Shown: in pieces, positions 1 through 64,000 of the stretch
Position numbering within the stretch: the first letter of the stretch is position 1
Layout of the letters: the number at the start of each line of letters is the position of its first letter
From: an uncultured Candidatus Poseidoniales archaeon
GTDB taxonomy: Archaea; Thermoplasmatota; Poseidoniia; Poseidoniales; Poseidoniaceae
DNA: 64,000 nucleotides
Reading direction: 5' to 3'
Assembly: GCA_964526445.1 (NCBI GenBank)
Contig: CAZGIY010000001.1
Location: 20,363-84,362 of the forward strand
The notes under the pieces: generated by a model
Database searches by the model: none
What the model saw: only the letters and a program-made list of their open reading frames with translations
Told to the model about the DNA's origin: nothing
Made by a program: the position numbers and the translations under genes

Positions 1-491
1 TTGACATTTTTTGATTTTTGCGCCTTTGGAGCGAAGACGTTTACCGGTTCTGCGGGGGGCAATACTGAGGCTATGGCCTCTTCAGAAGGGGCTTTCCCAG
101 ATTCGTGTAATTTGTTTGTCAAGGCTGGTTTTACAGAGAGGTCTCCCTCCATAGATTTCTTTTTACGTTCTAGATCGGCCAAGCGGTCCTCTCTTGTCTC
201 TTGCTTAATCTCTGTCTTTTCAGGAAGAACATTCTTGGTTTGGTTGCTTCTTTCTCCACCACCTGCTTTTGCAGGTCCACTGGCGTTTACACCCGGCTTG
301 CCTTTCATCCGATTAAGCGCCTCTTTTCGCTTCTTTTCCAGTTCGGCCCTGCCATCATTGGTTGGTTTGGTCGGAGCGGGCCTACGTTTGGCAGGCTGCT
401 TTGCTTTCTTCTTTTGACCGGTGGCTTTGCGGTTTGAACGCGGAGAACCTTGTGCGAAGGGATTGACAGGGTCCTCGTCTCTGCGTCGCAA
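1..491 (-). CDS. Partial hypothetical Lys/Ala/Pro-rich protein (3' part beyond left window edge)
   Basis: Minus-strand frame is open from a TTG at 489-491 to the window edge with no stop (translation ...KKKAKQPAKRRPAPTKPTNDGRAELEKKRKEALNRMKGKPGV...). It is not in the supplied ORF track. There is no ATG and the sequence is low complexity. It lies immediately downstream of and co-directional with kae1. Confidence 0.2.
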   Translation of the reverse strand, partial: MRRRDEDPVNPFAQGSPRSNRKATGQKKKAKQPAKRRPAPTKPTNDGRAELEKKRKEALNRMKGKPGVNASGPAKAGGGERSNQTKNVLPEKTEIKQETREDRLADLERKKKSMEGDLSVKPALTNKLHESGKAPSEEAIASVLPPAEPVNVFAPKAQKSKNV

Positions 492-555
492 GTGAAAATC
501 AACCTCGTCGAACGGTCCAACCCACCTATGTTAACGCTTTGCCCAGTGAATGCTC

Positions 556-1569
556 TTAGGGCCAACAGATATCGGTCTGATCTGTACGTAGTAATTGGTC
601 AACAGCGCTATTTTCCAATAAGGTTGGCCCAGCATGTTTCAATTGCATCCATCCAAGTCTTGCAATCATGCTTCCATTGTCTACACAATACATCTTCTCA
701 GGAACATGTGAACTACATCCTCTTTCATTTGCCATGATAGATGACATTTCGCATAATCTCTGGTTGCAGGCGACTCCTCCTCCGAGCAGGATTTCTTTTT
801 TACCAGTATGAGCCAGTGCACGTTCGGCAACTTCGATACATGCAGCAAAAGCATGTTCTTGCAGAGACCAGCAGACTGCACCAAGAGGGGCGCCTCTGTC
901 GACCAAACCTTTGGCAGCTGTTAACAGGCCCGAGAATGTCAAATCCATCCCATGCACTGCATAAGGCAACTCTAGGCCTTCTAGTGATGCATATGGGTTC
1001 TCTTGTAACCATTCCTTAGCTTTAGCCTCAATCTTGGGCCCGCCAGGAAAAGACATACCATTGTCTCTAGCAAATTTATCGAGCATGTTACCAATGCCGA
1101 TGTCGAGAGTCTCGCCCAATACTCGATAGCGATTGCCTAGACGCGCAATGACTTGAGTATTCCCTCCTGAAACATAGAGCAAAACAGGATCATCGCAACC
1201 ACATCTTTCTCTACCTATCTCGATGTGGGCTACACAGTGATTCACGCCAACTAAAGGTATGTCTAAGCGAGTTGAAAGAGCTCTTGCAACCGATGCGCCA
1301 ACCCTTAGGCACGGAGCTAGGCCTGGTCCCTGTGAATATGCGATAGCATCGATATCTTTCGGCTCAAGATCGTTGTTCTTCAACCAATCACTTAGGATAC
1401 TTGGCGAATTTTCTGCATGGTGATCTGCCGCTTCACGAGGGTGGATGCCTCCTTCTTTTGGTCGCAGAAATGCGGAACATGATGGGCCTGGAGCGCCTGA
1501 TGAATCAACTAAGCCAAAGGAGAAAGTATGTGCTGTTGATTCGATTCCTAGCACTACCCCCTTGCCCAT
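556..1569 (-). CDS. kae1: tRNA N6-adenosine threonylcarbamoyltransferase Kae1/TsaD (KEOPS catalytic subunit)
   Basis: ASKHA fold with GIESTAHTFSFGLVD N-terminus, HCVAHIE metal-binding His pair and Kae1-type C-terminus. The start is taken at the internal MGKGVVLGIE, since the 35-aa upstream extension of the track ORF is unlikely. Confidence 0.85.
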   Translation of the reverse strand: MGKGVVLGIESTAHTFSFGLVDSSGAPGPSCSAFLRPKEGGIHPREAADHHAENSPSILSDWLKNNDLEPKDIDAIAYSQGPGLAPCLRVGASVARALSTRLDIPLVGVNHCVAHIEIGRERCGCDDPVLLYVSGGNTQVIARLGNRYRVLGETLDIGIGNMLDKFARDNGMSFPGGPKIEAKAKEWLQENPYASLEGLELPYAVHGMDLTFSGLLTAAKGLVDRGAPLGAVCWSLQEHAFAACIEVAERALAHTGKKEILLGGGVACNQRLCEMSSIMANERGCSSHVPEKMYCVDNGSMIARLGWMQLKHAGPTLLENSAVDQLLRTDQTDICWP

Positions 1570-1701
1570 GTTAATCACCCCTCTGTCAGGGGCAGGCCAT
1601 TTGAACCGTGCCCTTATGCGATGTACATGCGGAGCCTGATGTTGGACATTGGTCCCTTGGCACATTTGTCGCATGGTTCAGGTCTCTTACGAGGACAAGA
1701 G

Positions 1702-2907
1702 ATGTTGGATGAAGAGAACCTAATCACTGATTCTGGCAAGGGAATTTTGATTGAAAATGGTCAAATTTCAGCGATTGAGGACTCGGATGAGTTGCGCGAG
1801 GAATACCTCGGTGGGCAAAAAGGACGTAATCTGAGCTCTCAGGAATTCGATGGAATTGAACTGCTGGAAGTAGGAGGGCGCGCAGTCATTCCCGGATTGG
1901 TTGATGCTCATACTCACTTGATGTGGGGCGGAGATCGTTCTAGAGAAGCGCGATGGAGGCAACAGGGCCTCTCCTATCACGAAATCGCCCAAAAAGGAGG
2001 GGGAATTGCACATACTGTCAACGAAACTAGGGGATTGCCATTGGATAATCTGGTGAAAATTGGGCTAGATAGAATTCACACTGCTTTGTTGAATGGAACT
2101 ACGGCTATGGAGGTGAAGAGTGGCTATGGTTTAGACACAGAGTGTGAATTGAGACTTCTACAGGCTGCTGAGGAACTTCGGGGAGTTTCGATAGATTCTA
2201 CATGGCTAGGTGCGCATGCTGCACCTCCTGGAATGAAGAGGGAGGATTATGTTGAACAGATTCTATCTGAACAGTTACCTGAGGTATTGGATTCAGGTCT
2301 CGCCCGAAGTGCAGATGTTTTTTGTGAACCAGGGTGGTTCACTTTGGAAGAAACAGAAGAAATCTGCAAAGCAGCAATGGCTGGAGGAATGGATATACGG
2401 CTCCATGTGGATGAATTCGCAGATGCAGGTGGTTTATCTCTAGCCGCCGAATTAAACTCGCAATCTGGTGATCATGCTCATTGGAGTAGTGATGATGCGA
2501 GATCAAAGGCAGATGCTGCGAACACATTGCAATGCTTCTTACCAGGTACACCCTATTCTATGGGCGAGACACATTTCCCTCCTGCATCAGAGTGTATTGA
2601 AAACGGCTATGCTTGGGCAGCAGCAACCGATTTCAACCCGAATTGTAGAATATTGTCATTACCGTTTGTAGGAAGTCTATTGACTCAGCGAATGGGTGTG
2701 GATCCTCTGGCTAGTTTGGTGGCCGTCTCAAGAAATCCGGCCCAGGTTACTATGCACGAGGAAGGGTTGGATCATGGCATGATCAAAGTTGGAGGTGCGG
2801 CAGATATCAACATTCTAGCATCCCCATTCTGGGAGTCCTGGTGTCAACAGCCAAGCAATTCACCCTTTGCGGTTACTCTTAGGTCAGGTGTGGCGACATA
2901 TTATTGA
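1702..2907 (+). CDS. hutI: Imidazolonepropionase HutI
   Basis: Amidohydrolase with PGLVDAHTHLMWGGDRS...QGLSYHEIAQKGGGI...EVKSGYGL motifs, near-collinear with B. subtilis HutI. The track ORF begins at 1621; ATG at 1702 (MLDEENLI...) is preferred as it leaves a 132 nt divergent intergenic region to kae1. Confidence 0.85.
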   Translation: MLDEENLITDSGKGILIENGQISAIEDSDELREEYLGGQKGRNLSSQEFDGIELLEVGGRAVIPGLVDAHTHLMWGGDRSREARWRQQGLSYHEIAQKGGGIAHTVNETRGLPLDNLVKIGLDRIHTALLNGTTAMEVKSGYGLDTECELRLLQAAEELRGVSIDSTWLGAHAAPPGMKREDYVEQILSEQLPEVLDSGLARSADVFCEPGWFTLEETEEICKAAMAGGMDIRLHVDEFADAGGLSLAAELNSQSGDHAHWSSDDARSKADAANTLQCFLPGTPYSMGETHFPPASECIENGYAWAAATDFNPNCRILSLPFVGSLLTQRMGVDPLASLVAVSRNPAQVTMHEEGLDHGMIKVGGAADINILASPFWESWCQQPSNSPFAVTLRSGVATYY

Positions 2908-2987
2908 AAATATCATTATAGGTGCACTATTCATTATTACAGTAAAACCATATTAAATGATTATTATTTATATTTCAAGGTGGAACT

Positions 2988-3314
2988 ATGTGGATGGAGA
3001 CAGCGGTACTTTCTGCACGACCTGGATATGAAGCGCGACTTCGCCGTCTTCTCAAAGCCCGTAGTGCCATAAGACGTAATTCAGAAGGTTGCCTACTTTC
3101 TTGGGTAGGCGAGACTAGTGTTGGAAAAGGCACATTCCTTCTACAAGCACTGTATATTTCAGAAGATGCAATTAGTGATGCCCTCAAACAGGTATCTTCC
3201 CTCGATCAATCTGATGGAGGGCTTGAATCTGTCATCGAGGGCCCGCCTCTCGTGGGTATTTTCGAGGTAGATTCCGAAGATGTTGGTATAATCGATGGAC
3301 GGGTGGGCGCATAA
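2988..3314 (+). CDS. Small ABM/Dabb-like (antibiotic-biosynthesis-monooxygenase fold) hypothetical protein
   Basis: 108-aa ORF preceded by an AT-rich TATA-like tract (tttatattt, 2968-2976). Weak resemblance to the ~100 aa ferredoxin-like ABM domain. The stop codon is embedded in a perfect hairpin. Confidence 0.35.
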   Translation: MWMETAVLSARPGYEARLRRLLKARSAIRRNSEGCLLSWVGETSVGKGTFLLQALYISEDAISDALKQVSSLDQSDGGLESVIEGPPLVGIFEVDSEDVGIIDGRVGA

Positions 3315-3330
3315 TGTACGTTATGCGCCC
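3305..3330 (+). terminator. Perfect 10-bp inverted repeat hairpin (gggcgcataa-tgtacg-ttatgcgccc) overlapping the stop codon of the upstream ORF
   Basis: Read directly from the sequence. GC-clamped stem with a 6-nt loop and no downstream T-tract. It could be a 3'-end stabilising or terminator structure. Confidence 0.3.
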
Positions 3331-3442
3331 TTGGACATGTGTGAGTAGGACTCAATTGCAGTAGAATTCCGGTAAATAGGCTCGCAGTAGGCCACTATTA
3401 ATGAAATACTTGAGGAGAAATGCAAATTTGTGCCTCAGAGCC

Positions 3443-3456
3443 TATACTTGGAGGGG
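3443..3456 (-). terminator. Oligo-T tract (tgattttttcccc on minus strand) about 33 nt downstream of the tRNA-Val 3' end
   Basis: Archaeal transcription commonly terminates at T-runs. The T6 run sits just 3' of the tRNA. Confidence 0.25.
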
Positions 3457-3488
3457 AAAAAATCACTCAACTTACGAGATGATATGTT

Positions 3489-3564
3489 TGGTGGGCTCGG
3501 CCAGAATTGAACTGGCGATCTTTGCCATGTCAAGGCAACGTCATGACCCCTAGACCACGAGCCC
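3489..3564 (-). tRNA. tRNA-Val (anticodon GAC), genomically encoded CCA
   Basis: Manual fold of the minus strand: 7-bp acceptor GGGCTCG/CGAGCCC, D-arm with GG, 5-bp anticodon stem TTGCC/GGCAA, loop TTGACAT (anticodon GAC), T-arm GCCAG-TTCAATT-CTGGC, discriminator A and CCA. Length is 76 nt. Confidence 0.85.
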
Positions 3565-3619
3565 GATGGCACAATCGATGGTGGCGGTCTATTTATCCGA
3601 ATCGGTATGCGTATCAGAC

Positions 3620-3838
3620 TCACGCGATAATCTTTGAGATTCTTCCGGTGCATCCATCTTGGCTGCAGGTGCCAGCTACACGTTTACGTCCGTTGTTCAT
3701 AGTGTGCATCTCTGGTCCTGAAATCGGGCCATAAGTCTTGCATTTCAAGCAGAATCCCTGATACTCGGCCATCTGAATCAGTTTCTGCATTGGCTTTGCG
3801 GATATGAACACTCCGCCAATACCTTGCTGAAAGACCAA
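3620..3838 (-). CDS. Small Cys-rich hypothetical protein (CxxC...CxxxxC)
   Basis: 72-aa ORF with a CLKC...CSQDGC zinc-ribbon-like arrangement. No family recognised. It could be spurious. Confidence 0.15.
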   Translation of the reverse strand: MVFQQGIGGVFISAKPMQKLIQMAEYQGFCLKCKTYGPISGPEMHTMNNGRKRVAGTCSQDGCTGRISKIIA

Positions 3839-3875
3839 TTAATTCAAATCAATGGTTTTTAACAATAAAAGAAAA

Positions 3876-4238
3876 TTATTCTTCTTCAATCAATACTTCA
3901 ACTGGTGGCACTTCCACTTCCAACCGCTTGGACGAAACTTCAGATTCATCAGGGATGTGAAAATCAGAAATTCCCCCCCGCCATTTTGTAGTCATATCCT
4001 CGACTTCCTCGTTTTCAATTTGTGGAATTTCTGAATCTGGATTAAGACTGTACATAATTGGATCAATGGGTTTTACTGGCTCCTCTGTTCGTATAGGTTG
4101 TGCCCTTTCCTCAAGGTGCGCAGTAGTGTGAAAGGTGCCGCATTCAGGGCATCTACTAGAACCAACTTGCTGTATACAACCACATGCTGAACAGACGCTC
4201 AGTCCGTCGAAGACGGCGAGCGGATCCATTTTCTTCAC
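3876..4238 (-). CDS. Zinc-ribbon protein with acidic C-terminal tail
   Basis: CSACG-x9-CPECG zinc ribbon followed by an E/D/P-rich tail. It is translationally coupled to the EF-hand protein gene, whose stop overlaps this gene's start at 4235-4238. Confidence 0.5.
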   Translation of the reverse strand: MKKMDPLAVFDGLSVCSACGCIQQVGSSRCPECGTFHTTAHLEERAQPIRTEEPVKPIDPIMYSLNPDSEIPQIENEEVEDMTTKWRGGISDFHIPDESEVSSKRLEVEVPPVEVLIEEE

Positions 4239-6142
4239 TCCAGAAACATGCTGTCCTGAGGAGCCTCGATTTCGTCTCCAGTTTCTTCATCTTCGATGAT
4301 TACAGTCTCAGCATCATCATCGAATTCCAGGATGGTTCCGAAAATCTCCTCGCCGTCCAATTCGACTCCAACTCTGGAACCTACGTCGATGTCTTCTCCC
4401 TCATCGCCGTCCTCTCCATCGTCTTCAGAATCCTCATCATCATCTGAGTCTTCATCCGAATCCTCATCATCATCTGAGTCTTCATCCGTATCCTCATCTT
4501 CTGAATCTTCTTCTTCATCTGAATCCTCATCTGAATCCTCATCGTCATCATCTTCGGATTCCTCATCATCTGAGTCTTCATCCGAATCTTCACTATCACC
4601 AGCATCTTCGTCTTCTGCTTCATCGTCTGAATCCTTCTCGTCCGAATTGTCTTCATCGGACTCAGTTTCTTCTGTAGAATCTCCCTTCGCTTTTGCTCTC
4701 CACTGTTTCATCAATACCAAATGGGCATACAGAGAACCTCCAAGACCAATGGCACCGAGGATAATCATCAGGATACCGTCCCAATAGAAGCCAGCAGGCA
4801 TTGAACCAGCTCCATCACCAGCAAGAGGTGTCAAGGAATTAGCACAATCGTGAATAGAAGGGTCACAAGCAGTTGAATCACCCTCGTTAATCAGGTTATC
4901 ATCAGCATCAACAAAGGCATCTCCTGTGTGTTCAATGATGCCTCCTTCTCCGCTCACAAATATTCCTAGTCCATTTGCAATCCATAGAACCATGAATAGT
5001 CCGAAGAGTGCATGCATAATTGGCCAAAATATGTCATTCGCCTTCTTTGACATCAATTTCTTTTGCAGGTCAGAGGGGAATTCCTTACTTGTAGCCGAAT
5101 CGCTCTTTTCTTCATTAGCAGCCTTCTCTTCTTCATCTTCGAAGGTTTCGCCAAATGCGACAACTAATTCTTCGATACTTATGCTTCCATTTTCGTCGAA
5201 ATCAACCTCTGCCATGACTTCATCAACATCATCATCTGAGATAACGCCACCACCGAATTGAGTTAGTGCTGAATTAAGTTCTTCCCTGTCAATCTGTCCA
5301 TCATTATTGACGTCCATATGCTCAAAGGCGGCCTGCGCATTGTATCCTGCATCTTTGAAACTCTTGACCATTCTTCCTAGGGGAGTATCTGGTATTTCCT
5401 CTTCTTCATCATCGGAATCGTCATCCTCCTCCTCTTCGGAACCATCACTTTCTTGATCACCATCATCAGCGTCTTCTTCCCCGTCATCTGAATCGTCTTC
5501 TTCGTCCTCACCTTCGGATTCTACTTCTTCAGGGGCATCATCCTCTAAGTCCTCTTCTTCAGAAGCATCTTCCTGATCATCTGATTCTTCCTCTTCAGAA
5601 GCATCTTCCTGGTCATCTGATTCCTTCTCTTCGTCTTCAGGCCCCACCTCTTTGGAAGGTTTGTTATCAGGAGGTGTGAATGTTGATTCTAACTCTTGTA
5701 GGTCGATGACCCCGTTTCCATCCTCATCCAATGTGTCAACCAGGCGATTGACCTGAGATTCAGGCAGATCTGCAATATTCAATGCCAATAGACCAGTCTT
5801 GAATTCCTGTGCTTCTATTACTCCGTCGCCATTGGCGTCGAATCTTTTGAACAAATCTACGACTGAAAGACCAGTTGCATTCAACCAATCAGCGAGAATT
5901 TGGATAACGTCGTCTGCGACGAAAACCACTCCACATTGCGGACATGAACGCGAATCCAAGGGAACCAAAGCGCCACATGCGCCACATTCTCCTAGACTTG
6001 TATCACTCACACCGGTGAAGGATACTCCACACCCGGGACACTCCGTTGAGTCTACAGGGACTACTGCCCTACATGCTCCACACTCGGCCATACCTTCCTT
6101 GTCTGTATCTTCTTCAGTCATGGAAACCCATACTGTCCACAT
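4235..6142 (-). CDS. Membrane-anchored EF-hand calcium-binding protein with N-terminal double zinc ribbon and poly-acidic (D/E/S) tail
   Basis: Two CxxC-x9-CPxCG ribbons. Four canonical 12-residue EF loops: DANGDGVIEAQE, DEDGNGVIDLQE, DVNNDGQIDREE, DFDENGSISIEE. Two hydrophobic helices (IFWPIMHALFGLFMVLWIANGLGIFV and ILMIILGAIGLGGSLYAHLVLM). About 130 aa of a C-terminal DSDEDSDDDE-type tail. Confidence 0.7.
   Translation of the reverse strand: MWTVWVSMTEEDTDKEGMAECGACRAVVPVDSTECPGCGVSFTGVSDTSLGECGACGALVPLDSRSCPQCGVVFVADDVIQILADWLNATGLSVVDLFKRFDANGDGVIEAQEFKTGLLALNIADLPESQVNRLVDTLDEDGNGVIDLQELESTFTPPDNKPSKEVGPEDEEKESDDQEDASEEEESDDQEDASEEEDLEDDAPEEVESEGEDEEDDSDDGEEDADDGDQESDGSEEEEDDDSDDEEEEIPDTPLGRMVKSFKDAGYNAQAAFEHMDVNNDGQIDREELNSALTQFGGGVISDDDVDEVMAEVDFDENGSISIEELVVAFGETFEDEEEKAANEEKSDSATSKEFPSDLQKKLMSKKANDIFWPIMHALFGLFMVLWIANGLGIFVSGEGGIIEHTGDAFVDADDNLINEGDSTACDPSIHDCANSLTPLAGDGAGSMPAGFYWDGILMIILGAIGLGGSLYAHLVLMKQWRAKAKGDSTEETESDEDNSDEKDSDDEAEDEDAGDSEDSDEDSDDEESEDDDDEDSDEDSDEEEDSEDEDTDEDSDDDEDSDEDSDDDEDSEDDGEDGDEGEDIDVGSRVGVELDGEEIFGTILEFDDDAETVIIEDEETGDEIEAPQDSMFLE
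4427..4600. repeat. Coding tandem repeat (30-bp unit gaatcctcatcatcatctgagtcttcatcc x2 perfect, then degenerate copies) encoding a D/E/S tail
   Basis: Direct inspection of the sequence. Confidence 0.7.
5557..5630. repeat. Coding tandem repeat (36-37 bp unit x2) encoding SDDQEDASEEE(E/D)
   Basis: tcagaagcatcttcctg(a/g)tcatctgattc(t/c)ttc repeated back-to-back. Confidence 0.6.
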
Positions 6143-6246
6143 ACCGTTTCGTTATAATCATATGTGGGTTCATTCTATCAATAATGGCCTAATTCCAAGC
6201 AGGATTAAGCGTCAGCGTCAAGAGCCTTCGGCAAGAGGGCGAAGTC

Positions 6247-7176
6247 ATGGCAGGGGTGCTTAGTGGCATGGGAATGCTGCCGCAGGAAGGTTCATGCCAC
6301 CTTATCGAAGAAGGGGTGGATGCTACATTCGCGTGGTTGGATCGCATCAATGCGGCAGGATACCACGCTATGCTGATGACTAGATTGCCTCCCCGCAGAC
6401 TGCTTGGTAAGGTAGATTTGAACAATATTGAAACATTGTGGCTTACTGAACGCGATGCTTCAAATGCCCTAACTCCCAGTCTTGAAAGAATCGCAAGTAG
6501 AATGCGTGATAGAATGGCAGAAAAATCAGGCATCATCATTCTTGATGGGCTTGAGCACTTGATGAGCCAACATGGTTTTGCCGCAGTATTGACATTTCTA
6601 AGGGCTATGATTGATGATTTGAGCACTTCAGCTTGGAGCCTATTGATTCCTGTAGAACCTCTTGCATTTGAAGATACAGAGATTGCAAGATTGCGCAGGG
6701 AGGCTCCGGTATGGAAGATTCCTCAACCAGAAGAAAGCGATGAAGAGGACTTAGAGGATGATGAAACAACGTTCCAAGAGATTATCTCCCCTGCAGAAGG
6801 TGACGAGGAATTACCCACATATGACACTGCAGGTGATGGTTCAATACGACTTGTACATCTGACTAAATTGCCTAGGGCCGGATTCAGTAGTTCTATTCTC
6901 AGAAGAAGAATTCTTGCGTGGAGGAGAATGGGGCTAGATGTTAGTGAACTTGAGCCAGCGATGAAATATCAGGATATTGATAGGGCATATGCTCTCTACA
7001 GGGTTGTTGAGGAGAAGGTCCGTACTGCGGTTGAATTGGATAGGAGAGTCGACCTCCTTGAAAGCGCAGGAGATAGCAGCAATGCCGCGTCTTTCAGGTT
7101 TAGAATTAGGCAACTAACCGGGCTGGAAGAAGTTTGGAGGTCCTTGGATATATTGTTGAAAGATCAATCGATATAA
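6247..7176 (+). CDS. DUF835-family protein with acidic linker
   Basis: Central ...GIIILDGLEHLMSQHGFAAVLTFLRAMIDDL...LLIPVEPLAFED... resembles the archaeal DUF835 domain, followed by an EESDEEDLEDDE acidic stretch. Converges on hutH with an overlap of 13 nt. Confidence 0.5.
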   Translation: MAGVLSGMGMLPQEGSCHLIEEGVDATFAWLDRINAAGYHAMLMTRLPPRRLLGKVDLNNIETLWLTERDASNALTPSLERIASRMRDRMAEKSGIIILDGLEHLMSQHGFAAVLTFLRAMIDDLSTSAWSLLIPVEPLAFEDTEIARLRREAPVWKIPQPEESDEEDLEDDETTFQEIISPAEGDEELPTYDTAGDGSIRLVHLTKLPRAGFSSSILRRRILAWRRMGLDVSELEPAMKYQDIDRAYALYRVVEEKVRTAVELDRRVDLLESAGDSSNAASFRFRIRQLTGLEEVWRSLDILLKDQSI

Positions 7177-8753
7177 TTTGAAAGTCCTTGATCATCAGCA
7201 AAGCCATTGAGGAAATCATACGCTAAGTCTGCAATTTCTTGACTCAAACTTCTGTCTCCTTCAAGGGGGGCTACAATCCTTCTAACATGTGTATATAGGG
7301 CCTTGACGCCTTCTCCTAGCTCTTCGCTTATGTGTTCCAGCCCTTCACAGGCAATCAGCGCCTCACAAGCGAGAACATCTGCCAATCTCTGCGAGGCTTG
7401 CAAGAGATACCATGCTGCCGTTGCAGCCATACTAACATGGTCTTCTTGATTAGCAGAGGTTGACAGGCTAAATGTACTGTGCGGACGCGTATGTGCCCTC
7501 ATGTCTGCAATAGAAGCTGCAGCAGAATATTGCACAATCATCAATCCTGATTCAAGGCCGGATTGTGAAGCCAAGAAGGCTGGAAGTGAACTCCTTTTGG
7601 CATCGAGCATAGTATCCATGCGTCGTTCACTGATACTAGCCAATTCAAAGACGGCTGCATTCATTGCATCTGCAGCAAGTCCCAAAATTTCGCCATGGAA
7701 GTTACCCCCGCTAACCACTTCATGTGGACCTGGGTTCTTAGAATCAGGAAAGATCAACGGGTTATCAGTTGCAGAATTCAATTCGATAGTAATGACTTCA
7801 TACAGTCTGTGCAGTGCTTCATTAGCAGGCCCATGGACTTGTGGGGCACACCTGAATGAGTATGGGTCTTGAACACGGTCACAATCAGCGTGCGATTCAA
7901 GATTTGACGAATTTTGCATAGCCTTTCGAATCCGTGAAGCAACTAGTGCTTGACCAGAATGCGGCCTTGCCCTGTGCAATCTCTTATCGGCAGGAGCAAT
8001 AGAAGATTTTGTTGCCTCAATTGATGCGCATAAAATCAGATCGCAAAGGGGGAGTAGGTCCCTCAGGACAGCGTAAGAAATAGACAGCCAAGATAATATT
8101 TGGCTGGTCCCATTAATCAGTGACAAGCCCTCCTTGGCTTGCAAGGTTATTGGATTAAGATCGCAGGCAGCAAGTGCTTTTTTCGTTGGCATAATGTTTC
8201 CATCTTCATCGCACACTTCTCCTTCTCCAATCAGGGTTAAGGCGACATGAGACAACGGTGCGAGGTCTCCAGATGCCCCAAGGCTCCCGATACGCGGAAC
8301 TACAGGGGTCAAACCAAGATTCAACATTTCCAAAATTCTTTCAATAACGCTAATTCTAATGCCACTGTTTCCCTTACACAACGAATTGGCTCTTGCTACC
8401 ATCATCGCTCTGACAGGAACAGCATCCATGGGCTCACCGATTCCACAGGCATGACTTCGAATCAAGTTGGTTTGCAAATCAGAAAGGCTGGCTGCATCTA
8501 TTCTAGTATTGCACAATGCGCCGAATCCAGTATTGATTCCATAGGCAGTTTCTTCTCGTTGAATTATTCCTTCTACTGTTTTTCTAGCGGAATCAATTCG
8601 AGTCCTTGCATCCTCGCAAATAGAAACTGTGGCAATTCCAGTCGCTACTAGAAGCATTGCTTCAGGAGACAGCGTTGCACCGTCCAGCTCAATATTCAAC
8701 AATCTACCCCGCTCCTTGCCATCGATATCCATTGAATACAGTTGCTCAATCAA
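7164..8753 (-). CDS. hutH: Histidine ammonia-lyase HutH
   Basis: MIO-forming GSLGASGDLAPLSH motif plus the TGFGALCNTRI and LIRSHACG lyase class I motifs. Confidence 0.9.
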   Translation of the reverse strand: MIEQLYSMDIDGKERGRLLNIELDGATLSPEAMLLVATGIATVSICEDARTRIDSARKTVEGIIQREETAYGINTGFGALCNTRIDAASLSDLQTNLIRSHACGIGEPMDAVPVRAMMVARANSLCKGNSGIRISVIERILEMLNLGLTPVVPRIGSLGASGDLAPLSHVALTLIGEGEVCDEDGNIMPTKKALAACDLNPITLQAKEGLSLINGTSQILSWLSISYAVLRDLLPLCDLILCASIEATKSSIAPADKRLHRARPHSGQALVASRIRKAMQNSSNLESHADCDRVQDPYSFRCAPQVHGPANEALHRLYEVITIELNSATDNPLIFPDSKNPGPHEVVSGGNFHGEILGLAADAMNAAVFELASISERRMDTMLDAKRSSLPAFLASQSGLESGLMIVQYSAAASIADMRAHTRPHSTFSLSTSANQEDHVSMAATAAWYLLQASQRLADVLACEALIACEGLEHISEELGEGVKALYTHVRRIVAPLEGDRSLSQEIADLAYDFLNGFADDQGLSNYID

Positions 8754-10776
8754 AGGCTCCCTTCATGACGTCATCAGAAACGAGATTTGGCAGTGTAATC
8801 TCAAGCAATGGTTCTACTTCCATTGCTCGTTTGATGGCAAAAATAGCCTCCTTATTTCGGGCCCATGAACGTCTTGCAATACCATTGTTAACGTCCCATG
8901 CTAACATTGAATCAATTCTGCGCTGAGAATCCATGCTACCATCAATGAACATCCCGAAACCACCATTGATAACCTCACCCCAACCAACGCCTCCACCATT
9001 GTGTAGACTTACCCATGTTGCACCTCTAAAAGAATCACCAATCACGTTGTGAACAGCCATATCTGCAGTGAAACTTGAACCATCTTTGATGTTCGCAGTC
9101 TCGCGATAAGGAGAATCTGTTCCTGAAACGTCGTGATGATCACGTCCAAGTACCACACCTTCCTTCAGGCGTCCATCGCGAATTGCATCGTTGAATGCGG
9201 TGGCGATTCTACGCCTTCCTTGTTCATCAGCATAGAGTATTCTGGCTTGACTACCGACTACCATTCTGTTTTGTCCAGCCTGCTCAATCCACCTGATATT
9301 ATCTCTGAGTTGCTGCGAGATTTCAGGAGGTGACTCTTCCAACATTTTCAGCAACACATCTCGAGCCAATTTATCGGTGACTGCAAGATCATCTGGATCC
9401 TGGGAACAGCATACCCAGCGGAATGGACCAAAACCTAGGTCAAAGCAACGTGGGCCCATTATGTCCTCGACATAGGATGGGTGAATGAACCCGCCCTTGC
9501 CATCGGATAATTCTGCACCTGCTCTATCCGCTTCTAGCAAGAAGGCATTGCCGTAGTCCCAGAAGTATGTGCCCCTTTCCACCATAGTGTTGACCGCTGC
9601 AGCATGACGAAGTAGAGAATGACGAACTGCTTCAGCAAATCCGCTAGGATTAGAAGCAATCATTTGTTTGGCATCATCAAATGAGATGTCGACGGGGAAG
9701 TAGCCTCCTTGCCAAGGGTTATGGAGGCTAGTTTGATCACTTCCAAGATCGATATCTATTCCTCTCTCAACCAATCGTTCCCAAAGGTCGACAATATTCC
9801 CTACGTGCCCTATTGAAACTGCCTCGCCGCGCGACTTAGCTTCGAGCATTCTATCTATGACTTTGTCAACATCGTCATGCAATTCACTTAGCCAACCTTG
9901 TTCATGCCGCTTCTTAGCTGCAGTGGGATTGATTTCGGAAATAACTGCAACACAGCCTGCAATAACCGCAGCCTTTGCTTGAGCACCTGACATGCCCCCC
10001 AATCCTGAAGTTACGTAAGTCACACCTGCTAGACTACCATCAGCAGGAATACCTAAGCGCATCCTAGCCGCATTCAGTATTGTTATCGTAGTTCCATGAA
10101 CTATTCCTTGGGGGCCAATATACATGTATGAACCCGCAGTCATTTGTCCGTATTGTGAAACTCCGAGGGCATTCATCCTCTCATAGTCTTCTTGAGAACT
10201 ATGATTTGGAATTACTATTCCATTGGTTACTACCACGCGAGGAGCTTCTGCATTTGAGGGAAAAAGACCTAATGGATGTCCGGAGTACATGACCAAGGTT
10301 TGTTCTTCAGTCATCTTACTGAGATATCGCATGGTCAATCTATACTGGACCCAGTTTTGGAAAACGGCACCGTTTCCACCATAGGTAATCAATTCACATG
10401 GGAATTGGGCAACTGCGGGGTCCAGATTGTTTTGAATCATTGCCATGATGCTTGCTGCTTGCTTGCAGCGACTTGGATAGGCAGTCAATGGATGAGCTTT
10501 CATCTCATATTGAGTTGGTCTGAATCTATGCATGTATATTCGGCCATGGCTATTCAATTCATCGAGAAATTCACGCGCCAATTCACTATGCCATGATTCA
10601 GGAAAATACCGCAACGCATTTCGAAGAGCCAATATCTTCTCATCTTCAGTTAGAATCTGACGTCTAGAGGGGGCATGGTCGACCTTCAATTCTATTTCTG
10701 TAGGACGGGTTAACTCCCGCGGAATTCCTTCGGCGACATGACGTCGCAGAGAATCCCACTGTTGGCCCATGAGCAC
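8746..10776 (-). CDS. hutU: Urocanate hydratase HutU (long, eukaryote-size 676 aa form)
   Basis: Urocanase motifs (NNLDPAVAQFPCELITYGGNG, GGMSGAQ, TDSPYRETANIKDGS). An 8-nt overlap with hutH indicates an operon. Confidence 0.9.
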   Translation of the reverse strand: MLMGQQWDSLRRHVAEGIPRELTRPTEIELKVDHAPSRRQILTEDEKILALRNALRYFPESWHSELAREFLDELNSHGRIYMHRFRPTQYEMKAHPLTAYPSRCKQAASIMAMIQNNLDPAVAQFPCELITYGGNGAVFQNWVQYRLTMRYLSKMTEEQTLVMYSGHPLGLFPSNAEAPRVVVTNGIVIPNHSSQEDYERMNALGVSQYGQMTAGSYMYIGPQGIVHGTTITILNAARMRLGIPADGSLAGVTYVTSGLGGMSGAQAKAAVIAGCVAVISEINPTAAKKRHEQGWLSELHDDVDKVIDRMLEAKSRGEAVSIGHVGNIVDLWERLVERGIDIDLGSDQTSLHNPWQGGYFPVDISFDDAKQMIASNPSGFAEAVRHSLLRHAAAVNTMVERGTYFWDYGNAFLLEADRAGAELSDGKGGFIHPSYVEDIMGPRCFDLGFGPFRWVCCSQDPDDLAVTDKLARDVLLKMLEESPPEISQQLRDNIRWIEQAGQNRMVVGSQARILYADEQGRRRIATAFNDAIRDGRLKEGVVLGRDHHDVSGTDSPYRETANIKDGSSFTADMAVHNVIGDSFRGATWVSLHNGGGVGWGEVINGGFGMFIDGSMDSQRRIDSMLAWDVNNGIARRSWARNKEAIFAIKRAMEVEPLLEITLPNLVSDDVMKGAFD

Positions 10777-10810
10777 CGGTGAAGGAATGCTCTCTTATCC
10801 ATTACCACGT

Positions 10811-13516
10811 TCAAACTGGAGAAATTGCAACAGCTTGCACCTTGTATTCTGGACATCTTGTATAACTGTCTGAGGATGAACTCAGTACTGTGTTAACTCC
10901 AGTTTCTGGGAAGTGGAATGTGGTGAATAGATTACCAATCCGGACATCTTCGGTTACAACAGCAGTCATTTGGATCTTATTTCGAGGACTGGAAAGCCAG
11001 ACCTTTGCTCCGTCCACGATATCTAATCTATGAGCATCCTTGGGATGTATCTCAAGAAAATCGTCAGCATGGAACTCGCTTAGGCCAGTTCTTCGAGTCT
11101 GAGTACCTGAATTGTAATGGAATAGGTTGCGTCCAGTGACCAAAATGAATGGGTATTCATCGCTTGCCTTCTCAGCTGGTTCAGCAAATTCTGGGGCCGC
11201 AAAATTTCCCAGTCCACGCGAGAATCTATCTATGTGCATGACATTAGTTCCAGGATGTTCCTTTTCAGGCGCTGGCCATTGAATCGCATCGACATTTTCC
11301 AGTTTGTCATAGGTGATGCCAGTGAAATTAGGAGTCAGTGATGCGATTTCATTCCAAATATCAGAAACAGAATCTGATGAGATTATTGGGTGTCCGAGGG
11401 CCTCTGCCAATTCTGAAACAATACGCCAATCTTCTTTTGCGTCTCCAGGAGGCGGGATGGCCTTGCGAATTCGCTGTACTCTTCTTTCGCCATTAGTATA
11501 CGTTCCATCCGATTCGAGGAAAGAAGCAGCAGGCAAAATGACATGAGCAAATTTTGCAGATTCACACATGAATATATCCTGAACAATCAGTAGATCGAGT
11601 TTGGATAATGCCTCTTGAACGCGTTGATTATTAGGGTCGGTCTGGGCGATATCTGAGCCAATCATGTATAGAGAACGCATCTTACCTTCAAACACTTTCT
11701 CAAGCATGACGGGATAGGTCATTCCAGGTGTTTCAGGAACATCCACCCCCCAGGCAGCAGAGACCTCCGACCTTCTTTCAGGATCTGAAACAGATTGATA
11801 ATTGGTGTAAACATTCGGTAATGCTCCCATATCACAGGAACCCTGAACGTTGTTTTGTCCACGAAGTGGATTTATTCCAGTACCCGGCCTTCCAACATTA
11901 CCCGTCAACAAAGCAAGACTGGATAGAGACATGACACCCTCGGAGCCATGGCTATGTTCGGTCATTCCTAGACCATGAACAGACATTGCGGCATTTGCAG
12001 AAGCATAGAGATGTGCTGCCCTCTCAAGAACATCTATCGGAACTGTAGTTAATTTTGAACACAATTCAGGGGTCATCAATTGAACCATTTCCTTGTATGG
12101 CCCAAGGTTCTCGGTTCTACTGCTCATCCATTCATCACTAGCCTGCAATCCATCCCTCAAGATGATGTGAGCGAGTCCTTGATAGAGAGCTACGTTGGTT
12201 CCTGGGCGTAATTGAAGATGAACATCCGCTATTTTTGCCAACTCTGTTTCCTTTGGGTCAGCGACAACCAATTTCATTCCTCTTTTTCTTGCCCTCAATA
12301 TTCTAGAACCGGTTACAGGATGCCCGTGAATTGGATTACATCCTGATGCTAGCAATAGATCGGTTTTGTCGATATCCTCTAGGCTGTTGGTTCCCGCACC
12401 TGCTCCAAATACTGTCATCATTCCCTTGACAGTTGCAGAATGACAAACTCTTGCACAATTGTCTACATTATTGGTTCCAATTACAGCGCGCATCAATTTC
12501 GAACCAAGATAATTCAATTCATTAGTGGAACGAGATGATGTTATTGCCCCGATGGAATCGGGACCTGACTCGTCTTTGTACAGTTGCCATCGCTTAGCGA
12601 TGTAGGAATATGCTTCATCCCAACTGACCTCACGGAAATCTTCCTCGATAGAGTCTCTAATCATCGGCTTAGTCAAACGGTCTTGGTGATGAACATATGC
12701 AGATGCAAATCGTCCTTTGACACAGGAATGACCTTGGTTCACCGGGGACTCAGCGACAGGTTTCATGGAAACTAGTTTGTCGCCTTTGACTCCTGCATCA
12801 AATTGACAACCAACACCACAGAATGCACAAGTTGTACGTACCCATTCATCTGCCACCCCATGCTTGCGTTCAACCTTATCTTCCAAGGCAGCAACAGGAC
12901 ATTCGTTGACACAAGCACCACATGATACACATTCTGATTCCATGAAAGGAACATCGGCACCTGCAATGATTTTGCTAAAGAATCCACGTCCATCAATCGA
13001 TAGAGCATGAGTTACTTGTATGTCGTCACAAGCACGTATACACCGTGAACATACAATGCATTTAGTGGGATCAAATGAGAAAAAAGGATTCGAGTCATCG
13101 ATTGGCATTCCTTCACACGATGGCGTATTGTCATACCTCACCTCGCGCAATCCAACTTGTGCTGCCACATCCTGTAATTCGCAATCACCATTGGCGGTGC
13201 ATGTCAGACAATCCAACGGATGTTCACTAACATATAGTTCTGTGATTCCTCTTCGCAACTGCCAGAGCCTATCGGATGTTGTTGCAACATTCATTCCAGG
13301 GCTTGCAGGAGTAGTACATGATGAAGGTGTGCCCCGAACTCCATCGATTTCAACAACACAGATACGACAAGAACCGAATGCATCAAGATGTGGAGAATCA
13401 CACAGACTAGGGATATCTATTCCGTTGTTCCTAGCAACCTGCATCACTGTTTGCCCGTTTTCAGCAACGACAACTGTATCATCGATGGACATTGTAAAAG
13501 AATTTTCACTCACCAT
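10811..13516 (-). CDS. fdsA: NAD-dependent formate dehydrogenase alpha subunit (FdsA/NuoG-like, Mo-bisPGD)
   Basis: N-terminal 2Fe-2S ferredoxin (CDSPHL...CRICVVE), His-ligated and two 4Fe-4S motifs, and a molybdopterin oxidoreductase domain with a Cys ligand (NVDNCARVCHSATV). There is no in-frame TGA, so no selenocysteine. Confidence 0.85.
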   Translation of the reverse strand: MVSENSFTMSIDDTVVVAENGQTVMQVARNNGIDIPSLCDSPHLDAFGSCRICVVEIDGVRGTPSSCTTPASPGMNVATTSDRLWQLRRGITELYVSEHPLDCLTCTANGDCELQDVAAQVGLREVRYDNTPSCEGMPIDDSNPFFSFDPTKCIVCSRCIRACDDIQVTHALSIDGRGFFSKIIAGADVPFMESECVSCGACVNECPVAALEDKVERKHGVADEWVRTTCAFCGVGCQFDAGVKGDKLVSMKPVAESPVNQGHSCVKGRFASAYVHHQDRLTKPMIRDSIEEDFREVSWDEAYSYIAKRWQLYKDESGPDSIGAITSSRSTNELNYLGSKLMRAVIGTNNVDNCARVCHSATVKGMMTVFGAGAGTNSLEDIDKTDLLLASGCNPIHGHPVTGSRILRARKRGMKLVVADPKETELAKIADVHLQLRPGTNVALYQGLAHIILRDGLQASDEWMSSRTENLGPYKEMVQLMTPELCSKLTTVPIDVLERAAHLYASANAAMSVHGLGMTEHSHGSEGVMSLSSLALLTGNVGRPGTGINPLRGQNNVQGSCDMGALPNVYTNYQSVSDPERRSEVSAAWGVDVPETPGMTYPVMLEKVFEGKMRSLYMIGSDIAQTDPNNQRVQEALSKLDLLIVQDIFMCESAKFAHVILPAASFLESDGTYTNGERRVQRIRKAIPPPGDAKEDWRIVSELAEALGHPIISSDSVSDIWNEIASLTPNFTGITYDKLENVDAIQWPAPEKEHPGTNVMHIDRFSRGLGNFAAPEFAEPAEKASDEYPFILVTGRNLFHYNSGTQTRRTGLSEFHADDFLEIHPKDAHRLDIVDGAKVWLSSPRNKIQMTAVVTEDVRIGNLFTTFHFPETGVNTVLSSSSDSYTRCPEYKVQAVAISPV

Positions 13517-15461
13517 TCATACCTCCAAAAGACGCTGGCCACTTCTTCATAGTAGAGCGGATAGGCATCATCGCTAGACCCCCGAGTGCACATAGTGAAG
13601 TGGAACTCATTATATCATCGAGGTCGTCCAAAAGTTGTCGGTCTCCAATCTTTTCATGCTCGGTACCTATCCTTCTCAATAGTTCCAGTGCACGCTGCGT
13701 GCCTATTCTACAAGGAGTGCATTTCCCGCAACTCTCATCTCTAAAGAATTTCATCCAACCTATGGATTCTTCACGGGGATCAAATTCACTATCATAGCAA
13801 ACGAATCCTCCATGTCCAAGAAGACCTCCAGACTCGCTTAACCCTTCGAATGATAACTCCACAGAATCCAATTCTTCGATAGCAAATACTCCTCCCAATG
13901 GGCCCCCAGCTTGGACAGCAACAACTCCTTCAAGGTCAGAATGTTTTCTGAACATCTCAGCGACAGTTCCTCCAAATGGTATTTCCACGCATACTGGCTC
14001 TTTGACAGCACCTACAATTTGAGCGATAACTGTGCCCTTACTCCTCTCAGTACCCAATGACCCATACTGTTCTCCTCCTTCTCTTAATATCACAGAAACC
14101 AATGCAAAGGTGAGGACATTGTTGACAATTGTAGGTTTACCATAGAGTCCTGATTGAGTAGGATATGGTGGCCTTGCTCTTACTTCACCCCTCCTTCCTT
14201 CAAGACTTTCTAGAAGCGCTGTTTCCTCGCCACAGACGTACGAACCAGCCCCCAAAGCGATTGAGATGTCGAAATGATCACCTAGAATCCCTTCATCCCT
14301 AGCGTCCTGAAGTGCAGTTTCAAGAATCAACTCAGCATTTGGATATTCGCTTCTAAGGTAGACCTTGCCATATCTTGCGCCGATAGCAGAGCCACATATT
14401 GCCATCCCTTCGATTAAGGCATGAGGGTCCCCTTCGATAATCATCCGGTCGATGAAAGTACCAGCATCACCCTCGTCAGCGTTGGCGACCACGTACTTGA
14501 CATCACTTTCCTCTGCTGCAGCTGCAGCCCACTTGAAATGAGTAGGGAATCCAGCACCACCGCGCCCCCTCAATCCAGCAATTTCGAGTTCATTCAAAAT
14601 CTCTCGAGTACCGATTTCTTTAGCTTTGTTAAGTCCAGAATATGAACCTCTTTTCCTAAGACCTTCAATATCTAAGGGATTTACTTCTCCAAGATTGGCC
14701 ATAGCAAAACGTCTTTGCTCAGCGAATGCAGGAATCTCAACAATCTTACCCAATGACTTAGCGTGGTTAGAATATTCACCAGAATCAATCAAACTAAGAA
14801 TCTCCATTAACTCTTCAGAGTTGATAGGTCCAAATCCACATCTTTCTCCGTTAATGTCCAATTCCAGCATCGGTTCTAGATTGAAGATGCCTCTGCTACC
14901 AGTTCGAATCAGTGCGGAATCGTCGGGAGCGTGATGCAGCAATGTTACTGCCAACTTTTCACTTCCCTTCTCCATACTCATGCTGTCTTGACTGATGTAG
15001 AATTGTAATCCAGCCCCCGCCCTTGAAACAGGATTAAATTGTTCAACATCTTCCTTGACAATTGCTGGACCTACTGCACACAAGCCTGCGCAGTGTAATG
15101 AACCAATCTTCTCTCCAGCATTCTCCAATTTTTCAATGACTCCTGCGGCGCCTCTTGCCCTACAGGCCTCTCCAGTACATACTCTGATTGTGGCCTCCTC
15201 TGGCTTGAGTTCAGCATAGTAACCTATGGCGCCTCTGACCTTTGCAGAAGTTGTTCCCGTAAGTGAGGCGATTTCTGCGATTCTTTCGACACTTGGCTCA
15301 CCTTTGGTTCGCACTTCTTCTTTCAAAATGTCGAGAAGCTCGTGTCCTGGACGAGCGGGGTCCCAATCATTCTCAACAGGATTCATTCTTTCACCTCCTT
15401 CTGCTCTTAGGTTTGCGTAGGTAGATGGGTTTGTCAAAGTTCTCCAGAAATATTCTTTCAA
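13506..15461 (-). CDS. fdsB: Formate dehydrogenase beta subunit, fused NuoE-like/NuoF-like (NAD+/FMN/Fe-S)
   Basis: GRGGAGFPTHFKW FMN/NAD site, ESCGKCTPCRIG 4Fe-4S, and an N-terminal thioredoxin-like 2Fe-2S (NuoE) part. Overlaps fdsA start by 11 nt. Confidence 0.85.
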   Translation of the reverse strand: MKEYFWRTLTNPSTYANLRAEGGERMNPVENDWDPARPGHELLDILKEEVRTKGEPSVERIAEIASLTGTTSAKVRGAIGYYAELKPEEATIRVCTGEACRARGAAGVIEKLENAGEKIGSLHCAGLCAVGPAIVKEDVEQFNPVSRAGAGLQFYISQDSMSMEKGSEKLAVTLLHHAPDDSALIRTGSRGIFNLEPMLELDINGERCGFGPINSEELMEILSLIDSGEYSNHAKSLGKIVEIPAFAEQRRFAMANLGEVNPLDIEGLRKRGSYSGLNKAKEIGTREILNELEIAGLRGRGGAGFPTHFKWAAAAAEESDVKYVVANADEGDAGTFIDRMIIEGDPHALIEGMAICGSAIGARYGKVYLRSEYPNAELILETALQDARDEGILGDHFDISIALGAGSYVCGEETALLESLEGRRGEVRARPPYPTQSGLYGKPTIVNNVLTFALVSVILREGGEQYGSLGTERSKGTVIAQIVGAVKEPVCVEIPFGGTVAEMFRKHSDLEGVVAVQAGGPLGGVFAIEELDSVELSFEGLSESGGLLGHGGFVCYDSEFDPREESIGWMKFFRDESCGKCTPCRIGTQRALELLRRIGTEHEKIGDRQLLDDLDDIMSSTSLCALGGLAMMPIRSTMKKWPASFGGMNGE

Positions 15462-15464
15462 AGT

Positions 15465-16340
15465 CTAATTAGAATCGTTTGGGCGGATATAGGAAACTGT
15501 ACTCCCATTTCTTGTAAAGCCAAATAACGCTAGTCCTGCTTGTCTAGACAGATCTACTGCCATACTACTTGCAGCACCTATGGCTACTATGATTGGAATC
15601 CCTGCAGCGATTGCTTTGAGCACTAATTCAGAGCCAATTCTTCCAGAAAGACATAGTATTGACTTGGAGAAATCAATGCTCATTCGGACGCCAGCTCCAA
15701 CCACTTTGTCAACACAATTGTGTCGGCCAATATCTTCTCTGACAACAATCATTTCACCCTCGGCTGTGAACAATCCAGCAGCATGAATTCCCCCAGTGGT
15801 CGTGAATGCAGACTGTACGGTAAGCATCTTATGTGGCAATCCGATCAAAAGTTCGCTATCAACATGCATAGCAGGAATGGAACAGTCATGGGCCTTGGAT
15901 AGAAGATCTGCAAAATCTTGACGTCCACATATGCCGCATGCAGAACCATTACTGATTCTGCCCCTTGGGGTAACGTCATATTCAGCATCCTCGGGAATGA
16001 TGATACTAGCATTTCCTTCAGACAAGATGATTTCGATATCCTGTATTGGGCAATTAGTCAAAATCCCTTCACTGATTAATAGTCCCAATACCAAATCAGC
16101 GTCAGAACCGGGGGTTCTCAAGATACTGACCCAGCGTTCAGTAGAATCATTCTTAACCAAATCAATACTCAATGGTTCTTCTGTGGCAACCACATCTTTC
16201 TCCATTACCCACTTGCCATCCTTCAATCGATGAACGGCGCGTCTGACCACATCGTCCATGACAAGACCTGAAGCAACATGGTCATGAACATGTTCATCGA
16301 TTGAAATGGTTTCAAGATTCCAATCTCGCTCGCACAGCAT
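15465..16340 (-). CDS. fdhD: Formate dehydrogenase accessory sulfurtransferase FdhD
   Basis: FdhD-like with SACGICG cysteine loop and GRHNCVDKVVG motif. Lies 3 nt upstream of fdsB. Confidence 0.75.
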   Translation of the reverse strand: MLCERDWNLETISIDEHVHDHVASGLVMDDVVRRAVHRLKDGKWVMEKDVVATEEPLSIDLVKNDSTERWVSILRTPGSDADLVLGLLISEGILTNCPIQDIEIILSEGNASIIIPEDAEYDVTPRGRISNGSACGICGRQDFADLLSKAHDCSIPAMHVDSELLIGLPHKMLTVQSAFTTTGGIHAAGLFTAEGEMIVVREDIGRHNCVDKVVGAGVRMSIDFSKSILCLSGRIGSELVLKAIAAGIPIIVAIGAASSMAVDLSRQAGLALFGFTRNGSTVSYIRPNDSN

Positions 16341-16953
16341 CCATGCATTCTCTCGATAATTGCCTCGATTTCTCTAGAATCTGTGCCGCTTCTTCGCTAT
16401 ATTGCTCAGCCGCATCACCTTCCATTCCAATCAGGTTGATATCAACATTGAACAGGGCACCTTTACAGGCTGCTGAAGCAAGCAGGGCCGCAACTCCGAC
16501 ATCGGTCACTGCATTTCCGTTACCAGTGGTCGCAAGTGATGGAAGCGTTTCAAGCAACGAATAGGCAAGTCTAGCGGTTTCTAAGGGTACCTCTGCTGCA
16601 CCAAGAGTCGCTTCTCTAATGGCTTGTTTGCGAAGGTTTTTCTCTTCATCAGAATCCTTGGCAAGTCGATATGCCATCATGACTCCGTCAAAGGAACGAC
16701 TGTCGTCAGTTGCGAGGTCTAAAGAACGAGAAAACATCGATATTGCAACTTCTTGAGAAGTTTCTGCATCCTGCCAGCCATCTTTCCATTTTTCATTACC
16801 TATGGTAAGATCCGCAACCATGCAAGTCAATGCCGCCGCCTGTCCTAAAGAGACCGCAGCCGCAGTTCCACCCCCGGGGGTTGGAGATGAACTAGCAAGT
16901 GCAGTTTGGAAGTCCCGCAAACTCATTTCCGCCCAGTCATCATCACTCTGCAT
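16312..16953 (-). CDS. Formimidoyltetrahydrofolate cyclodeaminase (FTCD C-terminal domain homologue, stand-alone)
   Basis: SLRDFQTALASSSPTPGGGTAAAVSLGQAAALTCMV closely matches the cyclodeaminase domain of FTCD. Confidence 0.8.
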   Translation of the reverse strand: MQSDDDWAEMSLRDFQTALASSSPTPGGGTAAAVSLGQAAALTCMVADLTIGNEKWKDGWQDAETSQEVAISMFSRSLDLATDDSRSFDGVMMAYRLAKDSDEEKNLRKQAIREATLGAAEVPLETARLAYSLLETLPSLATTGNGNAVTDVGVAALLASAACKGALFNVDINLIGMEGDAAEQYSEEAAQILEKSRQLSRECMDAVRARLES

Positions 16954-17996
16954 TATTCATCCCTCCTGACTGCCATCTCAATGATTCTTTCCTTCGCTAC
17001 GAATGGGGCCAAGTCATCCAAGCCCATACCCTTTACTGCAGCGCTGATTAATTCCCCCTCCTCCTCTGTATCAGGTGCGTACCATCGCCCAGCATCCAAC
17101 ATTGCACGAATTGGCACCAGTCCTACCAATTCACTACCACTAACTTCGACACCGTAATTGCTAGCCAACCATTTGATTGTCTCGTAAACAACATGCATCG
17201 GAGTAACAGAGATGTCTTGTAGGTTCATGGAGACTTGAGAGATTCCATGTTCATCCAGTGGAAAACCCATACCCTGGACTTTTGCAAGCATTCCCGATAC
17301 CGGCAACCGATTTCCGTTAGAATTTTTTATGACTGGTCCTGATTGCCTGATGGTTTTGCCAATTGCTGCACTGACTCTTGCATCACTTTCCTGCAGATTG
17401 ACATTGTATGCAACCAAAATGTCTCTCGCACCGATAATCACCGCACCTGTTTTGGCGATTTCTTCACTCCAAATAGTCGGTCCAAAATCAGGCAATCTCG
17501 TCTCATTTGCATGAGGAGTTTCCGCTCCTTCACTCATTCTAGCTTCAAGTCCCTCGTATTCGCCCTTTCGGAGCAGACTGTGGTTACTCCTTTGTTCTGT
17601 ACTCGCTGCTGCACCGTATAGATATGCAGGCAGATTCAATTCTTCACTGACACGAATAGCAAGTCGTCTGGCTAATTCTGCGCAACTCAGCATATCGATA
17701 CCCTGCAATGGGACGAATGGACATACATCTACTGCCCCTAACCTCGCATGATTTCCACTATGTTTTCTCATGTCGATTAGTTTGATTGACTCTTTAATCA
17801 ATTGAAAGGCTGATTCACTGACCGCATTTGGATCACCAGCCAAAGTAATGACAGTCCTATTGTAATCGGCATCAGGTTCTGCCGAGAGAACTCTACAGCC
17901 ATCGATACTTGAGGCTGCAGCAACAACTGCTGCAATTACTTCTTCATCTATTCCTTCGCTGATATTCGGAACACATTCAACCAAAGGGTTGGTCAT
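16953..17996 (-). CDS. Glutamate formimidoyltransferase (FTCD N-terminal domain homologue, stand-alone)
   Basis: MTNPLVECVPNISEG...NRTVITLAGDP...HARLGAVDVCPFVP is collinear with the formiminotransferase domain of mammalian FTCD. A 1-nt overlap (ATGA) with the cyclodeaminase gene indicates translational coupling. Confidence 0.85.
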   Translation of the reverse strand: MTNPLVECVPNISEGIDEEVIAAVVAAASSIDGCRVLSAEPDADYNRTVITLAGDPNAVSESAFQLIKESIKLIDMRKHSGNHARLGAVDVCPFVPLQGIDMLSCAELARRLAIRVSEELNLPAYLYGAAASTEQRSNHSLLRKGEYEGLEARMSEGAETPHANETRLPDFGPTIWSEEIAKTGAVIIGARDILVAYNVNLQESDARVSAAIGKTIRQSGPVIKNSNGNRLPVSGMLAKVQGMGFPLDEHGISQVSMNLQDISVTPMHVVYETIKWLASNYGVEVSGSELVGLVPIRAMLDAGRWYAPDTEEEGELISAAVKGMGLDDLAPFVAKERIIEMAVRRDE

Positions 17997-18026
17997 GGTT
18001 CTCGCTATTGCAAGAATGAAATGAAC

Positions 18027-18599
18027 CTACTGGTCTTGACGTTCCTCTATTGCGGACACAACTTCATCTGGGAGATCAAAGAATTCCAACTGCATCCTCA
18101 CCAATTCTTCACTACTTTCCGCAGAAGCATATGCCTCCAATGGTTCTTGATTTAAGGTAATGAATTGTTCACCCCAAGAAAATGATGCAAGCAGGGTTTT
18201 TGCCTGTTCAGAATATCCTAGTAACCACAGTGATGCAGCCAATGCCTCAGCACTACTGAGCCTTCCAGGTTTGCCCCAATTTACAGGGTTGGCAGCAAGC
18301 AATAGAGGCAGCATTCTTGCTTGAAGACGCGTTCGTTTTGAAACAATATCAACACTTTCTTCAATATGTGCCCAACTACAATCGAGAACCACGAGATTGC
18401 CACGATTTGACATCATTTCGCGGTCTTCAGGACCGAGAACTTTTCCGCATAATGGGTCAAGAATTATTCCTTTGCGTGGAAGTTTTGTCAACCGCTCATG
18501 CAAAGTGATGAGTCCTCTTCTGCCAAGTTTCACGGCAGTATTCTTAGATTTGTCATCCTGAGCAAGCCAGATTGCATGAACAGATATTTCATCCATCAA
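18027..18599 (-). CDS. tsr3: 16S rRNA aminocarboxypropyltransferase Tsr3 (DUF367)
   Basis: LVVLDCSW motif and the RLSSAEALAASLWLLGY / FSWGEQFITLN C-terminal region typical of Tsr3. Confidence 0.65.
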   Translation of the reverse strand: MMDEISVHAIWLAQDDKSKNTAVKLGRRGLITLHERLTKLPRKGIILDPLCGKVLGPEDREMMSNRGNLVVLDCSWAHIEESVDIVSKRTRLQARMLPLLLAANPVNWGKPGRLSSAEALAASLWLLGYSEQAKTLLASFSWGEQFITLNQEPLEAYASAESSEELVRMQLEFFDLPDEVVSAIEERQDQ

Positions 18600-18605
18600 G
18601 ATTCC

Positions 18606-19097
18606 TCAATCCTCTAGAAAATCACCAAGAGTCATTCCACGAGAAGAACCTTCTCCGACTTGTCGGTTTTCATCTGGTTTCACTTCTACCATCAATGAGA
18701 TTCCAAGTGTTCTTTCCAATTTCTTGATTAAGGTATCAGTTGGTCGCTTACCTGCCTCAGCTGCTTGAATCATGTTGAATTTTTCAGCCATTCTTCTAGC
18801 TAATTCTCGTTTATCCCAGCCCTTTTTTTCTCTTGCATCTGCAATTACCTTTGAGAAGTCATCTCGTAACTCTTTACTTCCTCTATGCATTATGTCCTTT
18901 CCTGCCTTCCCTAGGCCAGAATAACCACCATGTGAACTCGAACTTGGCGAGTTAGTGTTTCTCCGAGGAGTTGGGGTTGCAATTGTCTGTAATCCCATGG
19001 ACTCAATACAACGAATACAGGCTTCAATCGTTGCTTTACCCATCTTGACGCTGCGAATAGATGTCTTTTCCGCACCGCATAACTCACAGTTTACCAT
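18606..19097 (-). CDS. mbf1: Multiprotein-bridging factor 1 (archaeal MBF1: Zn-ribbon plus XRE HTH)
   Basis: N-terminal CELCG...CIRC zinc ribbon and C-terminal KGWDKRELARRMAEKFNMIQAAEAG HTH. Confidence 0.65.
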   Translation of the reverse strand: MVNCELCGAEKTSIRSVKMGKATIEACIRCIESMGLQTIATPTPRRNTNSPSSSSHGGYSGLGKAGKDIMHRGSKELRDDFSKVIADAREKKGWDKRELARRMAEKFNMIQAAEAGKRPTDTLIKKLERTLGISLMVEVKPDENRQVGEGSSRGMTLGDFLED

Positions 19098-19206
19098 TCA
19101 ACTCGAACAGTCGGTGTTCACCGCCACAAATGAACCCTGTTACTGTACATTTGGCAGCGCAGAGTTTGATTACTTTGAATAACAGTCGACGAACACAGGT
19201 GGGTAC

Positions 19207-20436
19207 ATGTCATCCGACGCTGGGACCCGAAAACCCCATTCTGGGACTGATGAGAATCGCTCGGAGGAGGATCTGAGGCAACTGGAGGATGACTATCGAC
19301 AATTGCACGATCAGGCCCAGAAACTGATTACTGAAAGGGTTGCATTAGAGAGTGATATCAACAAATTGAAGAAGCGTACTGCTAGACTTGATGAAGAGAT
19401 AAGATTGTTGAAGAGTCCACCATTGATTGTAGGGCATATTCAGGATGTCATCGGTGAAGAATCTGCGATTGTTCGATCATCCAATGGTACTGTATTCCAA
19501 GTTGCAGTCAACAAGAGATTACAACCCAGTGAACTCAAACCGGGAACTAGAGTTGCATTGAACCAAGATACTCTTGCAGTCACTAGCCTGTTACACGATG
19601 CTTGGGACCCTCTTGTAAGTGGAGCCGAGATGATTGAGCGACCTGAAACTGCATATGAAGAAATTGGAGGATTAGATGAGGAGATTCTCAAGTTACGTGA
19701 AGCGATTGAACTCCCTCTTGAGAAGCCTGAGGTGTTCCAAAAGGTAGGTATTGAACCGCCAAAAGGGGTTTTGTTAGTAGGGCCACCTGGGTGTGGAAAA
19801 ACAATGATTGCCAAAGCTGTTGCATCTCATACCAAGGCGACATTCATACGCATGGTTGGTAGTGAATTGGCTCAGAAATACATTGGTGAAGGTGGGCGTA
19901 TGGTGCGAGAATTGTTCTCATTGGCTAGAGATAAGAGCCCTGCGATTATATTCCTCGATGAGATTGACGCTATCGGTGCCAAGAGGTTGGATGCTGCAAC
20001 TAGTGGAGATAGAGAAGTACAGCGTACTTTGATGCAATTGCTTGCAGAATTAGATGGATTCGACGCCTTAGAATCAGTGAAGATAATTGCTGCAACCAAT
20101 AGGCCAGATATATTGGATGATGCATTGCTGAGACCCGGTAGGTTCGATAGAATAGTGGAGATTCCATTGCCGGAGGATGCTGCAAGAAAGTCCATTTTGT
20201 CGATTCATGTCTCAAAGATGTCGACCTCTAGAATTTCCATACCTAGATTGGTTGAGTTGACCAAGGGATTCAGTGGTGCTGATCTTAAGGCTACTTGCGT
20301 TGAAGCAGGAATGGCGGCAATTAGAGATGGCAGAAGCAAAGTTCTACAGAATGATTTCCAAACCGCAGTACAGACTGTAATTAAGAAGCGAGATAATAAT
20401 GCTTCATTGACCAGTGCTTCTGATCTATATGTTTGA
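19207..20436 (+). CDS. pan: Proteasome-activating nucleotidase PAN (AAA+ ATPase)
   Basis: N-terminal coiled coil, Walker A GPPGCGKT, Walker B IIFLDEIDAIG and a C-terminal HbYX (LYV) motif. Confidence 0.9.
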   Translation: MSSDAGTRKPHSGTDENRSEEDLRQLEDDYRQLHDQAQKLITERVALESDINKLKKRTARLDEEIRLLKSPPLIVGHIQDVIGEESAIVRSSNGTVFQVAVNKRLQPSELKPGTRVALNQDTLAVTSLLHDAWDPLVSGAEMIERPETAYEEIGGLDEEILKLREAIELPLEKPEVFQKVGIEPPKGVLLVGPPGCGKTMIAKAVASHTKATFIRMVGSELAQKYIGEGGRMVRELFSLARDKSPAIIFLDEIDAIGAKRLDAATSGDREVQRTLMQLLAELDGFDALESVKIIAATNRPDILDDALLRPGRFDRIVEIPLPEDAARKSILSIHVSKMSTSRISIPRLVELTKGFSGADLKATCVEAGMAAIRDGRSKVLQNDFQTAVQTVIKKRDNNASLTSASDLYV

Positions 20437-20437
20437 A

Positions 20438-22678
20438 TCAACGCACTCTTGAACCGGTTGCGATTTCACCATCGATTGTGACTAGTTTTACTCCACCAGA
20501 GCCATCATCGGCAGCCAACATCATACCTTCTGACATTACACCTCTTAGCTTGCGGGGTTTTAGATTGGCAACAAATACGACGCTACGTCCCTGCATTTCT
20601 TCTGCGCTGTAATACTCCTTAAGTCCAGCACACACGGTTCTTCCACTTTCACTTCCATCATCGATTCGAACAACATACAACTTGTCCGCATCTGGGTGGT
20701 TTTCTACGGAAGTAATCTTCCCTGTTCTCAATTCAACCTCCATGAATGTTTCAAAATCCAACCATGCTGTGCCTTCAGGTGCCTGCTTTTCCTCATTCTT
20801 CATTTTTCCACTTCCTTTCATTTTCTGCGTGGGGTCCTTGTTTTCTACATCATCATCTACCAATGACTGCTCTTGCGATAGAATCTCATCTAGTTCCAAC
20901 CTTTGGAATAGGGGTTCAGGTTTCGCCGGATTCCACAATAGTGGTGCTTGCCAATCTTTAGCACACTCCCAAAGCATGTCACAAACTTCACCATCTTCTC
21001 CTATTGATTGCCACAGTCTTTGAGCACTGAATGGCAGGAAAGGCTGACTTGCAATAGCAAGCATTCTTGCCATTCTCCAGCAGAATGCCAAAGCGGCCAA
21101 CGATTCTGCTGCTCCATCTTGGTCCCTAGATTCTTCTTTGAGATACTTCCAAGGCGCCGCACTCTGAAGTAACTGATTTCCATATTGGGAGATATTCATG
21201 ACTGCTCTGAGTGCTTCCTTGTAGCGGTGCTTATCGAGGCTATTTCCTACTGCAGCAAATAGATTCTCTGTTTTGTTTTTCCATTCTACAGAGAGACTAG
21301 CATCATCATATTGCAACAATGGGTTATCTCCCCCAGTTGGAAGTCTATGTGCAAGAGTCAGTACCCTATGTGCGAAATTCCCATGGCAACCAATTAATTC
21401 AGAATTGATCTTCTCAACGAAATCAGGCCAATTGAAATCAGAATCGTGATTCTCAGGCATATTGATTCCGAGATAGTACCTCAGGGTATCGGCATCGAAT
21501 CTCTCGAGGAAAGACGGTAACCAAACTGCATGTTTTCTGCTCTTAGAGAATTGACCACCCGCTAGCATGAGATATTCCATGGCTGGAACATCATCGGCCA
21601 GATGCAGTTGGCCTGAACTCGGAGAGCATATCTCATCGAGGTCAGTTTTTCCTGCAGCAGCATGATTGAGACCCATCAATAATGCTGGCCATATGATAGT
21701 GTGGAATGGGATGTTATCCTTACCGAGGAAATACATGTGCTTAGGGCTCGTACCATCTTCTGAGTGTTGCCACCAAGATTGCCATGCATCATCATCAGAA
21801 TACTTCTCAGCCCAAATCTGTGAACATGTCAAATAGCCTTGGACCGCTTCAAACCAAACGTAGACACACTTCCCTTGCCACTTTTCATTGTCCAGCGGAA
21901 TAGGGATGCCCCATTCTAAATCTCTAGTTATGGCTCGCGGCCTCAATCCCATCTCTAACCATTGTTTAGTCATAGCTTTGACATTGGCTTTCCAACCATG
22001 CATTCTCTGCTCTGCGAATTCTTCCAATTTTTGTTGAAATAAATCTAGGCGATAGAATAAGTGCTCCGTGTCTCGAATCTCAATGTTGGCATTTGGGTCC
22101 ATCAATGAGCGAGGCTGTAGCAATTCATGTGCCTCGTAAGTTATGCCGCAGGAGTCACATTGGTCGCCTCTAGCACCATCGCTTTCACAACCTGGACAAA
22201 CACCCTCCACGTATCTATCAGGGAGAAACCTGCCGCCCCCATCATCGCGAGTTTCGTAGTACTGTTGCATGGTTTTGGTTTCAAATAGACCGGCATCAAG
22301 CAGCGATTTGAAATTCTCTTGCACTCTACTTTTGTGAGAAAGGTCAGTAGTTCTGTTGAATAGGGCGCCTCCATGCTCTCCACCTCTGCTATCAATATGC
22401 GGTTTCCACATACAACCGAGGTCCAACAGGGCCTGATGATTAATCGAGTGGTATTCATCGACAATTTTCTGTGGCTCAACACCTTGCTGTTCTGCAGTAA
22501 CGGTGATTGGGGTGCCGTGCTCGTCAGATCCACTAACCATCAAGACCTTGTTTCCAAGAGACCTTTGATATCGGAACTGGATATCAGGGGGTAGGTAGCA
22601 ACCGGCAACATGGCCCAAGTGTAATGGCCCATTCGCGTAGGGCCAAGCGACACAAATCAACACATGTTCGTCTGCCAT
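20438..22678 (-). CDS. metG: Methionyl-tRNA synthetase with C-terminal tRNA-binding (EMAP/Trbp111-like) domain
   Basis: HLGH (HIGH) and FSKSR (KMSKS) motifs, a zinc knuckle CPGCES...CDSCG and a C-terminal OB-fold domain. Confidence 0.9.
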   Translation of the reverse strand: MADEHVLICVAWPYANGPLHLGHVAGCYLPPDIQFRYQRSLGNKVLMVSGSDEHGTPITVTAEQQGVEPQKIVDEYHSINHQALLDLGCMWKPHIDSRGGEHGGALFNRTTDLSHKSRVQENFKSLLDAGLFETKTMQQYYETRDDGGGRFLPDRYVEGVCPGCESDGARGDQCDSCGITYEAHELLQPRSLMDPNANIEIRDTEHLFYRLDLFQQKLEEFAEQRMHGWKANVKAMTKQWLEMGLRPRAITRDLEWGIPIPLDNEKWQGKCVYVWFEAVQGYLTCSQIWAEKYSDDDAWQSWWQHSEDGTSPKHMYFLGKDNIPFHTIIWPALLMGLNHAAAGKTDLDEICSPSSGQLHLADDVPAMEYLMLAGGQFSKSRKHAVWLPSFLERFDADTLRYYLGINMPENHDSDFNWPDFVEKINSELIGCHGNFAHRVLTLAHRLPTGGDNPLLQYDDASLSVEWKNKTENLFAAVGNSLDKHRYKEALRAVMNISQYGNQLLQSAAPWKYLKEESRDQDGAAESLAALAFCWRMARMLAIASQPFLPFSAQRLWQSIGEDGEVCDMLWECAKDWQAPLLWNPAKPEPLFQRLELDEILSQEQSLVDDDVENKDPTQKMKGSGKMKNEEKQAPEGTAWLDFETFMEVELRTGKITSVENHPDADKLYVVRIDDGSESGRTVCAGLKEYYSAEEMQGRSVVFVANLKPRKLRGVMSEGMMLAADDGSGGVKLVTIDGEIATGSRVR

Positions 22679-22715
22679 ACGCCCACCTTACCAGCCCTGA
22701 GCGCGATGAGATAAG

Positions 22716-23846
22716 GTGATTACTTTATCGACAACCCCTAATAACTTGAATCTCCACAGTGGCATGTCGCCTCAGCACAGGAGGGCACACCCACTGATGG
22801 TTTCGAGCCTACTGGTCATCTATGCAAGTCTTGCTTTGGGAGTATCTTTCCTATGCAGCATGTTAGAGAGTGTATTGTTGAGTATTTCTCATTCTCATAT
22901 CCAATTGATGCAGAATGATGGGAAGAAAGCAGGAAAGATTTGGTCCGGATTGAAGGAGAATGATTCTGTTAGACCACTTACGGCGATTCTCACTTTGAAT
23001 ACAATAGCCCATACCGTTGGTGCAGTGGGCGTTGGTTCGGTGGTTCACGATGAATATGGAAACGAATGGGTAACATTAGCTTCGGCAATATTGACCGTGG
23101 CAGTATTGCTGCTTTCTGAAATTCTTCCAAAGACTATCGGTTCTGCTTATTGGAAGAAATTGGCGACCCCGACAGCACACGTAACTCAGCAATTGACCTG
23201 GTTGCTTACTGTAATCGTAGTTCCAATTGAGTGGTTCCGTAAACTATTGCCTCAAGCCCAGAAAACCACAGTTACTAGGGATGAACTAGCGGTTTTGGCC
23301 GACATAGGTGAGGAGGAGGGTACAATCGAGGAGGATGAGGAGAAAGTCATCGTCAACTTGTTACGATTGGCCGAGATATCGGTAGGCGAGATTATGACTC
23401 CGCGAGTGGTAGTGACTTCATTCCCCGCAAATTACACAATTTCACAAGTACTTGATGAACATCCTGTTCTACGCGTTTCTAGGATACCTGTGTATGGAGA
23501 AAATATGGACGATCTTCAGGGTCTTGTGATACGTTCAGAGATTCTATTGGCTGCGAGCAAAAATGAGTGGGATAAGCCATTGTCGAGTATGATGAAACCT
23601 CTCGATCAAATTGATGAGAAGGAAAGTGTTGATCACGCTCTAGATGTTTTCATCAGCAAGAGACAACAGATACTTGCTGTGGTTGATGACTTTGGGGGAA
23701 CTTCTGGGATAGTCACCTTGGAAGATGCGATTGAAACATTGTTGGGAGAAGAAATAGTCGATGAGACCGATGAAGCCGAGGACATGAGAGAAGTGGCTAT
23801 GGCACAATCCAGCAATGGATCCGAGGCAAATGATTCAGAGAAGTGA
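22716..23846 (+). CDS. CNNM/HlyC-CorC-family transporter (DUF21 plus CBS pair)
   Basis: Four-TM DUF21 N-terminus followed by tandem CBS domains. Confidence 0.75.
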   Translation: MITLSTTPNNLNLHSGMSPQHRRAHPLMVSSLLVIYASLALGVSFLCSMLESVLLSISHSHIQLMQNDGKKAGKIWSGLKENDSVRPLTAILTLNTIAHTVGAVGVGSVVHDEYGNEWVTLASAILTVAVLLLSEILPKTIGSAYWKKLATPTAHVTQQLTWLLTVIVVPIEWFRKLLPQAQKTTVTRDELAVLADIGEEEGTIEEDEEKVIVNLLRLAEISVGEIMTPRVVVTSFPANYTISQVLDEHPVLRVSRIPVYGENMDDLQGLVIRSEILLAASKNEWDKPLSSMMKPLDQIDEKESVDHALDVFISKRQQILAVVDDFGGTSGIVTLEDAIETLLGEEIVDETDEAEDMREVAMAQSSNGSEANDSEK

Positions 23847-24833
23847 TCTATCTAGGTAGTCTTGCATTAGTCTTGTTCTACCCTTGTGAATACTATCTCC
23901 GCTATGGCGCAGTCCTTTGATGACATGATTTTCATGTTCAACGTGGTCAATATTCTCGAGCAGTAATTGGTGATGGCTCATCCCCAATCTTTCATCATCA
24001 TCAGCTTGAATCAACAGGGTTGGAAATTCCGGCCTCCCCCATTCTGGGATTTTGATATCTTCTCTACCAGTCAATACGATATTTGGATGAATCTTTTTCC
24101 ATGCTTTAATCATCCATCGAAATTTCAATGGCCTCAATAGAACTAGTGGGCCAGGAGTGTATTCTTTGAGAATGAGATTATAATCGGTCATTGGAGACTC
24201 TAGAATCAGGCATCTGAGTTTCTGTCGCCACCACCCTTTGAATCTCGATTGTAAACGAATTGCGATGTAACTTCCAAGACTATGTCCATGGATAGAGATA
24301 GAAGAAATCTTCTCACGAGGTAAGGAATCGAGTAGTTTTGCTGCATCTTCTGCACATTTCTGTGCTGTGAATTCAGGGTCATCTGGCGCATGTCCGTGGC
24401 CGCGTAAATCCATCGCAAGAACATGATGCCCAGTAATATCTCTGCATCTATTCAAGGAACGAGAGGAATTAGAACTCCATCCATGAAGATAAAATATCAA
24501 CGGTGCAGTATCATCTAACCATTTGGCATGAGCATGAATTGATACTCCAGCATCATTTTTTACCACTAAACTTTGCCACTCTTCATCTTCGATACAAGAA
24601 ATGCTTCTTTTTGGTGTTTGAAAGAGAATTCTAAGATACCTAATTCGAATTGACTGCAATAGCAAGTATATGCCACTGATGAACAGAAGAATTGAAGATA
24701 GCGTTGTATATGCGATGGAAAAAGGCGATTGAATGTACAATAGCAATGCCATTGTCATGACAAAAATTGCTACGGCAAAGATATATTTCTCTAAAGGAGA
24801 TTCATGTGTTGCCTTACGAGTTTGTCCAGTCAT
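23835..24833 (-). CDS. Membrane-anchored alpha/beta hydrolase
   Basis: Two N-terminal TM helices, an HGWSSNS oxyanion region, a GHSLGS nucleophile elbow and Asp/His later in the sequence. Confidence 0.6.
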   Translation of the reverse strand: MTGQTRKATHESPLEKYIFAVAIFVMTMALLLYIQSPFSIAYTTLSSILLFISGIYLLLQSIRIRYLRILFQTPKRSISCIEDEEWQSLVVKNDAGVSIHAHAKWLDDTAPLIFYLHGWSSNSSRSLNRCRDITGHHVLAMDLRGHGHAPDDPEFTAQKCAEDAAKLLDSLPREKISSISIHGHSLGSYIAIRLQSRFKGWWRQKLRCLILESPMTDYNLILKEYTPGPLVLLRPLKFRWMIKAWKKIHPNIVLTGREDIKIPEWGRPEFPTLLIQADDDERLGMSHHQLLLENIDHVEHENHVIKGLRHSGDSIHKGRTRLMQDYLDRSLL

Positions 24834-25690
24834 GAATCATCATCCGCTGCATCAGACTCAGCAGCCGCACGCTTTTCATCGATCTTAGCGATGCGCTTTG
24901 CTCCAAATTCACCAAGGCTCTCCAACCTTGCCAACCATCCAGTCTCCTTTCCACTTGGTACGTGATGAACTAGATAAGCTGCAAAGATTTTGTCCCACAT
25001 TCCTTGTCCATATTCCTTGCCTACAATTTTCTTGAAGATGTACTCAGAAAGGGGGAATGCTAAACACAAAACACAGAGAACAAGCATTGTAGCATTAAGA
25101 CCGTCGCTACTGTTGTTTCCAATACCAGTATTTACCAAGAACCAAAGTCCCATGAAGAACATAGGTGTGTTGATGTTGGTCATTATTCCATGTAGAAAGA
25201 TTGGCCTTTCACCTTTGTATGAAACAAACTTAGTACGTGAAACAAATTGTCCGATGTTTCTGCCAAATTTTGCAGGAATGAAGAATACGTTTACAATAGG
25301 TAGCAATAAACCTCCAGCAAGAAGCAAAGTCATATCTGCCATTGCACCGGAAATGATGATTGATAATACTGCAATCATAACTCCCCAGTTCCAAATGAAA
25401 TTTACTAACCACGCTGCTGCCTTGTTTGTCTTTCCCGCTGCTACAAAGTCTTTGGGGAAAACCTTCTCAGGTCTTTCTCTCCTGACCCTTTCCCTTTTCT
25501 CTCGAACCGGTTTGGGTTTAGCAGCAGGTTTTGCTTTGGCCCTTGCTGCTGGCTTGGCCTTTGCTACTGGCTTGGCCTTTGCTACTGGCTTGGCCTTTGC
25601 TACTGGCTTGGCCTTTGCTGCTGGCTTGGCTTTCGCCGCTGGTTTTTTGTCAATCTCTCCTGCCTTGTCAAGTAATCCCATATGCCTCAA
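24830..25690 (-). CDS. Membrane protein with N-terminal (KAKPxA)n histone-H1-like repeat tail
   Basis: KPAAKAKPAAKAKPVAKAKPVAKAKPVAKAKPAARAKAKPAAKPKP, then four predicted TM helices. The start overlaps the upstream gene stop and the stop overlaps the downstream hydrolase start. Confidence 0.55.
   Translation of the reverse strand: MRHMGLLDKAGEIDKKPAAKAKPAAKAKPVAKAKPVAKAKPVAKAKPAARAKAKPAAKPKPVREKRERVRRERPEKVFPKDFVAAGKTNKAAAWLVNFIWNWGVMIAVLSIIISGAMADMTLLLAGGLLLPIVNVFFIPAKFGRNIGQFVSRTKFVSYKGERPIFLHGIMTNINTPMFFMGLWFLVNTGIGNNSSDGLNATMLVLCVLCLAFPLSEYIFKKIVGKEYGQGMWDKIFAAYLVHHVPSGKETGWLARLESLGEFGAKRIAKIDEKRAAAESDAADDDS
25538..25652. repeat. 18-bp coding tandem repeat (ggcttggcctttgctact x ~6) encoding KAKPVA
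   Basis: Direct inspection. There are no spacers, so it is not CRISPR-like. Confidence 0.75.
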
Positions 25691-26784
25691 ACTCCGTATC
25701 TTGCACCTATCGCGCTATATGTCGCGAAATCTTCTGATTGCATGAATGCTTGAATTTCATCCTCGGGTAATTCAAGCAGCAACGAATCGACCATCTGGAA
25801 GAACTCGCTTCGTTGATTATCATCTGCATCTGATGGATTTCCCGCTACAGCTGCATACAAAGTGAATTCATCGCTGTGAATAAAGGAATCAGTATCTGGT
25901 AGCTTCCCCAGTAGGTTATCAATAATCGAAACGAATTCGATGAATAAATCCTCAGATTCAACCTCCTCGTGATCATCACTTTCGTCCTCTTCCAAAGATG
26001 ATAGTGGGGCTTCTCCATCAATGACTGCAGCAATAGACTTGCGTTCGGATAGTAAAGCCTCAAGTTTTGGCTTCAACTTTTTCAACTTCGATGCATGGTT
26101 CTTCTGTTTTGCTAGTTGGTATTTTGGCTTCAACTTCTTGATCTCTTGCTCAAGTGCAGATTTCTTTGAATTCAACATCTCAAGAGTTTCGTCATCAATA
26201 TCACTTGCTTCCGCATCGTCGTAATCCTCTTCTGAATTAGTGTCTTCAACCTCTTCGTCTTCTGAGGGCTCCTCGTCTGCTGGCATTGCCTCTATCTCTT
26301 CCTTTTCTTCCTCGTCTAGAAGTGTAATTGTAGGTGCATCCCTTATTTCTGCAACCTTTGAATCGTGTTCCGCTTTTCTCTTGACGATAATCTCTCGATC
26401 TAGTTGATGGCCAAAACGGTCCGCATACCTGTCCAGTAGACTACCAACTTCTCCTTCACCGAGTCTATCGATATGGCCGTAAACTTGTTTCAGAGGTTTA
26501 CTACTCCCTCTTTTCCACAATGAATCATATCCATCCTTCTTATTCTCTTTAGACATGTCAGGTGGAGCCAAACTAGAGATTTTAGGAGCTGCTGCCCCCT
26601 CTAATGCACCTCTTGGTTTTGTGGATTCAACAGGTGGAGGAGGCACGCCTTTGGAAGGTGGCGGCGGTAGTCCTTCAGTTGGAGGCGGGGGAATCGCGGC
26701 AGGAAGCGAAGGAGGTAAGGGCAGAGGAGGCAGGTCTGCCGGATTTGGAGGTGCAGCACCCTTCTTCTTCTTCTTGCGTCCCAT
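25687..26784 (-). CDS. Polyproline/acidic coiled-coil protein with C-terminal internal duplicate
   Basis: N-terminus KKKKK then PPLPLPPSLPAAIPPPPTEGLPPPPSKGVPPPPVE. Central acidic and K-rich coiled-coil (LKKLKPK). The C-terminus duplicates LP(D/E)...SEDF.(T)Y.A(V/I). Confidence 0.5.
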   Translation of the reverse strand: MGRKKKKKGAAPPNPADLPPLPLPPSLPAAIPPPPTEGLPPPPSKGVPPPPVESTKPRGALEGAAAPKISSLAPPDMSKENKKDGYDSLWKRGSSKPLKQVYGHIDRLGEGEVGSLLDRYADRFGHQLDREIIVKRKAEHDSKVAEIRDAPTITLLDEEEKEEIEAMPADEEPSEDEEVEDTNSEEDYDDAEASDIDDETLEMLNSKKSALEQEIKKLKPKYQLAKQKNHASKLKKLKPKLEALLSERKSIAAVIDGEAPLSSLEEDESDDHEEVESEDLFIEFVSIIDNLLGKLPDTDSFIHSDEFTLYAAVAGNPSDADDNQRSEFFQMVDSLLLELPEDEIQAFMQSEDFATYSAIGARYGV

Positions 26785-26972
26785 GACATCACCCTACGGG
26801 TGGACTGTGGACTCCGCGCTTCTTCTTTAACATTGACCGCGTTTGAACTTGGCGAAATTACTCTATTTGAGTAAAACCGAATTATCAAATGAGTTGTGCC
26901 CAACCCTTGAGGACGACAAATGCTGCAGCTGCCTCAGGCAACGATAATCGGTCCCCAGCCGAACCTTCGATA

Positions 26973-28091
26973 TTAGTTGATGCCATGCGAGTATTGATGT
27001 TCTCGGCAAGAATTTCTACTTCCATCATGTTGTCCTTCCTGTAGTGGGTCGAAAGGATCACTTCCATCTGGGTCCAGCCGACTCAGTGGGAAAGAAGTGA
27101 CCCTCAGTCCACATTTACCATGCAAAGAGGTAGGGTATCTGATGACTCGGTGGCAATCGACAGTAACTACTTCATCAGTCTCCCCAGCATTGCCCAAAAC
27201 TACGGCAGCATCGCTTCGTAATATATCGATAAATGCATCACGATGGAAATTAGAATCACTTTTTCGCCCACCTAGTGCATTGAGATTTCCATCTTCTAGA
27301 CTGTCCCTTCTAACTGGGTGCTTAACAAGTTCCGCTAGGTCTTTCACAACCTTTTCACCGCGCGTTGTTTTCAATCCCCTGATTTTGGCAGACCTCCTGA
27401 GTGAATCAACGTAATTTGCAATCAATGCTTTGGATTGTTCATCGTTTGATTCTCTGATAGTATCGAGTTTTCTTAGTGTGTCCCTAAGTCCATTCTTCAG
27501 TCGCCCTGCCCATCCCGAAGCATCTCTCTCCATCGATCTTGGCAATAGTGAGATGACATCTACTCCATCACCTCTAAAGTGCGAAACTAATTCCCTACGC
27601 GCCTCTCCATCAAGATGTGCCAATCCAGGATCCCTATAGTGAAGGTGAAATCCTCTATGTCCGGAGAAAGTCAAGTGCAGATATCTTTCATCAAAACCAA
27701 ATTCAGGTTCTAGAAAGTCATTCCATAATTTCCAGGCCTGTTCGCGAATCAACGTCAACATACCAGTGAAATCGGTATCTACTACACCTGGTAAGTGGTC
27801 TCCATCAAGGTCAAAGATTAAATCCGCACCTAACCATCCTTTGTCCTTCATCTTATATTCACGCGGGTCTCTCCAATATGCAGTACTGTAGAACACAGAA
27901 TGTGGGGTCCTTTCAATTAGATTCCTTTTGATACTCGATAGGTCATCGAAGCCCATATGTCTGAGGGGCCTACCCCCACCAAACGGAATCAACATCCACT
28001 CCCTAGTACGTAAGCGAGGGGGGATCCAGCCATCGAAAGATCGGTAATATTGCTCGAACCTATGAGCAAAAAGCGACCATCCCTTGACCAT
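26973..28091 (-). CDS. priS: DNA primase small (catalytic) subunit PriS
   Basis: Archaeo-eukaryotic primase fold with the LIFDLDGDH catalytic aspartates and conserved SVFYSTAYW / RGFHLHY regions. Confidence 0.8.
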   Translation of the reverse strand: MVKGWSLFAHRFEQYYRSFDGWIPPRLRTREWMLIPFGGGRPLRHMGFDDLSSIKRNLIERTPHSVFYSTAYWRDPREYKMKDKGWLGADLIFDLDGDHLPGVVDTDFTGMLTLIREQAWKLWNDFLEPEFGFDERYLHLTFSGHRGFHLHYRDPGLAHLDGEARRELVSHFRGDGVDVISLLPRSMERDASGWAGRLKNGLRDTLRKLDTIRESNDEQSKALIANYVDSLRRSAKIRGLKTTRGEKVVKDLAELVKHPVRRDSLEDGNLNALGGRKSDSNFHRDAFIDILRSDAAVVLGNAGETDEVVTVDCHRVIRYPTSLHGKCGLRVTSFPLSRLDPDGSDPFDPLQEGQHDGSRNSCREHQYSHGIN

Positions 28092-28145
28092 CTAGGTGCC
28101 TCCGGCCTTGTCCTACAGCCGAGGGGTGATGAATGACGCGGTCAT

Positions 28146-28355
28146 TTATCGGTAGAATGGGCGCTCTGTATCTTTGCCTGCAGTTGCTGAAGATACTCCA
28201 GTTATTTCCTGATAGCATTTCCAACATGCATAGTGTTCATCGATAGGAATTGATTGGCCAAAGGTCAATCTCTTACCGCACCCGTGGCAAAGAGGACCAA
28301 GCTCCCCATTAGGTGCTGCAGCCAATGGAACATGGTCATGGGGCATGCGTCTCAA
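28146..28355 (-). CDS. Small zinc-ribbon protein
   Basis: CHGCG...CWKC. Confidence 0.3.
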   Translation of the reverse strand: MRRMPHDHVPLAAAPNGELGPLCHGCGKRLTFGQSIPIDEHYACWKCYQEITGVSSATAGKDTERPFYR

Positions 28356-28402
28356 CTACCCGTTGGGGCACCGGTCTTTGAATGTGAGCATCGGCCAGAT
28401 AT

Positions 28403-28870
28403 TCATTCATCGATTAGATGATGATTTAGCAGGTCCAGTGCAACTTCACAGGATTCAGCAACTTCAATAGATGGGTCATAGAGAAAACGGTTGAGGATTT
28501 TGCGACTATTTTGATTACCTATTGCCCCCATCGCTTCTGCAGCCTCATGTCTCACCATGACATGTTCCTCGAGGTCTTCTAGTCTACTATTCAGTGCTGG
28601 TAATGCTCTCGAGTCCTGCATCTGTCCCAAGACGTATGCCAATTCATGTCTCAATAGTGCTGAAGCGCTAGAAAATCCACTACACAAAGCATCGACCGCC
28701 TCTTTTCCACCAATATTACGAAGAGCAAAAACGGATCTCATCCTCACAAACATCCTCTCAGTTTCATTATTCAAAACTTGTTTCAGAGTTTCTACATCCT
28801 TTTCCTCTGAGGGAGGAGCGGGGTCTACTGAGCCAAATTCACTGACCTCGGGAATATTTCCATCATTCAT
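28403..28870 (-). CDS. Half-size deoxyhypusine-hydroxylase-like HEAT-repeat protein (two His-Glu motifs)
   Basis: VRMRSVFALRNIGGKEAV...ALLRHELAYVLGQMQDSRALPAL...HVMVRHEAAEAMGAIGN...DPSIEVAESCEVALD. HEAT (PBS-lyase-type) repeats with paired H-E dipeptides at the positions used by DOHH for its di-iron site. Start moved to ATG 28870 to remove a 41-nt overlap with the upstream gene. Confidence 0.55.
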   Translation of the reverse strand: MNDGNIPEVSEFGSVDPAPPSEEKDVETLKQVLNNETERMFVRMRSVFALRNIGGKEAVDALCSGFSSASALLRHELAYVLGQMQDSRALPALNSRLEDLEEHVMVRHEAAEAMGAIGNQNSRKILNRFLYDPSIEVAESCEVALDLLNHHLIDE

Positions 28871-28871
28871 A

Positions 28872-29780
28872 CTAAGATGACCTCCCGATGAATTCGATTG
28901 AATCAGGCTCAAATTCTGCAGAGACCATACCTATTTCTTGCCCCTTCTTGAGGAATCTACGAATTGCTTCTCTTCCTTCATCTCCATAGTCAATAGTACG
29001 TTCATTGACATACATTTTAACGAATTTTTCATTTGTTTGATCATCGATACCTCGACCCCATGCCTTAGCAAATTCCAGCGCCTGCTCTGGGTTCTCAAGT
29101 GCATGTATAATACTCAATCTCGTCCAATTGGTGATGTTCTCAATCGTTTTACGACCGAGATCCTTGCGGACAATATTGCCGCCCAACGGTAATGGCAATC
29201 CATCATTATGTTCTGACCACCAAACTCCAAGATCAAGATGAACGTCAAGTTCATGCTCAACATAGGTCAATTGCCCTTCGTGGATGATAAGGCCTCCATC
29301 AACTTCTCCGGAATTGACAGCCTCGATGATCTCGTCGAATGGGATAACTTTGATTGAAACATCGCCCCAAGCCATTCGCAAACCTAGATAGGCGCTAGTC
29401 TTCAACCCAGGAACTGCAATCAATCCTCGCTTGATTTCTTCCGTCTCACTACCGCTTTTTGCTACTACCATCGGTCCATATCCCTCCCCCATACTGGCGC
29501 CACAATTCATCAGGGCATAATCTCCAGCAACCTCGGGGAACGAGTGAATACTGATTGCACTGACTTCTAGTTCTCTGTTCATCGCGCGCTGGTTCAAAGT
29601 TTCTATATCCTGTAATTCATGAACGAAGTGATAGCCTGGAGTGGATATCAATCCGGAAGTCAAAGCATGGAACATGAAAGCATCATCTGGATCGGGTGAA
29701 TGACCTATTCTTACAACCTTGAAAGATTCAGAGTTCAAGTCATTCTGTTCATCCATGATGCGCCGAAATGGGGCCCTCAT
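28872..29780 (-). CDS. MqnA/MqnD-family protein (likely 1,4-dihydroxy-6-naphthoate synthase MqnD, futalosine pathway)
   Basis: VRIGHSPDPDDAFMFHALTSG resembles the MqnD N-terminus LGYSPCPNDTFIFDAL. Periplasmic-binding-protein-like fold family. Confidence 0.5.
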   Translation of the reverse strand: MRAPFRRIMDEQNDLNSESFKVVRIGHSPDPDDAFMFHALTSGLISTPGYHFVHELQDIETLNQRAMNRELEVSAISIHSFPEVAGDYALMNCGASMGEGYGPMVVAKSGSETEEIKRGLIAVPGLKTSAYLGLRMAWGDVSIKVIPFDEIIEAVNSGEVDGGLIIHEGQLTYVEHELDVHLDLGVWWSEHNDGLPLPLGGNIVRKDLGRKTIENITNWTRLSIIHALENPEQALEFAKAWGRGIDDQTNEKFVKMYVNERTIDYGDEGREAIRRFLKKGQEIGMVSAEFEPDSIEFIGRSS

Positions 29781-29853
29781 TTCAAGATAGTTAGATGTCG
29801 ATAAGAATTGATTTGACTAAATCTGATAATCATGATAATCGCTGATTTTTGCT

Positions 29854-32418
29854 GTGTGCCGACAAAGATTCTATTTCAGATGGGGTGATGCAGCAGCGAG
29901 GATAGTCATGCGGGTACGCGGTGGGCCACTTGTCGCTTTACTGCTAACTTCGCTTTCAGTTATTGCACTTGCACAAGCTGCAACACCTAGTGGCATGGGA
30001 TTTGTTGGTGCGCATACAGTGGTTAGGGAAAGTTTCGATGAAACGCATAGCGTTGCCCTTTCTCCAGACGCCTCCCTTATTGCCACAGGGACTGAAGGAT
30101 ATGTTATTATTTCGCGCATATCCGATCGTTCTATAGTTGAAAGAATATCAGTAGGGGACCAAGTAACTGCTCTAGAATTCTCTCCCGATGGAGAATATCT
30201 CGCTTTGGGGCTTAGGTCTGATGCCCTTTCGGGGGATGCACTTAAAGTGCTATTCACTGATGATTGGAGGGAGTACGAAAAGACATTTGCTAATGGTAAA
30301 AATCCCAGTGACATTTCATTCTCTGATGCGGGAGATAAGATACTTCTTCAGGGTCAGGACAAAGATGTGTTCGAGTTGTCATTCCCCGAATTTTCCATAT
30401 TGGGTCACATGACGGGGCACCATTTGGATGATATTACGTGTACAGATTATGGATATGGGGGATTGATAGCAGTATCTGGTGGATTGGATGGTAAAATCGC
30501 TTTCTGGGATCTTTCAGATCATTCACTTTCCTCATCAATTGAGTTCGAGGATTCTGAAATTGTTGATTGTTTATTCAATCCATCATCTTCTCAAGTTGCC
30601 ATCTTGACAGATGACGGAAAAGTTAGATCATATTGGTTGAACGGGACTTTGGTTGAAGGCTCAGAACTCGATTTCCTACAAGCTAAGGAGCTCAAGTGGA
30701 GCCTTAATGGAAACCATCTATATGTATTGGAAACCAATATTTTGCCTTCTTTGCAGCGTGTGAGAGTGAATGATTGGATAGTCGATGAGTTCACTTACAT
30801 AGGTCACAATGTGAATGGATTTGATTTATCGGATGATGAAGAGACATTAGTGATTAGTACTGGAACTGTACATACGAGTGTATATCAGTCGACGTACTTC
30901 CAGCAAGGTTTTGGTGAGCCGGGAGATGATTTTGATCAAGATGGAGTGCCAGACGTAATCGATGTTGATGATGATGGTGATGGAATTTTGGATATTTACG
31001 ACCTCAACTGTTCTAGTTCAGATTGTACCAAGGACCCACATCCCAATTATATGCGAAATATTGAGTTTCAAGTATCTGATGAGGAGTTAATCATAAGCGA
31101 TAGCATATCATTCAATAGATCCGATTCTAATGCATTGAGAAATTTGACTACAAGTCTACTTTCTGATGATAACAAAATTAGTGTCGACGAATTAACTTGG
31201 ATGTCAACTGCCATGTGCGATAATATTAGACATAGGGATGTTATTGATCAATGGCATTCAATGATTGAGGTTGAGGGTTCACAATTGAGCAATGGAACAC
31301 TATCCTGTGAACCCGTATCTGGAATTTCTTCCAATGATTTCAGCGATTTTAGTCATAGGGCAACTCTTACTTGGATTACAACATTTGATTTATCGAGTGC
31401 TCCAATTGCGCCCTACAATATTACAGTAAAGGGAATTATCCTTGCTCCTACTGGCTCTTCCGCAATCATTGCCCCACAGTTCCCGGCTTCAATCGATTTT
31501 GCCGATTTGAATTCAGAAAATAATCGAATTGACTTGTGGAATCGGAACGAAACGATTAGAATTGTCTTGATGGAAGAATTGGAGGAAGAAGGACCTGGAT
31601 TGACTGGCTTAGTAGCGTCGTTCATTTCAGACAATTTTTGGATTCCAATAAGCAGTTTCCTTGGAATCTTTATTGGTATCGGATTGATTATCAAGCAAAA
31701 CAAGGACATTTCTAATGCATTGATTCGTGGGGGTAGAGAGGAAGATGAAGAGGGGGAAGATGAAGAGGATGATTATGATGAATCATTCAATGACTCAAAT
31801 CTATATGAATCTGAACATTACGAGGAGTCCGATTCCGCTGACGACGAGTCAACATGGAGTAACGAATCAGAGTCTATGCCTCCTCGGCCAAAACGGCGCC
31901 CTCCTCGAAAATCTACGAGAAGAGTAGCACATGAAGAGTATCCTATCGGTGATTCTACTCCTGTCAAGGCTAGGAGAAAGCGCGTTAGTAGTAAACAACC
32001 AATTGGTTCTAAGCGACACACTCTTTCTGAATCTGTAGAATTGGATTATGATTATGGCCAAGACGGAGTATATCATGATGGTGATTGGGATACAGAGTAT
32101 GACATTTACGAACAGCCCCAGACCAAAGTACGCAAAGTGCGTAAAGTGGAAAGCGTTCCTGAACTTGAAGCGGAAGAATCCAAGCCGGAGCAAAAGAAAG
32201 GAAGAAGGAAGGTTAAGAGGCGCAATAACGAGAAAGGAAAAGCCTCCAGTAAAGCAGTGGATGATGATTCCATCGTTGCAAAGAAAGTTGTTACGTCCAA
32301 GAAACGCAGTTCAGGGTCAAAGAAAACTCAAGATGATGGAGGCAAAGTCTCGTCTGATGATGAAGATTCAGCAATGGACAAAGCATTGGGTATGTTAACG
32401 GGTGATTCCAAGGATTGA
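29854..32418 (+). CDS. Secreted/surface beta-propeller protein with thrombospondin-type-3-like Ca-binding repeats, C-terminal TM anchor and highly charged cytoplasmic tail
   Basis: Signal-peptide-like LVALLLTSLSVIALAQA. WD40/PQQ-like repeats. DQDGVPDVIDVDDDGDGILDIYD. A C-terminal TM segment (ISSFLGIFIGIGLII), then an E/D- and K/R-rich tail. Confidence 0.7.
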   Translation: MCRQRFYFRWGDAAARIVMRVRGGPLVALLLTSLSVIALAQAATPSGMGFVGAHTVVRESFDETHSVALSPDASLIATGTEGYVIISRISDRSIVERISVGDQVTALEFSPDGEYLALGLRSDALSGDALKVLFTDDWREYEKTFANGKNPSDISFSDAGDKILLQGQDKDVFELSFPEFSILGHMTGHHLDDITCTDYGYGGLIAVSGGLDGKIAFWDLSDHSLSSSIEFEDSEIVDCLFNPSSSQVAILTDDGKVRSYWLNGTLVEGSELDFLQAKELKWSLNGNHLYVLETNILPSLQRVRVNDWIVDEFTYIGHNVNGFDLSDDEETLVISTGTVHTSVYQSTYFQQGFGEPGDDFDQDGVPDVIDVDDDGDGILDIYDLNCSSSDCTKDPHPNYMRNIEFQVSDEELIISDSISFNRSDSNALRNLTTSLLSDDNKISVDELTWMSTAMCDNIRHRDVIDQWHSMIEVEGSQLSNGTLSCEPVSGISSNDFSDFSHRATLTWITTFDLSSAPIAPYNITVKGIILAPTGSSAIIAPQFPASIDFADLNSENNRIDLWNRNETIRIVLMEELEEEGPGLTGLVASFISDNFWIPISSFLGIFIGIGLIIKQNKDISNALIRGGREEDEEGEDEEDDYDESFNDSNLYESEHYEESDSADDESTWSNESESMPPRPKRRPPRKSTRRVAHEEYPIGDSTPVKARRKRVSSKQPIGSKRHTLSESVELDYDYGQDGVYHDGDWDTEYDIYEQPQTKVRKVRKVESVPELEAEESKPEQKKGRRKVKRRNNEKGKASSKAVDDDSIVAKKVVTSKKRSSGSKKTQDDGGKVSSDDEDSAMDKALGMLTGDSKD

Positions 32419-33218
32419 TTCATTTGATCGCTCAACTTGAAATCATCAATCTCTAGAACTTCAGAAATGAACATTTCTAGTCCTGCTTCCACTTCACTGT
32501 CGAAATCATAGAGAACTTCTTCAAAATATCTTCTGATACGATCCTCATTGAATCCACTTCTGGCTGAACACAGGGAAACAACTTCCTCCTTGACTTCGGG
32601 GCTTCGGAATGAATTGAGGGAATTCTGTAATTCCGCATACGCATCACTGACAATATCCGGAGGGGCATCTCGATGGGTAGCAAAAACAGCAAACACCATT
32701 GGCAAACCAGTAACATCCTTCCATTCCATACCAAGATCCATACGAACGAGGTCAGGCCTTCTTTGAGCTTCATGTAATGCTCTATCTCCAATCAGCAAGG
32801 CTCCGTCGCATCTCTCCAACATACTTTCCAGATCGGGCCCCATTTCCACAGGTCGCGGATCATGTCCGCGCTTCTTCAGAAGATACATCAATAATCGTCT
32901 TGAGGTTGCAGAATCGGTAGGTAATGCAACATCTCTCATATCGTCAATTTCTCTTTCACCAAATAATAGCACACTCCCAACACTTCCGTCAGATATGATA
33001 CCCATTCCTGGCACTAAGGATAATTCATTTCTGTTCAATGCCCAGTCCGCAGCAGGAATAGGGGCAATCAGGCAGTCCTTTCTGAGTAGGTGTCCAGTCA
33101 ACCAAGCAGGTGGGGCAGCGAGAATCTTCCACTTGTCTGAGATTTGGTGATATAGTGGGTCACAATTGAGGAATGCGACTCTTCCCAATGTACGCTGCCA
33201 TGTCGATGTATTTTCCAT
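32328..33218 (-). CDS. mqnA: Chorismate dehydratase MqnA (futalosine pathway)
   Basis: RVAFLNCDPLYHQI matches the MqnA N-terminal (I/V)G.I.(F/Y)LNC.P(L/I) signature. PBP-like fold. Confidence 0.6.
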   Translation of the reverse strand: MENTSTWQRTLGRVAFLNCDPLYHQISDKWKILAAPPAWLTGHLLRKDCLIAPIPAADWALNRNELSLVPGMGIISDGSVGSVLLFGEREIDDMRDVALPTDSATSRRLLMYLLKKRGHDPRPVEMGPDLESMLERCDGALLIGDRALHEAQRRPDLVRMDLGMEWKDVTGLPMVFAVFATHRDAPPDIVSDAYAELQNSLNSFRSPEVKEEVVSLCSARSGFNEDRIRRYFEEVLYDFDSEVEAGLEMFISEVLEIDDFKLSDQMNQSLESPVNIPNALSIAESSSSDETLPPSS

Positions 33219-33227
33219 TATATCACC

Positions 33228-34445
33228 TCACTTAACCATCGGCAGGGATTTTCTCCGCGAAACTCGGTCAGCAACGACTCGTTCGAACTTATTGTAAACA
33301 GTATTTCTGCGAACTGCATCGCATCCAGATCTCTCAATGAGCCTACACATGTCATCAATTCCATGATCTAGCGGGGCCGTTGATCCAGCGAGGTGCATTA
33401 TTGATTCTTGAAGTACGGTTCCGTCCACATCATCGGCTCCACAAGAAATCGCTATCTCTGTCAAGGCATCCCCAATATTCATTCTATATGCCTTGATGTG
33501 TGGAATATTGTCCAACATCAAACGGCTTATTGCAATCATGCGTAATATCTCGTTAGCGCTGGCCAATTGGGCTTCGGGTAGCCTGGTTGAGTCTGGAAGG
33601 AATGGATAGGGTACGAAGCATTGGAAACCATTGGTCTCATCTTGTAGTTCTCTAAGTTTGAGCAGGTGTTCAATACGCTGCTCGGGAGTCTCAACAGTGC
33701 CGAACAACATGGTGCAATTTGTAGGAATGCTAAGATTGTGTGCACTTCTGTGAATGTCCAAGTATTCTCTACTGCTCTCTTTACCCCTGCAAATCTTCTC
33801 TCTAACTGAATCCACTAAGATCTCTGCACCACCTCCTGGAATACTTCCTAATCCCGCTTCGGACAACATTTCCAAGGTGTCACTGATACTGATATTCGAC
33901 AGAGAGGAAATGTGCTTGATTTCAACCGCAGTCAGGGCCTTGATATGGAGTTCTGGATACCTTTGTTTCGTCCTTCGGAATAATTCACAATAATGTCCAA
34001 CATCCCAGTCAGGATGTAATCCTCCTACCGAATGAACTTCGTCTATTATCTCAGAATATGGTTCGATCATTGAAATGTATTTCTCTATATCCATGGCATA
34101 TGCATCTGTTGCTCTTCTTCCGCGCCTAAAAGCACAGAACTTACAAGCAAGAACACAGATATTTGTTTGATTAACGTGAATATTCAGATTGAAATGGATG
34201 TCCTTTCCAAATCTTGCCCGCTTGCAAATATCTGCCATAGACAAGATGCTTCCAAGATCTTCATGAAGTAATAGTGCGAGTCCATCTTGACCTGTTATTC
34301 TTCCATCAGTAATCAAACGGTCTCGGATATCTTCAAGCACCTCATCCAGCCCATTTAGGGCGAGTAAACCGTTGCTTTGGGATCTCATCCAGTCCGAGTT
34401 GAAACCAGGTTGGCGCATGCAATCCCAACCCCTCGTCATGGACAT
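33228..34445 (-). CDS. Radical-SAM menaquinone biosynthesis enzyme, MqnC/MqnE family (aminofutalosine synthase or cyclic dehydroxyfutalosine synthase)
   Basis: CVLACKFCAF CxxxCxxC motif and CofG/CofH/MqnC/MqnE-like TIM barrel, adjacent to mqnA. The track ORF start (34517) would overlap the ATPase gene by 47 nt, so an internal ATG at 34445 or 34385 is more likely. Confidence 0.6.
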   Translation of the reverse strand: MSMTRGWDCMRQPGFNSDWMRSQSNGLLALNGLDEVLEDIRDRLITDGRITGQDGLALLLHEDLGSILSMADICKRARFGKDIHFNLNIHVNQTNICVLACKFCAFRRGRRATDAYAMDIEKYISMIEPYSEIIDEVHSVGGLHPDWDVGHYCELFRRTKQRYPELHIKALTAVEIKHISSLSNISISDTLEMLSEAGLGSIPGGGAEILVDSVREKICRGKESSREYLDIHRSAHNLSIPTNCTMLFGTVETPEQRIEHLLKLRELQDETNGFQCFVPYPFLPDSTRLPEAQLASANEILRMIAISRLMLDNIPHIKAYRMNIGDALTEIAISCGADDVDGTVLQESIMHLAGSTAPLDHGIDDMCRLIERSGCDAVRRNTVYNKFERVVADRVSRRKSLPMVK

Positions 34446-34470
34446 CAAGAATGAATGCTTGTATTGCCCT

Positions 34471-37404
34471 TCATCGCTTGAAGGAAGGGGTGTTGCCAAG
34501 TTTGGTCTTGAGTACACCCTCTCTGAGCATTATCTTACGGAACTCTTCTATCCATAAGACAGAGGAGGAAATCAACAATAACACTAGCCAAGTAGTCCAG
34601 TTGAGGAATTTGGTCGATAATAACTCTCCAATCATCAAATCAGAGAATGGTAAGGTGAATGTTGAATTTTGAACTACAAATAACAACAATGCAGAACATC
34701 CAATCAATGAATAATTGATCGCCCGATTGCTGAATAATCCTAGTTTGAATACACTGTCAGTAACACTCCTGCAATTGAGGATGTTAAAGAATTGGAAGAG
34801 AGTAAATACGGCAAATGCAGCAGTCCTCGCAACTTCGAATCTTTCTTCAGCCCAATTTGTCCAAGCCTCTTCATCGCACAGCCCTTCTTCAGAAGCAGCC
34901 AATTTTCCATCGAAGTAGATATTTCCATTATCGAAAGTACCCATAGTACAATGATTTTGAGCCTTTACTGATCCATCAGCAATGTAGAACACGGTTAACG
35001 TTCCAACAACCATTATCGAAGCAGTCCAAAATATCAAAGCCATATCGATGAGATTTGGCAATCCTTCATTGACAGGCTTTGGTGGAACACTCATAACGCT
35101 TCCATGCTTCTTTTCTACGCCTAGGGCAACTGCAGGTGGTCCATCCATCAGGATATTGATGACAAGTATCTGAGTTGCAGTAAATGGCAGGTCCCATCCA
35201 AATACGAAAGTGGAAATTATGATGATAGCAACTGCAGCTACATTGGTGGAAATCTGATATCTTACGAAGTTACGTATGTTCTGGTAAATCTTCCTTCCCT
35301 CTTCTACAGCATGGACAATGTTGGCAAAGTTATCATCCTGTAGAACCATGTCAGCAGCGTCTTTCGCCACATCAGTACCTGCCATACCCATCGCAATTCC
35401 AATGTTGGCTTTCGATAAAGCAGGAGCATCATTGACTCCATCACCAGTCATGGCGACCACTTCTCCGCGTACCTGTAAAGCACTGACAATACGCATCTTT
35501 TGGTCAGGAGTTACTCGATGATATACATCGGTTTGACCCGCCTTATCGATTAATTCATCATCACTCATCTCAGAAAGTGCATAGCCACTCAAGGATTCAG
35601 AATGTTTACCTGCGATATCCAGATTTTGTCCTATTGCTAGTGCTGTAATCTCTTGATCACCTGTAATCATCTTCACGCCAATACCTGCGGCTTTGCAGAT
35701 TTTGATAGCATCCTTGACCTCGGCACGAGGAGGATCCATGATGGCAACCAAGCCAAAGAGTATCAGATTATTTTCCATGCTTGCCATGTCGGTGGTATCT
35801 TCCCCTTTCTCAACTCTGCGCCCGCATAAAGCAAGAACTCTCATCGCCTGGGCTGCCATTTCTCGATTGGCATTTAGCACCGAATCGATGTCCCCTTGTT
35901 TGATTGGCTTCTCTTGATTATTTACGACGATCTTTTTGACTAGGTCCCTGTAGCCGCCTGCAGCACCTTTGGACAATACCCAAGTTTCACCATCAATCTC
36001 TGTTATCGTGCTCATTCTCTTTCTTTCTGCATCAAAGAAGAATTCAAATGAACGTGGAAACATTTCACCTAGATTTTCTATATCTCCATGAACTTTCCAA
36101 CCAAACACAGCACACGCGGAGTCTGTAGGGTCTCCGATGGCCTCCCATGCTCCATCGAATTTGTGCACTGTACTGTTGTGGCACAGAGCGGCGCACAAAC
36201 TGCCCATTCTGAAAGCAGGGTTTTCCATCATTTGTTCTAACCCTTCAGATGATAATCGCTCACCCTTAGAAACAACTCCTCCTGCTGTCGGGTCAAAACC
36301 TTCACCAGAAACATCGTATTCTTCATCTGGCGTCCAGAATTTTCTGACAGTCATCTGGTTCTTGGTCAAAGTTCCCGTTTTATCAGTACAGATGACGGTG
36401 GTAGAGCCTAAGGTTTCGACTGCCTTCATTCTTCGAACGATAGCCTTGTGTCGAGCCATGTTTCGCATACCTAGCGCCAAAGTAATGACTAGAATGATTG
36501 GCAAACCTTCAGGAACGATAGCAACAAAGATTGCTATGGCTACAATGAATTGATCGATTGCAACCTCAAGTAGACTCCGGCCATCGGGTTGAAGATATGC
36601 TACTACTAATTCCAATGAAACCAGAAGTACTGCTACAAATAATGCGATGAATCCCAAGAAACGACCGAGGGATTCGAGTTTAATTTCAAGGGGCGTCTTT
36701 GGTGTTTCAGCATCGGCAATCCCACTTGCGATGTGACCCAATTCGGTCTTCATCCCTGTAGTAACAACTATTCCAACGGCTCTGCCACTAGATGCAACAG
36801 TTCCCATGAAAGCCATATTTGATTGTTCGGCCAAAATACGTTTACCTTGAATTGATGTCGTCTTTTTGGTTACAGTATCGGACTCTCCAGTCAATGCCGA
36901 CTCGTTGATTTTGAATTGGTAGACTTCGGTCAATCTGACATCTGCAGGGATGTTGTGTCCTTCCTCCATTTTGACAATATCACCGGGAACAAGTTCGAAT
37001 GTGGGTATCTCGAGTTCCCTACCTTCTCTTTCAACAATACAGTTACTTACTGCCATTTGTTTCAGAGCATCCATCGCCTGCTCTGCTTGGTTTTCTTGCC
37101 AATATCCGAAAACTGCGTTGATGGTCAATACCAAGCAGATGAAAATCGCATCTCCAGGCTGCTCAAAACTATGAATTACCAAGGATATGACTGCTGCTCC
37201 CATTAGTAGGAATATCAACGGATCGTTGAATTGAGACAGTAGACGTAGCCACCATGCATCTCTTTCAGGTTCATCGAGTTTATTCGGACCATATTCTTCG
37301 AGTCTTTTTCCCGCTTCTTCGTCGCTCAAACCTTCTGGAGCGGTAGATAATTTAGCATAGACTTCATCTTGCTTCATGGCAAACCAATCTCTATCTGCAG
37401 TCAT
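34471..37404 (-). CDS. P2-type Ca2+-transporting ATPase (SERCA/PMCA-like)
   Basis: ICTDKTGTLT phosphorylation site, TGDGVNDAPAL, PEGLP in M4, N/D in M6 (INILMDGPPA). Ala at the position of SERCA E771, i.e. PMCA-like with a single site. Cation_ATPase_N-like N-terminus. Confidence 0.85.
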   Translation of the reverse strand: MTADRDWFAMKQDEVYAKLSTAPEGLSDEEAGKRLEEYGPNKLDEPERDAWWLRLLSQFNDPLIFLLMGAAVISLVIHSFEQPGDAIFICLVLTINAVFGYWQENQAEQAMDALKQMAVSNCIVEREGRELEIPTFELVPGDIVKMEEGHNIPADVRLTEVYQFKINESALTGESDTVTKKTTSIQGKRILAEQSNMAFMGTVASSGRAVGIVVTTGMKTELGHIASGIADAETPKTPLEIKLESLGRFLGFIALFVAVLLVSLELVVAYLQPDGRSLLEVAIDQFIVAIAIFVAIVPEGLPIILVITLALGMRNMARHKAIVRRMKAVETLGSTTVICTDKTGTLTKNQMTVRKFWTPDEEYDVSGEGFDPTAGGVVSKGERLSSEGLEQMMENPAFRMGSLCAALCHNSTVHKFDGAWEAIGDPTDSACAVFGWKVHGDIENLGEMFPRSFEFFFDAERKRMSTITEIDGETWVLSKGAAGGYRDLVKKIVVNNQEKPIKQGDIDSVLNANREMAAQAMRVLALCGRRVEKGEDTTDMASMENNLILFGLVAIMDPPRAEVKDAIKICKAAGIGVKMITGDQEITALAIGQNLDIAGKHSESLSGYALSEMSDDELIDKAGQTDVYHRVTPDQKMRIVSALQVRGEVVAMTGDGVNDAPALSKANIGIAMGMAGTDVAKDAADMVLQDDNFANIVHAVEEGRKIYQNIRNFVRYQISTNVAAVAIIIISTFVFGWDLPFTATQILVINILMDGPPAVALGVEKKHGSVMSVPPKPVNEGLPNLIDMALIFWTASIMVVGTLTVFYIADGSVKAQNHCTMGTFDNGNIYFDGKLAASEEGLCDEEAWTNWAEERFEVARTAAFAVFTLFQFFNILNCRSVTDSVFKLGLFSNRAINYSLIGCSALLLFVVQNSTFTLPFSDLMIGELLSTKFLNWTTWLVLLLISSSVLWIEEFRKIMLREGVLKTKLGNTPSFKR

Positions 37405-37498
37405 TGGAACACCACCATGTCCACTACCGGCTACAGGAAAGTCATAAGCATGCCTGAAGAGAATCCAAACACTTTGTCAATTCAGCTGTAGTGTCAAC

Positions 37499-39619
37499 TT
37501 GCGAATAATTGAGAAGCAATGCCACTTCGCAGAACACATGTCTGGGGACACTCCGTATGTGCCCGCAGAAAAGGAACTACCTGAGTTAACCACGAGGGTC
37601 ATAATCATTGGAATCCTTTTGGGCACGGTCATGACGGCTGCTAACGCCTATCTTGGAATGCTAGTGGGGATGACAGTTAGTGCATCGATACCCGCTGCTG
37701 TCATGTCGATGCTTATTCTGCGTGGATTGAAATTCAAGGATGTCTCAATATTGGAGAATAATTCTGTACAAACCATGGCTTCAGCAGGAGAAAGTCTTGC
37801 TGCTGGAGTGATTTTCACAGTACCTGCACTACTCGTAATGGGAATATGGTCGGATATCAATTGGGTTGATACTTTCATTATTGCATTCTTGGGAGGTGTA
37901 TTGGGAACGATGTTTACTATTGCACTTAGGCGAGTATTCATCGTTGAGGAAGCACTTCCGTATCCAGAAGGAGTTGCTTGTAGAGAAGTATTGGTTTCCG
38001 GAGAAGAAGGAGGAAGCGGGCTTATAGCAATCATTTACGCGCTGATAATTGGCGCTTTATTCGGTTGGTGCGTCAAAGGAATGCACCTAACAAAGCATAT
38101 GGTTCACAAGGCATTTGATTTTGGAAGCATGCGCGTATACGCTGGAACCGAAGTTTCCATCGCTTTGTTCTCGGTGGGGTATATCGTAGGATTGAGAATT
38201 GCTTCTTTCATATTCTTGGGCGGAGTTATCGGTTTTGGTATTCTAGTTCCCATGTATGGAATTATCAATGGTTGGCCAGCAGGAATGGATCCCACCCTTG
38301 CTTTCATGGCAATCTGGAGTGACCAAATCAGGTTTGTGGGCGTGGGTGCAATGGTTGTCGGCGGAGTCTACACACTTTGGTCGATGCGCAAAACAATCAT
38401 GACTGGATTCAAGAAGGCTCTGAACTTCAGAGAATCTGAAGGAGATGACGAGTTACTAAGAACAGAGATTGATATTGATATGCGCAAGGTAATGATCGTT
38501 TGTGCTATCATCGCATCACTCACATTCTTCTATTATTGGTGGAGAACTGGTAGTCTTGTACTCGCTTTGGTTGGAGCAGGGTTTTTGGCTGTTGCAGCGT
38601 TTTTCTTTTCTGCCGTAGCAGGATATATCGCCGGAGTAGTGGGCTCTTCCAATTCACCGGTATCGGGAATGACAATTGCCACGCTCCTATTCACTTCCAT
38701 GCTGGTTTGGATTGTTGGAGATTTGATTCTTGGAATGGAACAGGAAGACCTGATGTTTGCTACATTGATTATCGCTGCTGTAGTTGCAGTTAATGCAGCG
38801 ATAGCAGGCGATGTTATGCAGGATCTCAAGACGGGACATCTTGTAGGAGCCACTCCGTACCGTCAACAGACCGCTGAAATCATTGGCGTTATCGTAGGAG
38901 CCGTAGTCATTGGGCCAGTACTTTGGTTGTTGAATGAAGCATTCCGAATAACCAAGACACATTGTTATGACAATCCACCCAGTAGTTGGGATCCAAATTC
39001 TGGAGAGACCTTACAAAAAGCATGTGAGGGAGCCCTAACGGCACCTCAAGCTGAATTGATTGGTTCCATCATCCAAGGAATGTTCGGAGGTCAATTGAAT
39101 CTTCCAATGATTACACTTGGGGCATTGATTGCTATAATCATCATTTGGAGAAAAATGCCTGTAATGTCGGTGGCAATAGGAATTTATCTTCCCTTAGGGC
39201 TATCTGTGCCAATTGTTGTGGGCGGTCTTGTCAGTCATGTAGTAATTCGTTCTGCACATCGCAGGATTGACGGTGAATTGCTGGATGAACCTTCACCTGA
39301 GGCTAATGCCGCAGGAGAAGAGGTTGCATCAAGAGGTGTACTGTTAGGTGCAGGATTCATTGCAGGGGAATCATTGATGGGTGTATTCATAGCAATGATT
39401 ATCGTTTTGTGGGATGAACCTCACAAGTTGATTGGATTGAAGTCTTTGCCAGAATTATGGACCCTGTTGTTCTATGCTTGGTTCATTGGAATATTCATTT
39501 ATCTGGTCTCGAAATCATTGCCTAAACATGATGAGGGAGGCAATCTCCTGACTGATACAATAGATGTCATTACTAATGGAGTTCGTAAATTCATCAAGGC
39601 CTTGTTACCTCAAAGGTAG
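37499..39619 (+). CDS. OPT-superfamily oligopeptide transporter (polytopic membrane protein)
   Basis: About 16 predicted TM helices. The N-terminal LGMLVGMTVSASIPAAVMSMLILRGL resembles the bacterial/archaeal OPT family signature. Confidence 0.55.
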   Translation: MRIIEKQCHFAEHMSGDTPYVPAEKELPELTTRVIIIGILLGTVMTAANAYLGMLVGMTVSASIPAAVMSMLILRGLKFKDVSILENNSVQTMASAGESLAAGVIFTVPALLVMGIWSDINWVDTFIIAFLGGVLGTMFTIALRRVFIVEEALPYPEGVACREVLVSGEEGGSGLIAIIYALIIGALFGWCVKGMHLTKHMVHKAFDFGSMRVYAGTEVSIALFSVGYIVGLRIASFIFLGGVIGFGILVPMYGIINGWPAGMDPTLAFMAIWSDQIRFVGVGAMVVGGVYTLWSMRKTIMTGFKKALNFRESEGDDELLRTEIDIDMRKVMIVCAIIASLTFFYYWWRTGSLVLALVGAGFLAVAAFFFSAVAGYIAGVVGSSNSPVSGMTIATLLFTSMLVWIVGDLILGMEQEDLMFATLIIAAVVAVNAAIAGDVMQDLKTGHLVGATPYRQQTAEIIGVIVGAVVIGPVLWLLNEAFRITKTHCYDNPPSSWDPNSGETLQKACEGALTAPQAELIGSIIQGMFGGQLNLPMITLGALIAIIIIWRKMPVMSVAIGIYLPLGLSVPIVVGGLVSHVVIRSAHRRIDGELLDEPSPEANAAGEEVASRGVLLGAGFIAGESLMGVFIAMIIVLWDEPHKLIGLKSLPELWTLLFYAWFIGIFIYLVSKSLPKHDEGGNLLTDTIDVITNGVRKFIKALLPQR

Positions 39620-39689
39620 GTAAACTCGAGATTCGCTTTGATGTCAATGTTGAAAGGCCCTATGGTAAACCATCCATTGAGGCGAGTAG

Positions 39690-40529
39690 ATGATGGCGGC
39701 AGAACTGAGCAGATGTGCTGAATTGGAGGCCCTTGCAAATCGCTGTCGCGGACACATTCTGAGGATGACACATCGAGCTGCTGCTGGCCACCCGGGCGGG
39801 TCATTGTCGGAAGTTGATATCCTTGCAGCCCTCTATTCAGGGCATTTACGTGTGCGCCCTGAAGAACCAAACTGGCCAGATAGAGACCGGTTTATTCTAT
39901 CAAAGGGACATGCTAGTCCAGGTATGTATGCAATATTGGCTGAATCGGGATTCATTTCTCATGAAGATTTGGAATCTTATCGCGTTCTTGGGGGAGTTTG
40001 TCAGGGTCATGTTGACATGAAGTGGACGCCAGGTGTTGACTTCAGCGCGGGCTCTTTGGGAATGGGGCTTTCATTCGGCATGGGTTGTGCATTAGCGGCG
40101 CGTCTCGAAGATAGTGAAAGGGACATTTGGGTCATGTTAGGCGATGGTGAACTACAGGAAGGCAGTGTGTGGGAAGCAGCGATGGCAGCTAGGCACCATG
40201 AGTTAGGTAATCTCAAGGTAGTTGTTGATCATAACAGAATTCAGAATGATGATTTTGTCGAGGCTCAGATGCGTATGTTTGATGTCGCTGCTAAGTGGCA
40301 AGGATTTGGTTGGCAAGTCAAAGAAATAGATGGCCATGACATGCAGGAGATACTCGAAGCATTGGAATGGGCCAGTTCCATGCATTTACCTGCCGTCATC
40401 ATAGCTCATACTGTGAAGGGCAAAGGTATCTCTTACATGGAGAATAATCCATCCTTCCATGGCGCAGCTCCAAATGATGAACAATTGGCACTTGGGTTAG
40501 AGGAACTTAGTTTGGAGGTGGAATTATGA
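39690..40529 (+). CDS. tktN: Transketolase, N-terminal (TPP-binding) subunit
   Basis: GHPGGSLS, GDGELQEGSVWEA TPP-binding motifs. Split archaeal-type tkt. Confidence 0.9.
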   Translation: MMAAELSRCAELEALANRCRGHILRMTHRAAAGHPGGSLSEVDILAALYSGHLRVRPEEPNWPDRDRFILSKGHASPGMYAILAESGFISHEDLESYRVLGGVCQGHVDMKWTPGVDFSAGSLGMGLSFGMGCALAARLEDSERDIWVMLGDGELQEGSVWEAAMAARHHELGNLKVVVDHNRIQNDDFVEAQMRMFDVAAKWQGFGWQVKEIDGHDMQEILEALEWASSMHLPAVIIAHTVKGKGISYMENNPSFHGAAPNDEQLALGLEELSLEVEL

Positions 40530-41464
40530 TGGCTGCATCTAGAGATGGTTATGGCCAAGGCCTGTTGGATATATCTGATGATGACAAGGTTGTCGTACTC
40601 GAGGCCGATCTCGGTAAATCAACCAAGTCTCTTCATTTCCGAGGCAAGTTTCCTGAGAGGACAGTATCTTGCGGAATTGGTGAGCAAAATATGATGCTGA
40701 TTGCTGCTGGAATGGCTTCTAGCGGATACAAACCTTTTGCCAGCACCTTCGCAATCTTCACAGAAAGAGCATTCGAGCAGGTACGAAACGGTATAGCGCG
40801 GCCAAACCTTCCCGTGCACATTTGCGGGAGTCATGGAGGTACACATACTGGGACAGATGGCAGTAGTGCTCAGTCGATTGAAGATTTGGCGATTTACAGA
40901 ACACTTCCAAACATGACGGTCATGCATCCATGCGATGATGTTAGTGCAGCAGCATTGACAAGACAATGCTTGGATTTGAAAGGCCCTTCGTACATGAGAA
41001 CGGCAAGGAACAAAACTCCAGTTATACATGGAGAACGTATTGATGAATTGCAAATTGGCAAAGGAGTGGTACTCAAGGAAGGACACGATGTAGCAATCAT
41101 CGCTTGCGGAGTACTAGTGTCCAAGTCTCTTGAAGCAGCAGCGAAACTTGAGGCAGATGGTATTTCTGCTACAGTTGTCGATATGCACACCATCAAGCCT
41201 CTAGATACTGAGTTAGTTGATCGAATAGTTGCAACAACCGGTTGTCTAGTGTCCGCTGAAGACCATTCAATTATCGGTGGTCTTGGAGGTGCCTTGGCCG
41301 AGCACCTATGTTCGACAAACCCAGTGCCATTGGAGAGAGTTGGCGTCAGAGATAGGTTTGGAGAATCTGGGCAAGCAGAAGAGATGCTTGATCTTCTTTC
41401 AATCAATACTGGAGATATAATCGAAGCAGCGATGCGAGCAATAACGAGGAAAAAAGGAGTTTGA
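40526..41464 (+). CDS. tktC: Transketolase, C-terminal (pyrimidine-binding) subunit
   Basis: Follows tktN with a 4-nt overlap. Pyr and C-terminal domains present. Confidence 0.9.
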   Translation: MMAASRDGYGQGLLDISDDDKVVVLEADLGKSTKSLHFRGKFPERTVSCGIGEQNMMLIAAGMASSGYKPFASTFAIFTERAFEQVRNGIARPNLPVHICGSHGGTHTGTDGSSAQSIEDLAIYRTLPNMTVMHPCDDVSAAALTRQCLDLKGPSYMRTARNKTPVIHGERIDELQIGKGVVLKEGHDVAIIACGVLVSKSLEAAAKLEADGISATVVDMHTIKPLDTELVDRIVATTGCLVSAEDHSIIGGLGGALAEHLCSTNPVPLERVGVRDRFGESGQAEEMLDLLSINTGDIIEAAMRAITRKKGV

Positions 41465-41468
41465 TAGT

Positions 41469-42131
41469 ATGGAGTTTTTCTTAGACACAGCAGAAGTAGA
41501 AGAGGTTAGAGAAATTGCAACATGGGGGATTCTGGATGGAGTTACAACCAATCCAAGTTTGATTAAGAAATCAGGGCGAGATTTCAAGCAGGTTGTGCGT
41601 GAAATTGCAGAGATTTGCGATGGCCCTATTTCAGCAGAAGTTACGGCACTTGATACGGATGGAATGGTGGCAGAGGGCTTGGTTTTGAAGGAAGAGTTAC
41701 CTGAAAATGTAATCATTAAGATTCCATGTACCCCAGAAGGATTGGCGGCAACAAAGCTCCTTTCAGATGAAGGAATTGGAGTTAATGTAACTTTGATTTT
41801 CAACGCTTCGCAGGCCGTTATGGCTGCCAAAGCGGGAGCGATGTACGTCTCCCCATTTATCGGAAGAATTGATGACACGGGCGCAGATGGTATGGACCTT
41901 ATAGCCGAAATAATGACGATTTGGGACCAGTATCCTGAATTGGACACCAAGGTTCTAGCTGCTTCAATCCGTAATCCTATGCATATACTACAATGCATGC
42001 AGATGGGAGCACATACCGCAACAATGCCTACCAAGATATTTCGTCAACTCGTCAAACATCCGCTTACTGACAAGGGTCTACAACAATTTCTCGATGATTG
42101 GGCAGAAGTTGAGGCCGCAGGTAATGCTTGA
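41469..42131 (+). CDS. tal: Transaldolase (short, fructose-6-phosphate-aldolase-like type)
   Basis: MEFFLDTAEVEEV...DGVTTNPSL... Schiff-base Lys region. Confidence 0.9.
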   Translation: MEFFLDTAEVEEVREIATWGILDGVTTNPSLIKKSGRDFKQVVREIAEICDGPISAEVTALDTDGMVAEGLVLKEELPENVIIKIPCTPEGLAATKLLSDEGIGVNVTLIFNASQAVMAAKAGAMYVSPFIGRIDDTGADGMDLIAEIMTIWDQYPELDTKVLAASIRNPMHILQCMQMGAHTATMPTKIFRQLVKHPLTDKGLQQFLDDWAEVEAAGNA

Positions 42132-42166
42132 CATATTTTGTGCATTTTATCTATATTCTTGTGCAT

Positions 42167-42184
42167 CACCCCCTATGGGGGGTG
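42167..42184 (+). terminator. GC hairpin caccccc-tat(g)-gggggtg downstream of tal, preceded by a T-rich tract
   Basis: Read from the sequence. The preceding attttgtgcattttatctatattctt is T-rich. Confidence 0.3.
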
Positions 42185-42220
42185 CCTCAAAAGCCTTGAA
42201 GAAGGGATGCAGGCCCACCG

Positions 42221-42787
42221 GTGGTGGGAGGAGTATACTTGAGCGATGCCAGGGCAAGGCTTCAGCAGTTATTGGATGGGGACATGGACCCCTCTGAAAT
42301 TGTCAAAGATCCGACGCTTGCTAGTTTGGCTGAACGCATCTATGGGATGGATATCAAGGCATTGTTAAGTGAGAAAGGGATCTCTATCAAAGATAGCGAA
42401 GAGGTATCTATTGCAAGGCCTCAGAGTTCAGGTTCAGATATGTTGATTGAAGTTGTGCCGGAAACCAGCACACCTCTACCTACATTGCTTCCTCCAGCTG
42501 CTATACCTGAACAGGCGCAGACAAATTCTAGACGTCCATTGGTCATTTTCCTCGGACTATTCGTCCTTGTTCTCGCAATTTACAATCTCGTGATTGGAAT
42601 TGGAGAATTATACAATCCTTGTACTACAGATTGGTGTACTACTAACAAGAAGCTGATTTGGTTAGCCCCCCATCAAATTTCCAATGATGCTGGCTGGGGT
42701 GCTGCGGGAACTCCCGGCATTCCAGATTATGCGATGATTGGAGGGGCTGCTGTACTCACTTTCCTTGGTCTACGCAAGAAGTCTTGA
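42221..42787 (+). CDS. Hypothetical membrane protein
   Basis: One or two TM segments (LVIFLGLFVLVLAIYNLVIGI). No family recognised. Confidence 0.3.
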   Translation: MVGGVYLSDARARLQQLLDGDMDPSEIVKDPTLASLAERIYGMDIKALLSEKGISIKDSEEVSIARPQSSGSDMLIEVVPETSTPLPTLLPPAAIPEQAQTNSRRPLVIFLGLFVLVLAIYNLVIGIGELYNPCTTDWCTTNKKLIWLAPHQISNDAGWGAAGTPGIPDYAMIGGAAVLTFLGLRKKS

Positions 42788-42796
42788 GGTGGTGAA

Positions 42797-44320
42797 GTGA
42801 CACAACCTGCCAGAGCCAAGCGCGGTCTTCCTCCTAAGTCAGATTTCAACGAATGGTATCCATTCATCGTTGAGGCTGCGGAGTTGGTAGACAAGAGGTA
42901 TCCGATCAAAGGAATGGACGTTTGGAGGCCATATGGCTGGAAGACGATGCGCCTGATAGATAGTTTCACTCATTTGGAAATGGAAAGAACCGACCATGAA
43001 GAGGTACACTTTCCAATGCTAATTCCCGAGAGCCTACTCGAAAAAGAAAATTCTTTGGTTGCAAGATTAAAGGCTGCTCGTGAACAAGGAATAGATCCTG
43101 ATGAGTTGCGAATTGAAGAAGAAGAGGCTGGCTTCAAGAAGGAGGTATACTGGGTCAAGCATGCTGGAGAAAATGAGTTGGACATACCGATGTTCTTACG
43201 TCCCACTTCTGAAACTGCCATGTATACGCTCTTTCCTCTGTGGATAAGGAGTCATGGAGATCTTCCACTGAAGACGTACCAAATCGTCAATACTTTCCGC
43301 TATGAAACTAAGACTACGCGCTCATTCATTCGCGTAAGAGAGATTCATTTTTTCGAAGCACATACTGCTCATATTGACGAGGATTGTGCCAGTAGACAAA
43401 TTACCGAAGATTTGGAGATAGTGCGACGATTAATGGACGTTCTTTGCCTACCTGTTCTTATCGCCAAGCGTCCTGAATGGGACACCTTCCCTGGAGCATG
43501 GTATACTATTGCCATCGATGTCGTAATGCCAAATGGTAGAACTCTACAAGTTGCAAGTTGCCATCATTATAGAGACCAATGGGCCAAGGCCTTTGATATC
43601 AAGTACGAGGATGAGAATGGAAATCCAAAATTCTGTCATCAGACGACATACGGTATGTCTGAGCGTTTACTTGGAGCAGTTGTTGGTATGCATGGAGATG
43701 ATTCTGGATTGATAATGCCACCAAAGATTGCACCGGTTCAAGTGGTAGTCATTCCAGTATTGAAGAAGGATCAAAGTGATATGATTCGTGAACAAGCACG
43801 TATATTGATAGATGAACTCAAAGATTCTGGACTTCGTTGTCGTATGGATGATAGAGATGTCAGACCTGGGCAGAAATACTACGATTGGGAAATCAAGGGA
43901 GTTCCATTGCGGCTTGAATTAGGCCCTAGGGATATACAGAATGGCACTGTTTTCGCGGCTCGTAGAACCGGCGGTAAATCTCCACTCGACCGTAATGATA
44001 TTGTAAATTTGGTCAATTCTGAATTGAACGCAGTCGAGGATGAACTGAAGCGACGCGCTACGGAACATATGGATGGTAGAGTAAGCCCGCTGTCTGAATT
44101 AGAAGTCATTGACGGAAATGTCTCACTTGGTTCAGAAATCGTTGATGGCATGGTCTATGAAATTGCATTCGATGGTAATAATGCGGAGGCTGAGATGATA
44201 GAAAGGGCAACTGGGCTTTCATTCCTCGGTGATGCGGTAGAGGATTTTACCGAAGATATGCAGTGTGCAGTTACTGGAAAAACCACTCGACGTAGAGTGT
44301 GGCTCGCCAAGACTTACTGA
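42797..44320 (+). CDS. proS: Prolyl-tRNA synthetase (archaeal/eukaryotic type)
   Basis: Class II motifs, archaeal-type N-terminus (KSDFNEWYPFIVEAAEL) and a C-terminal Zn-binding domain. Confidence 0.9.
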   Translation: MTQPARAKRGLPPKSDFNEWYPFIVEAAELVDKRYPIKGMDVWRPYGWKTMRLIDSFTHLEMERTDHEEVHFPMLIPESLLEKENSLVARLKAAREQGIDPDELRIEEEEAGFKKEVYWVKHAGENELDIPMFLRPTSETAMYTLFPLWIRSHGDLPLKTYQIVNTFRYETKTTRSFIRVREIHFFEAHTAHIDEDCASRQITEDLEIVRRLMDVLCLPVLIAKRPEWDTFPGAWYTIAIDVVMPNGRTLQVASCHHYRDQWAKAFDIKYEDENGNPKFCHQTTYGMSERLLGAVVGMHGDDSGLIMPPKIAPVQVVVIPVLKKDQSDMIREQARILIDELKDSGLRCRMDDRDVRPGQKYYDWEIKGVPLRLELGPRDIQNGTVFAARRTGGKSPLDRNDIVNLVNSELNAVEDELKRRATEHMDGRVSPLSELEVIDGNVSLGSEIVDGMVYEIAFDGNNAEAEMIERATGLSFLGDAVEDFTEDMQCAVTGKTTRRRVWLAKTY

Positions 44321-45534
44321 TCATCTCTTTCGATGAGTGATCTGATTGCTTCCGCAATAGCTTGGTTATCTTTCAAAGCCCAATGTTCTCCATTTTGGTC
44401 AACAAGATGGGCTCGCGGTTTGGATTCATTATCAATATCCTCAAGTCTGTTTGCAATAACAGCAGTCATACCTGCTCTTTCTATTTGAGAAGACGCGCGA
44501 TGTACCAGATCGGCCATCTTCACACCTGATTCTAGTTTGAAACCTATTCTGATACTTCCTTCACAGACTTCTTGTAATTTTACGATATGTTTAGACCCCT
44601 CAATCAATGAAATCTGCCAATCTCCTTGCATTGAACCGAACTTACCCTCAAGCGAGTCTTTGACCACATAGTCTAATACTGCAGCACAATGAATCCATGC
44701 ATCGATTCGATCGTTTGAAAGCGCAATCAATTCCTCAAGCATTTCATCAGGATCTGGTGCGCTAATAACTAGTGGCATGTCGAATGCAGGTTTTACAGAG
44801 TGAACTCCTGCAACCACTGTTACATCATGTCCATGTCTGTACAAATTTTCTGCAACCGACCATCCTGTTGCACCACTACTCATGTTCTGGATGAATCTGA
44901 CATCATCAATCATACTCCTAGTTGCACCCAGAGTAATCACGACTGACCGACGATTTTCCATCTTGGAGTTGAGCATATGCGCGAAAGCGGCTACAATACT
45001 AGTGTGATCATCCTGTTTGCGTTTACCTTCAACTGATGGGCCCCAATGAAGACGCATTCCAAATCGCTTCAATTCAATTTGAATTTCTTCAGTAATAGGA
45101 TCAGAAGCTAGATCTTCATGCATACTAGGAACAAGCATAATCGGCAATTGTCTGCCGCGTGCTGCTGAAACAGCCATTAAGAGAGGGGTGTCCATCATTC
45201 CTTGTAACAATCCTGCCATGTGATGTCTTGTTGTAGGACAAACCAGTACTGCATCGAAATCATCGAGTTGCTTCATTTCCCCCTCCCAGTCGCTGATAAC
45301 TTGCGCATCACTCGCCCAAGACATGGCAAGAGGAGATATGATGTTCTGGGCAGAGTGTGTCATAATTACAATGACATCTGCACCGTGTCTGCGCAATTCT
45401 CGACATACTTTGACCGATTCGACAGCGGCAATCCCTCCAGTGACTCCTAAGAGGACCCGCTTGCCTGAAAGGCTGTTACCATGCAGGTCTACGCCGGTAT
45501 CTCGCAATCTCTCCACGAAACTTCGTAGAAGCAT
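44314..45534 (-). CDS. coaBC: Bifunctional phosphopantothenoylcysteine decarboxylase/synthetase CoaBC
   Basis: Flavoprotein domain (KRVLLGVTGGIAAVE) plus DFP/CoaB domain. Start at the internal ATG (45534), since the track ORF has a 38-aa unlikely extension. Confidence 0.85.
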   Translation of the reverse strand: MLLRSFVERLRDTGVDLHGNSLSGKRVLLGVTGGIAAVESVKVCRELRRHGADVIVIMTHSAQNIISPLAMSWASDAQVISDWEGEMKQLDDFDAVLVCPTTRHHMAGLLQGMMDTPLLMAVSAARGRQLPIMLVPSMHEDLASDPITEEIQIELKRFGMRLHWGPSVEGKRKQDDHTSIVAAFAHMLNSKMENRRSVVITLGATRSMIDDVRFIQNMSSGATGWSVAENLYRHGHDVTVVAGVHSVKPAFDMPLVISAPDPDEMLEELIALSNDRIDAWIHCAAVLDYVVKDSLEGKFGSMQGDWQISLIEGSKHIVKLQEVCEGSIRIGFKLESGVKMADLVHRASSQIERAGMTAVIANRLEDIDNESKPRAHLVDQNGEHWALKDNQAIAEAIRSLIERDDQ

Positions 45535-45572
45535 TCGCACAAAGCCCCTTCGCACCAGCAAGCACCGGTTGA

Positions 45573-46190
45573 ATGATGAGGTACTCTTGTTTGGGGGGTG
45601 CAATGGCGAATGATCCGAATGAATTGGTGATGGCTGGAAGTGTCCCAAATTCGACGCAACATCCCCTAGAGGTTCTGCACCGTCAAATCAGTTTTGTCAT
45701 GATAGGGACGATCTTCCTGTTCGCCTTATTCGTGTGGACAATTTTCAATACGATTTCTAGTGGTTTTGGATGGGTCTCATTGTTCCCTTGTATAATTCTA
45801 GGAGTAATATGGTCTGGTTTCAAGAATCGTAGAGAATGGGCTTATCCTTTTGCAGTCGCGTTAAATGCAGCAGCAATCGTACTCTTTGGAATACTAGCAT
45901 TCATGTTTATTTTCAGCGGAGATATGTTGTCTCTATTGTTGGGAGTATTATTGATGTTCACAGCAGTATCTTCAATTCGTCGATTAAATATAATGAGAAA
46001 TGTATTGTTCAAAGCATGGTATTTGGGCATGGAGATCCCCATCCATGGCACAGGGTTGGATGAAGGTGAGATATACGCTAGTTGCCCACATTGTTCTTCG
46101 ATTCTAGCAATAAGGCCAATGCAATTAACGCGGGAGGATGACTGCCCATCATGTGGACAACCTCTGGTGCTAAGCCAAGAAGAAGAATGA
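45573..46190 (+). CDS. Membrane protein with C-terminal zinc ribbon
   Basis: Four TM helices, then CPHCS...CPSCGQP. Confidence 0.4.
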   Translation: MMRYSCLGGAMANDPNELVMAGSVPNSTQHPLEVLHRQISFVMIGTIFLFALFVWTIFNTISSGFGWVSLFPCIILGVIWSGFKNRREWAYPFAVALNAAAIVLFGILAFMFIFSGDMLSLLLGVLLMFTAVSSIRRLNIMRNVLFKAWYLGMEIPIHGTGLDEGEIYASCPHCSSILAIRPMQLTREDDCPSCGQPLVLSQEEE

Positions 46191-46197
46191 TTCAACT

Positions 46198-47223
46198 TCA
46201 GCGTGAAGCCAATGTAAGGTTCTTCCACATATCTTCTGGAACTTCCATGGAGAGTCTCAAACCACCCATGGCACCGAGTCGAACAGGATCATCAACTACG
46301 TGTACATTTATTTCTCCCAAATCAGAGAGTCTCTCCTCAATCAATGCACCAAGACCTCGAATTCCTGAGCCACCTCCTGCTAGAATCATATTACGACGGA
46401 ATGAGTCATGGTATTCTGGGTTCGATGAAGCAATAAGTGCCTTAACTCTCTCAACAATCGGGTCGACAATACTTTCACAAGCATTCTGAATACAATCAGT
46501 AATATCGAGAGTCATCGCTTTACCTTCGATGGAGAAATCTACCATAATTGGATCATCAGGTGGTGATGCCCCTGTAAAGGAGTGCTCTTCCTTCCATCTT
46601 CGAGCCATATCCTTGGTCACTTGAGCGCCGTTGTACTTTATCTGTACTTGTTCGATGATTTGGTTATCTACGTAATCCCCAGCATACTGTGTGTGAACCT
46701 GGTCATCTGGTTCTGGAATTGTACCATATACTCTGCATACGTCAGTTGTTCCTGCACCGATATCAATAACCAAAGTGTGTTCAAGCATGTCCAAAGCATA
46801 AGCAACAGCGAATGGTTCAGATATAATCATACAAGCATTTACAGTTCCGGCTGCAGCGTCAAAGATGTATGTCTTATCGACATATGATGCCTCAGCAGGT
46901 GCTCCAATCACTGCTACCACTCTATCGTATTCTTCAGGGTCTGCCAGACCGATTAGATGGGTGATGAAATGGGCGATGAATTCTCTGTCCTTCTGAGTAT
47001 CCTTGATTACACCGTGTTCCAAAGGCCGGAAGAGATCAAGAGCCAATCGATTCTTCAGTGCTTCTTCTCCAAATAGAACGTCTCTCTTGAGGAAGTTTCT
47101 GGCGATATGATCTTTCGGAGTACCAATAACAGTAAGTTCCTCTTCCTCGTGATTATCACTCGATACCATTACGGAACGGAAGGTTCCCAAGTCCACTCCA
47201 ATATACAGTACATCTTCAGCCAT
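46198..47223 (-). CDS. Actin-fold (ASKHA) ATPase, ParM/Ta0583/MreB-like rather than eukaryote-like actin
   Basis: YIGVDLGTFRSV phosphate-1, VIDIGAGTTD phosphate-2, ILAGGGSGIRGL adenosine motif. Lacks eukaryotic actin signatures. Confidence 0.7.
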   Translation of the reverse strand: MAEDVLYIGVDLGTFRSVMVSSDNHEEEELTVIGTPKDHIARNFLKRDVLFGEEALKNRLALDLFRPLEHGVIKDTQKDREFIAHFITHLIGLADPEEYDRVVAVIGAPAEASYVDKTYIFDAAAGTVNACMIISEPFAVAYALDMLEHTLVIDIGAGTTDVCRVYGTIPEPDDQVHTQYAGDYVDNQIIEQVQIKYNGAQVTKDMARRWKEEHSFTGASPPDDPIMVDFSIEGKAMTLDITDCIQNACESIVDPIVERVKALIASSNPEYHDSFRRNMILAGGGSGIRGLGALIEERLSDLGEINVHVVDDPVRLGAMGGLRLSMEVPEDMWKNLTLASR

Positions 47224-47297
47224 TTGCTCGCCTCATTACGCGGGACTTGAAGCGGACTTATGAAGCATACCACAGAAGTATGCCTGGTATGGCTTCC

Positions 47298-48305
47298 TCA
47301 TACCCATGTTTCACAGGGAGAGCAATACCATGCTGCGTACTCAGGATAAAGGTCAGCCATGCCTCCACAACCGGTGCATTCCTTGACTGCTCTATCTCCG
47401 AAAATACCCATAACTATGCGCACGTGGTCAGCATCTGAAATCCCCAGTTGTTCTCTCATCGCCCATAGCATCTGGTCTTCACTTGGCGAAATTATCCCAT
47501 CCTCCAGCACGATTTGAACTGCCGCTTGATAATCTTCGACCATTCGTACATCACGGGCGTCCATTGATACACCTCCCTTTTCAGCCACTAAATCTTGACC
47601 TCCAGGGTCGTCAACATAGATTACTAGTGATGCTGAATCCAATTGTGTATTTTTCATTTCAAAGAGGATGGAGGCGCCATCATTAGAAGCATAAACAAAG
47701 TTTGACAATCGATTGATTATACTGGCCATGTTACGCGCAGTATCTTCGATTGTACGTCCTCGGCGCCAACCTCTACTATCATCCTCATCATAACCATAGA
47801 ATTCGGTCCCCCTTCCGGGATATTCCAAACGAACTTCCTCTCCGCCATCGAATTCGTTGTTAAGCAAGGTAACCGATGCGATCACCGTATTGCCAATGTT
47901 ATCATCGTCATCAAAGGAAATCATCAGTGGTTTACGTTCTTCATTAGCAACATTGAATGTCCCTTGTAAACCTGTCATCCACTTATCTTCAAGACGCTGT
48001 AGACTGGCTTCTTGTTCTCTTGAGAGGTCCTTATTAATCCCTAAAACTCCTCTCAATTGACCGCTCTCCATCTCTTGTCTGAATTCATCAATCAACTCAG
48101 CATCTCTACGATGATTGGGAGGGGGGCCTCTGGTAGCTTGAACATGATTCGGGTCTTTCCATTCATGGGAACATTTCACACATATCAGGAACCCTGCCAA
48201 TGATGAGGGCTCAGCCTCTCCCCTGCATCGTGGGCAGTCGCCTTCTTCATCGACGTTCAGATTCTCGCCTGCAGCCTTTCTTCCTCGCCTGATGCCCATT
48301 CCCAT
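47298..48305 (-). CDS. Zinc-ribbon protein (N- and C-terminal CxxC pairs) of unknown function
   Basis: CPRCRG...CVKCSHEW near the N-terminus, CTGCGG...CSPCETWV at the C-terminus, and a TerB-like helical region. Start reassigned to ATG 48305, because the track ORF overlaps the thiolase gene by 128 nt. Confidence 0.4.
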   Translation of the reverse strand: MGMGIRRGRKAAGENLNVDEEGDCPRCRGEAEPSSLAGFLICVKCSHEWKDPNHVQATRGPPPNHRRDAELIDEFRQEMESGQLRGVLGINKDLSREQEASLQRLEDKWMTGLQGTFNVANEERKPLMISFDDDDNIGNTVIASVTLLNNEFDGGEEVRLEYPGRGTEFYGYDEDDSRGWRRGRTIEDTARNMASIINRLSNFVYASNDGASILFEMKNTQLDSASLVIYVDDPGGQDLVAEKGGVSMDARDVRMVEDYQAAVQIVLEDGIISPSEDQMLWAMREQLGISDADHVRIVMGIFGDRAVKECTGCGGMADLYPEYAAWYCSPCETWV

Positions 48306-48354
48306 AAAAAGGGCAGACCTGCTCTTGTCAAAGAAGGTTTGCGAAGGTGAACCC

Positions 48355-49494
48355 TCAATAATTTCGTAGAATGGTGGCGATTCCCATGCCTCCACCAATA
48401 CACATTGTTGCAAGTGCATATTCCCCTCCGGTACGTTGCAACAATGATGCAGCCTTACCAGTAATTCTAGCGCCACTGGCACCTAATGGATGTCCAATAG
48501 CCAATGCTCCTCCATCGATATTGACTCTATCGTCATCGGAATCCAAGCCTAAATCAGCCATTACTGCCAAGGACTGAGCCGAAAAAGCCTCATTCAACTC
48601 GATTACATCTATATCGTCTAGAGATATACCCGCACGATTAAGTGCCTTGATACTGGCCTTTACAGGGCCAATCCCCATGATTTCAGGAGCGACGCCAATT
48701 ACTGCACTGGAAACTATTGTGGACATGGGATTCAAACCATACTCTTCTGCATGTTCTTGTGAACACACAACGGTGAAAGCAGAGCCGTCTGTCAAAGGAG
48801 ATGAAGTGGCGGCCGTAACTGTTCCATCCTCCTTGAATGCAGGTGCAAGGCCAGCCATTCTCTCCATGGTTGTTCCAGCACGAATGCAACCATCCTCTGA
48901 GATGATTTTCTCAGCATTAGTTATTGAAACCAATTCAGTATCCAGATGTCCAGATTCTCTTGCAGATGCTGCTTTGGCATGACTGTTGAGGGCGAAGAGT
49001 TCCTGTTCTTGCCGATCTATGGAGTATGATTCTGCGAGATTCTCAGCTGTCAAACCCATATTGATGTAAGCCTGAGGATAACTATTCTCTAACTCAGGGT
49101 GCAAGTCGCGATTCCAACCCCCTCGCTTGACAAGAGACATACTTTCAACGCCGCCACAAAGAAACAATTCTCCTGCATTAGTTGCAATAGCACCTGTTGC
49201 ATCATGAATACTTTGCATGGAAGAACCGCACAAGCGATTAGAGGTCACCCCAGGTATACTTGCAGGAAGTCCACTGAGGTATGTTGTGATTCGACCTATA
49301 TTCAATCCCTGAACGCCTTCAGGATATGCACATCCTATCTTCAAGTCCTCGATCAAACCAATGTCAATTCCTGTTCTATCTATCAATTCCTTGACCACTT
49401 GTGAGGCCATATCCTCAGGCCTTGTAGTGGCCAAATCTCCCTTGTGAGCGCGGTGAAAAGGTGAGCGGGCATATCCGGCCAAGACTGCAGTCAT
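48355..49494 (-). CDS. Acetyl-CoA C-acetyltransferase (thiolase II)
   Basis: NRLCGSSMQ (Cys nucleophile), NEAFSAQ, GHPLGASGARI, CIGGGMG. Confidence 0.85.
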   Translation of the reverse strand: MTAVLAGYARSPFHRAHKGDLATTRPEDMASQVVKELIDRTGIDIGLIEDLKIGCAYPEGVQGLNIGRITTYLSGLPASIPGVTSNRLCGSSMQSIHDATGAIATNAGELFLCGGVESMSLVKRGGWNRDLHPELENSYPQAYINMGLTAENLAESYSIDRQEQELFALNSHAKAASARESGHLDTELVSITNAEKIISEDGCIRAGTTMERMAGLAPAFKEDGTVTAATSSPLTDGSAFTVVCSQEHAEEYGLNPMSTIVSSAVIGVAPEIMGIGPVKASIKALNRAGISLDDIDVIELNEAFSAQSLAVMADLGLDSDDDRVNIDGGALAIGHPLGASGARITGKAASLLQRTGGEYALATMCIGGGMGIATILRNY

Positions 49495-49583
49495 ACATCG
49501 GCCAATACATGGATGCTGTTCAACATCACGGTCACCTCAACCGTTCAGGTTATGAAGAAGGGGCGGTTGGACCGCCTGATTCC

Positions 49584-50267
49584 ATGTTACGTCAATGCAG
49601 AGCACACGGATATTTTGAGGGGCAAAATTGCCCAGTATGCAACGAAGAAGGCAAGTTCATCATGAGTGAGAGAGAAAAAAATGGAATCGGAAGACTGATG
49701 GCAGGAGTACTGCGACATTTCCCTGAAAAATTCAACATTCAGATGGACATCAATGGGTGGGTTAGTTGTAATAGTCTATGCGACGCATTCAAGGAAGCAA
49801 GGCACTATTATCATTGGCTGAGGCCATGGCATTTTGAAGCGATTGCTTCAGCAGAAGCAAAAGGCAGATATCAGGTTGAAGGAGATATGGTTAGAGCAAC
49901 ATATGGTCACAGCGTTGAGATCGAACTAGACCTGCCAACCGATGACATTCCAGAAGCACTGTACTATCCTTGCACTGAAGAAGATCTCAATACTCACTTG
50001 GAACATGGTATCAAAGCAGCAGATCGACAACATGTTCACTTGTCTAAGACTATTGCTAACGCCATGGAAGCCGGTCACGTGAGAATCCACAGGCCGCGTA
50101 TCCTAGAAGTTGATACAGTTCGTGCAATCGCTGATGGAAACTCAATATATCGTGCTGGAACCACAGTGTACCTCAGTGAAGATATACCAAGTGACTATGT
50201 AGAAGTCTTGCCTGAAGATGACCAAATGATAACTGAGATAGTAGCTATTTGGCAAGAAGAGGAATGA
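49584..50267 (+). CDS. kptA: RNA 2'-phosphotransferase Tpt1/KptA with N-terminal zinc ribbon
   Basis: LMAGVLRHFPEKFNIQMDINGWV...HVHLS...RI Tpt1 motifs. Start chosen at MLRQ to avoid overlapping the thiolase start. Confidence 0.7.
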   Translation: MLRQCRAHGYFEGQNCPVCNEEGKFIMSEREKNGIGRLMAGVLRHFPEKFNIQMDINGWVSCNSLCDAFKEARHYYHWLRPWHFEAIASAEAKGRYQVEGDMVRATYGHSVEIELDLPTDDIPEALYYPCTEEDLNTHLEHGIKAADRQHVHLSKTIANAMEAGHVRIHRPRILEVDTVRAIADGNSIYRAGTTVYLSEDIPSDYVEVLPEDDQMITEIVAIWQEEE

Positions 50268-50663
50268 TTACTGGAATTTGCCGCAGGCAGAACAGAATTC
50301 TAGGTCCCCTTCAAGTATAGCATCACAATGTTTGCACACTGAATCTCCTTGCTGTGCAGTTTTGCCTTGGGCGATATCTAGATTGGCAACTAAACGGACC
50401 GCTTTCTGTAGTTCTAGGGGATCATGTCCTGCATCTTTCAATTCCTTCCATTTGTATCGGAATGCGATGGCCTCTTGAATTGCCGCCTCTATCTGCAGAC
50501 GTCTACGATTTCGTTCTTCAACATCGGTAATTTCTTCAGACTTTTCCAATTCAGTCTGCAAATGCCGTTGAAATTCATCCACAGTTGGATTATCACCCAT
50601 GAGTCTACGAAGAAGCGATTGGTCTTCATCCCACCGGCGAATGACTTTGAGTAAGGCCCCCAT
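50268..50663 (-). CDS. Small protein with C-terminal zinc ribbon
   Basis: CKHCDA...CSACGKFQ. Confidence 0.3.
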   Translation of the reverse strand: MGALLKVIRRWDEDQSLLRRLMGDNPTVDEFQRHLQTELEKSEEITDVEERNRRRLQIEAAIQEAIAFRYKWKELKDAGHDPLELQKAVRLVANLDIAQGKTAQQGDSVCKHCDAILEGDLEFCSACGKFQ

Positions 50664-50672
50664 CCTTACTAC

Positions 50673-51446
50673 ATGGCGCAGCGGGTCTTAGTGAAATTAG
50701 GAGGAGGTTTGATTACTGCCAAGGAAAAACTGTGCATCGCTCGAATGGAAGTCATAGATGCTTGCTCAAACGTAATCGCTAGATTGCAGGAGGAAGGGTG
50801 GAGCCCAATAATCGTCCATGGAGCAGGAGGATTTGGTCATCAAAGAGCCAAGGAATTCAATTTAGCGCAAGGTATGGATGACTCAATTGAAGGACAAGAA
50901 GGAGCAATTCAATTAGTTAGGGCGGAAATGTTGACCTTGAACTCATTAGTATGCGAGTCACTGATAAATTCTGGATTGAAAGTTGCAAGTTTTCCTCCGC
51001 ATACATGGGCAAAGGGAACCGGGCCGAATTTTTTTGGAGATATCGAAATATTCTGTAATGAAAATAGTATAGTCCCAGTAACATTCGGTGATGTCACAGA
51101 TTGTGATGATGATTCGAGATTTGGAATACTATCAGGTGATCACTTAATGCAAAGAATATCTTCAATCGACGATATATCAAAAGCAATATTCTTACTGGAT
51201 GGGATCGATGGATTGATGGATAATCCCGAAAATGGAGAGTTGATTGAACATTTGACTGCCGAATCAAGATTCACAACTCAGCACGATGATGAAATCGATG
51301 TAACTGGTGGCATGGAATTGAAGGTTGAATGTGCTCGCTCAATGTCGCGAGAAGGACTGGAAGTCTGGTTGTTAGATGGAACTAAGCCGGAACGGATGTT
51401 GGAAGCGGTACTGCGTGGCAAGACTATTGGAACTCAGGTATCTTAA
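50673..51446 (+). CDS. ipk: Isopentenyl phosphate kinase
   Basis: Amino-acid-kinase fold: VKLGGGLIT, IVHGAGGFGH. Confidence 0.8.
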   Translation: MAQRVLVKLGGGLITAKEKLCIARMEVIDACSNVIARLQEEGWSPIIVHGAGGFGHQRAKEFNLAQGMDDSIEGQEGAIQLVRAEMLTLNSLVCESLINSGLKVASFPPHTWAKGTGPNFFGDIEIFCNENSIVPVTFGDVTDCDDDSRFGILSGDHLMQRISSIDDISKAIFLLDGIDGLMDNPENGELIEHLTAESRFTTQHDDEIDVTGGMELKVECARSMSREGLEVWLLDGTKPERMLEAVLRGKTIGTQVS

Positions 51447-51480
51447 GTCCTGATGGCTCTCAGTCCATGTTTTATGCTTA

Positions 51481-53190
51481 ATGCACGTGCGTAAGATAGG
51501 CGAGCACATGAACAGTGGAGGCGATTCTCTACCCGGGCACTCCGCGCAACAGGTCGATTTCATGATGGAACGCCTAATTTATGTCAACGAAGATGACAAA
51601 CCTATAGGGTATGTTGAAAAGTTTGATGCCCATTTTGGCAGAGGGTGTTTACATCGCGCCTTTTCTCTACTCGTCTTTGATTCCAGCAATAGATTACTTC
51701 TACAGAAGCGCTCTAGTGATAAAATCACATTTCCCGGAATATGGGCTAATACTTGTTGCTCGCATCCGTTGAACAATGACGAAGAAAGAAACGGCTTTGA
51801 AGGTAGCATCAAAGCAGCAATACGAAAGGTGGAGCAAGAATTAGGAGTTGACACTACTGATTTGAGACCGGAAATGTTTGTCCCTGCTTCCAAGATGCTG
51901 TATATGTCAAGAATGGATGAGGAATGGGTTGAGAAAGAGTTGGATCATATCATTATTCTAAGAAGCGACCTTGTTTGCTCACCTAATCCAAATGAGGTAG
52001 AAGAAATAAAGTGGGTAAGTGAGGAAGAGTTACAAGAATTTCTTGCTGATTCTAAAGGTGAAATCATTGCGCCTTGGTTTAGATTGATTGCTGAAAGACT
52101 TCTTCCCGCATGGTGGGAGGATTTAGATTCAGTAAGTGACGATGGTCTGATTCATAATTTTGGACGTATCGACCTAGTACCATCTCCAATTATTGGCGAA
52201 ACTTTGGAGCAGGCAGTTGCTAGGTGCCGACCTCGGGTCGAGGAATTGCTCGTACAGGCACTAAACAAGACGTCTGTACCACGTTTGCGGAATGCAATGA
52301 TGCACTTGATCGAAGGAGGAGGTAAACGCTTGCGAGCAACATTGCCACAATTGGTAGCAGAGGCATTAGATGTGAGTCCAGAAAATGAAGATCTAGAATT
52401 TGTGGGAGCTGCACTAGAAGTCATTCACAATTTCACTTTAGTTCATGATGACATTATGGATGATGATGAAATCAGGAGAGGGCGCCCCGCAGTGCACATA
52501 GAATATGATGTACCTACTGCGATTAATGCCGGAGATGCTATGTTGGCAATAGGTTTTGAATTGCTCGTAGAGGATGGAAATATTGCACCTGATTATCTTT
52601 CAGATGTCATTTTGGACATCTCTTCAATGGTTCGCAAAGTTTCAGAGGGGCAACAACTCGATATCGCTTTCGAGAATGAAGAGAATATAGGTGTTGTAGA
52701 ATATATGCAAATGATCGAAGGCAAGACCGCAATTATGTTCCAAACCGCTGCGCGCCTTGGCGCATTACTTTCTGGAGCAAGGGATAAAATTGTAGATGCT
52801 TGTACTAACTGGGGTCTGCATTTGGGAATGTGTTTCCAGTTGATGGATGATTTAATCGACGTATTGAGTGATGGAAAGACATTGGGTAAACCAAGAGGCA
52901 GTGATATTGCTCAGGGGAAGAAGACTCTCATGGTACTACACGCTCTAGAACAGCAAGGTGATGATGTTGACTTGTTGAAATCTATTCTTGGTAAAGGCGA
53001 GAATGCAACTCAGGATGAATTAGATTCTGCAATAGGGGCCTTGGAACGATTGGGTTCTATCCAATACGCGCGGGAAACCGCCGAAGCTTGCCACAATTCT
53101 GCCCATGTGGAACTAGATAGATTACCGTATTGGGCAGAACTCTCTGTTTTACGAGAGTTAACAGATTGGCAGATAAAAAGAATTTCTTGA
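51481..53190 (+). CDS. Fusion protein: type-1 (Nudix) isopentenyl-diphosphate isomerase plus geranylgeranyl diphosphate synthase
   Basis: N-terminal half HRAFSLLVFDSSNRLLLQKRSSDKITFPGIWANTCCSHP...WFRLIAERLLPAWW is collinear with eukaryotic IDI1. C-terminal half has FARM LVHDDIMDDDEIRRGRP and SARM MDDLIDVL of trans-prenyltransferases. Confidence 0.8.
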   Translation: MHVRKIGEHMNSGGDSLPGHSAQQVDFMMERLIYVNEDDKPIGYVEKFDAHFGRGCLHRAFSLLVFDSSNRLLLQKRSSDKITFPGIWANTCCSHPLNNDEERNGFEGSIKAAIRKVEQELGVDTTDLRPEMFVPASKMLYMSRMDEEWVEKELDHIIILRSDLVCSPNPNEVEEIKWVSEEELQEFLADSKGEIIAPWFRLIAERLLPAWWEDLDSVSDDGLIHNFGRIDLVPSPIIGETLEQAVARCRPRVEELLVQALNKTSVPRLRNAMMHLIEGGGKRLRATLPQLVAEALDVSPENEDLEFVGAALEVIHNFTLVHDDIMDDDEIRRGRPAVHIEYDVPTAINAGDAMLAIGFELLVEDGNIAPDYLSDVILDISSMVRKVSEGQQLDIAFENEENIGVVEYMQMIEGKTAIMFQTAARLGALLSGARDKIVDACTNWGLHLGMCFQLMDDLIDVLSDGKTLGKPRGSDIAQGKKTLMVLHALEQQGDDVDLLKSILGKGENATQDELDSAIGALERLGSIQYARETAEACHNSAHVELDRLPYWAELSVLRELTDWQIKRIS

Positions 53191-55401
53191 TCAATCTGTG
53201 TAGTAGGCCTCATCAGGAACATCGGCCTTCAGGCCCTTTCTCTGCCGAATCTTTCCTACAGTCTTCTCAAACAATTGAGGTGGAAGTATATCGAATCCAC
53301 AGTTCTCACTATTCCACACGGCACGACCTTGGCTAGCAGCCCTGATATCATTTGAGAAACCAAAAGTTTCAGCTACAGGCACTGTTCCAACAACGGTTGT
53401 TACCTCACCATCCGCCGGCATATCCTCAATGACTCCTCGACGGTTGGAAATTTCACGTGATACGCCTCCAAGCCAATCATTTGGCACACTGACAAACATC
53501 TTCTGCATTGGTTCCATAATCACCGGACGCGCGCGCAGACATGCTCCTTTGATTGAATTCCGAACCGCAGGGATGGTCTGCGCCGGTCCTCTGTGAATAG
53601 CATCCTCGTGCAACTTTGCATCCACCAGGCGAACGAACATACCCATCATTGGTTCCTCAGCGATTGGCCCCCTCTTGCAGACCGCATTGAACGCTTCAAT
53701 AATCAATTCACGAGTCTCGTGTAGATTCTGAATACCCTTTGTGTCATTCACTAAAACATTGGTTCCGTTGATAGCATAGATCTTACGCATCAAATCCTTG
53801 TCCATGCCATCGAATTCGCCAAACTTGTTTCCAATTTCTTTAGAATCCTTGTTTCTAATTGTACCGTCTCCAAAGTGGCCCTCTCTTAAAGCCTGAATAA
53901 CCTCGTCGGGAAGTTTCTCTACCTCCACATAGAATCGGTTATGTCTATTTGGAGACTTACCCTCGAATGCATGTCCACGATTACTCGATTCTACCGATTC
54001 ACGATATACGACAATAGGTGGACTGACCTTGACCTTGATTCCCTGTTCCTCTTCGATACGATAAGTGGTAATTTCTAGGTGCAATTCTCCCATTCCAGCC
54101 AATAACGCTTCTCCAGTCTCTTGGTTAGTGGTAACTAGGAGGCTAGCGTCAGCCTTTGCTAGTGATCGCAAAGCATCGATGAACTTTGGTAAGTCTTTCA
54201 TCGACTGTGGTTCCACAGCAACGGTGACTACAGGCTCCGAATAGTGCCTAATGGCTTCGAAGGGAGTGAATTCCTTATCTCTTGAAATTGTTACTCCGGC
54301 AGCAGCAGAGCGGATACCAGTTAGCGCAGCAATGTTTCCAGCGACGACGGAGGGGACTGAGATTCTGTCTCCTCCAACCATCATGCTGACTTGCTGAACT
54401 CTCTCGGCTTTACTTGCACCTAGAGCCCAAACGCTCTCTCCTTGATTAATTGCTCCTGAATATATTCGACCAACTGCAACTTCCCCTGCATGCGGGTCCA
54501 TCCAAATCTTGGTAATCATCATCGCCAACTCTCCATCGGGGTCACAATTCAACATTGACTGACCAATCTGTGTATCGATATCTCCGTTCCAGATGTTAGG
54601 AATACGATAATTCTGAGCCTCGACAGGACCTGGTAATTTGGACACAGCCATATCGAGAAGAACCTCATGAACTGGTGCCTTCTTTGACAACTCCTTCTGC
54701 TGCTCATTGTGGCAGTGTTCAAAGATATCAGTGAATGAAATTCCGGACTTCTGCATGTATGGGACGGTAATTCCCCAGTTGTGGTAGGCAGAGCCGAATG
54801 CAACAGTTCCATCTGCAACACTCACCTGCCAATCTTTCTTTTTCTCTTCTGGTGCGAATTGACGAATTAGCTTATTCACCTTGGTGATAGTTCCCTTGAA
54901 ACGTTCCATCATATCCTCTGGAGTCACTTGCAATTCATTGATCAAACGATCTACCTTATTGATGAATAGAACAGGCTTTACCTTTTCCTTAAGGGCTTGA
55001 CGTACGACGGTTTCAGTCTGCGGCATTGGCCCTTCTACAGCGCAAGCAAGAATGAAACAACCGTCTACTGCGCGCATGGCACGAGTTACGTCTCCACCAA
55101 AATCAACGTGCCCTGGTGTATCGATGAGATTGATTAGGAAATCAACACCCTCTACACCGTGAACCATAGAAGCACTAGCAGCATTGATGGTAATTCCACG
55201 GGCACTCTCTTGCTCATCGAAATCAAGAACTCTACTCTTGCCAGCAAGATCTTCTGACATCATACCGGCACCTGCGATTAGATTGTCAGACAAAGTCGTC
55301 TTTCCGTGATCTATGTGGGCTGCGATACACAAATTCCTGATTTGTGGCAGAATATGCATCACTTCAGTAGCTCTCTTGATATTGTCTTCCTTACGGCCCA
55401 T
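53191..55401 (-). CDS. fusA: Elongation factor 2 (aEF-2)
   Basis: [13 protein letters not shown]-domain and five-domain EF-2 architecture. Follows rps7 as in archaeal str operons. Confidence 0.95.
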
Positions 55402-55448
55402 TCAATCGCCTCAGTGGCCCGGCGACCGGACCTCTATTAATGAAGCCA

Positions 55449-55469
55449 TCCATACCCGTAGGGTATGGA
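55449..55469. other. 9-bp perfect inverted repeat hairpin (tccataccc-gta-gggtatgga) in the rps7-fusA intergenic spacer
   Basis: Read from the sequence. Confidence 0.4.
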
Positions 55470-55488
55470 AATTCTAACAGGATGGCTA

Positions 55489-56139
55489 TCAGCGTGCCGA
55501 GGCAGCGATTCTTTCGAGCTCTTCACGCTTTGCTACAGCAAAGGAAGTGACATCTCCTTCAGATGCCTTTACTAGTTCATTTACGATACATTGTGTCAAA
55601 GTGCGCTTAGATTTGTGTGTGCCTGACTGAGCGCCCTTGGCAAGATTGCGAAGAGCAACGTCTAGGCGTCGCATTGGTGCAGAATCAACAGCCTTGGGCT
55701 GACTGACTGCTCCAAACTTGATTCGGGTGATTTCCTCCATTGGGGCGCCATTGCAGATCGCATCCACAAAAGTTTGCAATGGATTACTTCCACTGCGCTC
55801 GGAAATCTTGTCTAGTGCGGTTTCAAAGGCCTTGGAGGCGCCCATCTTCTTTCCAGTGTATTTTCCAGTGCGCATCAGATTGTTGATAAAACGTTCAACA
55901 ACAGACAACTTGGTCTTACCAAACCAAGAATTAGCGTGCCTACCGCCACTGTGTGGTGCCCCTACAGTCTTGAGGTTGACATATGGGGCTAGACCAGGGT
56001 CTCTGCAGACTACTTCAGATGCATCCCACTTGCCGAATACTAAGGTTCCAATACCTGCAATTGGTGTTTCGTCAACCTCTGGCTCTGGAGCCTCCACAAT
56101 TTCCTCAACTGCGTCTTCCACAACTTCTTCATCAGACAT
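55489..56139 (-). CDS. rps7: Ribosomal protein uS7 with acidic N-terminal extension
   Basis: uS7 core (FINNLMRTGKYTGKK...) and position between uS12 and EF-2. Confidence 0.9.
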   Translation of the reverse strand: MSDEEVVEDAVEEIVEAPEPEVDETPIAGIGTLVFGKWDASEVVCRDPGLAPYVNLKTVGAPHSGGRHANSWFGKTKLSVVERFINNLMRTGKYTGKKMGASKAFETALDKISERSGSNPLQTFVDAICNGAPMEEITRIKFGAVSQPKAVDSAPMRRLDVALRNLAKGAQSGTHKSKRTLTQCIVNELVKASEGDVTSFAVAKREELERIAASAR

Positions 56140-56148
56140 TGTGATACC

Positions 56149-56577
56149 TCAGCGAACTGGCTTCTCCTTTCTACCTCGGACCATCTCATCGAGACTGACC
56201 CCATTGACCTTGATTACCTTGTAGCGAACACCGGGAATATCTCCGTATGAACGACCCATGCGGCCACCGATTCCTTCGACCATGACCTCATCATGTTCAT
56301 CGATGAAATTGATAGCACCATCTCCAGGTGCGAATGCGGTCAACTTGTTTCCGCTCTTAATCAATGAAATCTTGACAGCCTTACGAATTCCGGAATTAGG
56401 TTGCTTAGCCTCAATACCTACTTTCTCAATGACTATGCCGCGAGCCTGAGTAGATCCACGCAATGGGTCGTGTTTCTCTCTTGACTTGATCATGCGCTTC
56501 TTGTATCGGCGATCAGACCAGCGGAACTTCTGGCGGTCTTTCGCCATCTTCCTAGCTGCGAATAGTCCTCTACCCAT
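56149..56577 (-). CDS. rps12: Ribosomal protein uS12
   Basis: [28 protein letters not shown] motif. Start at the internal [10 protein letters not shown], since the track ORF has a 24-aa unlikely extension. Confidence 0.9.
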
Positions 56578-56717
56578 GTGCAAACCCCGTTTGAAGCAGG
56601 TCGCCGACTTGCCCCCCCTATTTGACCATGACGGAAGGTAGAGGTTCATTGTGCACAGGACAACGATTCTACAGCGATGCGCGCAATGTTCAATGATGGT
56701 TAAACTCTCGGGCGTTC

Positions 56718-57980
56718 ATGGGATTCAGGGAGTTGCTTGAATATGCTGAGAAAGTACCAACTCCGATTTCTTGTATTCATGGATTCTTGAATACTTCAAA
56801 AAGCAAGGGGAATACGCCATTGTGGTTTGATTCAGTCTCCGAATCACCTGGTCATGGAGCAGCATTGAATCTACTAGATCGACGCTCATTATGCAAGTCT
56901 TTGGATATCAAGCCATCAGAGTTGATGGATTTGATGATACAAGCAATGTCGTCCCCTTCAAACCCTCAACAGATTTCTGAATCTCGAGCCTTGGAGAATT
57001 CAATGCCAGTCGATCTAACCTCCTTACCAATACCTTGGCACCATCCTGAAGATGCTGGGAGATATATGTCGGCAAGCATCATTATTGCTGAATACGAGGG
57101 TGTGCGAAATCTTTCATTCCACAGACAGTTGGTACTTGATTCAAAGCGCTTGGCAGCGCGATTGGTACCTCGACACTTGAGAACGATGTTGGATGAAGCG
57201 AGGTCGAAAGGCGATGAAGTTAACATAGCCATAGTCAATGGAACCGACCCTTTAGTCCTCCTAGCTGCTGCAATGTCATTCAATGAACCTCTAGATGAAT
57301 TGAGCGTTGCATCCGCTATGCACAGGGCACTGTTTGGCAGGGAATTAGAGGTCATTAAACTAGAGAATGGGATTACCGTTCCCGCTGATGCGGAATACAT
57401 CATGCAGGCCCGCATAACTACGGAGGATGCAGAAGAAGGACCCTATGTTGACATTACTGGCACAGTTGATGAAGTACGAATGGAACCAGTGATAGTGGTT
57501 GACAGGATAAATCATGCAAACAATCCAGTCATGCATGTATTGATTCCAGGATATGCTGAGCATAGAAACCTGATGGGCCTTCCAAGAGCTCCTACGATAA
57601 AATCGGCTGTATCTGAAGTCGTGAAATGCAATGATGTATTTCTCAGCGAAGGCGGATGTGGATGGCTATCGGCAGTTGTATCGATAGAACCCAAAAACCC
57701 TGATGATGCAAGCAATGCGATTCATGCCGCTTTGAAGGGCCATCCTTCCATGAAACAGGTCATCATCGTCAACGGTGATGTCGATATTACTGACCCTGTG
57801 CGCGTAGAATGGGCAATGATGACTCGCTGGCAACCGGACAAAGATACAATCATCCTCAGTGGGCAAAAAGGTTCGACACTTGATCCTTCGCGCAATGAAG
57901 ATGGAACCACCTCCAAAGTAGGATTTGATGCCACTTTGCCCTTTGGCAAAGAAGGTAAGGAATTCATCAGTGTATTGTGA
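56718..57980 (+). CDS. UbiD-family (prFMN-dependent) decarboxylase
   Basis: HHPEDAGRYMSASIIIAEYEGVRNLSFHRQLV and DVDITDPVRVEWAMMTRWQPDKD match UbiD family conserved blocks. Confidence 0.65.
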   Translation: MGFRELLEYAEKVPTPISCIHGFLNTSKSKGNTPLWFDSVSESPGHGAALNLLDRRSLCKSLDIKPSELMDLMIQAMSSPSNPQQISESRALENSMPVDLTSLPIPWHHPEDAGRYMSASIIIAEYEGVRNLSFHRQLVLDSKRLAARLVPRHLRTMLDEARSKGDEVNIAIVNGTDPLVLLAAAMSFNEPLDELSVASAMHRALFGRELEVIKLENGITVPADAEYIMQARITTEDAEEGPYVDITGTVDEVRMEPVIVVDRINHANNPVMHVLIPGYAEHRNLMGLPRAPTIKSAVSEVVKCNDVFLSEGGCGWLSAVVSIEPKNPDDASNAIHAALKGHPSMKQVIIVNGDVDITDPVRVEWAMMTRWQPDKDTIILSGQKGSTLDPSRNEDGTTSKVGFDATLPFGKEGKEFISVL

Positions 57981-58025
57981 ACATTTGACCGCAATCGACT
58001 TGAGTCATGCTACTGTCCTTCGGGC

Positions 58026-59012
58026 GTGGTAGAAGACAGCGCGGCTGAATTACAACACCCTCGTCGCAATCTCGCGAACCGATATCGTAGTCAAGCAGAA
58101 AAGTTCGTCAAACTGGCACGTAAAGACACTGAAAGACGCAATGAAAACATGGCGTGGGCAGAACAGAATGCCCAACAGGCATTGTTACATGATTTCACCG
58201 ACGAAAGAAATTGGTTGACTCTAGTACATGTCAAGAGGAGTAGGGATGATAGAGACGGAATACATCGTTGCTTGGAAGACCTTTTCATAGTCCTAGGAAG
58301 AGACCCAGATAGATTACAGGAACTAAACCAAATTGATATGCTGACCCATGGACATGGGTTGATGAGTGCATCATTAACGGAAGACCCCTTACAAGTGGAA
58401 GAATGGTGGAAGAGAATTTCCGAAAAAGAGGCAATCGAGAATTTTGCACAAAGATGTAGAAGGCTGGATTTTAGGGATCAGAGAGCCAACATAATTTTTG
58501 GAAGGAGGATGCAGAAACTTCGCGAGAACGGGATGGTTGATTTATTTCTTGAATTGTCGCAGCATCTTCTAGCCCATCGTCCCTCAAATCACGAGCTTTG
58601 GCTTGAGATGGGTAGGCTATATGAGCAACGTTCTGAATTTGATGAGGCGTGGTTGTGTTATGACCACGTACAAAGTCTGAGGCCCCATTTGCTAGAAAGA
58701 GATAAGTTACTAGAGCGTTTGACAAAAAGGATGGATGATAAGCTCGAGTGGACACCTCCTACAGAGAGTATTCGCGATAAGTTCCTTCGCAGGATGGAAG
58801 ACCTAGCAAGGGTTGTCGGCAGTCAAGAATCGTTAGATGAGGAAATACCTGATGATGAAATCCAGGTTGAGAATCAGGAGCAAGTTCGACTTGAATCGTT
58901 ACTCGAACTAGGTAATTCGGAAGAGGCGTTCTTCTTAGCGCGGAGATTGCTTAGTAGTGGTGAAGAATGGGCACGTGAATATATGGATAGAGCATCGAAG
59001 ATGTTCAAGTGA
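58026..59012 (+). CDS. Hypothetical helical (TPR-like) protein
   Basis: ORF only. Helical repeat character. No family recognised. Confidence 0.3.
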   Translation: MVEDSAAELQHPRRNLANRYRSQAEKFVKLARKDTERRNENMAWAEQNAQQALLHDFTDERNWLTLVHVKRSRDDRDGIHRCLEDLFIVLGRDPDRLQELNQIDMLTHGHGLMSASLTEDPLQVEEWWKRISEKEAIENFAQRCRRLDFRDQRANIIFGRRMQKLRENGMVDLFLELSQHLLAHRPSNHELWLEMGRLYEQRSEFDEAWLCYDHVQSLRPHLLERDKLLERLTKRMDDKLEWTPPTESIRDKFLRRMEDLARVVGSQESLDEEIPDDEIQVENQEQVRLESLLELGNSEEAFFLARRLLSSGEEWAREYMDRASKMFK

Positions 59013-60015
59013 TCTTGACCAATTCCTTCATGCGCATACTCCATGGTCCCGGCTCAATTTCAAAGGCAACTGCTGTTTCAGAGGCCAATAAAGGATCTTG
59101 AATCGATTTGGGGCCAGATTCCAGCCAAGGCATTTCTGAAACTCTATCCAAAACCACAGCAGCAGATAATAGACTTCTAAGATCTGGTCTTTCATTGCCA
59201 GAAAAATCATCCTCTCGATCTATACAATCTTCGAATATTGAATTTAGGTCCTCTCTAGATACGGCAGGCCCTTGCCTATCTTCAGCAAATGATTGAGCAC
59301 CCGGCGTTGCAACTTGGACATCAAGAGCTTCTGCACCTTCATGAATATGATTTGATGCAAGGCCTAGAAATAATGTATTTGCTTGCCATACTAGTGCAGG
59401 AAATGATGAGTCATGTGCATGTTTGATCGCATTCCATGAATTACGAATCGCACTGAAAATCTGCCCCACTCCGGCAAGAATACCTGCCGCTCCCATACGA
59501 GACAAGGCCAATGTTTCAGATGCATGGCCAGCAGTAGTTGAAATCTCCCCATATACTTGCAAGGCCATCAGTGGAGCCTGAGTAGATAGATGGAAAGATG
59601 CCTTGTTTAGTAGAGACAAATCGTGATCTCTACTGGCTGATGCGACAGAACGTAAGCGCGTTTCTGCCCACGTTAGGTCACCATCGGCACCCTCAATATC
59701 TCCTTCCAGAAATCTTTGCAAGCCTCGTTCCATTCTAGCCCTGCCTTCGAGAGCGAGGTCTCTAGTCTCCTTTTGGGAAGTTAATTCAAGCGCTTGTTGG
59801 ATCAATTCCATAGGATCTTCTTCTCGATATCTACATTCGGTGATTTTGAGAATACTCTCTTCTGCTACGCTTAATCCAGATTTCAGGAGTTGTAGTGTCT
59901 TATCGTCTCCCTCACCTAATGCTTGTTCTGCAAGAACGAGTGGTGAATATTCCTGCGTGGCGGCACTACCATCGCGAAATGCCTGTAATGCTTCTGCAGG
60001 GGTATCAAATGTCAT
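59005..60015 (-). CDS. Hypothetical helical protein
   Basis: ORF only. The stop overlaps the dhh gene start. Confidence 0.3.
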   Translation of the reverse strand: MTFDTPAEALQAFRDGSAATQEYSPLVLAEQALGEGDDKTLQLLKSGLSVAEESILKITECRYREEDPMELIQQALELTSQKETRDLALEGRARMERGLQRFLEGDIEGADGDLTWAETRLRSVASASRDHDLSLLNKASFHLSTQAPLMALQVYGEISTTAGHASETLALSRMGAAGILAGVGQIFSAIRNSWNAIKHAHDSSFPALVWQANTLFLGLASNHIHEGAEALDVQVATPGAQSFAEDRQGPAVSREDLNSIFEDCIDREDDFSGNERPDLRSLLSAAVVLDRVSEMPWLESGPKSIQDPLLASETAVAFEIEPGPWSMRMKELVKIT

Positions 60016-61004
60016 CTCCGCACCGTCCCACTGAGAAGATGAATGAATGCTGACTCAGCAGCAATGGTATCGAGACCACTTGTCCAGCCAGCGGCGCCAT
60101 CATGTCCCCCGCCCTCTCCGCCATGGCTAATTGACAGTTGTTCCATTATTTTTCCAAGACGCAAGCCTTCCAATACTGAAGAACGGTTTGCCCTGACAGT
60201 CATTCGAGTAACTCCATCTCTTCTGCGTAGTACCATTGCAACATCTGCTCCAGCAGACATCAAAGCCCTACAGACTACACTTTCCTGAGTTCCGGCTGTT
60301 GATTTTAGTAGCCACCAAGGTCCGGCATCAATCCCAACTGTTCTGGACAAAGATTTGGCAATCGCTCCCTTGTCCGAACGTGTAAGGTCGTCTTGTTCAA
60401 GTTCCTCAATGAAAGCAGCATAATCGAGAGTGCCTTCTGCAATTAGTTTGCAAGCACTTTCAAATGAGCTTAAATCGGCATGCTTGAATCTACCCGTATC
60501 AGTAATTAATCCGGCTAACAGTAATGAAACAACCTCATTGCTCATACTGCTTAAGTGAAATTCGTGGAGGTAATCGTGTATTATCTGTGTTGTAGAAGAA
60601 ACATCCCAAGTAATATTCAGTCCGCCTTCCCCTGCATCCCAATCATTAGTTGAATGATGATCAATGATGCATAGTGGTACATCTTTTGGTAAGTCCAAAC
60701 CAACTTGGTCGGGTGCTGCTGCATCTACGACAACAATCCCTGAAAGGGACTTTGGCCAACGAGGAGCATCTGCATCCAAGCGCATGAAGGGAGCGGAGAA
60801 TTTCTCAACCATTCTTGATGATAAACGGCTCAAGTGGACTCCACAAGCCATTGTAGAAGAGCAGGATGCGGCCAAGGCAATTGCTGAACCTACCGTATCC
60901 ATGTCTCCATTCTTATGCGTCAATACTGCGATTGCACCTCTATTCGCGGCTTCATCCATCCAATCAGCAAGACTCTGCAACTGGGACTCTTGTTCAGAAC
61001 TCAC
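60012..61004 (-). CDS. DHH-DHHA1 phosphoesterase (NrnA-like nanoRNase/pAp phosphatase)
   Basis: DHH motifs (HKNGDMDTVGSA, VVVDAA, IIDHHS) and DHHA1 GGGH. Confidence 0.7.
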   Translation of the reverse strand: MSSEQESQLQSLADWMDEAANRGAIAVLTHKNGDMDTVGSAIALAASCSSTMACGVHLSRLSSRMVEKFSAPFMRLDADAPRWPKSLSGIVVVDAAAPDQVGLDLPKDVPLCIIDHHSTNDWDAGEGGLNITWDVSSTTQIIHDYLHEFHLSSMSNEVVSLLLAGLITDTGRFKHADLSSFESACKLIAEGTLDYAAFIEELEQDDLTRSDKGAIAKSLSRTVGIDAGPWWLLKSTAGTQESVVCRALMSAGADVAMVLRRRDGVTRMTVRANRSSVLEGLRLGKIMEQLSISHGGEGGGHDGAAGWTSGLDTIAAESAFIHLLSGTVRR

Positions 61005-61339
61005 TTGCTCGCCTCTAGAGTCTTTACCAGATTTTCATATTCTTCTCGCAATTCATCCTCTCTGTTAGCAAGAGTGGAAACGTGTTCTTCAATACGCGCC
61101 CTCCCATCTTCAAGCTCTTCTACCAATGTCTCAATCTCTTGAACTCTAACGAGAACCCCTCCTCGTTGTCGGTACACAGTATGGTCCTCTAGTTGAGTAG
61201 ACAATAGGCTCAGAGTTTCTTTGATTTCCCTTACTTGGTTGCTAAGAGCACCGAGTTGTTGAGCCACCAATTGTATCTCCTGAATCACTTCTTGTATGCG
61301 GAGAGCGCTATCTTCCATGTCATCACCTATTTCTGCCAA
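61001..61339 (-). CDS. pfdB: Prefoldin beta subunit
   Basis: About 112 aa two-helix coiled coil with central VYRQRGGVLVRV beta-hairpin. Located in the exosome superoperon. Confidence 0.65.
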   Translation of the reverse strand: MAEIGDDMEDSALRIQEVIQEIQLVAQQLGALSNQVREIKETLSLLSTQLEDHTVYRQRGGVLVRVQEIETLVEELEDGRARIEEHVSTLANREDELREEYENLVKTLEASK

Positions 61340-61342
61340 GGG

Positions 61343-61570
61343 CTATGAGTCAAGAATCCTATCCTCAAGGATTGACATCACAGATTCTACAGCCTCTACT
61401 GAACGCATCCTAGTATTCCACATTGCCCGAAGATCATTGGCGGCATTTTCATTCAGTGAGAATGACAATATATCTCCAGATATAGTGGCCTTAATCTCGC
61501 CATGCATAGATGCTGCGAGAGATTTAACATTCAAACTATGAATTTGAACTACAAGATTCCAGGAGGTCAT
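61343..61570 (-). CDS. pcc1: Probable KEOPS subunit Pcc1
   Basis: 75-aa protein. ATISGDILSFSLNENAANDLRAMWNTRMRSVEAV is similar to the archaeal Pcc1 C-terminal beta-alpha region (from memory of P. furiosus Pcc1). Located between L37ae and prefoldin beta. Confidence 0.45.
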   Translation of the reverse strand: MTSWNLVVQIHSLNVKSLAASMHGEIKATISGDILSFSLNENAANDLRAMWNTRMRSVEAVESVMSILEDRILDS

Positions 61571-61586
61571 GCAACCACCTGTTGAA

Positions 61587-61946
61587 TCACTCTTCCTCGT
61601 TTACTTCGCCCTCAGCTACTTTACGCTCATATTCTAGAGCGGCTTGCTGGGCAATCAGTGCCATATCGGATGCGGTTGCTCCATCGACGCTTCTTCGGAT
61701 GATTCTGTTATTTGCTTCAGAGGCGCGGGTGAAAGGCTCCCAAGCACCGCCAGCAAAACTGTGTCCGCACTTGCCACATGTCCAAATGCCGACCGCATCA
61801 CGTGAAACTTTCTGATATTGGCAAACTGGGCAAGAATACTTCCTAGCGCGCTTGCGTAGAATCTTTCCAGCATTGCGTCGTACGCTCACTCCATAGCGTG
61901 GACCGAATCTGGCTGCGGCTCCAACCTTCTGGGTTCTCTTTGCCAT
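61587..61946 (-). CDS. rpl37ae: Ribosomal protein eL43 (L37ae) with C-terminal extension
   Basis: MAKRTQKVGAAARFG...CPVC...CGKCG zinc ribbon. Confidence 0.85.
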   Translation of the reverse strand: MAKRTQKVGAAARFGPRYGVSVRRNAGKILRKRARKYSCPVCQYQKVSRDAVGIWTCGKCGHSFAGGAWEPFTRASEANNRIIRRSVDGATASDMALIAQQAALEYERKVAEGEVNEEE

Positions 61947-61951
61947 CTTCA

Positions 61952-62734
61952 TCACTCCTGTGCGTGTACCATATCTCTGAGTTCAGCGCATCTCTTGCCT
62001 GCTTCAGCGAGTATCTCTGCGAATTCTGCCGGCGAAAGAACTCCTCTTAACCCCTTCTGCAAAGAGTGGAGGTGCCCTTCATCACCTAGTGTGATGTGAA
62101 TCCTCTCATCTCCACCCAATTCTTCTTGCTCACATGCATCATAGACATAACGTCCACCGGCTCTCTGGTATGAGCACATAGTGGGGGTGGAAGATAATTC
62201 CAATTTGAAATCCTCCCCGACATCGAACCGCTCTGCAGGAACGACGGCAGTCCTCAGAGCAGCAATCGCCGCAGTAGCACATGCGTCGAAGATATTTCCT
62301 CTGTCAGAGAGGACGTGTAGATCAACCATAACTCGCCAAACCTTTTCACCTGGTACGATGCAAAGAGATTCCATATCGATACAACCGCTTTCGCGAATTC
62401 CTCTGTCAACTACTCTACCTAATTCAATAGATGCGGGGCTAGGTGGGCCTGGTTCATATTTTCGGTGTGCAACAGGACGTAATTCCGCACCCGTCATCAA
62501 TGACCCGTGAGTTGGTCGGTCCGAATATGGAGTTGCAACATCAAATTTCACTCCGGCATAAACGATGGTATCTCCCAACACTACTTTCGCACTACCTTCA
62601 GCATTGTACAACACGCCAGTCTCAAGAGTCATCTCTCTACTTTGCCATCGGCTTCTGTCATCAATTCTCTTGTCCTGCAAGGCAAGATCTTGTAACTGCT
62701 GGCGCAATAGTTGAGGAACTAATTCAACCATCAT
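61952..62734 (-). CDS. rrp42: Exosome complex component Rrp42 (RNase PH-like)
   Basis: RNase PH fold. Position after rrp41. Confidence 0.85.
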   Translation of the reverse strand: MMVELVPQLLRQQLQDLALQDKRIDDRSRWQSREMTLETGVLYNAEGSAKVVLGDTIVYAGVKFDVATPYSDRPTHGSLMTGAELRPVAHRKYEPGPPSPASIELGRVVDRGIRESGCIDMESLCIVPGEKVWRVMVDLHVLSDRGNIFDACATAAIAALRTAVVPAERFDVGEDFKLELSSTPTMCSYQRAGGRYVYDACEQEELGGDERIHITLGDEGHLHSLQKGLRGVLSPAEFAEILAEAGKRCAELRDMVHAQE

Positions 62735-63459
62735 TCATCACCTCCAGCACTGTCAAGCAAGGCTTGTTTCATTAGTTCATGAATCTCCCTCGCCGCCTTG
62801 AAATTGTATTCTGAGGCTAATTCATATTCTTCAACAGACAAATCTCCATCCATTTGTAAGAAAGCAATCTCTCCAGTATTCGGCAATATTCCCATAGGTA
62901 AATCTGCTTGCCCATAGTTATCTTCTGCCTTATCTAAATCGAGTACTACTACGTCATCGATTTTACCGCTGGCAACACCTACAATCATGTCCTTCATCGG
63001 TATTCCTGCATTAGCAAGAGCAACAGATGCTGCGGTAATTCCAACACAACGAGTTCCTGCTTCAGCAGCAAGTATCTCAATCTCGACCCTAATCTTTGAA
63101 CGCGGGTATCTCTCAACGAGAACCACACTTTCCAATGCTTCAGCGGTAACCTTGCTTATTTCTCGGCTTCTTCGATTGAAACCTGGTCTGATTCGATCCG
63201 AAGTAGAGAATGGAGCCATATTGTATCGAACGTCGATTACAGCTCGTTCCTGGCGCTGAATCTTACGGGGGTGCGCTTCCATTGGACCATAAACAGCTGC
63301 TACTGCAACATTCAATCCGTGCTTAACCCAAGCCGAACCATCAGCAGCAGGCAACACACCTGCCCTGACCTCAACTTCTCTCAACTCATCCACGGCACGG
63401 CCATCTAGGCGCTTACCGTCCTCTCTAAGCAGTTTGACATCTCCATATCCTCCCATCAT
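62731..63459 (-). CDS. rrp41: Exosome complex exonuclease Rrp41 (RNase PH)
   Basis: RLDGR...VLPAADGSAWV... RNase PH active-site region. Confidence 0.9.
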   Translation of the reverse strand: MMGGYGDVKLLREDGKRLDGRAVDELREVEVRAGVLPAADGSAWVKHGLNVAVAAVYGPMEAHPRKIQRQERAVIDVRYNMAPFSTSDRIRPGFNRRSREISKVTAEALESVVLVERYPRSKIRVEIEILAAEAGTRCVGITAASVALANAGIPMKDMIVGVASGKIDDVVVLDLDKAEDNYGQADLPMGILPNTGEIAFLQMDGDLSVEEYELASEYNFKAAREIHELMKQALLDSAGGDE

Positions 63460-64000
63460 TCATCACCTCCAAGTACTTCTGATAACCTATCGTGTAAACC
63501 TGGCGCATGGCCAGTTTCTGAAATGGTCTTCAGTGCCGAACGTGCAATGGCAATCCCTTCTGGAGATCCATCGATAAGAATACGACCGTTTTGTGCGGCC
63601 ACAATTCTACAATCGCTGGATTCTTTGATTCTCTGCAAGGTTCTACCCTTGCTACCGATAACTAAGGACAATACATGTGGTGCTACTTGTTCAATGCAAC
63701 CTTGCTTAATCTTGCGCAATCCGACACCCTTCATGGTAGCCACTACGGAATGGGTCTCATCAACTTCCATAACCCTAGCTAAAACGGCATCACCGAAACC
63801 AAGGTGTTGGCGGGCCGCGCCGAATTCAACTTTCCAAGGAGCCAAACTCATTGGCAAAAGAGCGTTGAATGGACCTCTTACATCGAGGAACCACAAATTA
63901 TTCTGTACCGCTTCTACATAGCCAATCACAAGATCCCCTGACCTCGGCATGTAGGCAGTGTTCGTAGGCATGACATGAACGACATCGCCGTTCATCCTTA
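63456..64000 (-). CDS. rrp4: Exosome complex component Rrp4 (S1 plus KH), 5' part beyond window edge
   Basis: S1 domain (GDLVIGYVEAVQNNLWFLDV) and KH domain (GKGVGLRKIKQ...). The frame is still open at the window end. Confidence 0.8.
   Translation of the reverse strand, partial: RMNGDVVHVMPTNTAYMPRSGDLVIGYVEAVQNNLWFLDVRGPFNALLPMSLAPWKVEFGAARQHLGFGDAVLARVMEVDETHSVVATMKGVGLRKIKQGCIEQVAPHVLSLVIGSKGRTLQRIKESSDCRIVAAQNGRILIDGSPEGIAIARSALKTISETGHAPGLHDRLSEVLGGDE

What the first reader, a model, noticed from the sequence alone, without database searches (positions are those of the whole stretch)
7164..17996. Histidine degradation genes co-transcribed with formimino-THF enzymes and a complete NAD-dependent formate dehydrogenase
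Seven genes lie head-to-tail on the minus strand with overlaps or gaps of at most 34 nt. They are glutamate formimidoyltransferase, formimino-THF cyclodeaminase, fdhD, fdsB (NuoE/F fusion), fdsA (Mo-bisPGD), hutU and hutH. Together with hutI nearby, this encodes the FTCD (eukaryote-type) route from histidine to glutamate plus 5,10-methenyl-THF. That route is physically welded to the enzyme that oxidises formate to CO2 with NADH production. This suggests a dedicated module that burns the imidazole C2 carbon all the way to CO2, or conversely feeds formate-derived C1 into the pathway. I am not aware of Hut and Fds being described as one operon, which is inference from memory. MBF1 and tsr3 sit directly upstream on the same strand with gaps of 6 and 30 nt, so they may be co-transcribed as well.
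Basis: partly seen in the sequence, partly recalled or inferred. Interest (0 to 1): 0.75.

Follow-up and report, generated by a model that had tools for sequence, protein, structure and literature searches.

The report
Formate dehydrogenase embedded in histidine-degradation genes
In a marine group II archaeon, a bacterial-type NAD-linked formate dehydrogenase sits between the genes for folate-dependent histidine breakdown; relatives in one family keep a formate dehydrogenase at this spot, which suggests but does not prove that they burn histidine's one-carbon unit to CO2.

Summary
Window 7164-17996 (minus strand) encodes FtcD, an FTCD_C cyclodeaminase-type protein, FdhD, an FdsG-FdsB fusion, FdsA, HutU and HutH. 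HutI lies at 1639-2907. The organism is a Ca. Poseidoniales (marine group II) archaeon.

Comparison with about 35 related loci shows a conserved formate dehydrogenase (FDH) slot directly upstream of hutU in one part of the order:
- four lineages have fdhD-fdsB-fdsA there in the same orientation as hutU
- two have fdsBA there but inverted
- about 14 have a different FdhD plus a YdeP-family FDH-like enzyme, with or without an MFS transporter gene
- ten have ftcD-fcd-hutU-hutH with no FDH

The same FdsBA also occurs elsewhere as a stand-alone unit in five lineages. None of 100 bacterial hutU loci has an FDH gene nearby.

Conserved promoter-like elements precede fdsB and hutU, so a single seven-gene transcript is doubtful.

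The most likely reading (about 0.5) is a real functional link: histidine's C2 passes through formimino-, methenyl- and formyl-THF to formate, then to CO2 plus NADH. The formyl-THF-to-formate enzymes (FolD, Fhs or PurU) are not in the window and could not be checked.

I found no published description. It is a new variant of known systems, of moderate interest.

The parts
18606..19097 (-). aMBF1 (HTH multiprotein bridging factor). A housekeeping neighbour, not part of the pathway.
   Evidence: TIGR00270 98.8 bits and PF01381. The pair with tsr3 is conserved upstream in architecture types A, B, C and E, but lies on the other strand in type D loci.
18027..18599 (-). Tsr3 (16S rRNA aminocarboxypropyltransferase family). 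A housekeeping neighbour.
   Evidence: NF002621 182 bits against a cut-off of 152; PF04034.
16953..17996 (-). FtcD, glutamate formimidoyltransferase.
   Evidence: TIGR02024 299 bits against a cut-off of 221; PF07837 plus PF02971.
16312..16953 (-). FTCD_C protein, a presumed 5-formimino-THF cyclodeaminase. The family also contains methenyl-THF cyclohydrolase FchA.
   Evidence: PF04961 174 bits; FchA model NF045657 scores only 156 against a cut-off of 275. An AGGAGG site and a TAATG stop/start overlap link it to ftcD.
15465..16340 (-). FdhD (equivalent to FdsC), the sulfurtransferase and chaperone for the FDH Mo-bisPGD cofactor.
   Evidence: PF02634 178 bits. In the tree it groups with the FdhD of stand-alone fdhD-fdsB-fdsA units of other marine group II lineages.
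15429..15442 (-). Conserved element GAACTTTGACAAAC in the 78-nt fdhD|fdsB gap. A candidate fdsB promoter or operator.
   Evidence: A match to AAYWTTSACAAR lies 42-76 nt upstream of fdsB in seven lineages, whatever the genomic context.
13506..15386 (-). FdsG-FdsB fusion: an N-terminal NuoE-like [2Fe-2S] domain followed by a NuoF-like FMN/NAD/[4Fe-4S] module.
   Evidence: PF01257, PF01512 and PF10589. The best PDB matches are C. necator 6vw7_B and R. capsulatus 6tg9_B. Residues 1-145 best match FdsG 6tg9_G, with the Cx4C...Cx3C motif. It has no C-terminal ferredoxin domain of the kind found in bifurcating HydB.
10811..13516 (-). FdsA, the Mo-bisPGD formate dehydrogenase catalytic subunit with a NuoG-like Fe-S N-terminus.
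   Evidence: TIGR01591 815 bits against 666. It aligns end to end with R. capsulatus FdsA 6tg9_A (929 bits), including CARVCHS and PLRGQNNVQG.
10790..10803 (-). Conserved element AATGGATAAGAGAG, 33 to 20 nt upstream of the hutU ATG. A candidate TATA-like promoter for a leaderless hutUH transcript.
   Evidence: AATnGATAAGrGA is conserved in L083-L086 (HutU 75-83% identical) while the surrounding spacer varies. Types C and E have AATGCTCAAAG at the same distance. It resembles the element CGGATAAATAGA upstream of tRNA-Val. It occurs once in the window.
8746..10770 (-). HutU, urocanate hydratase, long form with an N-terminal extension.
   Evidence: TIGR01228 406 bits against 375; three urocanase Pfam domains.
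7164..8732 (-). HutH, histidine ammonia-lyase.
   Evidence: TIGR01225 580 bits against 539. The start follows the public gene calls.
1639..2907 (+). HutI, imidazolonepropionase. It lies 4.3 kb from hutH on the other strand.
   Evidence: TIGR01224 283 bits (cut-off 298). It holds the same position in all long marine group II loci, and the L045 orthologue scores 312.

Best explanation
The window comes from a Ca. Poseidoniales (marine group II) archaeon. Its folate-dependent histidine-degradation genes have acquired a self-contained cassette for an NAD+-dependent, FdsABG-type molybdenum formate dehydrogenase, inserted directly upstream of hutU. The hut genes are hutH, hutU, hutI, ftcD and the cyclodeaminase gene. 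The cassette is fdhD, an fdsG-fdsB fusion and fdsA.

Proposed working:
1. HutH, HutU and HutI convert histidine to N-formiminoglutamate.
2. FtcD moves the formimino group to THF and releases glutamate.
3. The FTCD_C protein releases NH3 and gives 5,10-methenyl-THF.
4. A cyclohydrolase (FolD, or the FTCD_C protein itself) gives 10-formyl-THF.
5. Fhs (which would yield ATP) or PurU frees formate and regenerates THF.
6. FdsA and FdsGB oxidise formate to CO2 and pass the electrons through Fe-S clusters and FMN to NAD+.

This keeps the THF pool free during peptide and histidine catabolism and recovers reducing power from the imidazole C2.

What is shown: the enzyme identities, the intact catalytic and cofactor motifs, and conservation of the FDH slot next to hutU.

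What is inferred: steps 4 and 5, and therefore the formate link itself, as well as the direction of FDH catalysis and co-regulation.

The cluster is probably not one obligatory transcript. It looks like three adjacent units (mbf1-tsr3-ftcD-fcd-fdhD, fdsBA and hutUH), each with its own promoter-like element and no terminators between them.
For: Enzyme identities and motifs:
- FdsA aligns over its full length with R. capsulatus FdsA, with the Cys-His and Arg motifs present.
- FdsB is closest to C. necator and R. capsulatus FdsB, and its N-terminus matches FdsG with four Cys.

Conservation:
- The same seven-gene order occurs in L085 (HutU 75% identical).
- L086 (HutU 77%) begins inside fdsB and shows fdsB-fdsA-hutU-hutH.
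- L084 (HutU 78%) shows only the FdsA C-terminus directly before hutU.
- fdsBA sits at the same slot, but inverted, in L169 and L173.
- A different cassette, FdhD2 plus a YdeP-family enzyme with or without an MFS gene, fills the same slot in about 13 further lineages.
- L083 is nested inside the Fds-type clade by both HutU and FdhD, yet carries a YdeP-type enzyme in place of FdsBA. That is an in-situ swap.
- The YdeP-type enzyme keeps the FDH Cys-His (NMCHES) and RGHSNVQG motifs.
- The FdhD tree splits into an Fds-associated clade and a YdeP-associated clade. This points to two independent cassettes at one site.

Negative control: none of 100 bacterial long-type hutU loci with at least 3 kb of upstream sequence has an FDH-related gene.

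No terminator-like site lies at any junction of the cluster.
Against: - No folD, fhs or purU is in the 64-kb window or in any fetched locus. The step that makes formate is therefore unverified.
- The same FdsBA is a stand-alone unit away from hut in five marine group II lineages, so it clearly works without hut adjacency.
- On the FdsA tree the hut-embedded copies form one derived clade. The Fds-hut association could stem from a single relocation that was then inherited.
- Unrelated genes (PAN, MBF1, Tsr3, DUF835, the EF-hand protein, HutI, Kae1) are just as conserved in position across these loci. Inherited synteny alone could keep the genes adjacent.
- Ten marine group II lineages have ftcD-fcd-hutU-hutH without an FDH.
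- Conserved promoter-like elements upstream of fdsB and hutU, together with the inverted variants, argue against obligatory co-transcription.
Confidence: 0.5

Rival explanations
1. Positional coincidence kept by descent. FdsBA (or the YdeP-type enzyme) is the cell's general-purpose formate dehydrogenase. It oxidises formate from the environment or from other reactions. It landed next to hutU in an ancestor of one Poseidoniales subclade and has stayed there because the whole region is syntenic. There is no specific metabolic or regulatory tie to histidine.
For: - Stand-alone fdsBA or fdhD-fdsBA units occur in five lineages, three of them with their own divergent TrmB-like regulator.
- The hut-embedded FdsA copies form a single derived clade.
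- Flanking housekeeping genes are equally conserved in order.
- fdsB keeps the same upstream element whether it is embedded or stand-alone.
- fdsBA is inverted in L169 and L173.
Against: - Two non-orthologous FdhD+FDH cassettes occupy exactly the same intergenic slot in different clades. In L083 one replaced the other in situ. This is hard to explain by chance in a genome of about 2,000 genes.
- The slot persists through inversions that moved ftcD-fcd or PAN-MBF1-Tsr3.
Confidence: 0.35
2. The FDH-like enzymes at this slot act on a substrate other than free formate. This could be a formyl or formimino compound, or formamide, arising from histidine catabolism. Alternatively they serve mainly as an electron-input module for another process.
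For: - YdeP-family enzymes have no established substrate (own knowledge).
- The pathway step that would produce free formate was not found.
Against: - FdsA is 50% identical to bacterial FdsA proteins. It aligns end to end with the characterised R. capsulatus enzyme, including all catalytic motifs.
- The YdeP-type enzyme also keeps the Cys-His and Arg motifs.
- The presence of FtcD means the C1 unit leaves on THF, not as formamide or N-formylglutamate.
Confidence: 0.07
3. Reverse direction. The FDH reduces CO2 to formate with NADH in order to feed the C1-THF pool.
For: FdsABG-type enzymes are reversible in vitro (own knowledge).
Against: - The neighbouring genes are catabolic and already deliver a C1 unit to THF.
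- Marine group II archaea are described as aerobic photoheterotrophs (abstract of PMC6336850, listed), with no known need for CO2-derived formate.
- NADH-driven CO2 reduction is thermodynamically unfavourable at ambient CO2 (own knowledge).
Confidence: 0.03

Closest known systems
FtcD-type hut operon of Bacteroidales and other anaerobes (ftcD-fcd-hutU-hutH-hutI)
   Same: The enzymes and the gene order ftcD-fcd-hutU-hutH are the same. Both have the long-form HutU, 63-67% identical to the window protein. Marine group II type D loci have this exact order.
   Different: In the window three FDH genes are inserted between fcd and hutU, and hutI lies 4 kb away on the other strand. None of 100 bacterial loci has an FDH nearby.
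FdsGBACD NAD+-dependent Mo-formate dehydrogenase of Rhodobacter capsulatus (PDB 6tg9) and Cupriavidus necator (6vw7)
   Same: FdsA aligns over its full length (929 bits) with the Cys-His-Arg active site and all Fe-S motifs. FdsB carries the FMN/NAD module. The FdsG-like [2Fe-2S] domain is present. FdhD corresponds to FdsC.
   Different: FdsG is fused to the N-terminus of FdsB. There is no FdsD gene in the cluster, and no gap exceeds 78 nt. The host is an archaeon. The marine group II proteins form their own clade at about 50% identity to the bacterial ones.
Formimino-THF to formate to CO2 route of purine-fermenting clostridia (Gottschalkia acidurici, C. cylindrosporum). Cited from own knowledge, not checked here.
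   Same: The chemical logic is the same. A formimino group is moved to THF. A cyclodeaminase, a cyclohydrolase and formate-THF ligase then yield formate, and a formate dehydrogenase oxidises it.
   Different: There the donor is formiminoglycine, the organisms are strict anaerobes, and the FDH is not the NAD-linked Fds type. I know of no hut-FDH gene linkage in them.
Mammalian FTCD plus 10-formyl-THF dehydrogenase (ALDH1L1). Cited from own knowledge.
   Same: The outcome is the same: histidine's C2 enters as formimino-THF and leaves as CO2, with a reduced nicotinamide cofactor formed and THF regenerated.
   Different: Mammals oxidise 10-formyl-THF directly without free formate. FTCD is one bifunctional protein there, whereas here it is two genes.
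FdhF/YdeP family (TIGR01701), which includes E. coli YdeP and Methylobacterium Fdh4A (the latter from own knowledge)
   Same: The enzyme that fills the slot in about 14 related marine group II loci scores 911 bits on TIGR01701. It keeps the FDH-type Cys-His and Arg motifs.
   Different: It is not present in the window itself. It has no NuoEFG-like partner, and its electron acceptor and substrate are unknown.

Membership tests
Histidine utilisation pathway, FtcD (THF-dependent) branch | Histidine ammonia-lyase (HutH) | tested here: met
   TIGR01225 equivalog model, 580 bits against a cut-off of 539.
Histidine utilisation pathway, FtcD (THF-dependent) branch | Urocanate hydratase (HutU), as opposed to the thiourocanate hydratases | tested here: met
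   TIGR01228 406 bits against 375. The thiourocanate models score far below their cut-offs.
Histidine utilisation pathway, FtcD (THF-dependent) branch | Imidazolonepropionase (HutI) | tested here: inconclusive
   TIGR01224 283 bits, just under the cut-off of 298. The positional orthologue in L045 scores 312.
Histidine utilisation pathway, FtcD (THF-dependent) branch | Glutamate formimidoyltransferase plus formimino-THF cyclodeaminase | tested here: met
   FtcD: TIGR02024 299 bits against 221. FTCD_C: PF04961 174 bits. Sequence alone cannot separate cyclodeaminase from cyclohydrolase activity.
FdsABG-type NAD+-dependent Mo/W formate dehydrogenase | Alpha subunit with a NuoG-like Fe-S N-terminus, a Mo-bisPGD domain, and the catalytic Cys(/Sec)-His and Arg | tested here: met
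   TIGR01591 815 bits against 666. End-to-end alignment to 6tg9_A with CARVCHS and RGQNNVQG conserved.
FdsABG-type NAD+-dependent Mo/W formate dehydrogenase | NuoF-like FMN/NAD(H) subunit and NuoE-like [2Fe-2S] subunit | tested here: met
   Both lie in one polypeptide. The best PDB matches are FdsB (6vw7_B, 6tg9_B) and FdsG (6tg9_G). The Cx4C...Cx3C motif is present.
FdsABG-type NAD+-dependent Mo/W formate dehydrogenase | FdsC/FdhD maturation factor encoded with the enzyme | tested here: met
   PF02634 178 bits, directly upstream of fdsB.
FdsABG-type NAD+-dependent Mo/W formate dehydrogenase | Small FdsD subunit | tested here: not met
   No unassigned ORF exists in the cluster and no gap exceeds 78 nt. 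FdsD could be encoded elsewhere or be dispensable.
FdsABG-type NAD+-dependent Mo/W formate dehydrogenase | Formate:NAD+ oxidoreductase activity | not testable with these tools
   This needs a biochemical assay.
   The largest gap is 78 nt, and no terminator-like site lies at any junction.
   Conserved promoter-like elements lie upstream of fdsB and hutU. fdsBA is inverted in L169 and L173. The promoter function of these elements is inferred, not measured.
   No transcriptome data were available.
Complete route from histidine C2 to CO2 | Methenyl-THF cyclohydrolase plus formate-THF ligase or formyl-THF deformylase in the same genome | not tested
   None is in the window or in the fetched loci.

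The most novel reading that the evidence does not exclude
In the Poseidoniaceae-like part of marine group II there is a selectively maintained formate dehydrogenase slot directly upstream of hutU. It is filled interchangeably by an FdsGB-FdsA enzyme or by a YdeP-family enzyme. If so, these very abundant planktonic archaea oxidise the one-carbon unit of histidine, and perhaps other THF-bound C1 units, through free formate to CO2. It would also mean that YdeP-family molybdoenzymes, whose substrate is unknown, are physiological formate dehydrogenases.
Probability: 0.35. Interest if true: 0.55.

Novelty: new variant of a known kind. Interest (0 to 1): 0.45.

Why it matters
Marine group II archaea are among the most abundant heterotrophs in the surface ocean and have never been cultured. 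Their published genome surveys note a complete molybdenum-cofactor pathway, but they do not mention formate or histidine anywhere in the main text or in the supplementary files held as text.

This locus gives that cofactor a concrete client, an oxygen-tolerant-type NAD-linked formate dehydrogenase. It also ties that enzyme, by gene neighbourhood, to amino-acid catabolism. If the link is functional, three things follow:
- It explains how these cells keep their folate pool free while degrading peptides.
- It adds formate oxidation to their energy budget.
- It gives a rare physiological clue to the function of YdeP-family enzymes.

If the link is not functional, the locus is still a clean example of how conserved synteny can imitate an operon.

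Tried and rejected
- **Search for Fhs and FolD.** I ran PROSITE-style signature searches over all six frames of the window and the 173 fetched loci and found nothing. Pfam annotation of essentially all window ORFs of 110 aa or more found no folD, fhs or purU. This says nothing about the other roughly 97% of the genome. I had no way to fetch other contigs of the same genome. A database search with a bacterial Fhs query would have listed only bacterial hits.
- **Literature.** Nine full-text searches and reads of the main marine group II genome papers found no mention of a hut-FDH link, or of formate or histidine metabolism in these archaea. The nearest concept was a C. ljungdahlii paper noting that FtcD-route histidine degradation feeds methenyl-THF into the Wood-Ljungdahl methyl branch.
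- **Sigma-70 promoter scan.** It gave no more sites than shuffled sequence (19 against 19.7) and is not relevant to an archaeon.
- **Window-wide GATAA[AG] test.** I tested whether this motif is a general promoter box. It occurs within 80 nt upstream of only 5 of 53 genes, plus tRNA-Val, against about 1.9 expected. That is too weak to define a consensus. The promoter argument therefore rests on cross-lineage conservation of the elements, not on a consensus.
- **An Asgard archaeal origin.** I considered this at first because of the eukaryote-like HutU length, the EF-hand and WD40 proteins and the actin-like protein. I rejected it because the named homologues are Poseidoniales.
- **An electron-bifurcating FDH.** Rejected because FdsB lacks the extra C-terminal ferredoxin domain of bifurcating HydB and is closest to the FdsB proteins of the NAD-dependent formate dehydrogenases.

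Full report
**1. What is in the window**

ORF listing confirms seven head-to-tail ORFs on the minus strand between 7164 and 17996. Two more lie directly upstream, at 18027-18599 and 18606-19097.

Pfam and NCBIfam assign the seven as follows:
- FtcD: TIGR02024, 299 bits (cut-off 221)
- an FTCD_C domain protein: PF04961
- FdhD
- a NuoE-like plus NuoF-like fusion
- a formate dehydrogenase alpha subunit with a NuoG-like N-terminus: TIGR01591, 815 bits (cut-off 666)
- HutU: TIGR01228, 406 bits (cut-off 375)
- HutH: TIGR01225, 580 bits (cut-off 539)

The two upstream genes are aMBF1 and Tsr3. HutI lies at 1639-2907 on the plus strand (TIGR01224, 283 bits, just under the cut-off).

The rest of the window is archaeal housekeeping, together with futalosine-pathway, pentose-phosphate and isoprenoid genes. 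It contains no folD, fhs or purU.

The same contig is found in two independent public assemblies. GC content is uniform across the window.

**2. Gene junctions**

However, fdsB has a strong GGAGGTG site 6 nt before the ATG at 15386, and one public gene call uses that start. This leaves about 78 nt after fdhD. The FdsA|HutU gap is 40 nt and the HutU|HutH gap is 13 nt.

fcd and fdsA have clear Shine-Dalgarno sites and overlap the stop codon of the preceding gene. No terminator-like structure lies at any junction.

**3. The formate dehydrogenase**

- FdsA aligns end to end with the structurally characterised FdsA of Rhodobacter capsulatus (6tg9_A, 929 bits). The alignment includes the Cys-His pair (CARVCHS), the Arg motif (PLRGQNNVQG) and the Fe-S cysteines.
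- FdsB is closest to the FdsB subunits of C. necator and R. capsulatus.
- The first 145 residues of FdsB best match FdsG of R. capsulatus and carry the four cluster cysteines.
- FdsB lacks the additional ferredoxin domain of electron-bifurcating relatives.

The enzyme is therefore an FdsABG-type NAD-linked Mo-FDH. FdsG is fused to FdsB, FdhD serves as the FdsC equivalent, and there is no FdsD in the cluster.

**4. Organism**

Named homologues of HutU and FdsA are Candidatus Poseidoniales, Poseidoniaceae and Thalassarchaeaceae, that is, marine group II of the Thermoplasmatota.

**5. Synteny around hutU**

I scanned GTDB species genomes and JGI metagenomes with a HutU alignment. I looked up six individual contigs by their HutU or FdsA protein and four more by FdsA. 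I classified all loci by tblastn with the window proteins.

The marine group II loci fall into these architectures:

| Type | Arrangement | Loci |
|---|---|---|
| A | ftcD-fcd-fdhD-fdsB-fdsA-hutU-hutH | window, L085; L086 and L084 are cut off upstream (L086 shows fdsB-fdsA-hutU-hutH, L084 only the FdsA C-terminus before hutU) |
| B | the same, but a 758-aa YdeP-family enzyme replaces fdsBA | L083 |
| C | mbf1-tsr3-fdhD2-ydeP-MFS-hutU-hutH, with ftcD-fcd inverted beyond PAN | about 13 lineages, e.g. L003, L004, L007, L008, L011, L089, L091-L094, L096, L097 |
| E | fdsBA between fdhD and hutU, on the opposite strand | L169, L173 |
| D | PAN-ftcD-fcd-hutU-hutH, no FDH | ten lineages |

The type C enzyme scores 911 bits on the FdhF/YdeP model TIGR01701. 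The L083 protein keeps the FDH-type Cys-His and Arg motifs.

None of the 100 bacterial long-type hutU loci with at least 3 kb of upstream sequence has an FDH-related gene. Bacteroidales show the plain order ftcD-fcd-hutU-hutH-hutI.

**6. Synteny around fdsA**

Marine group II FdsA proteins form a tight clade (70-98% identity). Identity then drops to about 50% for bacterial FdsA.

Of ten lineages with known context:
- five have fdsBA in the hut locus (three type A loci and two type E);
- five have it elsewhere.

Of the five elsewhere, three have fdhD-fdsB-fdsA next to a divergent TrmB-family regulator (L170-L172). The other two have fdsB-fdsA alone (L166, labelled Thalassarchaeaceae, and the very abundant L167/L168).

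**7. Trees**

- On a neighbour-joining tree, the hut-embedded FdsA copies (types A and E) form one derived clade. This is consistent with a single relocation into the hut locus followed by an inversion.
- The FdhD tree has two deep clades. One holds the FdhD of stand-alone Fds units together with types A, B and E. The other holds the FdhD2 of type C.
- L083 is nested inside clade A by both HutU and FdhD, yet it carries a YdeP-type enzyme 64% identical to the type C one.

Two different FdhD+FDH cassettes have therefore come to occupy the same intergenic position directly upstream of hutU. In at least one lineage, one catalytic subunit replaced the other in situ.

**8. Transcription units**

- The fdhD|fdsB spacer carries a conserved element: GAACWTTGACAAAG in relatives and GAACTTTGACAAAC at window 15429-15442. 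It lies 42-76 nt upstream of fdsB in seven lineages, whether or not fdsBA is embedded in hut.
- The fdsA|hutU spacer carries AATGGATAAGAGAG (10790-10803), 33 to 20 nt before the hutU ATG. This is conserved in L083-L086 while the flanking spacer diverges. Types C and E have AATGCTCAAAG at the same distance.
- The hutU element resembles the element upstream of the tRNA-Val gene, and hutU lacks a clear Shine-Dalgarno site. This fits a leaderless hutUH transcript with its own promoter.

A window-wide test of the GATAA[AG] motif was too weak to define a consensus. Promoter function is therefore an inference from conservation.

Taken with the inverted type E loci, this makes a single obligatory seven-gene transcript unlikely. 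Read-through cannot be excluded, because no terminators are seen.

**9. Interpretation**

The FDH-next-to-hutU arrangement is specific to marine group II. It has persisted through several rearrangements and is realised with two non-orthologous FDH systems. That is the strongest argument for a functional tie.

FtcD and the cyclodeaminase load histidine's C2 onto THF at the formate oxidation level. Release as formate through a cyclohydrolase plus Fhs or PurU, followed by oxidation by FDH, would regenerate THF and yield NADH.

Four observations count against this:
- The same FdsBA works as a stand-alone unit in other lineages.
- The embedded Fds copies have a single origin.
- The whole neighbourhood, including clearly unrelated housekeeping genes, is syntenic across the same loci.
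- The formate-producing enzymes were not found in the accessible sequence.

I put the functional-link reading at about 0.5. Inherited coincidence with a general-purpose FDH is about 0.35. Other readings together are about 0.1.

**10. Comparison with known systems and novelty**

All the parts are members of well-known families: the Hut enzymes, the split FtcD and FTCD_C proteins as in Bacteroidales, and an FdsABG-type FDH. The pathway logic has precedents in purine-fermenting clostridia and, in outcome, in mammalian FTCD plus 10-formyl-THF dehydrogenase (both from own knowledge).

What appears new:
- the physical embedding of an FDH cassette in a hut cluster;
- its recurrence with two FDH types in one archaeal family;
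- the FdsG-FdsB fusion in archaea.

Nine literature searches and reads of the main marine group II genome papers found no description of it. A 2025 paper on C. ljungdahlii notes the conceptual link between FtcD-route histidine degradation and methenyl-THF of the Wood-Ljungdahl pathway, but reports no gene linkage to FDH.

I class the finding as a new variant of a known kind, of moderate interest.

Noticed in passing
window 15429-15442 (minus); L170 8063-8074, L171 8071-8082, L172 8066-8077 and the bases after them: The element upstream of fdsB (GAACATTGACAAAG) runs into a short palindrome, CAAAGSS-N3-SSCTTTGG, in the three stand-alone fdhD-fdsBA loci. L172 has a compensatory change (GCC/GGC to GGG/CCC). 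Those loci also have a divergent TrmB-family regulator gene. This could be an operator or a 5' hairpin. The window copy keeps only the 5' half.
   Followed up: partly
window 8746-10770; L009-L082 and L100-L165: The long-form HutU (674 aa, with an N-terminal extension as in eukaryotic urocanase) is shared by marine group II and Bacteroidota at 63-67% identity. Bacteroidota sequences group with the type D marine group II clade in a rough tree. The order ftcD-fcd-hutU-hutH is identical in both, which hints at inter-domain transfer of the hut cluster. One hit at 70% identity comes from a eukaryote transcriptome set (P0046) and may be contamination.
   Followed up: partly
L004 8704-9945 and the equivalent position in type C loci: An MFS transporter gene sits between the YdeP-type enzyme and hutU in most type C loci. 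Its best NCBIfam match is a generic H+ antiporter subfamily. The substrate is unknown; formate, histidine and urocanate are candidates.
   Followed up: no
window 4235-6142 and 6247-7176: A 635-aa protein with a double zinc ribbon and EF-hands, and a DUF835 protein convergent with hutH (overlapping it by 13 nt), flank hutH in most marine group II loci long enough to show that side, including several type D loci.
   Followed up: no
window 51481-53190: A single 569-aa ORF combines a NUDIX domain with a polyprenyl synthase domain. This may be a fusion of an IPP isomerase-like enzyme and a prenyltransferase.
   Followed up: no
window 28872-29780, 32328-33218, 33228-34517, 56718-57980: There are two VitK2_biosynth (MqnA/MqnD-type) genes, a CofH/MqnC-type radical SAM gene and a UbiD-family decarboxylase gene. 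Together these suggest futalosine-route menaquinone synthesis.
   Followed up: no
protein P0161: An FdsA 70% identical to the window protein, and so inside the marine group II clade, is labelled 'Opitutales bacterium' in NCBI. This is either a mis-binned contig or a recent transfer to a bacterium.
   Followed up: no
L170-L172, 2-5 kb upstream of fdhD: Superoxide dismutase genes lie 2-3 genes beyond the divergently transcribed TrmB-like regulator and Fe-S assembly genes that adjoin the stand-alone fdhD-fdsBA unit. L170 has the Ni type; L171 and L172 have the Fe/Mn type. This fits an oxygen-exposed setting for this FDH.
   Followed up: no

What the first reader, a model, noticed from the sequence alone, without database searches (positions are those of the whole stretch)
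23835..26784. Operon: polyproline/acidic protein, (KAKPxA)n-tailed membrane protein, membrane alpha/beta hydrolase
Three minus-strand genes have overlapping start and stop codons. The first has a K5 patch plus an FH1/WASP-like proline-rich tract (PPLPLPP...PPPP...PPPP...PPPP), followed by an acidic/K-rich coiled coil and a duplicated C-terminal motif. The second begins with a histone-H1/AlgP-like (KAKPVA)n tail, encoded by an 18-bp DNA tandem repeat, ahead of four TM helices. The third is a TM-anchored hydrolase. Polyproline tracts are ligands for profilin, SH3 and WW domains, and KAKP repeats bind polyanions (DNA, RNA, polyphosphate). This could be a membrane-associated scaffold. The repeat number is likely length-variable.
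Basis: seen in the sequence. Interest (0 to 1): 0.55.

Follow-up and report, generated by a model that had tools for sequence, protein, structure and literature searches.

The report
Archaeal scaffold docked to membrane anchor
Three tightly linked genes of a marine group II archaeon encode real, conserved but uncharacterised proteins, and comparison across archaea suggests that the tail end of the first protein docks onto the invariant first seven residues (MGLLDKA) of the second, a pairing also found next to pilus motors in other archaea.

Summary
The features described are real. The window is a Poseidoniales (marine group II) chromosome. The order PriS, g1, g2, (g3) is kept in every related locus examined (about 80). 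g3 is missing from roughly a fifth of loci where it could be scored.

- g1 has a polybasic N-terminus, a roughly 65-residue Pro-rich linker, a short conserved domain, an acidic stretch, a helical hairpin and a tandem C-terminal helical module of about 45 aa.
- g2 starts at ATG 25681, not at the overlapping TTG. It has the invariant N-terminus MGLLDKA, a disordered polycationic tail of about 75 residues, a divergent RDD-like 4-TM domain and a C-terminal helix.
- g3 is a membrane-anchored Ser-Asp-His hydrolase.

The C-terminal module recurs in other archaea on unrelated proteins: DnaA-like and HerA-like ATPases, SWIM proteins and coiled-coil proteins of type IV pilus loci. In every case I could evaluate, the next gene product begins MGL[LR]., usually MGLL(D/E)KA. 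The partners include PilB-like ATPases, DUF2226-like proteins and bona fide RDD proteins.

Best reading (inferred, about 50%): the module is the receptor for that N-terminal peptide, so g1 docks onto the g2 anchor. Nothing supports profilin, SH3 or DNA binding. Repeat number differs between close relatives. The cellular role is unknown.

The parts
25687..26784 (-). g1 CDS (365 aa): elongated scaffold protein, single copy, conserved across Poseidoniales
   Evidence: ORF. 356 homologues. 253 species-level genomes encode a relative. The exact sequence occurs on 7 contigs from independent assemblies. No Pfam, NCBIfam or PDB sequence match.
26788..26793 (-). GGTGAT, a likely Shine-Dalgarno element 3 nt upstream of the g1 ATG
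   Evidence: Read directly from the sequence. The assignment is an inference.
26758..26784 (-). g1 residues 1-9, polybasic N-terminus MGRKKKKKG. Homologues have MG(L/F/R)(R/G)K.KK.
   Evidence: The median is 5 K/R in the first 12 residues. Membrane binding is inferred, not tested.
26560..26757 (-). g1 residues 10-75, Pro-rich disordered linker (PPLPLPP and three PPPP runs)
   Evidence: pLDDT is 41-63 across residues 1-80. In homologues the median length is 88 aa and 32% Pro, with variable sequence.
26329..26529 (-). g1 residues 86-152, conserved N-domain Y..LW...S.KPL.Q.YGHIDR.G....GSLLDRY.DRFGH.LDR.II
   Evidence: Densest run of invariant columns in A1. A recognisable core, (I/V)(D/E)R(I/L/M)...L..(R/K)(F/Y/W)...FG, is kept in distant relatives. 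The model has low confidence here apart from one long helix at 117-148.
26194..26328 (-). g1 residues 153-197, acidic disordered stretch (net -21 over residues 161-200)
   Evidence: Length is highly variable in homologues.
26020..26193 (-). g1 residues 198-255, K-rich helical hairpin (LKPxYQ.AK ... LKP.LE.L..ERK)
   Evidence: AlphaFold2 helices 198-227 and 231-255 with pLDDT 89-95. Conserved L218, P220, P239, L241 and L244.
25690..25968 (-). g1 residues 273-365, tandem C-terminal module (two units of about 45 aa: F..F..(I/V)(I/V)D.LL..LPE..I..F..S..F..Y..V). Proposed receptor for the MGLLDKA peptide.
   Evidence: pLDDT 85-92, three helices per unit. The module recurs on unrelated proteins. It is always followed by an MGLL-initiated gene. 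No PDB relative.
25685..25688 (-). GAGG, a likely ribosome-binding site for g2, overlapping the g1 stop codon (translational coupling)
   Evidence: Sequence. The g1 stop to g2 ATG gap is 4-13 nt in most of 76 loci. Function is inferred.
24830..25681 (-). g2 CDS (283 aa from ATG 25681): membrane anchor with a tethered N-terminal peptide
   Evidence: 368 homologues. Independent gene calls give 283 aa. Alignment A2. AlphaFold2 model.
25661..25681 (-). g2 residues 1-7, MGLLDKA: invariant N-terminal peptide, the proposed docking ligand
   Evidence: M1 to K6 are invariant in A2. Counts in 78 loci: MGLLDKA 48, MGLLDKV 29, MGLLDKS 1. Gly and Leu codons vary, so selection acts on the protein. The same N-terminus is found on the partners of module proteins in other archaea. 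Only one unrelated ORF among 1271 starts MGLL.
25442..25660 (-). g2 residues 8-80, polycationic disordered tail (net about +19) containing the (KAKPxA)n repeats
   Evidence: pLDDT below 50 for residues 6-66. In 68 homologues the tail is 66-117 aa with net charge +4 to +20.
25536..25630 (.). 18-bp tandem DNA repeat (5.3 copies) encoding KAKP(V/A)A
   Evidence: TRF. There is one unit fewer in relatives L005 and L007, whose g1 is 87-90% identical. Copy number is unchanged in four assemblies of the same population.
25025..25432 (-). g2 residues 84-219, four TM helices with a small beta-sheet: divergent RDD-like domain
   Evidence: Helices at 84-110, 118-139, 162-185 and 195-219. Hydropathy. Weak RDD (PF06271) hits in 9 of 21 homologues, best E 1.3e-3. 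Partners of distant g1-like genes carry unmarked PF06271 hits.
24839..24937 (-). g2 residues 249-281, conserved cytoplasmic C-terminal helix (ETGW.AR.E.LG.FG) followed by a charged tail
   Evidence: 20 of 78 homologues end in a second K/R-rich tail.
23835..24833 (-). g3 CDS (332 aa): alpha/beta hydrolase with an N-terminal two-TM hairpin. Its start overlaps the g2 stop (ATGA).
   Evidence: Hydrolase_4 53.3 bits, Abhydrolase_6 and Abhydrolase_1. TM helices at 18-36 and 40-58. HGW117-119, GHSxG with Ser185, Asp280 and His310 are conserved in at least 95% of 61 homologues. Not found in 17 of 78 loci.
26973..28091 (-). Context: PriS (DNA primase small subunit). It lies immediately upstream of g1 in all Poseidoniales loci and in the deeper-branching loci L087 and L088.
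   Evidence: Pfam DNA_primase_S. NCBIfam PriS. Synteny. It is not linked to g1-like genes in L114 and L115.

Best explanation
g1, g2 and usually g3 form one translationally coupled operon of Poseidoniales. I read its products as an assembly at the cytoplasmic face of the membrane.

g2 is the membrane anchor. It has a divergent RDD-type four-helix domain. Its cytoplasmic N-terminus is a disordered polycationic tether of about 75 residues (here KAKPxA repeats) that presents the invariant peptide MGLLDKA at its tip.

g1 is an elongated scaffold: polybasic N-terminus, Pro-rich spacer, small conserved domain, acidic disordered stretch and helical hairpin. Its tandem C-terminal helical module binds the MGLLDKA peptide of g2. 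The receptor is the last part of g1 to be translated. The ligand is the first part of g2 to be translated, 5 nt downstream on the same mRNA. The pair could therefore assemble during translation.

g3 is an accessory membrane-anchored serine hydrolase (lipase/esterase type) with its catalytic domain in the cytoplasm.

Shown:
- The genes, their domains and their conservation.
- The operon structure.
- The cross-lineage rule that a gene for a module-bearing protein is followed by a gene whose product starts MGLL.

Inferred:
- Direct module-peptide binding.
- Membrane association of the g1 N-terminus.
- Assembly during translation.

Unknown: the cellular process served. The Pro-rich and KAKP tracts are best read as flexible spacers under selection for length and charge, not as specific ligands.
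For: 1. The genes are real and conserved. There are 356 homologues of g1 and 368 of g2. Relatives of g1 are encoded in 253 species-representative genomes, and the 80 listed carry Poseidoniales-type labels apart from two apparently mis-binned records.

2. The operon is tight. The g1-g2 gap is 4-13 nt in most of 76 loci and the g2-g3 gap is -4 to +29 nt.

3. The g1-g2 pair survives where the neighbourhood changes. L087 and L088 have different downstream genes. In L114 and L115 a distant g1-like gene is preceded by a VWA gene rather than PriS. It overlaps a downstream gene whose product reads MGLLDKA, then a K-rich tail, then a bona fide Pfam RDD domain. In L118 a SWIM+module protein is followed by a g2-like protein.

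4. The module is mobile. It sits at the extreme C-terminus of a DnaA-like ATPase (Altiarchaeales), a HerA-like ATPase, SWIM, EF-hand-containing and TM proteins, and K/E-rich proteins of pilus loci.

5. The partner rule held wherever the downstream gene could be read:
- 78 of 78 Poseidoniales-type loci in which a g2 gene was found.
- 19 of 19 module ORFs in L087-L105.
- The seven look-ups with readable downstream sequence: L110/L111, L112, L113, L114, L115, L116 and L118.

6. The partners are unrelated to one another. They are PilB-like T2SSE ATPases of two clades, DUF2226-like proteins, RDD proteins and coiled-coil proteins. In each the motif is followed by a long charged, probably disordered segment.

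7. 'Daisy chains' occur in which a protein starts with MGLL and ends with a module, and is itself followed by another MGLL protein (L090, L116).

8. The background is low. Only 1 other ORF of 1271 in all loci starts MGLL. Synonymous Gly and Leu codons vary.

9. Structure predictions agree. The module is confidently folded with pLDDT 85-92. g2 residues 3-6 form a short helix on a disordered tail.
Against: - No binding or complex prediction could be run.
- Gene adjacency could instead reflect binding of both elements to a third partner, or descent from a single ancestral arrangement. Many of the pilus loci come from closely related organisms, with ATPase cores about 80% identical. The number of independent contexts is therefore about 7-8, not about 100.
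- Module copy number (1 or 2) does not track the number of GLL(D/E)KA motifs in the partner (1 or 2) in any simple way.
- The loci outside Poseidoniales were found by searching for the module. I have not measured how often MGLLDKA N-termini occur without an upstream module gene across whole genomes.
- The whole nine-gene neighbourhood is syntenic in Poseidoniales. Conservation within that order alone is therefore weak evidence.
- The biological function remains unknown.
Confidence: 0.5

Rival explanations
1. The polyproline tract of g1 recruits a profilin-, SH3- or WW-like protein. The KAKP tail of g2 binds a polyanion (DNA, RNA or polyphosphate). Together they form a membrane-nucleoid or membrane-cytoskeleton scaffold, perhaps linked to replication.
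For: - Composition of the tracts.
- PriS is the invariant upstream neighbour in marine lineages.
- The module also occurs on DnaA-like and HerA-like ATPases and on a SWIM protein.
- The tail always carries a net positive charge, +4 to +20.
Against: - Pro-rich tracts are not conserved in position or sequence. They are absent from the pilus-locus homologues.
- KAKP is replaced by RRERK- or KKKK-type tails in relatives.
- PriS linkage is lost in L114 and L115.
- No SH3, profilin or WW gene was sought, because only 64 kb of the genome is available.
- The model does not explain the invariant MGLLDKA peptide.
Confidence: 0.15
2. g1 is a divisome or cytoskeleton membrane tether that works like ZipA or haloarchaeal CdpC. 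[quoted passage not shown]
For: The resemblance is architectural only. CdpC is described as a membrane-binding N-terminal domain, a disordered linker and an FtsZ1-binding C-terminal domain.
Against: - There is no sequence or fold similarity to any solved structure.
- CdpC needs zinc fingers in both domains, and g1 has no cysteine.
- In other archaea the module pairs with pilus ATPases, DUF2226-like and RDD proteins, not with division genes.
Confidence: 0.1
3. The three genes are merely neighbours with separate functions. g2 would be an RDD-family ion transporter, as reported for a Halobacillus RDD protein. g3 would be a lipase. g1 would be an unrelated coiled-coil protein. The low-complexity tails would be neutral.
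For: - The whole MqnA to MetRS neighbourhood is syntenic in Poseidoniales.
- An RDD protein has been reported to act as a Na+(Li+,K+)/H+ antiporter (abstract of PMC5996927).
- g3 is dispensable in about a fifth of loci.
Against: - The 4-13 nt coupling of g1 and g2.
- Persistence of the pair with different neighbours.
- The MGLL rule across unrelated partner families.
- Conservation of tail length and charge.
Confidence: 0.15
4. The Pro-rich ORF is antisense or low-complexity noise and not a gene.
For: A 91-aa Gly-rich ORF lies on the opposite strand.
Against: - The sense frame continues into strongly conserved domains with about 50 invariant columns in 34 diverse sequences.
- The family is found in 253 species-level genomes.
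- The C-terminal half folds with pLDDT around 90.
- No Rfam family matches the region.
Confidence: 0.01

Closest known systems
RDD family membrane proteins (Pfam PF06271)
   Same: g2 has the same small polytopic layout. Its G-R-N-x-G-x-F-x-S-R-x-K loop sits where RDD proteins carry their conserved G.T.GK motif. 9 of 21 homologues give weak RDD hits. The equivalent partners of distant g1-like genes are scored as RDD.
   Different: The window protein itself does not reach any RDD threshold. Asn occupies the positions where L114 and L115 have the RDD-type Asp. The MGLLDKA peptide, the polycationic tail and the obligate upstream scaffold gene are not described features of the family. RDD function is itself essentially unknown; there is one report of an antiporter.
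Membrane tethers built as anchor, disordered linker and binding domain: bacterial ZipA (from general knowledge) and haloarchaeal CdpC
   Same: The modular logic is the same: a membrane-proximal element, a long Pro-rich or disordered spacer, and a folded C-terminal domain that grips a short peptide or partner.
   Different: There is no homology. g1 has no TM helix or zinc finger. No link to FtsZ was found. Here the anchor and the scaffold are two proteins.
Cytoplasmic accessory proteins of archaeal type IV pilus or archaellum loci, for example the coiled-coil arCOG07564 protein of subclade 4F loci (PMC4858521)
   Same: Relatives sharing the g1 module are K/E-rich, probably coiled-coil cytoplasmic proteins encoded directly upstream of PilB-like ATPases. 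Those loci also hold two T2SSF genes, archaeal pilins and an A24 peptidase.
   Different: Identity with arCOG07564 could not be tested. The window operon lies in no pilus locus, and its partner is a membrane protein rather than an ATPase.
Pfam PF27359 (TP_0179)
   Same: Precomputed faint or weak hits fall on many g1 homologues. They also fall on small proteins that consist largely of the module, such as P0329.
   Different: The model is absent from the Pfam copy I could search, so coverage and significance could not be checked. The literature on TP0179 says nothing about function.
TonB, TolA, histone H1 and AlgP-type Lys/Ala/Pro repeats
   Same: The KAKPxA repeats resemble these proteins in composition. 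The best NCBIfam hit is TonB at E 0.061.
   Different: That hit is far below threshold (13 bits against 315). The resemblance is compositional only. The repeat sequence is not conserved even within Poseidoniales.

Membership tests
Alpha/beta hydrolase, Hydrolase_4 / Abhydrolase_1 (g3) | Pfam model scored above the gathering threshold | tested here: met
   PF12146 53.3 bits (cut-off 27), PF12697 42.1 bits and PF00561 40.6 bits.
Alpha/beta hydrolase, Hydrolase_4 / Abhydrolase_1 (g3) | Nucleophile elbow GxSxG plus Asp and His of the catalytic triad, and an HG oxyanion motif | tested here: met
   H117-G118-W119, G183-H184-S185-x-G187, D280 and H310 are conserved in at least 95% of 61 homologues.
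RDD family, PF06271 (g2) | Pfam model scored above the gathering threshold (24.1 bits) | tested here: not met
   There is no RDD hit on the window protein even at E up to 10. 9 of 21 homologues hit weakly, the best at 19.4 bits and E 1.3e-3. Partners of distant g1-like genes do carry PF06271 hits.
RDD family, PF06271 (g2) | Conserved Arg and two Asp that name the family | tested here: inconclusive
   R141 and R149 are invariant. The helix-1 positions are N94 and N98, where L114 and L115 have (A/Q)(I/V)ID. No residue-level alignment to the Pfam model was available.
RDD family, PF06271 (g2) | Small polytopic membrane domain of 3-4 TM helices with a cytoplasmic N-terminus | tested here: met
   Four helices in the AlphaFold2 model. 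The charge distribution fits N-in, C-in topology.
CdpC / ZipA-type Z-ring membrane anchors (g1) | Zinc fingers in the N- and C-terminal domains (CdpC), or an N-terminal TM helix (ZipA) | tested here: not met
   g1 contains no Cys and no hydrophobic segment.
CdpC / ZipA-type Z-ring membrane anchors (g1) | C-terminal domain binds FtsZ | not testable with these tools
   No interaction prediction was available, and no FtsZ gene lies in the neighbourhood.
FH1/WASP-like polyproline ligand (g1) | A cognate profilin, SH3, WW or EVH1 domain protein in the same organism | not tested
   Only 64 kb of the genome is in hand.
FH1/WASP-like polyproline ligand (g1) | Conserved proline motifs at conserved positions | tested here: not met
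   Only P24, P25 and P32 are invariant. The tract length and sequence vary (median 88 aa). The tract is missing from pilus-locus relatives.
TonB (g2 tail) | NCBIfam TonB model above its cut-off | tested here: not met
   13.2 bits against a cut-off of 315, E 0.061.
Module / MGLL-peptide gene pair (defined in this report) | A helical unit of about 45 aa, F..F..(I/V)(I/V)D.LL..LPE..I..F..S..F..Y, in one or two copies at the extreme C-terminus of the upstream product | tested here: met
   g1 residues 273-365. Score of 81 bits against the module profile built from non-Poseidoniales sequences.
Module / MGLL-peptide gene pair (defined in this report) | The next gene on the same strand, within about 30 nt, encodes a product starting MGL[LR] followed by a charged segment | tested here: met
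   g2 starts 5 nt after the g1 stop with MGLLDKA and then a tail of about +19. The rule holds in all evaluable loci.
Module / MGLL-peptide gene pair (defined in this report) | Direct physical binding of the peptide to the module | not testable with these tools
   No multimer prediction or experiment was possible.
Pfam PF27359 (TP_0179) | Model scored above threshold on g1 | tested here: inconclusive
   There are only precomputed faint or weak hits on homologues. The model is not in the searchable Pfam copy.

The most novel reading that the evidence does not exclude
The C-terminal module of about 45 aa and the N-terminal peptide MGLL(D/E)KA form a previously undescribed docking pair that is widespread in archaea (Poseidoniales and related marine lineages, Altiarchaeales, and unassigned low-GC metagenomic contigs with pilus loci). 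It would wire cytoplasmic scaffolds and ATPases to the protein encoded immediately downstream: type IV pilus assembly ATPases, DUF2226-like proteins and RDD membrane anchors. The gene order places the receptor (last part translated) next to the ligand (first part translated), so complexes, and even daisy chains, could assemble during translation. On this reading the window operon is the Poseidoniales instance, in which a polyproline scaffold is hung from an RDD anchor by a polycationic leash whose length can change.
Probability: 0.45. Interest if true: 0.8.

Novelty: new variant of a known kind. Interest (0 to 1): 0.62.

Why it matters
Marine group II archaea are among the most abundant planktonic archaea, have not been cultured, and many of their core genes have no assigned function. 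This operon is a single-copy core feature of the order.

The comparative result is the first concrete, testable handle on it: a short peptide and a small helical module that should bind each other. The same pairing sits directly in front of the assembly ATPase in type IV pilus loci of other archaea, and on a DnaA-like ATPase in Altiarchaeales. If the docking is real, it gives three things:
- A missing connector for archaeal pilus machineries.
- A role for at least some RDD proteins as membrane anchors.
- A rule for predicting protein partners from gene order in uncultured archaea.

It would also be a clear case of operon order matched to assembly during translation.

Separately, the neighbouring half-size deoxyhypusine hydroxylase homologue bears on the question of how, or whether, archaea hydroxylate deoxyhypusine on aIF5A.

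Tried and rejected
Searches with no informative result:
- Pfam, NCBIfam, PADLOC and PHROGs gave nothing informative for g1 or g2.
- PDB sequence searches with the g1, g2 and module profiles gave no hit below E 0.1.
- Foldseek against the PDB with both AlphaFold2 models gave only generic helical-hairpin or TM-bundle matches, at E of about 2 or more for g1 and about 0.08 or more for g2.
- Rfam found no family in 23000-28500.

Searches that failed or were wasted:
- The third homologue search, using the module profile, returned only 3 proteins because of the word index.

Literature checked and set aside:
- TP0179 papers concern only Treponema genomics.
- No paper combines Poseidoniales with proline-rich proteins.
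- The haloarchaeal Dip system (GTPase, DUF2073 protein, Zn-ribbon protein) and CdpC (zinc fingers) share at most an architectural logic with g1.

Ideas considered and rejected:
- N-myristoylation of the MG N-termini. From general knowledge, Lys at position 6 does not fit the eukaryotic consensus, and no archaeal N-myristoyltransferase is known to me.
- MGLLDKA as a membrane-targeting amphipathic helix. It has only two hydrophobic residues.
- A DNA- or RNA-level element causing the MGLL conservation. The codons vary.
- A stoichiometric match between module copies and peptide copies. None was seen.
- Repeat-length polymorphism within one population. None was seen in four assemblies.

Full report
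**1. What is in the sequence**

The window carries three consecutive minus-strand ORFs:
- g1: 25687-26784, 365 aa.
- g2: 24830-25690 if the first TTG is used.
- g3: 23835-24833, 332 aa.

g1 reads MGRKKKKKG, then a tract with 25 prolines in the first 80 residues, including PPLPLPP and three PPPP runs. It continues with:
- a region without low complexity;
- an acidic stretch, net -21 over residues 161-200;
- a Lys-rich stretch, net +10 over residues 201-240;
- a second acidic stretch;
- two copies of F..FV.I(I/V)D.LL..LP......F..S..F..Y.

g2 has a KAKP(V/A)A tail encoded by an 18-bp tandem repeat at 25536-25630, with 5.3 copies and 96% matches. Four hydrophobic helices follow.

g3 has two N-terminal hydrophobic helices. 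It scores well above threshold for Hydrolase_4, Abhydrolase_6 and Abhydrolase_1.

The g2 start is ATG 25681, 5 nt after the g1 stop and preceded by GAGG. It is not the TTG that overlaps the stop. Every homologue begins MGLLDK, and independent gene calls on four assemblies give 283 aa. Only g2/g3 overlap (ATGA).

The Gly-rich and Leu/Ala-rich ORFs on the plus strand are mirror images of the Pro and Lys/Ala codon runs. No Rfam family matches the region.

**2. Organism and conservation**

The neighbours are archaeal:
- the PriS primase subunit;
- an MqnA-type menaquinone enzyme;
- a CNNM/CBS protein;
- MetRS with a tRNA-binding domain;
- a HEAT protein.

Homologues of g1 and g2 are labelled Poseidoniales, Poseidoniaceae, Thermoplasmatota or 'Euryarchaeota archaeon' where a name exists. 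A scan of one genome per species found relatives of g1 in 253 genomes. The 80 listed are Poseidoniales-type MAGs, and two carry evidently wrong bin labels.

In these loci the order MqnA, (HEAT), Zn-ribbon, PriS, g1, g2, (g3), CNNM (opposite strand), MetRS is almost invariant. g3 was not found in 17 of 78 loci; some of these are truncated by contig ends.

The g1 stop to g2 start distance is 4-13 nt in most of 76 loci. The g2 to g3 distance is -4 to +29 nt. The three genes therefore behave as one translationally coupled unit.

A profile search of 1.84 billion cluster representatives found only 240 proteins at E up to 1e-3. The g1 family is real but narrow.

**3. Anatomy of the three proteins**

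*g1.* In an alignment of 34 diverse homologues:
- The N-terminus is MG(L/F/R)(R/G)K.KK.
- The Pro-rich tract varies in length and sequence. The median is 88 residues and 32% Pro.
- Residues 86-152 form the most conserved block: Y..LW...S.KPL.Q.YGHIDR.G....GSLLDRY.DRFGH.LDR.II.
- The C-terminal double motif is conserved mainly at hydrophobic core positions.

In the AlphaFold2 model built from this alignment:
- Residues 1-80 score pLDDT 41-63, consistent with disorder.
- Residues 153-197 fall below pLDDT 50, consistent with disorder.
- Residues 198-255 form a helical hairpin with pLDDT 89-95.
- Residues 273-365 form two three-helix units with pLDDT 85-92.

*g2.* The invariant columns include M1-G2-L3-L4-D5-K6. 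The following tail is 66-117 residues long with net charge +4 to +20 in 68 homologues, but its sequence is not conserved.

In the g2 model:
- Residues 3-6 form a short helix.
- Residues 6-66 are disordered.
- There are four TM helices (84-110, 118-139, 162-185, 195-219) and a small three-stranded sheet.
- A long C-terminal helix follows.

The charge distribution places both termini in the cytoplasm. Nine of 21 homologues give weak hits to the RDD family, the best at E 1.3e-3. I call the domain a divergent RDD-like domain.

*g3.* The HGW motif, GHSxG with Ser185, Asp280 and His310 are conserved in at least 95% of 61 homologues. The two-helix hairpin is followed by a basic segment, which places the catalytic domain in the cytoplasm.

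**4. What did not help**

Some homologues carry precomputed faint or weak hits to Pfam PF27359 (TP_0179). That model is not in the copy I could search. The literature on TP0179 is uninformative.

**5. The key result: the module travels, and its gene is always followed by an MGLL gene**

The distant hits of the profile search share only the C-terminal module, attached to unrelated N-terminal parts:
- a bacterial-type DnaA ATPase domain, annotated as DnaA in a Candidatus Altiarchaeales MAG;
- a HerA/DUF87-like ATPase;
- a SWIM zinc finger;
- variants with an EF-hand insertion;
- TM-anchored small proteins;
- more distant full-length g1-like proteins that keep the order basic patch, polyproline, N-domain core, double module.

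A metagenome scan seeded with these distant proteins returned 19 loci. Two of them, L087 and L088, are deeper-branching marine relatives. They keep PriS, g1 and g2 but have different downstream genes.

The other loci carry K/E-rich proteins ending in one or two modules. In at least nine of these loci the next gene encodes a PilB-like T2SSE ATPase, and where the flanks are long enough the locus is a recognisable archaeal type IV pilus locus. In L091, where I scanned the flanking genes against Pfam, those flanks include two T2SSF genes, archaeal pilins and an A24 prepilin peptidase.

In every case where the downstream gene could be read, its product starts MGL[LR].:
- MGLLEKAQQ... on the ATPases;
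- MGLLDRVRK and MGLRDKVKG on DUF2226-like proteins that precede an ATPase;
- MGLLQKAQE, MGLLNKAQE, MGLLAEAEK, MGLLKEAKK and MGLRDRAKE on other partners.

Direct look-ups extended the rule to contexts unrelated to pili:
- The Altiarchaeales DnaA-like+module gene overlaps a gene starting MGLLDKAKKMKQ. That product has a K/E/P-rich linker and then a DUF2226-like domain.
- The HerA-like+module gene is followed by MGLLDKAKKIQ.
- Two distant g1-like genes, preceded by a VWA gene rather than PriS, each overlap a gene encoding MGLLDKA, a K-rich tail and a bona fide Pfam RDD domain.
- The SWIM+module gene is followed by (TTG)GLLEKAGK, a basic tail and a g2-like membrane domain.
- Another module gene is followed by (TTG)GLLERAKV... 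on a protein that itself ends in a module.

L090 shows the same 'daisy chain'.

Among 1271 ORFs of at least 100 aa in all fetched loci plus the window, only one unrelated ORF starts MGLL. Gly and Leu codons at the motif vary freely, so the constraint acts on the peptide.

**6. Interpretation**

The simplest reading is that the module is a small folded receptor and MGLL(D/E)KA is its ligand. The ligand is presented at the tip of a long charged, disordered leash on the partner.

In the window this means the g1 C-terminus docks onto the g2 N-terminus. An elongated scaffold would then hang from an RDD-type membrane anchor by a leash of about 75 residues. The receptor is the last part of the upstream product to be translated and the ligand is the first part of the downstream product. 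Assembly during translation on the polycistronic mRNA is therefore plausible.

These steps are inferences, because no complex prediction or experiment was possible. Alternatives remain open: both elements could bind a third factor, or the arrangement could be inherited from a single ancestral cassette. The pilus loci are phylogenetically close, with ATPase cores about 80% identical. The independent contexts therefore number about seven or eight. I put the docking model at about 0.5.

The cellular role in Poseidoniales is unknown. The invariant PriS neighbour and the DnaA-like and HerA-like fusions hint at DNA-related processes. The pilus loci hint at surface-filament assembly. Neither link is established for this operon.

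**7.

'Membrane-associated scaffold' fits the predicted topology.

Repeat-number variation is confirmed between close relatives. The window has six KAKPxA-type units. L005 and L007, whose g1 proteins are 87-90% identical to the window's, have five. It was not seen among four assemblies of the same population.

The profilin/SH3/WW and polyanion-binding proposals have no support. The Pro-rich tract and the KAKP repeats are the least conserved parts of the proteins, and relatives replace them with other low-complexity sequence. They look like spacers selected for length, extension and charge.

**8. Comparison with known systems**

g3 is an ordinary member of the alpha/beta hydrolases.

g2 is at best a divergent RDD-family member. 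That family has only one functional report, an antiporter.

g1 resembles ZipA and the recently described haloarchaeal CdpC only in modular logic. It lacks their defining TM helix or zinc fingers. The haloarchaeal Dip system is unrelated.

A coiled-coil cytoplasmic protein (arCOG07564) has been noted in some archaeal pilus loci. It might correspond to the pilus-locus relatives, but this could not be tested.

I found no description of the module/MGLL pairing in the papers I searched.

**9. Side observation**

The 169-aa HEAT protein three genes upstream (28403-28912) matches human deoxyhypusine hydroxylase at E 2e-69. It aligns to each half of the human enzyme and includes the HE metal motifs.

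A 2016 paper states that no DOHH orthologue had been identified in archaea. The gene is conserved in most Poseidoniales loci.

Hypusinated a/eIF5A rescues ribosomes stalled on polyproline (abstract of PMC4770232), and g1 has three PPPP runs. That link is speculative.

**10. Verdict**

This is a real, conserved and uncharacterised operon. The most valuable outcome is a new, testable rule, the module followed by an MGLL partner, that links this operon to pilus ATPases, DUF2226-like proteins and RDD proteins across archaea.

Noticed in passing
window 28403-28912 (-): A 169-aa HEAT-repeat protein is a half-size homologue of eukaryotic deoxyhypusine hydroxylase. It scores E 2e-69 to human DOHH (4d4z) and aligns to both halves of the human enzyme, including RHELAYVLGQ and VRHEAAEAMGAIG. 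It is conserved in most Poseidoniales loci. A 2016 paper states that no archaeal DOHH orthologue was known. It lies three genes upstream of a gene with three PPPP runs, whose translation would be expected to need aIF5A.
   Followed up: partly
window 28146-28355 (-): A 69-aa protein with CxxC...CxxC (Zn-ribbon) always lies between the DOHH-like gene and PriS. A homologue has a precomputed weak YrzR_Zn_ribbon hit. NCBIfam finds no match.
   Followed up: no
L090 (1-351, 358-1284, 1291-end) and L116 (2501-3355, 3356-end): 'Daisy chains': a protein that begins with the MGLL motif and also ends with the module, followed by another MGLL-initiated gene. In L090 the last gene is a PilB-like ATPase. This suggests ordered head-to-tail assemblies.
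   Followed up: partly
L110 5476-6732, L113 4212-5183, L089 482-1444: A family of proteins of about 320-420 aa carries the MGL[LR]D[KR] N-terminus. L110 has a weak DUF2226 hit. The C-terminus looks like a winged helix...IEEWA.ILE.HNL.ELHY. In two loci the gene sits between the module gene and a T2SSE ATPase gene. In Altiarchaeales it follows a DnaA-like ATPase that ends in the double module where a DNA-binding domain would be expected.
   Followed up: partly
window 26758-26784 and g1 homologues: Many g1 homologues themselves start MGLRKRDKK, MGLGKKKK or MGFRKNKKK. This partly resembles the partner motif variants MGLRD(K/R). Whether the g1 N-terminus could occupy a module, giving self-association or autoinhibition, is unknown.
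   Followed up: no
window 29854-32418 (+): An 854-aa protein has a signal-like N-terminus, WD40 beta-propeller hits, a late TM segment and a long acidic-then-basic low-complexity tail. It is conserved next to MqnA in related loci.
   Followed up: no
window 4235-6142 (-): A 635-aa ORF has an extremely acidic stretch, 82% Asp+Glu in a 40-residue window around residues 521-560.
   Followed up: no
L008 (CAXRJJ010000038.1) and L011 (JAOMAZ010000001.1): Public records labelled 'Yoonia sp.' and 'Deltaproteobacteria bacterium' carry the complete Poseidoniales PriS, g1, g2, g3, CNNM, MetRS locus. These are probably mis-binned or mislabelled assemblies.
   Followed up: no
g2 homologues, e.g. L004 6985-7962: 20 of 78 g2 homologues also end in a second K/R-rich tail (KAKPKSKAKAKPK...) after an acidic stretch. 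The polycationic feature can therefore occur at both cytoplasmic ends.
   Followed up: no

What the first reader, a model, noticed from the sequence alone, without database searches (positions are those of the whole stretch)
28403..28912. Half-size deoxyhypusine hydroxylase (DOHH)-like protein with two His-Glu motifs
The 156 to 169 aa protein consists of PBS-lyase-type HEAT repeats. Two of them carry an H-E dipeptide (RHELAYVLGQMQD, RHEAAEAMGAIG). This is the hallmark that distinguishes DOHH, which builds its di-iron centre from four HE motifs, from generic HEAT proteins. The protein aligns residue-by-residue with one symmetric half of eukaryotic DOHH (my recall of the human sequence: ...LLKHELAYCLGQMQD...MVRHEAGEALGAIG...VIEVAETCQLA...). 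A homodimer would recreate the four-HE site. Archaea make deoxyhypusine or hypusine on aIF5A, but an archaeal hydroxylase is poorly defined. A half-length ancestral DOHH would be notable both functionally and evolutionarily.
Basis: partly seen in the sequence, partly recalled or inferred. Interest (0 to 1): 0.75.

Follow-up and report, generated by a model that had tools for sequence, protein, structure and literature searches.

The report
Half-length archaeal deoxyhypusine hydroxylase homologue
Marine Group II archaea carry a conserved gene for exactly one half of the eukaryotic enzyme that completes the hypusine modification of translation factor 5A, although the papers read here say archaea have no such enzyme; two copies probably pair up to form the two-iron active site.

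Summary
ORF 28403..28912 (-) is most likely 155 aa from the ATG at 28870. It encodes four HEAT hairpins with two His-Glu motifs.

Its best match among solved structures is human deoxyhypusine hydroxylase (DOHH, 4D4Z), E = 2e-69. It aligns to both halves of that enzyme. An AlphaFold model (pLDDT 93) superposes on half of 4D4Z (TM 0.91-0.93, rmsd 1.2 Å, 48-49% identity).

The gene is native and single-copy. It was found in 80 species genomes, labelled Poseidoniales where the label is specific, and all in the same gene neighbourhood. Both His-Glu motifs, the substrate-binding Gly and an N-terminal SVDPAP motif are invariant in 81 orthologues. dN/dS is about 0.07. All 27 columns conserved in both eukaryotic halves keep the same residue.

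The archaeal protein is equidistant from the N- and C-halves (162.0 vs 162.5 bits). It is closer to each half than they are to each other. This fits divergence at or before the internal duplication.

Poseidoniales also encode aIF5A with the hypusination loop. Three papers (2016-2021) state that archaea lack a DOHH orthologue, and I found no report of this family.

Not shown: the homodimer (the tandem model failed), iron binding, enzyme activity, and deoxyhypusine synthase in these genomes. A conserved operon with mqnD leaves a rival substrate open.

The parts
28403..28870 (-). Coding sequence of the half-length DOHH homologue (155 aa plus stop, from the ATG at 28870). The mechanical ORF extends to a TTG at 28912 (169 aa).
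   Evidence: ORF list. The 155-aa product P0001 is called identically in NCBI, JGI, Logan and ENA. PDB best hit is human DOHH, E = 2.1e-69. The model has pLDDT 93 and matches 4D4Z at TM 0.91-0.93. dN/dS is 0.07-0.08.
28811..28852 (-). N-terminal conserved segment PEVSEFGSVDPAPP (residues 21-34 of the 169-aa numbering). It corresponds to the inter-domain linker motif of eukaryotic DOHH.
   Evidence: P21, S28, D30, P31, A32 and P33 are invariant in 81 orthologues. The same [FY]xSVDPAP motif precedes the C-half in eukaryotic DOHH (D and P in 98% of 126 proteins) and is absent before the N-half. It aligns to human 'YLSVDPAPP'.
28613..28651 (-). First His-Glu motif, RHELAYVLGQMQD (R88-D100). H89/E90 correspond to human H56/E57 and H207/E208. 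G96 corresponds to human G63/G214.
   Evidence: Alignment to 4D4Z. H89, E90 and G96 are invariant in 81 orthologues. Residue roles are from PMC9117371.
28517..28552 (-). Second His-Glu motif, RHEAAEAMGAIG (R121-G132). H122/E123 correspond to human H89/E90 and H240/E241.
   Evidence: Alignment to 4D4Z. V120-A127 are invariant. Residue roles are from PMC9117371.
28872..29780 (-). Upstream gene for an MqnD-like protein (1,4-dihydroxy-6-naphthoate synthase family). Its stop codon lies 1 nt before the ATG of the DOHH homologue.
   Evidence: Pfam VitK2_biosynth, E = 3.7e-64. PDB hits are TTHA1568 (2czl/3a3u, 'menaquinone biosynthetic enzyme') and AF1704. It lies directly upstream on the same strand in 76 of 80 genomes, mostly with gaps of -8 to +12 nt.
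26973..28091 (-). Downstream neighbour, the archaeal primase small subunit PriS. Context only; it shows the locus is archaeal.
   Evidence: Pfam DNA_primase_S and NCBIfam PriS. Present in 78 of 80 loci, in one of two orientations relative to the mqnD/DOHH pair.

Best explanation
This is a native, strongly conserved gene of Marine Group II archaea (order Poseidoniales). It encodes a four-HEAT-repeat protein homologous to one half of eukaryotic deoxyhypusine hydroxylase. Each chain carries one complete set of iron ligands (His89, His122, Glu123) and the residues that bind the deoxyhypusine side chain in the human enzyme (Glu90, Glu123, Gly96). The most likely mechanism is that two chains pair head-to-head. 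The pairing would reproduce the pseudo-twofold arrangement of the eukaryotic enzyme, with a non-haem di-iron centre on the dimer axis. That centre would activate O2 and hydroxylate C2 of the deoxyhypusine residue on aIF5A to give hypusine. The relationship would resemble that of homodimeric retroviral protease to bilobed pepsin. Shown here: homology, fold, residue conservation, purifying selection, distribution across many Poseidoniales genomes, and the presence of the substrate protein aIF5A. Inferred: dimerisation, iron binding, substrate and activity. On origin, the archaeal sequence is equidistant from the two eukaryotic halves. It therefore most likely split from the eukaryotic lineage at or before the internal duplication, rather than being a cut-down copy of a modern eukaryotic gene.
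For: Homology: PDB phmmer finds human DOHH at E = 2.1e-69, with both halves aligned. The nearest non-MGII relatives in two very large protein libraries are two-stretch proteins of about 240-460 aa; those that carry a name are eukaryotic DOHH.
Fold: the AF2 model has pLDDT 93 and eight helices. Foldseek gives 4D4Z at TMq 0.91-0.93, rmsd 1.2 Å and TMt 0.50; generic alphaRep proteins reach only about 0.70.
Active site: H89, E90, G96, H122 and E123 are invariant in 81 orthologues. All 27 columns that are at least 80% conserved and identical in both eukaryotic halves carry the same residue in MGII. Residue roles come from PMC9117371.
Selection and nativeness: dN/dS is 0.07-0.08 and GC matches the neighbouring genes. 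There is one copy per locus in 80 genomes, including single-cell genomes, in conserved archaeal synteny.
Substrate: Poseidoniaceae and Thalassarchaeaceae encode a 126-128-aa aIF5A with the loop SKSKPGKHGSAKAR.
Origin: MGII sequences score 162.0 bits against the N-half HMM and 162.5 against the C-half HMM. Each eukaryotic half scores better against the MGII HMM than against the other half. Consensus patterns are M=N only 18, M=C only 17, N=C only 12. Identities are 0.446 and 0.468 against 0.387 between N and C.
Against: No dimer model was obtained.
Iron binding and activity are untested, and the organisms are uncultured, so the modification state of their aIF5A is unknown.
Deoxyhypusine synthase was not located in any Poseidoniales genome here. 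Its presence rests on the literature statement that all archaea have it.
The gene sits in a conserved, tightly coupled pair with mqnD in 76 of 80 genomes. That could indicate a different pathway.
The family was seen only in Poseidoniales. It therefore does not explain hypusine in Crenarchaeota.
Tree bootstraps are low, so the branching order is not resolved.
Confidence: 0.65

Rival explanations
1. The protein has the same fold and the same di-iron chemistry but a different substrate. It would hydroxylate a small molecule or another protein, possibly linked to the futalosine/menaquinone genes with which it forms an operon.
For: An mqnD-like gene lies directly upstream on the same strand in 76 of 80 genomes, mostly at -8 to +12 nt. 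The pair stays together while PriS changes side. mqnA and a radical-SAM Mqn gene are nearby.
Against: As far as I know, the futalosine pathway to menaquinone needs no hydroxylase (my knowledge of the pathway, not tested here). The residues that bind the aminobutyl chain of deoxyhypusine in human DOHH are invariant. At 45-49% identity to DOHH halves, a change of substrate would be unusual. In L029, and apparently also in L033 and L084, the gene stands alone behind a divergent PriS gene.
Confidence: 0.15
2. Rival on origin. A Poseidoniales ancestor acquired a full-length DOHH from a eukaryote and kept only the linker plus the C-terminal half, which then worked as a homodimer. The protein would be derived, not ancestral-like.
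For: The family was seen only in one archaeal order. The N-terminal SVDPAP motif is shared with the linker and C-half of eukaryotes. The protein is marginally closer to C than to N (0.468 vs 0.446; 128 vs 106 bits including the linker).
Against: In the 124-column core, MGII shares as many states exclusively with N (18) as with C (17). It scores equally against both half-HMMs. A C-half derivative should be no closer to N than C is, yet it is closer (0.446 vs 0.387). The NJ point estimate gives three separate clades, and nesting within C appears in only 19% of bootstraps.
Confidence: 0.2
3. The protein is active, but not as a symmetric homodimer with a di-iron site. It could be a mono-iron monomer, or it could pair with an unrelated partner.
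For: No dimer evidence was obtained. Each chain has only one metal-ligand set.
Against: No second HEAT paralogue exists in the 64-kb window or within 6 kb in any of the 80 genome loci. Every residue conserved in both halves of the eukaryotic pseudo-dimer is retained, which fits a chain that must play both roles.
Confidence: 0.1
4. It is a generic PBS-lyase-type HEAT scaffold protein with no catalytic role, or a contaminating fragment of a eukaryotic gene.
For: Pfam and NCBIfam give only HEAT_PBS, HEAT_2 and weak NblB/CpcE hits.
Against: NblB scores 37.5 bits against a cut-off of 300, and CpcE 18.9 against 330. The His-Glu motifs are invariant and are absent from the generic alphaRep HEAT proteins aligned. 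The gene lies between archaeal mqnD and PriS in 80 genomes, including single-cell genomes. Full-length forms sit on eukaryotic contigs.
Confidence: 0.03

Closest known systems
Eukaryotic deoxyhypusine hydroxylase (DOHH / Lia1 / Mmd1, EC 1.14.99.29; structure 4D4Z)
   Same: It has the same HEAT-hairpin fold (TM 0.91-0.93 to half of 4D4Z). Identity to either half is 45-49%. The His-Glu iron ligands, the substrate-binding Glu and Gly residues and the MVRHE and LGQMQ motifs are identical. The [FY]xSVDPAP segment is also shared.
   Different: It has four HEAT repeats and two His-Glu motifs in about 155 aa, against eight repeats and four motifs in about 300 aa. A single chain cannot build the di-iron site. 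It occurs in an archaeal order rather than in eukaryotes, and it lies in an operon with mqnD.
Phycobilisome lyase / NblB-type HEAT_PBS proteins (CpcE, CpcF, NblB) and the alphaRep scaffolds derived from thermophile HEAT_PBS proteins
   Same: The repeat type is the same (Pfam HEAT_PBS, HEAT_2), and the helical-hairpin geometry is similar (TM about 0.65-0.71).
   Different: Those proteins have no His-Glu motifs in the printed alignments. Identity is only 24-33%. The curated NCBIfam cut-offs are missed by a factor of about 10. The organism is not a cyanobacterium.
Homodimeric retroviral aspartic protease versus bilobed pepsin (analogy for the architecture only)
   Same: A half-size subunit supplies half of a single active site that sits on a twofold axis. 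The longer relative is an internally duplicated, fused version.
   Different: The fold and chemistry are unrelated. This comparison comes from my own knowledge and was not tested here.

Membership tests
Deoxyhypusine hydroxylase (DOHH) | Significant sequence similarity to characterised DOHH that exceeds similarity to any other HEAT protein | tested here: met
   4D4Z scores E = 2.1e-69 and 236 bits, against 137 bits for the next hit, an artificial multi-repeat protein. The top non-MGII hits in the 5.8-billion and 1.84-billion-protein libraries are two-stretch proteins; those that carry a name are eukaryotic DOHH.
Deoxyhypusine hydroxylase (DOHH) | HEAT-repeat alpha-hairpin fold superposable on DOHH | tested here: met
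   The model has pLDDT 93. It matches 4d4z_A/B at TMq 0.91-0.93 and rmsd 1.2 Å over 147-149 columns.
Deoxyhypusine hydroxylase (DOHH) | Eight HEAT repeats arranged as a symmetrical dyad of two four-repeat arms in one chain | tested here: not met
   The model has eight helices, i.e. four hairpins, in 155 aa. TMt to 4D4Z is 0.50. All 84 stop-to-stop ORFs are 153-175 codons, with no adjacent second copy.
Deoxyhypusine hydroxylase (DOHH) | [quoted passage not shown] | tested here: not met
   There are two per chain (H89-E90, H122-E123). Four would exist only in a dimer, which was not demonstrated.
Deoxyhypusine hydroxylase (DOHH) | Iron-ligand residues equivalent to H56, H89, E90 and H207, H240, E241 | tested here: met
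   H89, H122 and E123 align to these positions in both human halves. They are invariant in 81 orthologues. Roles are from PMC9117371.
Deoxyhypusine hydroxylase (DOHH) | Residues that bind the deoxyhypusine side chain (E57/E208, E90/E241, and the Gly of the LGQ motif) | tested here: met
   E90, E123 and G96 are invariant. All 27 of 27 columns conserved in both halves are retained. The review prints G65 and G214; by my count of the sequence the N-half Gly is G63.
Deoxyhypusine hydroxylase (DOHH) | Binds two Fe, forms a peroxo-diiron(III) intermediate, and hydroxylates deoxyhypusine on IF5A | not testable with these tools
   This needs recombinant protein, metal analysis and an activity assay.
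Deoxyhypusine hydroxylase (DOHH) | The substrate pathway is present in the same organisms (aIF5A with the modifiable Lys; deoxyhypusine synthase) | tested here: inconclusive
   aIF5A with the loop SKSKPGKHGSAKAR was found and is named as Poseidoniaceae, Thalassarchaeaceae or Poseidoniales. DHS was not found in the DNA available here. Its presence rests on the literature only.
Phycobilisome lyase / NblB (NCBIfam NF045915, NF058502) | Score above the curated equivalog cut-off | tested here: not met
   NblB scores 37.5 bits against a cut-off of 300. CpcE scores 18.9 against 330.
Pfam HEAT_PBS / HEAT_2 repeat class | Score above the Pfam gathering threshold | tested here: met
   HEAT_PBS scores 57.1 bits (cut-off 20.9). 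HEAT_2 scores 53.4 (cut-off 27.7). This describes the repeat type only, not the function.

The most novel reading that the evidence does not exclude
The Poseidoniales protein is a living representative of the pre-duplication, homodimeric form of DOHH. Eukaryotic DOHH would then have arisen by tandem duplication and fusion of such a half-size gene, with loss of the N-terminal SVDPAP segment from the first copy. On this reading the eukaryote-type hypusine hydroxylase is of archaeal origin, or was exchanged with archaea before the last eukaryotic common ancestor. An abundant euryarchaeal plankton group would then make fully hydroxylated hypusine with the eukaryote-type enzyme.
Probability: 0.4. 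Interest if true: 0.85.

Novelty: new variant of a known kind. Interest (0 to 1): 0.72.

Why it matters
Hypusine on IF5A is among the most specific protein modifications known. Some archaea make hypusine, yet reviews and primary papers up to 2021 say that no archaeal DOHH orthologue exists.

This family is an unambiguous DOHH homologue in one of the most abundant archaeal groups of the surface ocean. It gives a concrete, testable candidate for an archaeal hypusine hydroxylase.

Its half-length architecture is also a natural experiment on how the pseudo-symmetric eukaryotic enzyme arose. A 155-aa subunit that must supply both sides of a di-iron site is a minimal system for studying the unusually stable peroxo-diiron intermediate.

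It does not settle how Crenarchaeota hydroxylate deoxyhypusine, because the family was not seen outside Poseidoniales.

Tried and rejected
1. Homodimer modelling. I submitted a head-to-tail tandem of the 155-aa protein, which mimics a duplication and fusion, as a single sequence. The result was pLDDT 42.6 and pTM 0.27, which is uninformative.
2. Foldseek against afdb50, intended to find other prokaryotic half-size relatives by organism name. The library was not available.
There were no hits. aIF5A was later found by a metagenome pattern scan. DHS is adjacent to aIF5A in 16 non-MGII loci but in none of the MGII loci.
4. Neighbour-joining trees of N-halves, C-halves and MGII sequences. The point estimate gives three clades, but bootstraps are low (0.16-0.39). 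One rogue C-half (P0241) joined the MGII clade in the large set. No maximum-likelihood program was available.
5. Diagnostic N-versus-C columns at a 60% threshold. Only three columns qualified (2 N-like, 1 C-like), which is too few. I replaced this test with HMM cross-scoring.
6. Viral contigs: no relative was found.
7. Park et al. 2006 (PNAS) and Han et al. 2015 (Structure) are not held in the library.
8. The idea that full-length hits on long metagenome contigs might be prokaryotic. P0030 sits among HSP90, protein kinase and PTPA genes, so that contig is eukaryotic.
9. Other archaeal lineages. The representative search lists only the best 150 hits (down to 165 bits). More distant half-size families, if any exist, could not be seen.
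Full report
**The observation**

The minus-strand ORF 28403..28912 exists as described, 169 aa from a TTG. An ATG at codon 15 (28870) lies one nucleotide after the TAG stop of the upstream gene. It gives the 155-aa product that four public sources call identically (P0001). Conservation among orthologues begins at Pro21, so the 155-aa form is the likelier protein.

Both quoted motifs are present: RHELAYVLGQMQD with H89-E90 and RHEAAEAMGAIG with H122-E123. Pfam reports only HEAT_PBS and HEAT_2. NCBIfam gives weak NblB and CpcE matches, 37.5 bits against a cut-off of 300 and 18.9 against 330.

**Homology to DOHH**

phmmer against all PDB sequences puts human deoxyhypusine hydroxylase (4D4Z) first at E = 2.1e-69. 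The query aligns separately to both halves of that enzyme:
- chain residues 9-133, 106 bits
- chain residues 140-288, 128 bits

The second alignment includes the segment 'SVDPAPP'. The next hits are artificial alphaRep proteins. In the printed alignments they carry R-R/Q/Y-A/S where this protein has His-Glu.

A model built from 50 orthologues has pLDDT 93 and pTM 0.87, with eight helices, i.e. four HEAT hairpins. Foldseek against PDB gives 4d4z_A/B at:
- TM 0.91-0.93 normalised to the query
- TM 0.50 normalised to the target
- rmsd 1.2 Å
- 48-49% identity

alphaRep proteins reach a TM of about 0.70, and CpcE reaches 0.65.

**Who has it**

Among 5.8 billion proteins, the closest relatives are 144-175-aa proteins. 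Where named, they come from Candidatus Poseidoniaceae. Some were auto-labelled 'deoxyhypusine monooxygenase' by JGI. Next come 240-300-aa proteins; those that carry a name are eukaryotic DOHH, at about 45-52% identity.

In the library clustered at 50% identity, the best 150 hits contain only two single-stretch half-size clusters (P0201, P0259). The rest are two-stretch proteins or giant HEAT-repeat proteins. P0259's cluster has members named Thalassarchaeaceae.

A scan of one genome per GTDB species returned 80 loci from 80 assemblies:
- Where the label is specific, they are Poseidoniales, covering both MGIIa and MGIIb.
- The rest carry generic archaeal labels, and two carry bacterial labels.
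- Several single-cell genomes are included.

Every locus has exactly one copy, on a stop-to-stop ORF of 153-175 codons, with no second copy within 6 kb. The window has no paralogue. One full-length relative that I checked lies on a eukaryotic contig with HSP90, protein kinase and PTPA genes.

GC content matches the neighbouring genes. dN/dS against the two closest orthologues is 0.07-0.08. The gene is therefore native, widespread in the order, and under strong purifying selection.

**Active-site conservation**

In 81 distinct orthologues, 56 positions are at least 98% conserved. They include H89, E90, G96, H122, E123, the MVRHEAAEA and LGQMQ blocks, and S28-x-D30-P-A-P33.

A review of DOHH assigns residue roles as follows (PMC9117371):
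- H56, H89, E90, H207, H240 and E241 anchor the di-iron centre.
- E57, E90, E208, E241 and two conserved glycines bind the deoxyhypusine side chain.

These map onto H89, H122, E123, E90 and G96 of the archaeal protein.

I split 126 eukaryotic DOHH sequences into halves. Every one of the 27 columns that is at least 80% conserved and identical in both halves has the same consensus residue in MGII. One chain thus holds one full metal-ligand set and one full copy of the substrate-contacting residues, but only one. A di-iron centre therefore needs two chains. This step is inference. My attempt to model a tandem fusion without an alignment failed (pLDDT 42.6).

**Relationship to the two eukaryotic halves**

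Mean identities over the 124-column core:

| Comparison | Identity |
|---|---|
| MGII vs N-halves | 0.446 |
| MGII vs C-halves | 0.468 |
| N-halves vs C-halves | 0.387 |

HMM cross-scoring, mean bits:

| Sequences | HMM | Bits |
|---|---|---|
| MGII | N-half | 162.0 |
| MGII | C-half | 162.5 |
| N-halves | MGII | 131.5 |
| N-halves | C-half | 125.9 |
| C-halves | MGII | 144.3 |
| C-halves | N-half | 138.2 |

Three-way consensus patterns:

| Pattern | Columns |
|---|---|
| All same | 56 |
| MGII = N only | 18 |
| MGII = C only | 17 |
| N = C only | 12 |
| All differ | 21 |

The archaeal lineage therefore sits at the centre of the three-way comparison and has the shortest private branch. No internal branch joins it to the C-half.

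The only C-like feature is the N-terminal [FY]xSVDPAP segment. It is 98% conserved (D and P) in the eukaryotic inter-domain linker and is invariant in MGII. The N-half starts at the protein's N-terminus and simply lacks that region.

Neighbour-joining gives three separate clades in the point estimate, but bootstraps are low. Nesting within C appears in 19% of replicates and nesting within N in 29%.

I read this as divergence at or before the internal duplication. It fits poorly with recent capture of a modern eukaryotic C-half. I cannot determine the direction of any ancient transfer. I also cannot say whether other archaea have more distant versions, because the listed hits stop at 165 bits.

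**Genomic context and the main rival**

The upstream gene, 28872..29780, is MqnD-like (Pfam VitK2_biosynth; PDB TTHA1568 and AF1704). mqnA (32328..33218) and a radical-SAM Mqn gene (33228..34517) lie further upstream.

In 76 of 80 genomes the mqnD-like gene is immediately upstream on the same strand, mostly with gaps of -8 to +12 nt. The pair stays together while PriS is found either downstream on the same strand or upstream on the opposite strand. L029, L033 and L084 lack an mqnD-like gene directly upstream. In L029, the one I inspected, the gene stands alone behind a divergent PriS gene.

This conserved coupling is the best argument for a different substrate. However, as far as I know the futalosine route has no step that needs a hydroxylase, and the residues that contact deoxyhypusine are invariant. 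I give this rival about 0.15.

**Is the substrate there?**

The window and the syntenic loci contain neither aIF5A nor DHS. A metagenome scan for the archaeal hypusination loop returned 120 loci. Ten carry a distinct 126-128-aa aIF5A (MPGTxRVEIRTLKVGRY...SKSKPGKHGSAKAR). One of them has a tetranucleotide correlation of 0.92 with the window. Exact look-up names these proteins as IF-5A of Candidatus Poseidoniaceae, Thalassarchaeaceae or Poseidoniales.

DHS lies next to aIF5A in 16 other archaeal loci but in none of the MGII loci. DHS in this order therefore remains untested here. Its presence rests on the statement that all archaeal genomes have it (PMC5178350).

**Comparison with what is known**

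Three papers state that no DOHH orthologue has been found in archaea: PMC5178350 (2016), PMC6105217 (2018) and PMC8153317 (2021). Full-text searches combined DOHH, deoxyhypusine hydroxylase or hypusine with Poseidoniales, Marine Group II, Thermoplasmatota, Asgard and other archaeal names. They found no paper that mentions both. The only prior trace is automatic KO-style labelling in JGI.

The protein works like DOHH in every feature I could test. It fails two architectural criteria of the family: eight repeats and four His-Glu motifs in one chain. I therefore file it as a new variant of a known kind, a half-length and presumably homodimeric DOHH, not as a plain member.

**Verdict**

Confidence that this is a homodimeric di-iron hydroxylase acting on deoxyhypusinated aIF5A is about 0.65. 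Interest is 0.72. The finding is an unexpected, well-supported and directly testable candidate for an archaeal hypusine hydroxylase, and it bears on how the eukaryotic enzyme arose. It is limited by the lack of any biochemical or dimer evidence and by its apparent restriction to one order.

Noticed in passing
window 29854..32418 (+): An 854-aa WD40 beta-propeller protein with a hydrophobic segment and a long acidic, Lys-rich tail. It sits on the opposite strand between mqnA and mqnD. Only 36 of 80 related loci have a homologue, at about 32% identity, so it is a variable insert in an otherwise conserved gene order.
   Followed up: partly
window 4235..6142 (-): A 635-aa protein with an N-terminal double zinc ribbon and several canonical EF-hands (EF-hand_1, E = 3e-23). 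This is an unusual domain combination for an archaeon.
   Followed up: no
window 46198..47223 (-): A 341-aa actin-fold protein matching MreB_Mbl, Salactin and Volactin models.
   Followed up: no
L006, L068 (genome loci); P0115: Public assemblies labelled 'Yoonia sp.', 'Deltaproteobacteria bacterium AH-558-G13' and 'Woeseia sp.' carry this Poseidoniales-type gene. L006 showed the Poseidoniales gene order (mqnD upstream, PriS downstream); I did not check L068 individually. These labels or bins look wrong or contaminated.
   Followed up: partly
L086-L205 (metagenome loci): Deoxyhypusine synthase lies next to aIF5A in 16 of 120 archaeal metagenome loci, but in none of the 10 Poseidoniales-type loci. 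Poseidoniales aIF5A is also distinct: it is at most 48% identical to the other archaeal aIF5As retrieved.
   Followed up: partly
window 28146..28355 (-): A 69-aa ORF with two CxxC pairs (weak zinc-ribbon hits) lies between the DOHH homologue and PriS. Public gene calls omit it and instead start PriS further upstream. It may not be a real gene.
   Followed up: no
L029 3508..3990 (also L033, L084): In three genomes no mqnD-like gene lies directly upstream of the DOHH homologue. In L029, the one inspected, the gene follows a divergent PriS gene after a gap of about 340 nt and overlaps a convergent 265-aa ORF at its 3' end. I did not identify that ORF.
   Followed up: partly
window 7164..17996 (-): A histidine-utilisation set (HutH, HutU, formiminotransferase) flanks genes for a formate-dehydrogenase-like molybdopterin enzyme, a NuoF-like subunit and FdhD.
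   Followed up: no
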